DNA from: Promethearchaeota archaeon
GTDB lineage: Archaea; Asgardarchaeota; Lokiarchaeia; Sigyniarchaeales; SOKP01
Direction: 5' to 3'
DNA length: 28,848 nt
Assembly (NCBI GenBank): GCA_016839765.1
Contig: JAEOTP010000091.1
Location: forward strand, 1 to 28,848
Shown here: positions 1 to 28,848 of the stretch, piece by piece
Numbering within the stretch: position 1 is the stretch's first letter
How the letters are laid out: every line of letters starts with the position of its first letter
Position numbers and translations under genes: made by a program
Notes under the pieces: generated by a model
Told to the model about the DNA's origin: nothing
The model's input: only the letters and a program-made list of their open reading frames with translations
Database searches by the model: none

Positions 1-52
1 ATCTCTGATCTAATGGCTCAGAACTATTTCTATGGCTTTTCTTCTCAGACAT
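1..52 (-). CDS. Possible N-terminus of a gene running off the window (MSEKKSHRNSSEPLDQR...)
   Basis: ATG at 52-50 with an open frame to the window edge, divergent from the histone gene. Too short to identify. Confidence 0.3.
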   Translation of the reverse strand, partial: MSEKKSHRNSSEPLDQR

Positions 53-117
53 CGTACTTATGTCGATTGGGTGAAATTATTAACCAAAACATAACCTACC
101 GGAAATTTCACGCAACT

Positions 118-125
118 TTTAAATA
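118..125 (+). promoter_or_regulatory. Candidate archaeal TATA box (TTTAAATA) for the histone gene
   Basis: Matches the TTTAWATA consensus about 95 nt upstream of the ATG. A GGAGG Shine-Dalgarno at 206-210 implies a leadered mRNA. The AT-rich background weakens the call. Confidence 0.4.
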
Positions 126-220
126 TTTGAAAGAAGTATTATAATATAATAAAGTTCATGTTGAAAAATGTGAACTTTGAGAAATATTATTTAAAATTAT
201 AAAGTGGAGGAATAATCAAA

Positions 221-433
221 ATGGCTAAAAAAGTTTTCGCTTGGAGTCCTGTTCGAAAGTTAATGAAAGATAACGGCGCTGAAATGGTTGCTCGTGATGC
301 AGTTGACGCTTTAATTGATTACCTTGAAAAAACTGCAAGGGGAGTCACAAATAAGGCATTAGAAATGACGAGACATGCTGGTCGAAAGAAATTAACTCTC
401 GAAGACATGGATTTAGCGATGAAATTAATGTAA
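221..433 (+). CDS. Archaeal histone (HMf family, single histone fold)
   Basis: 70 aa with SPVRKLMK..GAEMVARDA...HAGRKKLTLEDMDLA, typical of archaeal histone folds. GGAGG SD upstream. Confidence 0.95.
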   Translation: MAKKVFAWSPVRKLMKDNGAEMVARDAVDALIDYLEKTARGVTNKALEMTRHAGRKKLTLEDMDLAMKLM

Positions 434-527
434 ATGTTATTGTCAACATAAAATAAAATTCTTCTTATCTTTTTTTTTATTTTTAAAATTATTAATTCTA
501 CACTCTCAATTCCTACTTCAATATTAC
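402..527 (+). repeat. 126-bp direct repeat, copy 1 (histone 3' end plus downstream region)
   Basis: Ungapped manual alignment to 2089-2214 gives 119/126 identity. Confidence 0.95.
459..484 (+). terminator. Oligo-T archaeal terminator of the histone gene
   Basis: Pyrimidine-rich tract with a T9 run about 35 nt after the stop codon. Confidence 0.55.
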
Positions 528-777
528 ACCAAGATTGGGCTTGGAACAAAATTTTATCTTCTGAAATAACTATCATTGAATGTATGCCTGGATTTTCAAC
601 AATAAATGAGAAAATTAAGAGCTGATTGGCTAGAATAATAACTTAATAGGAAGAGATATCAATTTGATATTAGTGAACAATTTTTTTCTTTATCAAAATT
701 AAATGTTAAAAAATAAGAATTTTTTTTGAAAAAAATAACACAATAAAAAGAATAAGATAATTTCATTAGATACTGAA

Positions 778-1320
778 TCACATTAAAAAATTTAATACAA
801 CATGCACGATTATTACGATGTATAATCCACTTATAAGACTCACGTGTAACGCCCTGTTAAAATGAGGGGAAATTTTTCCACTTTTCGATTTAAAGGGATG
901 ATATCTAAACAAATACCCTGTGCCAACAAGGACAACTACAATAATATAGAGCGCTAATCCAGCTCCTAGATCAGGATAAAATTGTAATGGGCGACTAAGC
1001 TGTCCAGCAAAATGGATAGACACAAATAAGAAAGAAGTAGTAAAACCAAATATATGGATGTTCATCAAAATGTTATATCGTTTGGGAAAACGACGTTTCA
1101 TAAAATAAAATAATGGTGCGAAAAACATAATAAAAAGAGCTCCTATTATTCCCATCCAATGAGAAAAGCGCAATGAACCGAGGAAAAATCCCGTGTCTAT
1201 AAAATCAAGAAAAATTAATATCGTGATGATAATGATAATAATGATATAGATTGTTTCTACTATAAAAGATTTATTCTTGAGTAAGCTCTGTTTAGGTTCA
1301 GTTTTTGAAGATTTGGTCAT
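778..1320 (-). CDS. Membrane protein with a ferric reductase-like/cytochrome b transmembrane domain
   Basis: About 5 hydrophobic helices. Two helices each carry a His pair spaced H-x13-H (IHIFGFTTSFLFVSIHF, LHVSLISGLYIVIIVHV), consistent with bis-His heme b ligation. Confidence 0.65.
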   Translation of the reverse strand: MTKSSKTEPKQSLLKNKSFIVETIYIIIIIIITILIFLDFIDTGFFLGSLRFSHWMGIIGALFIMFFAPLFYFMKRRFPKRYNILMNIHIFGFTTSFLFVSIHFAGQLSRPLQFYPDLGAGLALYIIVVVLVGTGYLFRYHPFKSKSGKISPHFNRALHVSLISGLYIVIIVHVVLNFLM

Positions 1321-2035
1321 TAGAAATATAAAAATATTTTTTAATTTTATTTGATTATTTTAATTCGCCTTTATTTATAAAAATATTTAAAGTTGTAGGA
1401 AACTAAATTAAATCAGCAACACTATATCAGAAACGAATATATATATTGTAAGAATATGGGAAGAAGAGCTCTCTATAGTATTATTCCTTCATTTATAATT
1501 CTCTTTCTCTATAATTTCAATATTTTAATATTTAATCCTAATATTTTCAACCCTCCCCCGTAGGATCTAATTTTCTTGGAGCATTAAAAGGATATTATAT
1601 GATATTAAATCTCTTTCTGTCAGGTATGTTAATTCCTTTTGGATTTAAATTTTCCTTAAGTATTAAGGGATATAATCCAATATAAATTCCTTCTATTAAT
1701 CGAATTGAGAGAAGAAACTAATTTTTCCTATTCCCTATCCTAATTTTTTTGATAAATCAATATTTGAAAATTAAATATTTTCTTCTTCTGATTTTTATGA
1801 TTTTCTTAAGAGAAAGAACGAATTGAAATTATAATGCTCTAATAACGCTTAAAATAAAATTAAGCTACTTTTTCTAGGAAAGGGATTCGAATCTTAAAGA
1901 ACAAAATGAATTATTATTCTATTTCTTTTTGATAATTCTTATATAATGATTTCTTTTTTTTTAAACATTAATCGAGATGAGAGAAAATGATGCCTAAAAC
2001 TAGCTTTAGGAAGGAAAAACTGTTTATGATCGAGC

Positions 2036-2120
2036 TGTCCTATTTATATGCTTATGGAGATAATGAAGCTGAAGATGAGTGGCAAGATAAGATATGGATT
2101 TCGCGAAAAAATTGATGTAA
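2036..2120 (+). pseudogene. Decayed, internally deleted second histone copy
   Basis: 2091-2120 reads DMDFAKKLM* against histone DMDLAMKLM*. 2036-2073 reads CPIYMLM-/-DNEAE against SPVRKLMKDNGAE with a 1-nt deletion. The middle of the gene is missing. Confidence 0.75.
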
Positions 2121-2214
2121 ATGTTATTGTCAACATAAAATAAAATTCTTCTTATCTTTTTTTTTATTTTTAAAATTATTAATTCTACACTCTCAGTTCC
2201 TGCTTCAATATTAC
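2089..2214 (+). repeat. 126-bp direct repeat, copy 2
   Basis: 119/126 identical to 402-527. Confidence 0.95.
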
Positions 2215-2309
2215 TTCACATAGAGTTCTATTAATATTATGAAGAATTATCATATATTATCGGGACATAAGGAAATTCTGAAGTTCAAATCTTATAAAAG
2301 CATAATAAA

Positions 2310-3524
2310 ATGAAATCTGAACAAGAACTTATGAGTACAGAACACGATAAGAGGAAATACAAACTAAATATATACAAAGCATATTTGTACAGTTTCATTA
2401 TTGGAATTCATACTGTTAGAGCAGTATATTATGCTTATATGACATACTGGGGTGGTCTTACATTTTCAGAACAAATGATTTTGCAAGCATACTTCATGTT
2501 TATGATTTTCCTACTTGAAATTCCTTCCGGAGCTATTGCTGATTACTTAGGAAGAAAAAAGGCAATCATATTATCAGCATTGACAGTGATTATGGCTGCT
2601 TTTACATATAGCATTGCCCCCAATATTATTTTGTTTTATTTAGGTGAAACTTTTTGGGCGCTTAGTATTGCTTTAATATCAGGAACAGATGAGGCTTTTA
2701 TGTTCAGTTCCTTAAAGATTTTGGGTGAGGAAGATAGATTACCAAAAGTTATGGGTAATATCCAAATAATGAATCTAGTTGCTTTAACTATTTCAGCTCC
2801 CCTTGGTTCAATTATTGCTAAATATATATCATTACAATTTACAATGACATGCTTAGGAATTATTTATATAGGAGCATTTATAACTGCATTGACTTATCAT
2901 GAACCTCAGTCCAATAATAGAGTTAAATCAGAGAGATATTTATCGATCATCAAGGATGGATTCAAAGAATTAAAAAAAAATAAAATTTTAAGAATTCTAT
3001 GTTTTGATCGATTATTCATTAATATTTTAATCTTTTTTTTGTTTTGGACTTATCAACCTTATCTTGTCGCTGTTGGCATTGATTATTTGATATGGGGTAT
3101 TATTCTCTCTGGAATGAATTTAATGAATGCTTCATTTTCATATCTATATCCAAAAATCCTTAAGAAAACTGAAAAAAAATTAAAAATTCTAATTTTGGTA
3201 GATATTATAAATGGGTTAGCTTTCATATTCTTAGGAATTACAACAAATCAAATTCTTGGTGTTATAATTCTTTTAATTATAGTTGGATTTGGATATCCAA
3301 GGTCTTTACTCTATATGCATGGAATTAATAAGCAAATTGAATCTGAAAATAGAGCAACAGTCCTTAGCACTATTAATATGTTTGGGAGTCTTTCAATGGC
3401 CGTACTTTATCCAGTAATAGGATTAATAGTTGAAACGTGGAGTATTTACTGGTTTTTTATTATTAATGGTATTTTGATTTTAATAATTACAATGTTTACT
3501 CGAGTTAAAAGCGATTATCTTTAA
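2310..3524 (+). CDS. MFS transporter
   Basis: About 12 TM helices, MFS motif A (EIPSGAIADYLGRKK), SGTDEA, and RATVLS in the C-terminal half. Confidence 0.92.
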   Translation: MKSEQELMSTEHDKRKYKLNIYKAYLYSFIIGIHTVRAVYYAYMTYWGGLTFSEQMILQAYFMFMIFLLEIPSGAIADYLGRKKAIILSALTVIMAAFTYSIAPNIILFYLGETFWALSIALISGTDEAFMFSSLKILGEEDRLPKVMGNIQIMNLVALTISAPLGSIIAKYISLQFTMTCLGIIYIGAFITALTYHEPQSNNRVKSERYLSIIKDGFKELKKNKILRILCFDRLFINILIFFLFWTYQPYLVAVGIDYLIWGIILSGMNLMNASFSYLYPKILKKTEKKLKILILVDIINGLAFIFLGITTNQILGVIILLIIVGFGYPRSLLYMHGINKQIESENRATVLSTINMFGSLSMAVLYPVIGLIVETWSIYWFFIINGILILIITMFTRVKSDYL

Positions 3525-3547
3525 GATCTATATAATATATAATTAAA

Positions 3548-6500
3548 TTAAGAAGAAGATTCTGGAATCAGAATGATAAATTTACTTCCTTTTGTATAAT
3601 CTCCTTCAACTCTGTCCTCAACCCAGATTTTACCATCGAAACTATGCACAATTTTATAAACTAATGACAATCCTAACCCCATCCCTTTAGCTCCCTTCTC
3701 TTTTCTATAACCTTCCTTGAATAATATACTTTTTTTCTCATCAGGGATGCCAATTGCATTATCTTTAAATTTAAATTTAATATAATTCCTGTTTTCTTTT
3801 AATTCTTTTAAAACATCTATATTAATCTCAATCTTTTGATTCTCATTATACTTTATAGCATTAATTAAAAGATTATCAAATACATCATGTAATAATTCAT
3901 TAGCATGTACTAAATATTTATCTTCTTTGCAATTGATATTTATGCTTATCTCTCTCTCTGAATAAGCTTTGTTTATGAAATCAATAGAGCTTTTTAATAT
4001 TTCGCATGAATCTAATAATCCAAGCTCTATATCCTTATCTTCAAGATCTGAGAGAGTCCTGACATTTGATACTAATTTAGAACCTCTTTGTACTTGCTTT
4101 TTTATAATCTCTGATATATTTTGGATATCCGAAGCACTTTCTACTCCATTGAGTTGATAAGAGATGAGTTCTGCGGAGGAATTTATGATTTGAAGGAGAT
4201 TGTTAATATCATGGGCAAACAAATCTTTATAAAGATTCGAACGTTCAAACGCATCACGGTATTTTTTCTCTGAATCTATAATTTTTTGTTCAGCAACTTT
4301 TCTATCAGTAATATCCATTCCATAAATATTCACGTAATCAACATCTTTAACAGGTGTTATAGTTAAGGAATAGATTCTATCTTTTAGGTTGACTTCAAAA
4401 CTTTTAACTATTTTTTCATTATTTGTGTTTTCCACATAATTCTTTAATATCTTAGGAAGCTTATCTTCTGAACGTATATCAAATAAGTTCTCTGCAGCTT
4501 TATTAGCATAAATAATTTTTTCGCGATCAACACGTAATACAGCTGATGGATTTTCAGAAGGAAATTTCGCTAAATTAGCAACTTCTAATTCAGCTTTTTT
4601 ACGTTTTCTAATATCTATTATCATGGATTGTGATTCAATAACCTTGCCATTCCCATCTAATATTGGTTTTACAGTTAAGCTAATCCATATAGGTTCACCA
4701 TTTTTCTTTTTCATTTGGAGTTCTTCATCCTTGATTTGTTTACCCTTAAGAAATCCTTGAAAACCTTCTTTTGCTTTTAAGGTTCCGTCCTCAGTATCCG
4801 TATATAAATTAAGTACTGACATTTTTAAAAGTTCTTCCTTGGAATAACCTAGAAGATTAGTAGCAGCTTTATTACATCTTATTATTTTTCCATCTGCTCT
4901 TATTGAAAAATAACCATTTGGAGCTTCTTCATATAGCTCACGAAAACGTAATTCCGAATCTTTTAACTTTTCTTCTGCTAATTTACGGTCAGTGATATCA
5001 GCACTCATGACTCCAAGCCCATCTCCTACTTTAAACGCATTAATATTATAATAACCTTCCTTAAAACCGGGTAATGTTCTAATACCTTCAAAAGTTATAG
5101 GATTCCCCGTTTTGAGAACATCTAAATATTTATCATATCTACCAGTCTCTTTGATCTCTGGAATGATTTCAATCATATTTTTTCCTATTATTGCTTCTTT
5201 ATGCATACCCATACGTTCTAGAGCAATTTTATTAATTTCTAATAAATTAAGGTTTGAATCCCATATTGTAATGCTATCTGTTGCTGACTGGATAAAATCA
5301 TTTAATATCTTCTCAGACTCTTGTAGCTTTTGCTCTGCAAGTTTACGTTCAGTGATATCCATAATTGATGTTAAATCAGCTAAGCCTTCGCCGAAAGGTA
5401 CAGTTCGTGAATCAACCTCTAACCACTTGATTTCCCCCGATTTAGTTAAAGCTCTAAATTGAAAATTTTTTATAGTGTTAATTTCATTTTGATATTTTTT
5501 TCTAACAATTTCAATGAATTTCTCCTGATCCTCTTCATAAATAATTTTGATAATATCCTTAATCTCCCAGTTTTCAATTTCTTCTTTATCGTAACCTATA
5601 ATTCCAGCTAATTTCTGATTTGAATATTTAACATCGTAATCTTGGATTATTAATATTCCTATATATGATTGTTCTGCCATAACTCTAAATTTTTCTTCAG
5701 ATTCTTTTAGTTCTTGTTCCGCAACTTTAAATTTTGTTACGTCTCTATTTATTGCACCAAGCATGTAATAACTATTTGATTTTATTGGAAATATTAGTTG
5801 TTGGATTACCTTTTTTTTTCCATCAGCAAATTCTATTTCTTCCTCTCCTAAATTATTTAATAAAGGGCCTTCCCCTGTTTTAATAGCATGATTAATCACA
5901 TTTTTTAATTGAATTTTGTATTCTTGATTTAGCTTTTCTTTTGCGGTAATTTGGTAGAAAATATCCCAGATTGGTTCATTAATAACATCAAGCTTTTTTA
6001 TATCAAAGATTTCTTCTTGGCCATTGTTCCATTCAATAATTTTCCCCTCTGTATCTGTTAAAACCAAACCATCTCGACTCTCTTCTATGAATTTTCTAAG
6101 AATTTCTTCACTCTTCCTTATTTTATCAGCAATGGCTTTTTTTTCAGTTATATCTCTTGAAATTATTTGGGCTTTCAAATGTCCATCTTGATCTATAAAT
6201 GTCTTACCTATTGCTTCGAGCCATATCCAGTGACCCTTTTTATGCTTAAATCTTATCTCTGCTGTCCCTTCACCTGTTTCAAAGCCTTTTTTCAAAGCTG
6301 TGGCAGCAAGTTCAACATCATCTGGATGTATAAAATTTAAAGCAGATTTTCCTATTAAATCTGCATTTGAATAACCTAGTACACGTAAAAATGTTTTTTC
6401 GTTAAGAAATTCATATTTGAAGTTTTTATCAAGAATTCCAATCAGATCATAAACATTTTCAGTAATGAGGCGATATTTTTCTTCAGAATCTATTAATTTT

Positions 6501-6925
6501 TGCTCTACAATTTTTCTTTCAGTTATATCTCTTGATATAAGTAGAGCTTTCCAGTTACCTTTTTGAATTTCAATTAGTGATGCCCAGATATCATACCACT
6601 TCCATTCGCCATTTTTGTGCTTTATTCTTCCTTCTCTCCTTGCTTTTCCTTCCTTAAGCATTTGTTTAATCGTATCATCAATTTGACCATACTCATCAGG
6701 ATGAACTATTATTTTAGCATTCTTTCCAATTAAATCTTCTTTTAAATAGCCAAGTTGTTTGAGGTGATTAGCTTCATTAATATATTCGAAATTAAAATCT
6801 TTATCAAATATCCGTATTAGGTCATTAGAATTTTCGGTAATTAACCGATATCGTTCTTCTAACTCTTTCAATTTCTGCTCAGCTCCTTTTTTATCAGTAA
6901 TATAATCTTTTTGAAAAATACTCAA
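3548..6925 (-). CDS. Soluble multi-PAS sensor histidine kinase (about 7 PAS, HisKA, HATPase_c)
   Basis: Repeated PAS/PAC units ending in DIT(E/D)RK-like motifs. H-box FAHDINNLL, N-box FDNLLINAIKY, G1 DNAIGI, G2 GMGLGL. No TM segment. TTG start. Confidence 0.95.
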   Translation of the reverse strand: MSIFQKDYITDKKGAEQKLKELEERYRLITENSNDLIRIFDKDFNFEYINEANHLKQLGYLKEDLIGKNAKIIVHPDEYGQIDDTIKQMLKEGKARREGRIKHKNGEWKWYDIWASLIEIQKGNWKALLISRDITERKIVEQKLIDSEEKYRLITENVYDLIGILDKNFKYEFLNEKTFLRVLGYSNADLIGKSALNFIHPDDVELAATALKKGFETGEGTAEIRFKHKKGHWIWLEAIGKTFIDQDGHLKAQIISRDITEKKAIADKIRKSEEILRKFIEESRDGLVLTDTEGKIIEWNNGQEEIFDIKKLDVINEPIWDIFYQITAKEKLNQEYKIQLKNVINHAIKTGEGPLLNNLGEEEIEFADGKKKVIQQLIFPIKSNSYYMLGAINRDVTKFKVAEQELKESEEKFRVMAEQSYIGILIIQDYDVKYSNQKLAGIIGYDKEEIENWEIKDIIKIIYEEDQEKFIEIVRKKYQNEINTIKNFQFRALTKSGEIKWLEVDSRTVPFGEGLADLTSIMDITERKLAEQKLQESEKILNDFIQSATDSITIWDSNLNLLEINKIALERMGMHKEAIIGKNMIEIIPEIKETGRYDKYLDVLKTGNPITFEGIRTLPGFKEGYYNINAFKVGDGLGVMSADITDRKLAEEKLKDSELRFRELYEEAPNGYFSIRADGKIIRCNKAATNLLGYSKEELLKMSVLNLYTDTEDGTLKAKEGFQGFLKGKQIKDEELQMKKKNGEPIWISLTVKPILDGNGKVIESQSMIIDIRKRKKAELEVANLAKFPSENPSAVLRVDREKIIYANKAAENLFDIRSEDKLPKILKNYVENTNNEKIVKSFEVNLKDRIYSLTITPVKDVDYVNIYGMDITDRKVAEQKIIDSEKKYRDAFERSNLYKDLFAHDINNLLQIINSSAELISYQLNGVESASDIQNISEIIKKQVQRGSKLVSNVRTLSDLEDKDIELGLLDSCEILKSSIDFINKAYSEREISININCKEDKYLVHANELLHDVFDNLLINAIKYNENQKIEINIDVLKELKENRNYIKFKFKDNAIGIPDEKKSILFKEGYRKEKGAKGMGLGLSLVYKIVHSFDGKIWVEDRVEGDYTKGSKFIILIPESSS

Positions 6926-7090
6926 AATGATATTTATTATGTATTAGTGTAAATATTATTTAGTATTCCCTTTATATTTTATAAGTAATTAAAATAGTGA
7001 GTGATTATAAAGCGGAAAAAAAAAATTATTATTGATTTAAATTTATGTAAAAAAATATAAAAAAAATAAAAAAGAAATTTAATTTTCTTA

Positions 7091-7342
7091 TTAACCTCCA
7101 GCGATAGGAGGGAATATTGCGATTATATCACCCTCGTTAATTTTGTCGTCAGCTTTTTTATGTGGCAACCCATTAACAAGGATTATTATATTTTTATTTA
7201 TTGATGGTATTTTATATTTTTCAAGAAGATATTGAATTTTACTTCCCTTTGGTATGCTTAATTCTGCTTTATCTGGTCCATATTTTCTAAAGTCAGCAAA
7301 AAATTTTACAGTCACCGAGATATTATCAACTTCCTCAGTCAT
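7091..7342 (-). CDS. moaD: MoaD/ThiS/SAMP-type sulfur carrier (beta-grasp, C-terminal GG)
   Basis: VTVKFFADFR...ILVNG...EGDIIAIFPPIAGG. The likely true start is the ATG at 7342 (MTEEVD), which overlaps the upstream stop, rather than 7414. Confidence 0.88.
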   Translation of the reverse strand: MTEEVDNISVTVKFFADFRKYGPDKAELSIPKGSKIQYLLEKYKIPSINKNIIILVNGLPHKKADDKINEGDIIAIFPPIAGG

Positions 7343-7622
7343 CTTCAACTCTCGTAAAATACCATTTGTATAATAATCCCATATTTTTAGGAAATATGCC
7401 AACTCTGTCACCATTCTTTACCCTTTTCTTAAATCCTGAATATACACCATTAACAAAAATATGGCTGGTTTCGCTTTTTTCAATTGAGTATTTTTTTAAT
7501 ATATCTGCAATATATTCAATTCCTTGAGTTTCAATCTTAAGACTAAATGGACTTTCGATATTAGTTTCTTTTTGTGACACCTTTTTAGCTAAATCTCCGA
7601 AAAATTTCACTAGAATTGCCAT
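7335..7622 (-). CDS. MoaD-like beta-grasp protein lacking the C-terminal GG
   Basis: ILVKFFGDL...IFVNG...KNGDRVGIFP matches the MoaD pattern, but the protein ends KNMGLLYKWYFTRVEDD. Confidence 0.8.
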   Translation of the reverse strand: MAILVKFFGDLAKKVSQKETNIESPFSLKIETQGIEYIADILKKYSIEKSETSHIFVNGVYSGFKKRVKNGDRVGIFPKNMGLLYKWYFTRVEDD

Positions 7623-7634
7623 ATTTAAAATCCC

Positions 7635-9371
7635 TTAAGCGCCCCAAACTTTATCTAACTCTTCATTAGACACATTGAAAACTTCATTAGATGGTGCTAC
7701 TGGCTCTTGTCTCAGAAATTCTGGAAGTCTATCATCAGCAGCAGTAAATCCAGCCGCTTTATTAAAATCTCTTTCAGTTGTTATTACTTTCATTCCTAGC
7801 TCGGTTAAATCTACTTCTGTACCAAGAACTCCATTTACAGATTGTATCATTCCTTCTAACCCTTCGGGAATATCAAGAACGGCGAAGGCAGTAAAAAGAC
7901 AATATCCTGTGGAATCAAGGTAAGCTGTGGCTACCTGTAGATTTCTAGACAATTCAGACTTATTTGTATCTCTTGGGTCAGCTGTTCCACCAACACCCAT
8001 AATTTCTGTGGCGATCGCATAACCTGCTGTGTGATCTGCTCCCATTGGGGTTGTTGCATATGTAACTCCAATCCCTTTTATTGCTCTTGGATCATAAGCA
8101 GGGAATGCTTGACCCTTGACTACCGGCACTCTAGTAACTCCGAATGCCTGACCTGTGAAAGCACAACCATTGGCTAAAATTCTCCCAGTCGGGGTTTTCT
8201 TGCGAATTTCATCCATTACTTTTAAGGCACCTTTACCATCTCCAAATTTTAGCATGCCTCCTTCCATTGCCACAGCAATAGTATCTCCTGCTTCAATTGT
8301 ATCCAATCCAAGATCATTACAAGCACGATTCAGCTCACCTATATCATCAAGATTATAAATGCTACAGTTAGCTCCTAAAGCCCATACAGATTCATACTCA
8401 AGTACACCAACAGGATCCTTTCCACCAGGTTTAGTCCATACTTCTGAGCATCGAATTACACAACCAGGATTACAATGATGAGGTCTTGTACCACCTCTTA
8501 TTTTAATTTCCTCAGCTTTCTTTTCACCAGAAATATTAGCAGCTCTATCATCTTGACCGCTAGAGAAATTTCTTTGAGGTAATCCTCCAGCTTCATTTAT
8601 TATATTAACCAAAACAGCAGTACCATAAGAAGCTAATGCACCATCTGGTTTTGTGACGTCATGTTCTGCAAGTGCTTTTCTTAATTTTTCTCTACCTTGA
8701 TCAAAGAGTTCTTTATTCTTGATCTCAACTCCAGGAGCTCCAGTATCATCAACAACTATAAACTTCAAACCCTTTGATGCCATAACTGCACCAAGACCAC
8801 CTCTTCCTGCGTACCTACTTGGCAAACCTTCAGGATCATTAAAACAGATTCCTGAAGCAGCACCCATTAACTCTCCTGCAATACCACAAGCACAAATACT
8901 TACCCTATTTCCAAATTCTTTAAATAAATCTTTATACACTTGATATAATCCTTTTCCAACATATTTATTAGCATTAATGAATTCAACTTTATCCATAGAA
9001 ATTTTAACCATATGATAATCATCACCTTTAGGCTGACCCTCTACAATAATAGCTGCTATTTGCATTCTGGCTAATCTCTGTGGAAAATCTGTTCCAGCAT
9101 TGGCTTCCTTTATCCCTCCCGTTAAGGGGGATTTCCCTCCAACTGAAATTCTTCCGGAAGTTGGGGCTACAGTACCAGTAATTATCCCTGGTGCAAATAC
9201 TAATTTATTATTAGGACCGAGCGGATGACATGTAGGATCAACTTCTTTAGAAACTATAGTTGAAGTTAATGCTCGACCACCTAAAGTAGCATAACTATCT
9301 GGAAAATCTTCAAATGAAGTTTCAAGCTTACTCATATTAACTCTTAAAATTCTTTTTGGCAAAAATTTCAC
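7635..9371 (-). CDS. aor: Tungsten-dependent aldehyde:ferredoxin oxidoreductase family protein
   Basis: KSPLTGGIKEANAG, AGRGGLGAVMASKGLK, Fe-S cysteines CNPGCVIRC, EYES, LGLDTIE, YDPR, GADH, DSTGYC, DDRLP. GTG start. Confidence 0.95.
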   Translation of the reverse strand: MKFLPKRILRVNMSKLETSFEDFPDSYATLGGRALTSTIVSKEVDPTCHPLGPNNKLVFAPGIITGTVAPTSGRISVGGKSPLTGGIKEANAGTDFPQRLARMQIAAIIVEGQPKGDDYHMVKISMDKVEFINANKYVGKGLYQVYKDLFKEFGNRVSICACGIAGELMGAASGICFNDPEGLPSRYAGRGGLGAVMASKGLKFIVVDDTGAPGVEIKNKELFDQGREKLRKALAEHDVTKPDGALASYGTAVLVNIINEAGGLPQRNFSSGQDDRAANISGEKKAEEIKIRGGTRPHHCNPGCVIRCSEVWTKPGGKDPVGVLEYESVWALGANCSIYNLDDIGELNRACNDLGLDTIEAGDTIAVAMEGGMLKFGDGKGALKVMDEIRKKTPTGRILANGCAFTGQAFGVTRVPVVKGQAFPAYDPRAIKGIGVTYATTPMGADHTAGYAIATEIMGVGGTADPRDTNKSELSRNLQVATAYLDSTGYCLFTAFAVLDIPEGLEGMIQSVNGVLGTEVDLTELGMKVITTERDFNKAAGFTAADDRLPEFLRQEPVAPSNEVFNVSNEELDKVWGA

Positions 9372-9736
9372 CTTTAAATCTTATTTTATTTTTGTAAATT
9401 GTTAAATTAAAGTTGAAATTTACTTATATTTAATTGTATCTTTAAATTAGAATAAGTCTTCGATATGTACAGAGGGAAAGAACGAAGGAAAAAATTGAAT
9501 TTTACTATAAGTATTTCAATCATTCAAAATAAAAAAAAGAGGTTTTAAATTAAACTTTTAGTTTAAATATCGTTTAAAATAACTTTTAGGTACATTTTAG
9601 TATAATTTTTTATGATTCAATAATTTTATTAGTTTAAAAATTAATTCATTTTTCTCATATATTAATTCTACACTTATTAAAATATTTACACAACCTTACA
9701 TAAAACACAGTAATTTAATAAAACAGATTATGGAAC

Positions 9737-10186
9737 CTAATTGATTTCTGGGATAATTGCATTATTAGGGCAGTTTTTAAAGCATTTTAAACACTTGAGA
9801 CAATTTGAAAGATCTTCTCTCCGAAATTCTATACATTCCTTCTTAGTGTTTTTGTCTTTTTTAAGTTCAAATAGGTTTTGAAAACAAAAACCTTCATCGA
9901 TACAGAGTTTACATAAGCCACATTTTTCTTGATCAATGCGAAAACCCATTAATGTTCCTTCCTTGATGGAGATGACCTCGATGGCTCCATGTTCACAAAC
10001 ATCCACACATTTTAAGCAACCTTGACATTTATCGTAATCAACAAATCTTAATGAATTCCCAAAGAAAATTGCTTTTGGATGGCAGCTATACATACATCGT
10101 TCACATCTTACACATAGCTGTGGATTAACGCTAATGGGAAATAGTTTTTCGTTATCTGTGATTATTACTCCACCAAACTTGCTCAA
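9737..10186 (-). CDS. Polyferredoxin (up to four 4Fe-4S clusters)
   Basis: Four CxxCxxC motifs: CVRCERCMYSC, CQGCLKCVDVC, CGLCKLCIDEGFC, CLKCLKCFKNCP. Confidence 0.9.
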   Translation of the reverse strand: MSKFGGVIITDNEKLFPISVNPQLCVRCERCMYSCHPKAIFFGNSLRFVDYDKCQGCLKCVDVCEHGAIEVISIKEGTLMGFRIDQEKCGLCKLCIDEGFCFQNLFELKKDKNTKKECIEFRREDLSNCLKCLKCFKNCPNNAIIPEIN

Positions 10187-10258
10187 ACAAGCTATTAATG
10201 TGTAATTTTATTCATTATTGAATTTTTAAGAATATGCATTAGAGCTCTAATTAAATAA

Positions 10259-10420
10259 TTATAGTGAAATTTCCACCTTTATATGCTTTTTTTCTCTAGG
10301 GATTCCTTTTAAAGCGTCCAAAAAACCTATGATGATATTAGTGAGAACTTTGCTCATAATTGGATTTAACGGAATATATTTATTATTAATTAGTAATTTT
10401 ATCTCTTCCACTTTTATCAT
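10259..10420 (-). CDS. 53-aa protein resembling the C-terminal domain of archaeal MobB-like proteins (absent from the ORF track)
   Basis: Manual translation gives MIKVEEIKLLINNKYIPLNPIMSKVLTNIIIGFLDALKGIPREKKHIKVEISL*. The pattern L.VN.K.IPLNP.V...(N)II.G....LKG......I.I.I is recalled from MobB C-termini. Same strand as, and upstream of, the ferredoxin and AOR genes. Confidence 0.75.
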   Translation of the reverse strand: MIKVEEIKLLINNKYIPLNPIMSKVLTNIIIGFLDALKGIPREKKHIKVEISL

Positions 10421-10567
10421 CTATTTATTTTTATTGCTATTTTTTATTTTTATCATAAACTATGATTTTTTTAAAATTTTATTATTATAATATTAATCTC
10501 AAGTTAAGTTTTCTTAACAAAGAAATCAAGAGGGAATTATTTAAATTTATTGGGAAACAAATCTCAT

Positions 10568-12523
10568 TTATTTTTGTTTTGTGATTATAGGAATTATAAG
10601 ATGACTTGGATATATCTGATTATGAAAGATTTTCTGTTCTGCGATAATATAATCTCTAGGATTTTTTTCTCCACCTAAATTAGAATTAATATCAAACCTG
10701 GGAAAATTACTTGAAGTTATTTGTATTCTTATTCGATGTCTTTTTCTAAAATAATTTGAAGTGTTTCCTAAATCAATCTCAAATTTATAAACTTTGTCAG
10801 GTTCAATTAATGATGAGTTTTCTTCACCATTTCTATACCTTGCTCTAATTCCGGCATCTAAAATGTTAATTGCTTTTCCTCGAGGATATACATCAACTAA
10901 TTTTACCATAAAGTCAGTATCCTTTGCGGAAGAGGAAGCAAATAATATCATTTTTACTGGTCCAGTTATTTCAACTCCATATTCTAAAGGTTCGGTAGAA
11001 TAGACTAGTACATCTTTTCTCTTTTCAGCATCCTTTTGATTTCGTGCGCCCTTTAATATCCCAAGATTTCTTCCCCCTTTTGTTATTACTGGATCCATTG
11101 GGTCAAATATATAGTTGTCTTCCAGTTCTTCAACCGGTTTATCAAAGTCTAGTCTTCCATCTCCTTTTCTACTATTTGCATTTCCACTAGAATGAATATA
11201 TATTTTTTTATATTTCACATCATTAAGAGGCCAATTATCTGTGTAGCTCCATTTATTTCTACCCATGACCCAATACTTAATCGATGGGGTTTCAATATCA
11301 GAAAGAGCATGCTTATCATCCATCAACCAATATCTATTCCATGCTAAACTTAAAAATTCCTTAAAAAATCTTGCTATTCCAGCATTACTTATAAAACTTT
11401 CTGGATGCCCAATTGCTGCATGTGCCCATGATCCAATTAACATTTTTGAATATTTCTTGGCAATTCCAATAGCATTAGCTTTAATATCTAAAAATTCTTC
11501 TAATTGTTTTTCAAAAAACATATCCTGCCAACCGGTTAGCATGAACGTAGGCTGAGAGAATTTTTTAATATCCATATCTAAGAATCCAGGCATTCTATGT
11601 GTGTCTTTATCCAAACCCTGCGTTATTAAGAAATTGTTTAAAAATTTAAAATATACCTTTAAATTACGCTTCGAAGGATTAAAATTATTTATTTTGTAAT
11701 AGGCAATTAGAAGATCTTGAACTTCTTCAATAGATTTACCTTTTAACTGAGATAACTTAATTCGAGTTTTCTTTTTAAGAGGATCATTGAATAACGCATA
11801 CTTAGGATTTAAATACCTTTCTTGCATTAAATATGTTAATTTATCTACATTAGGAGCATCCCGATGTGAAGTAACATTAACCATTATTCTATAAATAGAA
11901 GTTGTTAATGCGTGAATTTGGAGCCCTCCATTATTTTTCCATAGATTCAATGAGGAAGTAATAGCTGGAGCAATACAAGTCAAGTAATTATTATCCCATG
12001 ATAAAGCCAATTGAGTTATACCAAAATAACTGGCTCCTCCCATACCAATCTTACCATTATACCAATATTGCTTTGAGATCCACTCAAGCGTTTCTAATCC
12101 ATCATCTCTTTCAGTGAATAAGTAATAATTAAATCCACTCGAGTGACCTGTCCCTCTTATATCTTGTATGATCGCTACAAATCCATAAGCAGCATAAGCA
12201 TATCCTAAAAAGCATAAACTATTTTTCCAATAGGGTAACCGCACTAAAATTGTAGGACATTTACTCTTTTTCTTAAAAACCTCTTTTGGAACATAAATAT
12301 CGGTAGCTAATCTTGTTCCATCTCTTAATTTTAACATATATTCAGGATATCTTTTAACCCCATATTTGGGAAATCCAGATCTTAAAATTATTGCTAAAAT
12401 CTTAACTAAAGGTAAAGAGCCATGATCCCTAAAAATTGAATAGAATTTTTTGATGAATTTAGGAAAATTTGGCCTAACTACAACTTTTAAATAAGAAAAG
12501 TTAGTTACGTAATTATTTTTCAT
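10568..12523 (-). CDS. CocE/NonD family hydrolase (peptidase S15-like alpha/beta hydrolase)
   Basis: LRDGTRLATDIY, RLPY, QDIRGTGHSSG, nucleophile GASYFG, GWQD, GSWAH, and a C-terminal SSNFPRFDIN domain. Confidence 0.93.
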   Translation of the reverse strand: MKNNYVTNFSYLKVVVRPNFPKFIKKFYSIFRDHGSLPLVKILAIILRSGFPKYGVKRYPEYMLKLRDGTRLATDIYVPKEVFKKKSKCPTILVRLPYWKNSLCFLGYAYAAYGFVAIIQDIRGTGHSSGFNYYLFTERDDGLETLEWISKQYWYNGKIGMGGASYFGITQLALSWDNNYLTCIAPAITSSLNLWKNNGGLQIHALTTSIYRIMVNVTSHRDAPNVDKLTYLMQERYLNPKYALFNDPLKKKTRIKLSQLKGKSIEEVQDLLIAYYKINNFNPSKRNLKVYFKFLNNFLITQGLDKDTHRMPGFLDMDIKKFSQPTFMLTGWQDMFFEKQLEEFLDIKANAIGIAKKYSKMLIGSWAHAAIGHPESFISNAGIARFFKEFLSLAWNRYWLMDDKHALSDIETPSIKYWVMGRNKWSYTDNWPLNDVKYKKIYIHSSGNANSRKGDGRLDFDKPVEELEDNYIFDPMDPVITKGGRNLGILKGARNQKDAEKRKDVLVYSTEPLEYGVEITGPVKMILFASSSAKDTDFMVKLVDVYPRGKAINILDAGIRARYRNGEENSSLIEPDKVYKFEIDLGNTSNYFRKRHRIRIQITSSNFPRFDINSNLGGEKNPRDYIIAEQKIFHNQIYPSHLIIPIITKQK

Positions 12524-12568
12524 TAAATTGATAAAAATATAATAACTTAAAAAGTTTAAAAATAAGTA

Positions 12569-12663
12569 TGGCAGGTCCGGGGGGAGTTGAACCCCCGACC
12601 GTCAGCTCTCCCCAAAAATTTAATTAGGAGGCTGCCGCGATATCCATGCTTCGCCACGGACCT
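12569..12663 (-). tRNA. tRNA-Arg: tRNA-Arg(CCU) with a 17-nt intron at 37/38 and encoded CCA
   Basis: Manual fold: acceptor AGGUCCG/CGGACCU-G-CCA, D-stem GCGA/UCGC with A20, anticodon CCU (12628-12626), intron at 12624-12608 forming a BHB-like motif, T-arm GGGGG-UUCAACU-CCCCC. Confidence 0.93.
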
Positions 12664-12887
12664 AACTTGTTCACATTAATATTATTATAATAAAGTTTAA
12701 TAAAATAAAAATTTAGATATGATGGTAATAATCTATTATCTCTTTAGATCATCATTATTTGTATAATAGAATATTTGTGATCTTTTTAAGTATTAAATAA
12801 GACTTAAAACCAAAGGTTTTAATTGACTTTTATTATTTTTAATATTATTAATAGATTTTTTAAATATTTTTTTTTGAGTTTTGAAAT

Positions 12888-13151
12888 ATGGAAAGAAGAC
12901 CAAATAGACCTATTGACTATTTGAAAAATTCGGTGAATAGAGTTATTTTAATTAAAGTGAAGCGAAACCGTCTTTTTCGTGGTTTGCTTCAAGGGTTCGA
13001 TGAACACCTTAATCTTTACTTAGAAGGCACAAGTCAAATTTTTGAATATCAAGATGAAGACGGTAACATACGAGAGGAACATGAAGACTTAGGGAGCATA
13101 GTTGTACGTGGTGATAACGTGATCTTCGTCAATTTAGCGAATGAAGAATAA
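12888..13151 (+). CDS. Sm-like archaeal protein (SmAP/LSm)
   Basis: RPIDYL N-terminal helix, Sm1 motif GLLQGFDEHLNLYL, Sm2 motif IVVRGDNVIFV. Confidence 0.95.
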   Translation: MERRPNRPIDYLKNSVNRVILIKVKRNRLFRGLLQGFDEHLNLYLEGTSQIFEYQDEDGNIREEHEDLGSIVVRGDNVIFVNLANEE

Positions 13152-13303
13152 AAAACCATTGATATTTGAAAAAATATTTCTAATCTAAAGTAAACTTATC
13201 TTAATTCTTCAATTAAAGGAGTTCAAAATAAAAGTTTTTTAAGTTTCAATACTTTTAATATGAAGAGGCTTTAATTCAAGATAAATTTAAAAAAATTTGA
13301 TGA

Positions 13304-15415
13304 ATGACAATGGAACAAGCTCTATTAATTAACCCAAACTTGGGACATCCATTAATTCTAAATATTGATCGAAGATTAAAAAACAAGGAATTTCGTACAG
13401 AGATATTATTTGTGAGTAATATCTCTGATCCTAGAAATTTTGAGAAATTTATAAGGCATAAAATAGAACTCGTTCCAATTCTTGAATATAAGTGGAAATT
13501 AAAGAAATTACTTGAACAAGAAAAGAAGAAACGAATAGTAAAGATTGAAAAGGAAGAGAAAAAAGGTTTCTGGAAGAGATTAAAAGAGAAGATCTTTAGG
13601 AAGAAAAAAACAAAGGAAGCTGCTAGAACAGATATTAGGTATAAAATAACTGATTCGAAAGGAGAAGAATTTGACATTGTTAGCAAAAAAAAAATTGATA
13701 AACTAAAGCATCGTGTATTTCGAGGAGATGTAATTCAAGCTACTGTAATGAATGTAAAAAAAGTCTCTCCAATAGCAATAGATAACCTAAACTATGAAAA
13801 TTATTGTAGTCCCCAACCCTATTTAATAAAATACAAAATCTTTAACAATTTAACAGAGTTTTATAAGGTAAGTATTGATTTCTCTCTAAGTGAGGAAACA
13901 TTAGACTTTTTAAAAATTCGCACTTTTCTAATGTTTGATATTGTCCATGAAAAATCTCTTGAAGGGAAGCGAATTAATCATCATTCATTAGTAATTTCTA
14001 AAAATAATTGGAGAAATCTTAAATTTGTCCATGCTACAGACTTACATTTAGCAGAACGTAATGATAGAATTTATGGAATTGTGAAAGATTGGCTCTCAGT
14101 TTTTCAGCAGGAGAAAATGGTTCAATTTGCTCAACAAGGATTGAGAACTCTTTCTTTTTTTGGACGTTTGTTTAAAAAAAAAGAATCATCTAAACCTATA
14201 ACATTAAAACCACTAAGTAAACGATTTATTAATCCTAATAATAATTTTAGGAAATTCATAAAGGAAATGAATAAAAGAGTTTTAAATAATCAATTAGATT
14301 TCATAGTTTTAACAGGGGATTTAGTGGATTTTGTTATATTCTCTAAATTGCGAAGAGATATAAGAAAAGCTTTAAATTTTGATTATGAATATAGTAATTG
14401 GAAGATATTCAAAGAAATAATTTTAAATCTACCTCAAAAAAAAAGGAGAGGGATGCTTAAAGGACAGGAACTAATCTGTCCGATTTTTACTATACCTGGA
14501 AATCACGATTTTCGACCATATCACTATGATCTGCGATGGGGAGGGTTGTATAGAAAAATTGGTTTAAATGCTGATGAAGCTATAGCTTTAAATGAAAAAT
14601 TTTTAGTTAATCCCATAAGTTCAATTACCAAAAGCTTTATGGCATTAAAGGGATATTTATCAGAATTTAATCCTTCATTAAATTATTCAATTAAATTTGG
14701 AGCACATCAGTTTATATTTTTAAATTCAGGTTCCGATTCTTTTAAGAATGTACGAGATTTTTTAATGGGACGTCCGTCTGTAACAGGGCTTTCAAATAGA
14801 CAAATAAAATATTTAGAAAATTTGATAAATTTTAAAAAGAGCGATAGTGATAATACATATTTATTTCTACATGGTCCACCAATTAATCCTCGAAAGACTG
14901 CGAGTATTTTTAAAAAGTTTGGTCAGAAAGATATTTTTAAAGAATTTTTAGATAAAGTAGATGAATTTAAAGAATCAGTAATCAAAAAATTGGGTAAAAA
15001 ATTATCGGTTGCTAGAATTGACGGTAAATTTGATGTTAAATTCGGTACAATCTCCTCTAACTGGGAAAGGTTAATTGAATTTTGCAAAGATCATTGTATT
15101 CTTACTCTTACTGGTCACACCCATGAATTAAAAGAATTCAGATTGGGAGACCCAAAAGGAGAAAAGTCAAAAGTATTTACAGCTCCTCCCTTTAGCTTGA
15201 AAAAATTAGAAAATCCTGCCGCTGTATATTATGATCTTTATTCAGAATTATATACAAATGCTAAAGAAATTACTCAAAATGCACCATTTGTCGTACAAAC
15301 TCCTGCATTAGGATTAGGAGGCTACCGTAACCCTAAATTAGCAGGTTGTTATCGTGAAATAGAAATAAGAAAAAACAGATTAACATCCTTCAAAGTAAAG
15401 TTTTTAAGGCGCTAA
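13304..15415 (+). CDS. Large calcineurin-like metallophosphoesterase with N-terminal extension
   Basis: All five motifs present: TDLHL, TGDLVD, PGNHD, FLHGP, TGHTH. Lys-rich. No signal peptide. Confidence 0.88.
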   Translation: MTMEQALLINPNLGHPLILNIDRRLKNKEFRTEILFVSNISDPRNFEKFIRHKIELVPILEYKWKLKKLLEQEKKKRIVKIEKEEKKGFWKRLKEKIFRKKKTKEAARTDIRYKITDSKGEEFDIVSKKKIDKLKHRVFRGDVIQATVMNVKKVSPIAIDNLNYENYCSPQPYLIKYKIFNNLTEFYKVSIDFSLSEETLDFLKIRTFLMFDIVHEKSLEGKRINHHSLVISKNNWRNLKFVHATDLHLAERNDRIYGIVKDWLSVFQQEKMVQFAQQGLRTLSFFGRLFKKKESSKPITLKPLSKRFINPNNNFRKFIKEMNKRVLNNQLDFIVLTGDLVDFVIFSKLRRDIRKALNFDYEYSNWKIFKEIILNLPQKKRRGMLKGQELICPIFTIPGNHDFRPYHYDLRWGGLYRKIGLNADEAIALNEKFLVNPISSITKSFMALKGYLSEFNPSLNYSIKFGAHQFIFLNSGSDSFKNVRDFLMGRPSVTGLSNRQIKYLENLINFKKSDSDNTYLFLHGPPINPRKTASIFKKFGQKDIFKEFLDKVDEFKESVIKKLGKKLSVARIDGKFDVKFGTISSNWERLIEFCKDHCILTLTGHTHELKEFRLGDPKGEKSKVFTAPPFSLKKLENPAAVYYDLYSELYTNAKEITQNAPFVVQTPALGLGGYRNPKLAGCYREIEIRKNRLTSFKVKFLRR

Positions 15416-15510
15416 ATTCAACCTAAAAGACTTTGACATTAATTAACTTTATATGTTTGGTATTTGACAAAATAAAAAGAAAATGTAATGTGAATGTTAG
15501 AAATTCAATC

Positions 15511-16998
15511 TTAATGAAATGAAGGTCTTCCCTTCTTATGTATTGCCATCCCAAATACATCTTCAGCTGCTTCTAAAACCATCTCTGAAATAGTAGGATG
15601 ACTATGTATAGTTTCCCCTACATCATGCACAGTTAAACCATGCTGCATAGCTAGAGCGATTTCAGAAATCAACTCAGGAGCTTCTGCTCCGATACATGAA
15701 GCCCCAATTATCTTATGACTCTTCTTATCGGCCAAAATCATAAGAAATCCAGTTTCATTTCCCGCACACTTCGCTTTACCTAATGACATAAATGGAAACC
15801 TTCCCATTGCAACCTCGATTTCTAGAGCTTTTGCTTGGTTTCTTCTTAATCCTACAGATCCAATATTAGGATTTGTAAAAATTGTCGCTGGTATTACATT
15901 ATAATCTGTTGTCCTTTCCTTGACCGGAAAGTTACCAATACTAGCTAGTGCATTAGCAACTGCAATATCTCCCATATAACTTGCAACATGAGCTAACATT
16001 GGAGCTCCTGAAGCTGCAACATCACCAATTGCATAAATGCCTTTCACATTAGTTTCGGTTGTTTTAGCATCAATCTTAATCGCTCCTCTTTCTGTTACAA
16101 TTCCAAGTTCTTCAAGCCCAAGGTTTTTAGATTCTCTTGCTCGACCTATTGACACTAAACAATAATCGGCTTCATAGTAAAATTTTTCAGCACTTTCCAC
16201 TTGATCTCTTGGAACATCTGCGGAACATGTAGTTGCTTTTACTCCCGACACAGTATTTTCTACCGATAACACATTTTGAGATACATGTAATTCTATCCCT
16301 AAACTAGTTATTTTCTTTTGTAGTTCTTTTATAATTAATGTTTCCTCTGTAGCTATCGGTGTTGGGAGATACTCTAACATAAGAACTTTAGAGCCAAAGG
16401 TTGCGAAAATATTTGCAAACTCGCATCCAATAACTCCAGCACCGATAATGAGCAAACGTTCAGGAACAGTTTTAAAATTAGGATCAAGTATGTCATCACT
16501 AGTTAAAATTCTATCATGATCGATATTAAAGGCTGGAATCATAGCAGGGGAAGAACCGGTAGCAATTATTACTCTTTTTGTTTTAATATTATTCATCTCA
16601 ACCCCTTCTATTGAAATTTCAAAACCATCATTTACATTTCCCCCAATTATTTTTCCATGACCAAAATAAACATCGTTTTTCCAAGCTTTTTCCAAAGCAC
16701 CTATACCTTGTACAAGTTCTTCTACAACTTTATTTTTTCTCTCAACAGCTTTTGCAAAATCTAATTTAAGTTCGCAAGAAACTCCAAATTCTTCTCCATT
16801 TTTCGTTATTTTATGTATCAAATCTGCTGATGCGTATAGAGCTTTTGTTGGAATGCAACCCCAATTCAAACAAGTTCCTCCTAGTTTTGCTCTCTCAATT
16901 AAAGCTACCTTCGCTCCGAATTGAGCAGCTCTAATTGCTGAATGATATCCTCCAGGACCAGCACCAATAACTACCAGATCATATTGTTGTTCAGACAT
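15511..16998 (-). CDS. lpdA: Dihydrolipoamide dehydrogenase
   Basis: GAGPGGY FAD site, GGTCLNWGCIPTK disulfide, GAGVIGCEFA NAD site, MLAHVA, HPTISE. Confidence 0.93.
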   Translation of the reverse strand: MSEQQYDLVVIGAGPGGYHSAIRAAQFGAKVALIERAKLGGTCLNWGCIPTKALYASADLIHKITKNGEEFGVSCELKLDFAKAVERKNKVVEELVQGIGALEKAWKNDVYFGHGKIIGGNVNDGFEISIEGVEMNNIKTKRVIIATGSSPAMIPAFNIDHDRILTSDDILDPNFKTVPERLLIIGAGVIGCEFANIFATFGSKVLMLEYLPTPIATEETLIIKELQKKITSLGIELHVSQNVLSVENTVSGVKATTCSADVPRDQVESAEKFYYEADYCLVSIGRARESKNLGLEELGIVTERGAIKIDAKTTETNVKGIYAIGDVAASGAPMLAHVASYMGDIAVANALASIGNFPVKERTTDYNVIPATIFTNPNIGSVGLRRNQAKALEIEVAMGRFPFMSLGKAKCAGNETGFLMILADKKSHKIIGASCIGAEAPELISEIALAMQHGLTVHDVGETIHSHPTISEMVLEAAEDVFGMAIHKKGRPSFH

Positions 16999-17224
16999 AA
17001 TAACTTTAATGTTTTTTTATAAAAGAAGTTGAATAAGTAAATAAATCAAAAAATATTAAATTTATTAAATAAAGATTTATTGCTAAACGATCAAATAGAA
17101 TAAAACCAGTTAAGCTTTTTATTGAAATCGTTAAAGAATGAATAAGGAATGATAGAACTCAATTATTATTTAAATAAATTTATGATTAAAATTTTACACT
17201 AATAACTTCTACAAGAGTAAGATT

Positions 17225-18634
17225 ATGTTTGTTAAGAATACTTCTCAACTACTTTCTGTAAATAGTTATAAATCACAGAAATTCTTAAGAGAAATCGGAT
17301 TAAATTGCCTTGAAAAAGCTTTAAGTGTAGTTAAACCAGAAAACTTAATAAGAAAATCAATTAAAATCCAGGATGGTAAATTAATCATTAAGGATGATGT
17401 TTTTGATTTAAAGGAATATAATAAAATATACATTATCGGTGGAGGTAAAGCTTCGGCAGAAATGGCCTATACTTTAGAAGAAATTATGCTTAATTCACCC
17501 ATTAATTATGAAGGAATAATAAACGTTCCCGAAGGCTTAGAAATAAAACAATCTGAGACTACAAAAAAAATAGAGCTAAATTTTGCCACACATCCTCTTC
17601 CCAATGAAAACGGTGTGAATGGAATCAAAAAAATGTTAGAAATTATTAAGAGATCTTCTAAAAAAGACTTAATTATTTGTTTAATTTCTGGTGGAGGATC
17701 AGCACTTTTACCTTTACCAAAAAATGGTATTACTTTAAGAGATTTGCAACAAACCAATGCATTATTATTAAGATCAAGTGTATCTATACATGAAATAAAT
17801 GCTGTAAGAAAACATTTATCTGATTTTAAAGGAGGCAACCTCGCTAAGATAATATTCAACTACAGTAGAGCTACTTTAATTTCACTAATAATATCAGATG
17901 TTGTTGGTGATGATTTAGATTCTATAGCTTCTGGTCCAACCGTACCTGATAAGAGCACGTTTAAAGATACTGTAGAAATATTAAAAAAATATAATCTTTA
18001 TCAAAAAGTTCCAGATTCAGTAAGGAAAATATTGGATAAAGGACTCTTTAATAAAAATCTAGAAAATCCAAAACCTAATGATATTTGCTTTACTAATGTT
18101 CATAATTATTTAATTGGAAGTGTGAAATTAGCTATTACTGAAGTAATCGCATATCTTAAAAATGAATTTCTTACTAATTACTTCTCTGATAAGATCACTG
18201 GGGATGCAAATGATTTTGGAAGGAAACTTTACCACATCATATCTCAAGAAATAAAAAAATATAAAAATATAAAAAAGGGGATCTTATTAATTGGTTCTGG
18301 TGAACTTACGGTATCCATTAAAGGAGACGGTATTGGAGGGAGAAATCAGCAAGCACTGTTAGCTTTTCTTGATTTTATAAGAAATAAAGAGATTAATTAT
18401 AAGTTTCTGATCATTGGAGCTAATCTTGACGGTATAGAGGGAAATAGTCATGCAATGGGTGCATTAATAGATAATTTTACGTTAGAAGAAATGATTAATA
18501 AAAAACTAAACTCAAAGAAGTATTTAGTTAATAATGATTCAAATTCACTCTTTAAAATTCTCAAATCTGAGATAATTACTGGCCTAACCGGAGCAAACGT
18601 TAATGATTTAATCATGGTTTTACTTTTAATTTAA
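17225..18634 (+). CDS. Glycerate 2-kinase (MOFRL family)
   Basis: IGGGKAS, HPLP, LISGGGSAL, INAVRKHLSDFKGG, ISDVVGDDLDSIASGPT, GELTV, GGRNQ, TGLTGANVNDL. Confidence 0.93.
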   Translation: MFVKNTSQLLSVNSYKSQKFLREIGLNCLEKALSVVKPENLIRKSIKIQDGKLIIKDDVFDLKEYNKIYIIGGGKASAEMAYTLEEIMLNSPINYEGIINVPEGLEIKQSETTKKIELNFATHPLPNENGVNGIKKMLEIIKRSSKKDLIICLISGGGSALLPLPKNGITLRDLQQTNALLLRSSVSIHEINAVRKHLSDFKGGNLAKIIFNYSRATLISLIISDVVGDDLDSIASGPTVPDKSTFKDTVEILKKYNLYQKVPDSVRKILDKGLFNKNLENPKPNDICFTNVHNYLIGSVKLAITEVIAYLKNEFLTNYFSDKITGDANDFGRKLYHIISQEIKKYKNIKKGILLIGSGELTVSIKGDGIGGRNQQALLAFLDFIRNKEINYKFLIIGANLDGIEGNSHAMGALIDNFTLEEMINKKLNSKKYLVNNDSNSLFKILKSEIITGLTGANVNDLIMVLLLI

Positions 18635-18671
18635 ATTCTAATTTAAAAATTAGATTAAAATTGATGAGATA

Positions 18672-18875
18672 ATGAAAGATAACAAAAAGGATTTGGATAT
18701 TAACGGAATTGGAAATAGTTTAATAAGAACTTGTCCTGTATGTGGCTTTAGTTTTAGAACTTTTGATCCAAAAACGAGGAGAAAAATCTCTCTATGTCCG
18801 ATGTGTGGGCATAAGTTTATAGAACCAGATATTTTACCACATGAAAATGACAAATCGAACAAGATATTTTTTTAG
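18672..18875 (+). CDS. Small zinc-ribbon protein
   Basis: Two knuckles, CPVCG and CPMCG, in 67 aa. Starts 37 nt after the kinase gene. Confidence 0.75.
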   Translation: MKDNKKDLDINGIGNSLIRTCPVCGFSFRTFDPKTRRKISLCPMCGHKFIEPDILPHENDKSNKIFF

Positions 18876-19086
18876 AATATGTTAAGAAATGTTAAGAAAA
18901 TAATAATAACAAGAATAATTAAAAGGATTTTTCAAAGTTGTAATATCACTTTTCGATTTACTTTTTGTTGAAATGAAAAAATATATTTAACTATCGTGTT
19001 TATATTTATTTTACTAATCAATATTTATCAATCCGTAAATAAATTAAGATCAATTAACAAAAAAGTATAAATAAATGTGATTAAGA

Positions 19087-21243
19087 ATGGCACGTAAGAA
19101 AGAAAAGAAAACACGAGCAGAGCCTCGAATGGGTTGGGATGCAACAGAAGTAGATGAATCAAAAGTAGCGGAAGGTTTAAAAAGAACTGAGATGGATGAT
19201 GGAAGAGTTAGATTAGTGGATAGAGATATTTCTACTCCTGTTATTGAAACTTATGATGCGGATACAGGTGAACTTGAAGGTTCAATCCTATTAAAAGATG
19301 GAAATCGTGAGGGTTTATTAGCACTTGTAAAAATCATGGAAGATGTAAATTCAGAGTTAGATCATGATGGTAATATCGAATCCATTAACTTCAAAGGGAA
19401 ATTTAGTGTGGAAAATCCCAGTAAAAATGATAGATTATGGGATATAGATTTAACATTAAAAAATATTGAAAGCACTAATTTAAAAACAAACGAAATAAAA
19501 ATTCGAGAATTAGGCACTGATCCTGATACAAGTGTTGAGGCTGAGGATTTTTTGATTAAAGGGCAAGCTAAAAATCTCTTATTAATCAAAGAATATGTCA
19601 ACACACTCGCTAATGCTGATGATGTGTTAAATATCAGAGATATTGAAGATGATTTAATTAGATTAAAAGATAAAACAGCTAAAGCAGGTTCTGCAGTAAA
19701 AAAATCCAAAGTTGAGCTAGAGGAAGAAGAGGAAGAAGAAGATGAGGAAGATGAGGAAGAAGAGGAAGAGGATAATGATATTTATGATGTTGCTTCTGGA
19801 CGTTCATTACAATCTTTTGGAATTTCCATTGACAAAGAAAACACGGTTACTTTTGCTATTGCTCTAAGAAGTTTATTCGAAAAACCAATCTCTAATGTAA
19901 AAGTCGTAAAAAATATTCCAGATGAATTTACAAATGCTTCAGTCAGAGAAACTACAATGGGAAGGGGGGAAGTCGAAGGAAATAAGGTGATATGGAGAAT
20001 TGAGAAATTACCTCCAGAAACTACAGTTTTATTAAAATGTACATGTAGTATAATGGTTACTGATATTACTAAAAGAAAAACTGGGGTGTTAGAAGTAACT
20101 TATGAAGGATCTTCTTCATTTGCAGGAGGTCTTGCAGTTGATAAATATGACGCTTACACGAGAAATAAATTTTATGTTGACGCAGTTGAAAGGGACGAAG
20201 AACCAGAGATCTGGGATTGTAAACTAGTATTTGAGAATCCTTCTGAGTTTGTAATTCAATTATTTAATGCCGATGTTTATTCTCCTGATGATGAAACCCA
20301 AAAGTATGTAGATATAGATCCAAAAGATGTACCCCTTTTACCTGCAGGAGCACAATGGCATTCTAGAAAATGGAGATATGAATCTGAAGAATATCCTGCA
20401 TTCAGAAAGAAACTTGAATTTAGAGTTATGCCAGATTTTCAGACACTGGTGAATGGCACAATTGCTATATCAGATGTGATTTTAGAAATTGCAAGTATTA
20501 CAGGAGATATGATTTATGATATCACGCAAGTACCTACTTATAAAGAAAAAGATGTAGTTGCTACCTTAAAGATAGTAAATAATGGTTCTGCACCATTAGA
20601 TCAAGTTGTTATTACTCAACAATATTTTACCAATGAATTTCAACCACCCAAAGCTGACGAAATTACAATGATTTGGGATAAGGAGGAACTTGAAGTACCA
20701 TCTGGGGCTGTTAATTTTGATGGTAGTGTGTTTAAACTTCAATTAAAAGACCTGAGAAATTCTGACACAGGGATGTTTAAACCGGATTCAACTTTAGAAT
20801 TCAGATATCCTATTCATTGTGTAAACCCTGTTCAAGATGCAACTTTTGAATCTCAACTTATCTATAATGCTAATACATTCCCAATTTCTCAAGAATTAGA
20901 ATTTATGCCAGAAGTCCCCATAGTTGAAGCTCTGCATTTGAGAAGGAAATTCAGAATCGGAAAAGAAGTTGTACCAATTGGTGACTTAGGAAATTATAGA
21001 ATTGTTTTAATTGTTGAGAATATAGGTACTGCTCCTCTTCAGAATTTAATCTTGATGGATAAAGTACCAGATTCTTTTGAATATGGAACATATAGCGAAA
21101 AACCAGAGATAACAGACGAGGTTGGAGAGGACACACTTAAATGGAGCATAGATTTACTAAGTGCTGGAGAGAAATTAGAAATAACTTATGAAATAAATGG
21201 TTTGGGCGAATACAGTCCCTCAGACGCACAATTAGGATTATAA
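19087..21243 (+). CDS. Cytosolic multi-beta-sandwich protein: putative mu-homology domain (about aa 79-356) with an acidic insert, plus about 3 Ig-like domains
   Basis: 718-aa ORF with no signal peptide or TM segment. By-eye match to AP-mu/delta-COP MHD segments. C-terminal units VNNGSAPLDQVVI and ENIGTAPLQNLILMDKVP...LKWSIDLLSAGE follow a DUF11-like Ig pattern. The ORF is certain, the domain call is inference. Confidence 0.65.
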   Translation: MARKKEKKTRAEPRMGWDATEVDESKVAEGLKRTEMDDGRVRLVDRDISTPVIETYDADTGELEGSILLKDGNREGLLALVKIMEDVNSELDHDGNIESINFKGKFSVENPSKNDRLWDIDLTLKNIESTNLKTNEIKIRELGTDPDTSVEAEDFLIKGQAKNLLLIKEYVNTLANADDVLNIRDIEDDLIRLKDKTAKAGSAVKKSKVELEEEEEEEDEEDEEEEEEDNDIYDVASGRSLQSFGISIDKENTVTFAIALRSLFEKPISNVKVVKNIPDEFTNASVRETTMGRGEVEGNKVIWRIEKLPPETTVLLKCTCSIMVTDITKRKTGVLEVTYEGSSSFAGGLAVDKYDAYTRNKFYVDAVERDEEPEIWDCKLVFENPSEFVIQLFNADVYSPDDETQKYVDIDPKDVPLLPAGAQWHSRKWRYESEEYPAFRKKLEFRVMPDFQTLVNGTIAISDVILEIASITGDMIYDITQVPTYKEKDVVATLKIVNNGSAPLDQVVITQQYFTNEFQPPKADEITMIWDKEELEVPSGAVNFDGSVFKLQLKDLRNSDTGMFKPDSTLEFRYPIHCVNPVQDATFESQLIYNANTFPISQELEFMPEVPIVEALHLRRKFRIGKEVVPIGDLGNYRIVLIVENIGTAPLQNLILMDKVPDSFEYGTYSEKPEITDEVGEDTLKWSIDLLSAGEKLEITYEINGLGEYSPSDAQLGL
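19714..19779 (+). repeat. Low-complexity GAR/GAT run encoding a poly-acidic tract
   Basis: Encodes ELEEEEEEEDEEDEEEEEEDND. Confidence 0.9.
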
Positions 21244-21394
21244 TTTTTTTTTAATTACTCAATTTTTTTTATAATGTTTTTAAGAATATAACCATTAAAT
21301 AGATTTAAAATACCTTAATTTAATTATTATTTTGATATTATATACTTTTATGTTAAATCATACTTCATAATTCTAACTAGCTGAATATTCTAAA

Positions 21395-23074
21395 ATGTCA
21401 TCTTTAAAGAAAAAATTTAATTTAAACTGGATGTTTGAGGCACCCGAAGCAGTTTTAACTTGCTCAACTCTAAAATGTGGTGATGCCTGTTATTTAGTTT
21501 TTGGAGGGCATGATAAGACTTTATACTTGATGAATGAGGAATTGAACATCCTTGATAGCATTAGTTTTGACGGATGGGTACGAACAACCTTTCCAATCGA
21601 TCTTACTGGCGATGGATGCCAAGAAGTTTTAGTAGGTGCTGGAGATGGCAATTTCTTAGTTGTAAAGTTTGTAAAAGGAATCAATAAGTTAGCTGGAATA
21701 ATGAATTTTAAGACTAAGGGTAAAGTTTTATGTGTTACTGCCGGTGATTTCACTAGAGATGGGAATAATGAGTTGATATATGGCGGAGAAGATAAAACAC
21801 TTAAAATTTTTGAGAATATAGATTCAAAAGAACCAAATTCTATACTCTATTATGATTCTTGGGTAACTGCTTGTATATTAGGTTATTTAAAGCTACCAGA
21901 TATAAAAAATCCCATATATGGCCTATTAGTTGGAACTAAAAATGGTTTACTTCAATTAATTCAATCAAAAGACGGTAGACCAGATATAATTTGGCAAAAA
22001 AATTTAGATTCCCAAATAAATACCATGGCAATTGGGGATGTTACAAACGATGGTTATTATGAAATAGTTGTAGGTTCAGATGATTCTTATATCAAGATAC
22101 TCAATAGTGAAGGAGAGAGTTTGAAAGATATAAAACTTGAAGAAGGTCGTCCAATATCATTAAAAATTGTGGATATTGATGAAGATAATGCAAAAGAAAT
22201 TATTGTTGGATCTGCTGATGGATTATTAAGAGTTTATCATAACACAAAATTGAATTCTACAGATATTGAGTTAAAATGGAAGACTTCAACATCAACCTCA
22301 GTTAAAGTAGTATCAACAATGATTGATCCTAAAGAAGGATTAACAAATATAATTTTTGGTGGTTATGATAGAAGTCTTAGATGTGTAGCTGATTTTGAAT
22401 GTGGTGAAAAACCTGTTTTAGATATTCCATATAATATTCTAGTATCTGAAACAAAACCAGAATTAGCAGAGACACCTCCAGAGAAAACCGTCAAATTAGA
22501 AACTGTCCCTACAAACATTAGAGAATTCATATTTAAAGATTTAATAGATAAAAAGATAATTCAGGAGATTGCTCTTGATTTAGAAAAGCGAGGTTATCTT
22601 AAGGATAGAGTTATTGAAGAATTTGAAAGGATGATTACAGAAAAACAAGATCAATTTGAAAAAATAAGCTATTCAGTATGGACACTACCTGAAGATAAAA
22701 TTGGATTAGGGGGTGTTGTTGGAGCTCCTGTTAAAAAACGTAAAAAAATAAAACCTGTGGTAATAGAGCAAGAGACTAAGATGCCAAAAGGAGGAGCTTT
22801 AATTGATGCCTTAACAAAAGAAACTGAAAAAGAAATTGTAGCGCCAAAGAGGACACCACAAGGAACTGTAACTGAGGAAAATTTAAGGACAATAATTATT
22901 CATCACTTAGAAAAAAATAGAATTGTACCATCCAAAACTAAATTAGTAGATGATATAGTTATTTTAGGTTATAATAAGGATTTAGTGGAAAAACAGATTG
23001 AAATTTTGAAAGATGAGGGTATTGTTGCCTATTCTCGGGCTGATCCGAAAGGATGGTATCTAGTGAATTATTAA
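21395..23074 (+). CDS. 7-bladed FG-GAP-like beta-propeller (BBS2/BBS7/ITFG2-like) with C-terminal winged-helix-like repeats
   Basis: Seven hhhG..DG.h.h blades in aa 34-331, four of them with DxxxDG..E-type loops. No signal peptide. C-terminus LVEKQIEILKDEGIVAYSRADPKGWYL follows a wHTH pattern. Confidence 0.75.
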   Translation: MSSLKKKFNLNWMFEAPEAVLTCSTLKCGDACYLVFGGHDKTLYLMNEELNILDSISFDGWVRTTFPIDLTGDGCQEVLVGAGDGNFLVVKFVKGINKLAGIMNFKTKGKVLCVTAGDFTRDGNNELIYGGEDKTLKIFENIDSKEPNSILYYDSWVTACILGYLKLPDIKNPIYGLLVGTKNGLLQLIQSKDGRPDIIWQKNLDSQINTMAIGDVTNDGYYEIVVGSDDSYIKILNSEGESLKDIKLEEGRPISLKIVDIDEDNAKEIIVGSADGLLRVYHNTKLNSTDIELKWKTSTSTSVKVVSTMIDPKEGLTNIIFGGYDRSLRCVADFECGEKPVLDIPYNILVSETKPELAETPPEKTVKLETVPTNIREFIFKDLIDKKIIQEIALDLEKRGYLKDRVIEEFERMITEKQDQFEKISYSVWTLPEDKIGLGGVVGAPVKKRKKIKPVVIEQETKMPKGGALIDALTKETEKEIVAPKRTPQGTVTEENLRTIIIHHLEKNRIVPSKTKLVDDIVILGYNKDLVEKQIEILKDEGIVAYSRADPKGWYLVNY

Positions 23075-23076
23075 AT

Positions 23077-23505
23077 TCAAATAAAAAAGTTTTCAATTTC
23101 TTGTTTAAAAGGTTCAAATTGATTTAATTCAGTAAAATCTCTATTTTGAAATTTTGAAATAAATAATTGTAATAATACTTCAACTTTTTCTAAAAACTTT
23201 TTAACAAATTTATCTGTATCTTTCTTCTTTTTATCCGTTAAGCCATACAGAATAATAGGTTCCTCTGAATTACCATCAGATGTTTTAATTTCAGAAGTCT
23301 TAAAGATAAATAAAGTGTTTTTTGATTCAAGATATTCTAAAGAATGATTATTGAAAGCACTTTCAGCAAAAGTAGTAATCGCTGAAATGAATGCTCCCCT
23401 TAAATCCTTGGTTTTTTCATTTTGCTCTCTCAAATGTCTAAATTTATGTTTTACTAAAACAAAACCTCTAAAGACTATTCCCAATTCATATAATTCTTTC
23501 ATCAT
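23077..23505 (-). CDS. Stand-alone longin-fold protein (AP sigma/TRAPP small subunit-like)
   Basis: 142 aa with a predicted beta-beta-alpha-beta-beta-beta-alpha-alpha order. LRGAFISAITTFAESAF helix and F..F......F..F...I..F tail fit the pattern of Asgard longins. Confidence 0.7.
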   Translation of the reverse strand: MMKELYELGIVFRGFVLVKHKFRHLREQNEKTKDLRGAFISAITTFAESAFNNHSLEYLESKNTLFIFKTSEIKTSDGNSEEPIILYGLTDKKKKDTDKFVKKFLEKVEVLLQLFISKFQNRDFTELNQFEPFKQEIENFFI

Positions 23506-23618
23506 TCTCTAAATCGATTGATCCAATCACTCCATTTTTTCCTACAAAAATAGTAAAGATATTCATATTTAATTTTAGACTTTACTCTAAATTGAGAAAA
23601 ATATAGAAAATCAAACAT

Positions 23619-24305
23619 TTAAAATACAAATGTATCCCCCACACAGATTTTCCTAAATTGTGAAGGATAAAGCTTGCTTATATTAGTAATATGTCGAGTG
23701 CAATGGCAAGCACCTATAACCTCGATATTTTTTAAATATGAAAATTTATTAAAGCCATGAAATCCCCCGATAATTGCTTTTATTTCTCCTAATTGTTGAC
23801 TCTTCAGAATAAAATGCTCTAAACCTGGATGTGCACAACCAACTAATAGAATTGTTTTCTTCTCTTTAGTTTTTAGAAAGAGTGCTTGTTCCGGTATATA
23901 AGAACTACCAAGTTGACCAGATGAAAAAATATTTTCATCTAGCTCTTTTGTTTCCAAGATACCAACAACGTTCGCTTCAGGGAATGATCTTTTGAAAGAA
24001 CTTGAATTATTGACTGGAACGTAAATTGTTATTTTTGGATTTAGTTGATAAATCGCATTTAATCCCCCAGCATGGTCACTATGGTTATGTGAGATAATAA
24101 TATCTTCTATTTGTGAAATATTTAAGTTAAATTTCTGAATATTATGGAGTAAAACATTTCCATTTCCACCTGTATCAAACAATAGAAATTTATTGGAAAA
24201 AACATTATAAACTAAGGCAGAGAATCCAAATCCAGTTAAAAATCCTGCCTCATTGCATTTATTATCGTATAATATCTTAAGTTCAAATGATGAACTTGAA
24301 TGCAT
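23619..24305 (-). CDS. MBL-fold metallo-hydrolase (COG1237-like)
   Basis: LLFDTG, SHNHSDHAGG, GCAHPG, IIGGFH, CHCT. Confidence 0.9.
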   Translation of the reverse strand: MHSSSSFELKILYDNKCNEAGFLTGFGFSALVYNVFSNKFLLFDTGGNGNVLLHNIQKFNLNISQIEDIIISHNHSDHAGGLNAIYQLNPKITIYVPVNNSSSFKRSFPEANVVGILETKELDENIFSSGQLGSSYIPEQALFLKTKEKKTILLVGCAHPGLEHFILKSQQLGEIKAIIGGFHGFNKFSYLKNIEVIGACHCTRHITNISKLYPSQFRKICVGDTFVF

Positions 24306-24350
24306 ATATTTTGAATAATTATTATAAATTATTAAAAGTTACTTAAACAC

Positions 24351-24838
24351 TTATTTTTGAAGTAATATTGCTTGTTCAGGGCATTTCCCGACGCATATTC
24401 CACAACCGAAACATTGAGTTGGTTTAAATTTTAACTTATTGTTTATCAGTTTTCTAACCCCAAAATAACACCATTTTTCACAAATACCACAATTTTTACA
24501 CTTTTCCAACTTAGTTTTAGCAATAAAATCGCTTTTAATTATTTGTGGATAGCCTAATTTTATAAACTTGCTTAATATGATACAACAGCATGGACAGCAA
24601 TTACAAATCACATAATAATAATGAGGGTTTGGAAAATAAATAATCTGATGTACTAGACCTCTTTTTTTTTTGAATTTGCAGATTTAAATGGAATTTCATA
24701 CAAGGATTTGCAATACCCTAAATGAATGCATGCGTTTACTGGATGATCGCAATTAGGCTCACTTTCATGCTTTCTTTGAGTATCTCTGCAATAACAAGTT
24801 GCAACCCCGATAACATTAGATATCTTAAGTATTTCTGT
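24351..24838 (-). pseudogene. Frameshifted, 5'-truncated 4Fe-4S binding protein
   Basis: The upstream frame reads EILKISNVIGVATCYCRDTQ...CDHPVNACIHLG...KKKEV*. After the A10 run (24671-24662) the -1 frame reads RGLVHQII...ICNCCPCCC followed by two CxxCxxCxxxC motifs. There is no start codon before the upstream in-frame stop. Confidence 0.8.
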
Positions 24839-24953
24839 TTTTATTGTAAAAAGAAAGAAAAATAAATAAATATGTCAAAAACTATTCCAATCGTTAGTAA
24901 TTATAAATAGATCTTAATCGAATTTGTATTTATAATAATAAATATGGATGATT

Positions 24954-25469
24954 ATGAAAGAAACAAAAGAAGAAATTCAAAATAAAGCATTCAAATTGGG
25001 TAAAAAATATGAATGTGAATGTACTGGCTGTGCACAATCAGCTGTTGCAGCGATATTTTAATCACTAGGTATATGGAGTGAAGACGTATTTAAAGCTGCG
25101 AGCGGATTGGCTGATGGATTAGGATTAACGGGCGATGGATCATGTGGAGCCTTAGTGGGTGCATCTATGGTAATAGGTTACCTTTTTGGAAGAACTCATG
25201 AAGATTTTAAAGATATGTACAAACCAATGAAATCTTATAGCTTAGTGAAAAAATTACATGATGAATATCTGGAGAAATATGGATCATGCCGTTGTTATGA
25301 TGTTCAACAAAACTTAATGGGTAGAACTTTTAATCTTTGGAATGAAGATGAATTTAAAGAAGCTTTTAAATTTGGAATGATGAGGTATTCCTCAGATGTG
25401 GTGGGAAATGTTGCAAAATTAGCTACAAAAATCATTTTAAATAGTGGATATAAACCAGAATCAAATTAA
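24954..25469 (+). pseudogene. C_GCAxxG_C_C family redox protein interrupted by an in-frame TAA
   Basis: MKETKEEIQNKAFKLGKKYECECTGCAQSAVAAIF*SLGIWSEDVFKAASGLADG is in frame with the 25107 ORF (SCGALVG, CRC). TAA at 25059-25061. Confidence 0.85.
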
Positions 25470-25483
25470 AGTGAAATGGTTAT

Positions 25484-26002
25484 ATGAAGCAAAAAGATTT
25501 AATGAATCGTTTTAATCAAAAAATCGAAGAATTGGAAAAAATTTTACCAGATTTGAAAAAAGGTGTAAATTGTGCTGAACTTACTCTAACTAATATACTA
25601 GATGTACTTGGAGTAGATAATTATATGTTCCATAATTTAGCAATGCCCCTAGCTGGAGGGTTTGGCGGATATAAATCTAAAAAAGGATGGCAAGGTGCTT
25701 GTGGAGCAGTAGCAGGTGCTTGCGCAGCAATAGGAGTTATTATGGGCGGAAACAAAAAAATGAATGAAAAAACAATGGCAATAGCATATCTAAAAGCATC
25801 TAAATATGCTAAAGACTTTGAAAATGAGTTTGGCTCAGTAATATGTTCAGAACTCTGTGGTTTTGATTTCAGTGATCCAAACGGGTTTATAAAGTATCGA
25901 AAGACTGGAACTTGGAAAAAAAAATGTTATAAATTTGTTGTATGGGCTGTTGATGAAGTCAGAAAAGTTACTCGGAACGATTTAAAAAGAAAATGGAAAT
26001 AA
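25484..26002 (+). CDS. C_GCAxxG_C_C family putative redox protein
   Basis: NCAE, LAGGFG, ACGAVAG, FGSVICSEL, KKC. Confidence 0.9.
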   Translation: MKQKDLMNRFNQKIEELEKILPDLKKGVNCAELTLTNILDVLGVDNYMFHNLAMPLAGGFGGYKSKKGWQGACGAVAGACAAIGVIMGGNKKMNEKTMAIAYLKASKYAKDFENEFGSVICSELCGFDFSDPNGFIKYRKTGTWKKKCYKFVVWAVDEVRKVTRNDLKRKWK

Positions 26003-26055
26003 TTCAAATTTAATTTTTTCTGATTTCTATTACTAATTAAAATTTTAGAAAAAAT

Positions 26056-27273
26056 ATGAATCGAATTAATTTTATTCTCAATCCTAATGCTAGGGATAAT
26101 TCATATAAAAAAACACCAATAAAATTCATTTCTCATGATATTGTTAAACAAGTGAAAAACTTTCATAAGAGTTTTCCATCATATAAAATTACTCCTCTCT
26201 ATAATCTTAATAATCTTGCCAAAAAACTCGGTGTGAATAGATTATGGGTAAAAGATGAATCCTTTAGATTTGGACTTAATGCTTTTAAGGTTTTGGGTGC
26301 CTTATATGCAATTGCAAAGTATCTCAATAAAGAGTTTCGTGAAAGCGTAAGTTTATCTTATGAATTTTTAAAAAAATTAATAAAATATGAGAAAGATTGC
26401 ACATTAACCTTTGTTACTGCTACAGATGGTAATCATGGAAGAGCAGTTGCGTGGTCTGCTAGACAACTTAGCCAAAAGTCAGTAATATTTATGCCTAAGG
26501 GGTCTTCTATATCCAGAATTAAAAACATTAAGAACGAAGGTGCTAAAGTGATAGTGACAGACGTTAATTATGATGAAACTGTAAAAATTGCGAATGATTA
26601 TGCTGATGAGCATGATTTTATCTTAATTCAAGACACAGCATGGGAAGGTTATGAGGAGATTCCTATATGGATAATGCAAGGATATACAACCTTAATTGAT
26701 GAAGTATTAGAGCAGTTAGCAGTCCAAAATGAAGAAAATCCTACCCATGTTTTCCTCCAAGTTGGTGTAGGATCTTTTGCAGGAGCGATTCAAGGATATT
26801 TTTTTTCATTATTTGGCAAGGAAAGACCTATTATTGCTACTTTAGAACCTGATAGTTGTGCTAGTATATTAAAATCCGTTGAAATTGGTGATGGATTGCC
26901 TCATAGTATAGAAGGTGCTTTTAAAACAATCATGGTTGGTCTTGCATGTGGTACCCCTAATCCTATTGCTTGGAGAATATTAAGAGATTATACGGATATT
27001 TTTTTCTCATGTCCAGACTATATCGCTATTAATGGTATGAGAATTCTCGCTAATCCACTTCATGATGATCCTAAAGTGATATCAGGGGAATCTGGAGCCA
27101 TTGGATTAGGTTTGGTTGCATCTATATTCCAAAATGAAATTTATAAGGAAATTATTAACAAATTAGAAATAAACGGAGGCTCTAGACTTTTAGTAATCAG
27201 TACTGAGGGAAATACTGACCCAGAAAATTATAGAAAATTAGTTTATGGAGAGAATTCTTCCACTAAACTTTAA
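26056..27273 (+). CDS. dpaL: Diaminopropionate ammonia-lyase (PLP fold II)
   Basis: KDESFRFGLNAFKVLGA, TATDGNHGRAVAW, QDTAWEGYEEIP, QVGVGS, GLACG, SGESGA, STEG.TDP. Confidence 0.93.
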   Translation: MNRINFILNPNARDNSYKKTPIKFISHDIVKQVKNFHKSFPSYKITPLYNLNNLAKKLGVNRLWVKDESFRFGLNAFKVLGALYAIAKYLNKEFRESVSLSYEFLKKLIKYEKDCTLTFVTATDGNHGRAVAWSARQLSQKSVIFMPKGSSISRIKNIKNEGAKVIVTDVNYDETVKIANDYADEHDFILIQDTAWEGYEEIPIWIMQGYTTLIDEVLEQLAVQNEENPTHVFLQVGVGSFAGAIQGYFFSLFGKERPIIATLEPDSCASILKSVEIGDGLPHSIEGAFKTIMVGLACGTPNPIAWRILRDYTDIFFSCPDYIAINGMRILANPLHDDPKVISGESGAIGLGLVASIFQNEIYKEIINKLEINGGSRLLVISTEGNTDPENYRKLVYGENSSTKL

Positions 27274-27397
27274 ATTAATTTTTAATATGGGTATTTTAAC
27301 CTTATAAATTGGAAATTAAAAGTTTTTAAGTTATTGTAATCTTATTAAAATTATTCTGAAAAAATAATTAATTTACAATAGCATTTTGGTAGTTTCT

Positions 27398-27640
27398 ATG
27401 ACTGAGGAGGAATCTCGTTTTTGTCCTTATTGTGGTGTAAAATTAAAGCATCCATATTGGGTTCATGTTCAAGAAAAACATTCAGAAAAATATGCTCAAA
27501 AAGAAACTTGGATAAAATTATATGAAGATTATAGAAAACTAGGTATGGATCAAGATATCTCATTAACCGTTATCTCAGAATTATTTAATGCTACTATTGA
27601 AGAAGTTAAATCTTTTCTAAAGAATGCCAATGCTTTTTAA
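27398..27640 (+). CDS. Small C2H2-type zinc finger protein with a helical C-terminus
   Basis: CPYC-x10-H-x4-H. The ATG at 27398 is preferred over the TTG at 27386. Confidence 0.75.
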   Translation: MTEEESRFCPYCGVKLKHPYWVHVQEKHSEKYAQKETWIKLYEDYRKLGMDQDISLTVISELFNATIEEVKSFLKNANAF

Positions 27641-27727
27641 AATAATTCCTTTTTAAAACTAGTTGAATAGTATTTAATAAAAATTAAAATAAATATAAAA
27701 AGTGTTAATTTCAAAAAAAGATTTTAA

Positions 27728-28021
27728 CTAAAATTCTTCCTCGTCTTCCTCTAAAAGTCCTGCTTGTTTTAGTAAATCCTCTACTGAATCACGAGCTTTC
27801 ATTACTTGTTCATTATCAGTAAGTTTAAGGTTTTCTAAAACAGAATCAGAAAATTCCATGAATTTTTTAATAGATTGAGACGAAAAATCTTTTAATTTAT
27901 TTGAAGTCTCTTCTATAAAATCCTTACCACTCTCTCCAAAAGCTCCACCAACAAAATCCTTGAAAGCATTATTTAGTTTATCTATAAAAGTTTCTTTCTT
28001 TTCTTCTCCTTCATCACTCAT
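27728..28021 (-). CDS. Hypothetical acidic alpha-helical protein
   Basis: 97-aa ORF filling the intergenic space, with an AGGT SD-like sequence upstream and amphipathic periodicity. Confidence 0.75.
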   Translation of the reverse strand: MSDEGEEKKETFIDKLNNAFKDFVGGAFGESGKDFIEETSNKLKDFSSQSIKKFMEFSDSVLENLKLTDNEQVMKARDSVEDLLKQAGLLEEDEEEF

Positions 28022-28184
28022 TATTTACTTACCTTTATGATTTAATTGTTTTGTTTTTTAGAAAATAAATTTTCATATGTTAAATAATTTTTTCAAACAC
28101 ATACCCGTATTTCTTATATTAATTGAATTATCATTTGATCATATTTTAAAAATAAGAATAAAGCTAATATAGTATTCGTAAAGA

Positions 28185-28273
28185 AAAAATAAGCCAAAAG
28201 CTTCTCTAGCCCATGGTCCAGAGATAACTTAAGAACAATCTAATATTCTTACTCCATCAAATATTTTGGACAT
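28185..28273 (-). pseudogene. N-terminal remnant of a CaiB/BaiF (class III) CoA-transferase
   Basis: Reads MSKIFDGVRILDCS*VISGPWA-/-EKLLAYF against the family consensus L.G.RVLD.S..I.GP.....LA..GA. Contains one stop (28231-28229) and one frameshift, then similarity ends. Confidence 0.7.
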
Positions 28274-28342
28274 AATTATCATAGATATTATTTATTTTAT
28301 ATTTTAAAGTGATGAAATCTTTTTAAAAATAAGTGAAAAGAG

Positions 28343-28848
28343 ATGAATGAACATCATTTTCTTCATGGATTTCTAAACCCAAAAACTGTTGCGCTTTATG
28401 GAGCAAATAATAAAGGCAGTTCTTTAGCTGGACTTCAAATTATGAATTTAATCAAGTCTGGATATAGCGGGAAGGTGTATCCAATACATTTAAAACTAGA
28501 GTCTGTGATGGGGTTTAAAGCTTATAGAACCATTGCTGACGTTCCAGAGATTCCTGATCTTGTCATTATCGTTTTACCTGCTAATTTAGTTCCTCAAATT
28601 TTTAGGGAATGTGGTGAAAAAGGAGTGAAAAGGATAGTGTTGATTTCTGGAGGCTTTCGTGAACTAATTGGAAGTCGTAAAAACACACTAACAGAGGATA
28701 TAAACGCTATTGCTAAGGAATATGGAATTAGATTTATTGGCCCTAATTGTTTGGGTGTTTTTAATAATTGGTATGGTCCAGACGAAGAAAATAAATCCTT
28801 TAATATCTTTATATGGGAGAACCTTAAAAGAAGTAAATTTTCGATTGC
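28343..28848 (+). CDS. ADP-forming acyl/acetate-CoA ligase alpha-type subunit, N-terminal CoA-binding domain (runs off the window)
   Basis: Manual translation gives MNEHHFLHGFLNPKTVALYGA...GKVYPIH...AYRTIADVPEIPDLVIIVLP...ECGEKGVK...ISGGFRE...GIRFIGPNCLG. Confidence 0.92.
   Translation, partial: MNEHHFLHGFLNPKTVALYGANNKGSSLAGLQIMNLIKSGYSGKVYPIHLKLESVMGFKAYRTIADVPEIPDLVIIVLPANLVPQIFRECGEKGVKRIVLISGGFRELIGSRKNTLTEDINAIAKEYGIRFIGPNCLGVFNNWYGPDEENKSFNIFIWENLKRSKFSI

Follow-up and report, generated by a model that had tools for sequence, protein, structure and literature searches.

The locus described here appears, judged from its sequence, to be a two-gene module in which a protein with a mu-homology domain (MHD) is paired with a β-propeller protein; it is not a three-gene precursor of an AP complex, and not a ready-made proto-coat. 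Such an MHD-propeller module, flanked by bystanders, is in our opinion the best explanation overall, and it is offered tentatively. On the origin of the medium subunit of eukaryotic cargo adaptors, the published evidence from Asgard archaea is a weak Pfam hit, called sparse. In the present data the fold is complete, the gene has near-core status among Asgards and its family predates them.

The genes lie in a window of 28,848 nucleotides from a Promethearchaeota archaeon (Table 1). Their coordinates and lengths agree with an earlier note on this DNA, as do the spacings of 151 nt between the genes of the 718- and 559-residue proteins and 2 nt between those of the 559- and 142-residue proteins. 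In line with the note's lack of signal peptides and transmembrane segments in three of the proteins, none of the four has a hydrophobic segment; their best 19-residue hydropathy values are 1.51, 1.27, 0.87 and 0.82.

Table 1. Genes and sequence features of the locus, with positions counted in the window.
Feature	Position	Strand	Remarks
Glycerate kinase (DUF4147/MOFRL)	17225..18634	+	Served as synteny control
67-residue CxxC..CxxC Zn-ribbon protein	18672..18875	+	Real conserved gene
718-residue MHD and multi-Ig protein, cytoplasmic	19087..21243	+	Near pan-Asgard family, clade A; putative module core
N-terminal extension, about residues 14-75, TYDxxTGxxEG β-hairpin	19126..19311	+	AlphaFold model, tree, sequence comparison
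Mu-homology domain, residues 74-463	19306..20475	+	Structural alignment to mu2
Insert joining MHD subdomain A to B, acidic and for the most part disordered	19612..19815	+	AlphaFold model and sequence
Extra Ig sandwich, residues 361-447	20167..20427	+	Nested in the MHD just before the closing strand
Pilin/adhesin (CnaA-like) Ig, residues 467-618	20485..20940	+	Z 14.1 to Sgo0707, 13.9 to BcpA
DUF11/CLIPPER-type Ig, residues 619-718	20941..21240	+	Last residues form S[DE]AQ, a motif of clade A
T-runs 3' of the MHD gene	21244..21270	+	T9 at 21244-21252, T8 at 21263-21270
559-residue propeller protein	21395..23074	+	ITFG2/BBS2/BBS7-type FG-GAP; putative second module member
C-terminal winged-helix unit (YSRxxPxGW)	22874..23071	+	In the 559-residue protein
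142-residue stand-alone Asgard longin-like protein	23077..23505	-	Bystander

Fold and distribution of the 718-residue protein

The AlphaFold model of the 718-residue protein has a pLDDT of 89.6, and the mu homology claimed in the earlier note is borne out by structure comparison, with Z scores up to 17. Residues 74-463 align to mu2 168-435 with a VIA Z of 17.1 and an rmsd of 3.3-3.7 over 225-228 residues. In the model, subdomain B (245-357) is inserted in subdomain A (77-172), on which the chain closes back with a last strand, 449-461. The same nested two-subdomain topology is seen in the AP medium subunits (AP-2 mu2, 5wrk and 7ofp; mu1, mu3A and mu4), delta-COP (4o8q), SGIP1 (5awr) and Syp1 (3g9h), and these domains align with Z 12-17, covering about 90% of the mu2 domain at about 11% identity. 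The top six rows of a wide fold search were MHDs, with mu2, mu4, mu3 (mu3A) and delta-COP as the best matches and SGIP1 and Syp1 as further ones, and the top 21 rows of a profile search against the PDB were mu chains and delta-COP. The Pfam family Adap_comp_sub matched subdomain B only, at 24.1 bits (E 2.8e-5), missing the gathering cut-off of 31.6, and in a Foldseek search with the whole model unrelated multi-Ig proteins prevailed. Taken as modelled, the MHD is genuine and has the full fold.

The protein differs from an AP mu subunit in having no N-terminal longin, one extra nested Ig, two further Igs and an acidic overall composition. Its N-terminus is a helix followed by a β-hairpin, and a longin profile gave no match in any of the 78 proteins of our tree; some members of the family carry HEAT repeats, not a longin. 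The YxxPhi pocket is not kept. D176, W421 and R423 of mu2 map to K82, P449 and F451, which vary within clade A; the mapping was made by alignment offsets and presupposes no gap at the last-strand positions. The long form of the acidic insert between the subdomains is found only in the window's family.

The protein had been described as a multi-β-sandwich protein, and the Ig domains are indeed there, but the additional ones match DUF11/CLIPPER and pilin-type domains, not adaptin appendages. An appendage or GAE assignment is unsupported, the only trace being an E of 0.26 to the gamma-adaptin ear, with no appendage among the fold matches listed. DUF11/CLIPPER and pilin-type Ig repeat proteins are usually exported, whereas this one is cytoplasmic and has its first Igs arranged as an MHD. 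Within the protein, B, D and E are homologous to one another (hhalign 95-98%) and resemble DUF11 and pilin Igs, and the homology of one MHD subdomain to the protein's own DUF11-type Igs offers a route by which the MHD could have originated.

Members of the family were found in 159 of 201 Asgard genomes. The full MHD core also occurs in Marine Group II/Thalassarchaeaceae and in Undinarchaeota, and a Thermoplasmatota-dominated Atlas cluster matches the family with a TM of 0.56, so that an Asgard-restricted eukaryotic signature protein (ESP) can be set aside. The family has been put forward before as a candidate Asgard adaptor mu: Supplementary Table 3 of Eme et al. 2023 (PMC10307638) gives 'Adap_comp_sub' proteins as candidate ESPs and includes close orthologues of the 718-residue protein, for example from Lokiarchaeales Bin_204. 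The table reports that mu and longin domains were not observed fused; the paper treats the family as sparse and from the Pfam hit only, and a propeller neighbour did not turn up in the passages searched, whereas in our data it is near-universal, a full MHD by structure and also non-Asgard. Kostlbacher et al. 2024 call the Asgard adaptor homologues patchy and say no more of them. Literature searches on the mu homology domain in Asgards and on the locus tags returned nothing relevant.

The propeller and its linkage to the MHD gene

The 559-residue protein has the seven blades ascribed to it, but not over its full length. The propeller spans only residues 6-335 or so (about 335 residues), and a linker and a helical/winged-helix tail follow. 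It is of the 7-blade FG-GAP type, as in BBS2 and BBS7, and the BBS2/7 likeness proposed earlier was confirmed: the closest solved relatives by sequence are ITFG2 (E 2.6e-11), BBS2 (5.8e-10) and BBS7 (6e-5), and Pfam Beta-prop_BBS7 matches at 2.9e-23. Among fold matches, BBS2 (Z 34.7) is tied with generic WD40s such as CIAO1 (Z 34.8), and FG-GAP propellers are common in the Asgard genomes examined. It resembles BBS2, BBS7 and the KICSTOR protein ITFG2 in the sequence of the propeller; the GAE, platform and helical BBS domains are absent, no β-sandwich occurs past residue 335, and the protein has the winged-helix tail in their place. The winged-helix unit is present in one to four copies in orthologues of the propeller, and some have none.

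About 40 genomes belonging to the window's family have the MHD and propeller genes side by side. In a second family they lie within about 7 kb of each other in 10 of 14 genomes, covering all seven genera, and they are also linked in a third, the association surviving orientation changes and intervening genes. Cultured species with the linked pair include Lokiarchaeum ossiferum (NEF87_004105 and NEF87_004104) and Promethearchaeum syntrophicum (DSAG12_01670); the pair is also present in H. repetitus (MCF2141748.1). Where closed genomes contained the genes, four control adjacencies from the same window proved to be broken. The neighbourhood is thus conserved well above background synteny in three families of the order. 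Both genes are missing from eight genomes of two genera (89-100% complete), which keep another MHD paralogue, and this joint loss of adjacent genes may be a single deletion. There are exceptions: G141 has the propeller and no clade A MHD that could be found, G022 has both genes unlinked, and family f27 has a clade A MHD and no propeller orthologue.

In a FastTree phylogeny of 78 family members, with 18 near-duplicate loci left out and no eukaryotic rows, the propeller-linked MHDs form one clade (SH 100) with specific termini. The N-terminal extension is kept in propeller-linked members of clade A and mostly lost in unlinked in-paralogues, which makes it a candidate propeller-binding segment. 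A predicted complex of the two proteins scored 0.58, against 0.00 for the best control, with a partner pLDDT of at least 86. Of the 80 solved pairs 58 attain this mark, as do 2 of the 110 mismatched ones, but just seven of those 58 lie at 0.60 or under, together with both mismatches. Contact agreement between the prediction runs was at least 0%. The modelling lends weak support to binding.

The T-run remarked on earlier behind the MHD gene is real, and a T-run follows the stop of this gene in 21 of the 21 tandem loci examined; it is probably an archaeal terminator. A sigma-70 promoter and terminator scan, a model not suited to archaea, gave chance-level results. In the second family the two genes mostly face each other convergently, and in the window's family a T-run splits them, so they are not an operon. 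Contigs from four RNA runs of two studies cover the MHD gene and only that gene, and the missing cover over the propeller and longin genes proves nothing.

It is rather unlikely that the MHD protein works on its own as a core Asgard scaffold, with the propeller as an old neighbour that has no functional tie to it. Such passive synteny would fit the lack of co-transcription, the three exceptions and the occurrence of the MHD protein without this propeller in most Asgards. In the second family the TFB and gelsolin genes also remain near the propeller, and the region may therefore rearrange slowly. However, the link outlasts inversions and insertions in three families, unlike the control pairs taken from this window, and the clade-specific MHD termini track it.

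Possible functions and origin of the pair

The 718-residue protein is a cytoplasmic, elongated β-sandwich scaffold built on a true MHD and belonging to the near-universal Asgard family. According to the two-gene reading, one clade within the order would have gained a dedicated partner, the propeller with its winged-helix tail; the genes are linked and are absent together, and the proteins may bind. The propeller would most likely dock on a part of the MHD protein that is peculiar to the clade, either its hairpin at the N-terminus or its S[DE]AQ tail at the C-terminus. Together the two would then most likely serve as an adaptor or scaffold for protein binding, whose MHD and Ig sandwiches hold protein partners and whose winged helices may bring in further ones. 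It would not be AP-2-like, as the tyrosine-motif residues are not kept and the pair is accompanied by neither a large solenoid subunit nor a cognate longin. Across about 100 MHD loci no recurring large α-solenoid subunit or dedicated sigma-type longin of the heterotetrameric AP/COPI/TSET kind was found.

An archaeal locus that combines propeller, Ig and winged helix is known from the Halo_adaptin/Meth_adaptin ESCRT loci (Makarova et al. 2024, 10.1101/2024.02.06.579148). In those loci the Igs are of the adaptin-appendage kind and occur together with Vps4 and ESCRT-III; no such component is recognisable near the 718-residue locus, and an MHD is not mentioned for them in the accessible part of that paper.

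A more far-reaching proposal, which we consider unlikely, is that the Asgard family is the living relative of a common ancestor of the eukaryotic MHDs, all of them arisen from nested DUF11/CLIPPER-type Igs, and that it builds genuine adaptor assemblies with coat-like partners that differ between lineages. In Promethearchaeales the partner would be the BBS2/ITFG2-type propeller, and in Hodarchaeal-type lineages it would be fused HEAT repeats. If this is true, the MHD-propeller pair of cultured Lokiarchaea is a testable proto-coat subcomplex. The presence of the propeller partner in cultured strains makes direct tests feasible.

That the scaffold serves the actin cortex, in protrusions or cell shape and not in vesicle sorting, seems improbable. 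Four separate contexts have a gelsolin-like gene at 0.1-9 kb from a member of the MHD family (clade A in the second family, paralogues in chemotaxis clusters, another clade of paralogues, and family f15), where a rough estimate from 5-6 gelsolin-like ORFs per 3184 predicts about one. The excess is modest, though, and the kin are not independent; no gelsolin or actin gene lies near the locus in the source genome, and a 2026 paper on crawling motility makes no mention of such proteins.

We hold it to be very improbable that the module contacts DNA or the replication/transcription machinery through its winged helices, for instance as a nucleoid tether. The tail resembles the C-terminal winged helices of MCM and RPA, a likeness at the level of features that is just a lead, the TFB gene precedes the propeller in 10 second-family loci, and in Hodarchaeal-type families the MHD gene comes after a gene for an Ig and helix-hairpin-helix protein. 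Against this, some linked propellers have no tail at all. Winged helices of the MCM/RPA type often bind proteins.

The longin-like gene and other neighbours

The 142-residue protein had no direct Pfam or PDB profile match, and indirect evidence suggests that it is longin-like. An iterative profile ties it to at least 35 longin-like proteins among the 3184 ORFs of the genome, two aligned relatives match Fuz_longin_1 (best 1.2e-6), and in its Atlas row Fuz_longin_1 is found in 34% of members at 0.90. Clat_adaptor_s matched none of the 22 aligned longins.

The trio of MHD, propeller and longin genes is conserved across the window's family, and only there is the longin adjacent, in a block with glycerate kinase and redox genes. 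It stays beside the glycerate kinase where MHD and propeller are absent. No orthologue could be detected in the closed genomes of L. ossiferum, P. syntrophicum and H. repetitus, all three of which contain both MHD and propeller genes, so the longin was rejected as a part of the module. This phyletic decoupling largely refutes a longin-MHD-propeller coat, and the tempting reading of the earlier note, an unfused medium subunit made of longin and MHD, fails on it. In the third family one other longin-like gene adjoins an MHD paralogue and the propeller, and its pairwise comparison with the 142-residue protein was not significant; with so many longin-like ORFs, chance adjacency is common. An unfused proto-AP/COPI/BBSome-like coat, in which the longin replaces the N-terminal domain of mu or the sigma subunit, has a true MHD and an ITFG2/BBS2-type propeller in its favour, and is hardly credible given the decoupling, the tyrosine-motif residues that are not kept and the missing Clat_adaptor_s match.

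The Zn-ribbon gene adjoins mainly in two genera and lies elsewhere in genomes without the MHD-propeller pair; as it does not track the pair, it was not kept as a part of the module. GTPase-like genes occur sporadically near MHD loci. A 750-residue membrane protein with a C-terminal longin is encoded near MHD genes at five loci in two families, and elsewhere in the source genome.

The mu-homology domain of the 718-aa protein

The four ORFs lie where the earlier note had placed them, and the spacings of 151 and 2 nt are correct; none has a signal peptide or TM segment, as had also been claimed for three of them, and the 718-aa protein is cytoplasmic in character. Homologue names assign the genome to Promethearchaeia. 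In Pfam, the 718-aa protein matches DUF11 (2.5e-10), and Adap_comp_sub below threshold (2.8e-5). When a profile of 134 sequences was searched against the PDB, the first 21 rows were chains of mu3, mu2 and delta-COP, and these matches take in the opening strands of the mu-homology domain (MHD). The confident AlphaFold model (pLDDT 89.6, pTM 0.78) was compared with 48,161 chains in a structure search independent of Foldseek, and the best six matches were MHDs (mu2 at Z 16.3, mu4 14.6, mu3A 14.3, delta-COP 14.2), with mu1, SGIP1 and Syp1 further down. Against the best mu2 chains the model reaches Z 17.1 (rmsd 3.3-3.7, 225-228 residues aligned). The mu homology proposed earlier is borne out by the model and this search, and the protein is a real archaeal MHD.

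The match is stretched over residues 74-463 because two insertions break it up, an acidic loop and, directly ahead of the closing strand, a whole Ig. The MHD is followed by a pilin-type Ig (Z 14) and a DUF11 Ig. Subdomain B of the MHD is homologous to both of these (hhalign 95-98%), which suggests, as far as sequence comparison goes, an origin of the MHD from repeats of the DUF11/CLIPPER type. The residues of the mu2 tyrosine motif correspond to K82, P449 and F451, which vary within clade A (the MHD clade holding this protein and other propeller-linked members), and cargo reading in the AP-2 style is therefore unlikely. By their defining features, the protein is outside the AP, COPI and BBSome families, though its mode of action may resemble that of an adaptor scaffold. 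Many clade A members begin with an additional alpha/beta domain, about 90 residues long, which gave no significant match in Pfam.

The propeller and its linkage to the MHD gene

The 559-aa protein does contain the 7-blade propeller that had been described, of FG-GAP type, but this accounts for only about 335 residues; a linker and a helical/winged-helix tail make up the rest. The likeness to BBS2/7 stood by sequence, the closest solved relatives being ITFG2, BBS2 and BBS7; by shape, BBS2 is level with generic WD40s. The protein has neither the GAE nor the platform domain found in BBS proteins. The tail unit, YSRxxPxGW, is present in 1-4 copies, is missing from some orthologues, and resembles MCM/RPA winged helices, which is a lead. 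True orthologues are limited to the window's order, Promethearchaeales.

Within the window's family the trio of MHD, propeller and longin is syntenic, yet the synteny extends to the entire block, glycerate kinase, dihydrolipoamide dehydrogenase and redox genes included. In a second family, the distance between the propeller and a clade A MHD stays within about 7 kb in 10 of 14 genomes, across 7 of 7 genera, related genomes not being independent, and the two genes are usually convergent; the remaining four comprise two unresolvable at contig ends, one without an MHD match and one unlinked. They are neighbours in a third family as well, and L. ossiferum, P. syntrophicum and H. repetitus are among the genomes with the linked pair. 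In these three, which are closed, the genes taken as controls (LSM, metallophosphoesterase, dehydrogenase, glycerate kinase), where found, are separated by distances from hundreds of kb to Mb. Clade A MHD and propeller are jointly absent from two genera of the window's family (8 genomes, 89-100% complete), which may be one event. The linkage across families, the scattered controls and the joint absence therefore mark MHD and propeller as a unit in gene neighbourhood. The conservation of the neighbourhood, which the earlier note had set as a test, thus holds for the pair, in three families, and not for the longin and Zn ribbon, which are decoupled from it. Exceptions are one genome with the propeller and no clade A MHD (G141), one with both genes unlinked (G022), and a family with a clade A MHD and no propeller (f27). 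Passive synteny of the two genes is rather unlikely.

Propeller-linked full-length MHDs form one clade (SH 100), save one divergent paralogue, and they keep a hairpin at the N-terminus and the motif S[DE]AQ at the C-terminus; in unlinked in-paralogues the hairpin is mostly lost. We infer that the propeller would dock on a clade-specific end of the MHD protein and that the pair would serve as a protein-binding scaffold, a reading with somewhat less than an even chance. A three-chain prediction, with the MHD protein cut at the acidic loop plus the propeller, gave a complex score of 0.58 against 0.00 for the best control (0.58, 0.00 and 0.58 in the single runs, which agree in at least 0% of contacts, with a partner pLDDT of 86 or more), graded as weak support; the setup differs from the calibration jobs, where 58 of 80 solved and 2 of 110 mismatched pairs reached the mark, 7 solved pairs and both mismatches doing so at 0.60 or under. 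A T-run 3' of the MHD gene in 21 of 21 tandem loci, and the mostly convergent genes elsewhere, count against an operon. At the RNA level, the MHD gene is covered by contigs of four runs, which come from two studies. The pair is open to testing in cultured strains.

Gelsolin-like genes, which in four separate contexts lie at a distance of 0.1-9 kb from a gene of the MHD family, would fit a scaffold of the actin cortex, which is improbable. Winged-helix, TFB and helix-hairpin-helix neighbours point to a DNA-linked role, for which we see little chance.

The longin-like protein and the other genes of the window

Of the 3184 ORFs in the window's genome, at least 35 are longin-like and are tied to the 142-aa protein by an iterative profile. 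Relatives of it match Fuz_longin_1 and none matches Clat_adaptor_s; a longin fold is likely, judged from these profiles. No longin orthologue was detected in the closed genomes carrying the pair (L. ossiferum, P. syntrophicum, H. repetitus). In the pair-less genera it lies 0.1-0.7 kb from glycerate kinase in three of four inspected genomes, and in the fourth, without glycerate kinase, it still adjoins the dehydrogenase. The longin goes with the metabolic block, and a proto-AP trio is very improbable.

The Zn-ribbon ORF is a genuine gene and is conserved; its decoupling rules it out as a module member. A convergent pair of small genes, for 84 aa (CxxC..H..H motif) and 97 aa, is kept across the window's family, also where MHD and propeller are absent.

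Features of the window, of the 718-aa protein and of MHD-family loci (L-numbers)
Feature	Position
Multi-PAS histidine kinase	window 3548-6925
Aldehyde ferredoxin oxidoreductase	window 7635-9371
LSM, metallophosphoesterase, dihydrolipoamide dehydrogenase-type enzyme, metallo-beta-lactamase fold, ferredoxin fragment, two C_GCAxxG redox proteins, PLP enzyme	window 12888-17000 and 23619-27273
Zn ribbon, 67 aa	window 18672-18875 (+)
MHD protein, 718 aa	window 19087-21243 (+)
Propeller, 559 aa	window 21395-23074 (+)
Longin-like, 142 aa	window 23077-23505 (-)
84-aa/97-aa pair	window 27386-28021
Acidic loop, first MHD insertion	residues about 176-243
Whole Ig, second MHD insertion	residues 361-447
Pilin-type Ig	residues 467-618
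DUF11 Ig	after pilin-type Ig
N-terminal alpha/beta domain, clade A	L031:9612-11825, L033, L035, L036, L099, L114
HEAT-bearing MHD proteins	L086:8789-10960, L087, L092-L095, L097, L110:2193-4406
Ig + helix-hairpin-helix gene	L094:6551-7867, L086:11124-12533, L087, L092, L093, L095, L097
Gelsolin-like near MHD-family gene	L033, L111, L112, L114, L116, L117; L048, L066, L105; L106, L140; L084, L085
MHD paralogues by cheA	L048:7874-10045, L066:8432-10465, L105:8423-10441
750-aa membrane protein	L111:3-2225, L112:2815-5091, L116:11164-13440, L084:12842-15088, L085:3839-6106
MHD paralogues with Zn ribbon	L041:8316-10382, L119, L121
MHD divergent from metallo-beta-lactamase-fold gene	L074-L081, L090, L098, L108

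Range and variants of the MHD family

Close orthologues of the 718-aa protein appear as Adap_comp_sub candidates, of sparse distribution, in Eme et al. 2023 (PMC10307638), where mu and longin domains were not seen fused. The family is thus known from print; what is seen here of its architecture, range and propeller partner exceeds the published work found. It is present in 159 of 201 Asgard genomes, mostly as one copy outside the window's order. The full core is also found in Marine Group II, in Undinarchaeota, there with an N-terminal hydrophobic segment, and in a form bearing a signal peptide, and the family is therefore older or wider than the Asgards. Non-Asgard members (L145, L146, and L147 and L148 of Undinarchaeota) comprise forms with such a hydrophobic segment or a signal peptide, and forms of the Marine Group II type, in which the N-terminus is proline-rich and a Zn ribbon lies at the C-terminus.

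Hodarchaeal-type and related families have short N-terminal HEAT repeats on the MHD protein (HEAT_2 at E 1.7e-7; one bears the name 'HEAT repeat domain-containing protein, Ca. Hodarchaeota'), and this fusion of alpha-solenoid and MHD recalls adaptor cores. In three families a co-oriented gene with an Ig-like domain and several helix-hairpin-helix repeats lies upstream of the MHD gene, and in four families, of which one is probably Thorarchaeia, a conserved gene of the metallo-beta-lactamase fold and the MHD gene are divergently oriented. In the second family, gelsolin, TFB, propeller and MHD are usually together in the region, and a second MHD paralogue clade has a C-terminal Zn ribbon resembling a small protein encoded beside gelsolin. 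Another paralogue clade sits within a chemotaxis cluster, immediately 3' of cheA. A polytopic membrane protein of 750 aa, which has a longin-like domain at its C-terminus and no Pfam match, is encoded near MHD genes in two distant families, and has a homologue on another contig (C67) of the window's genome.
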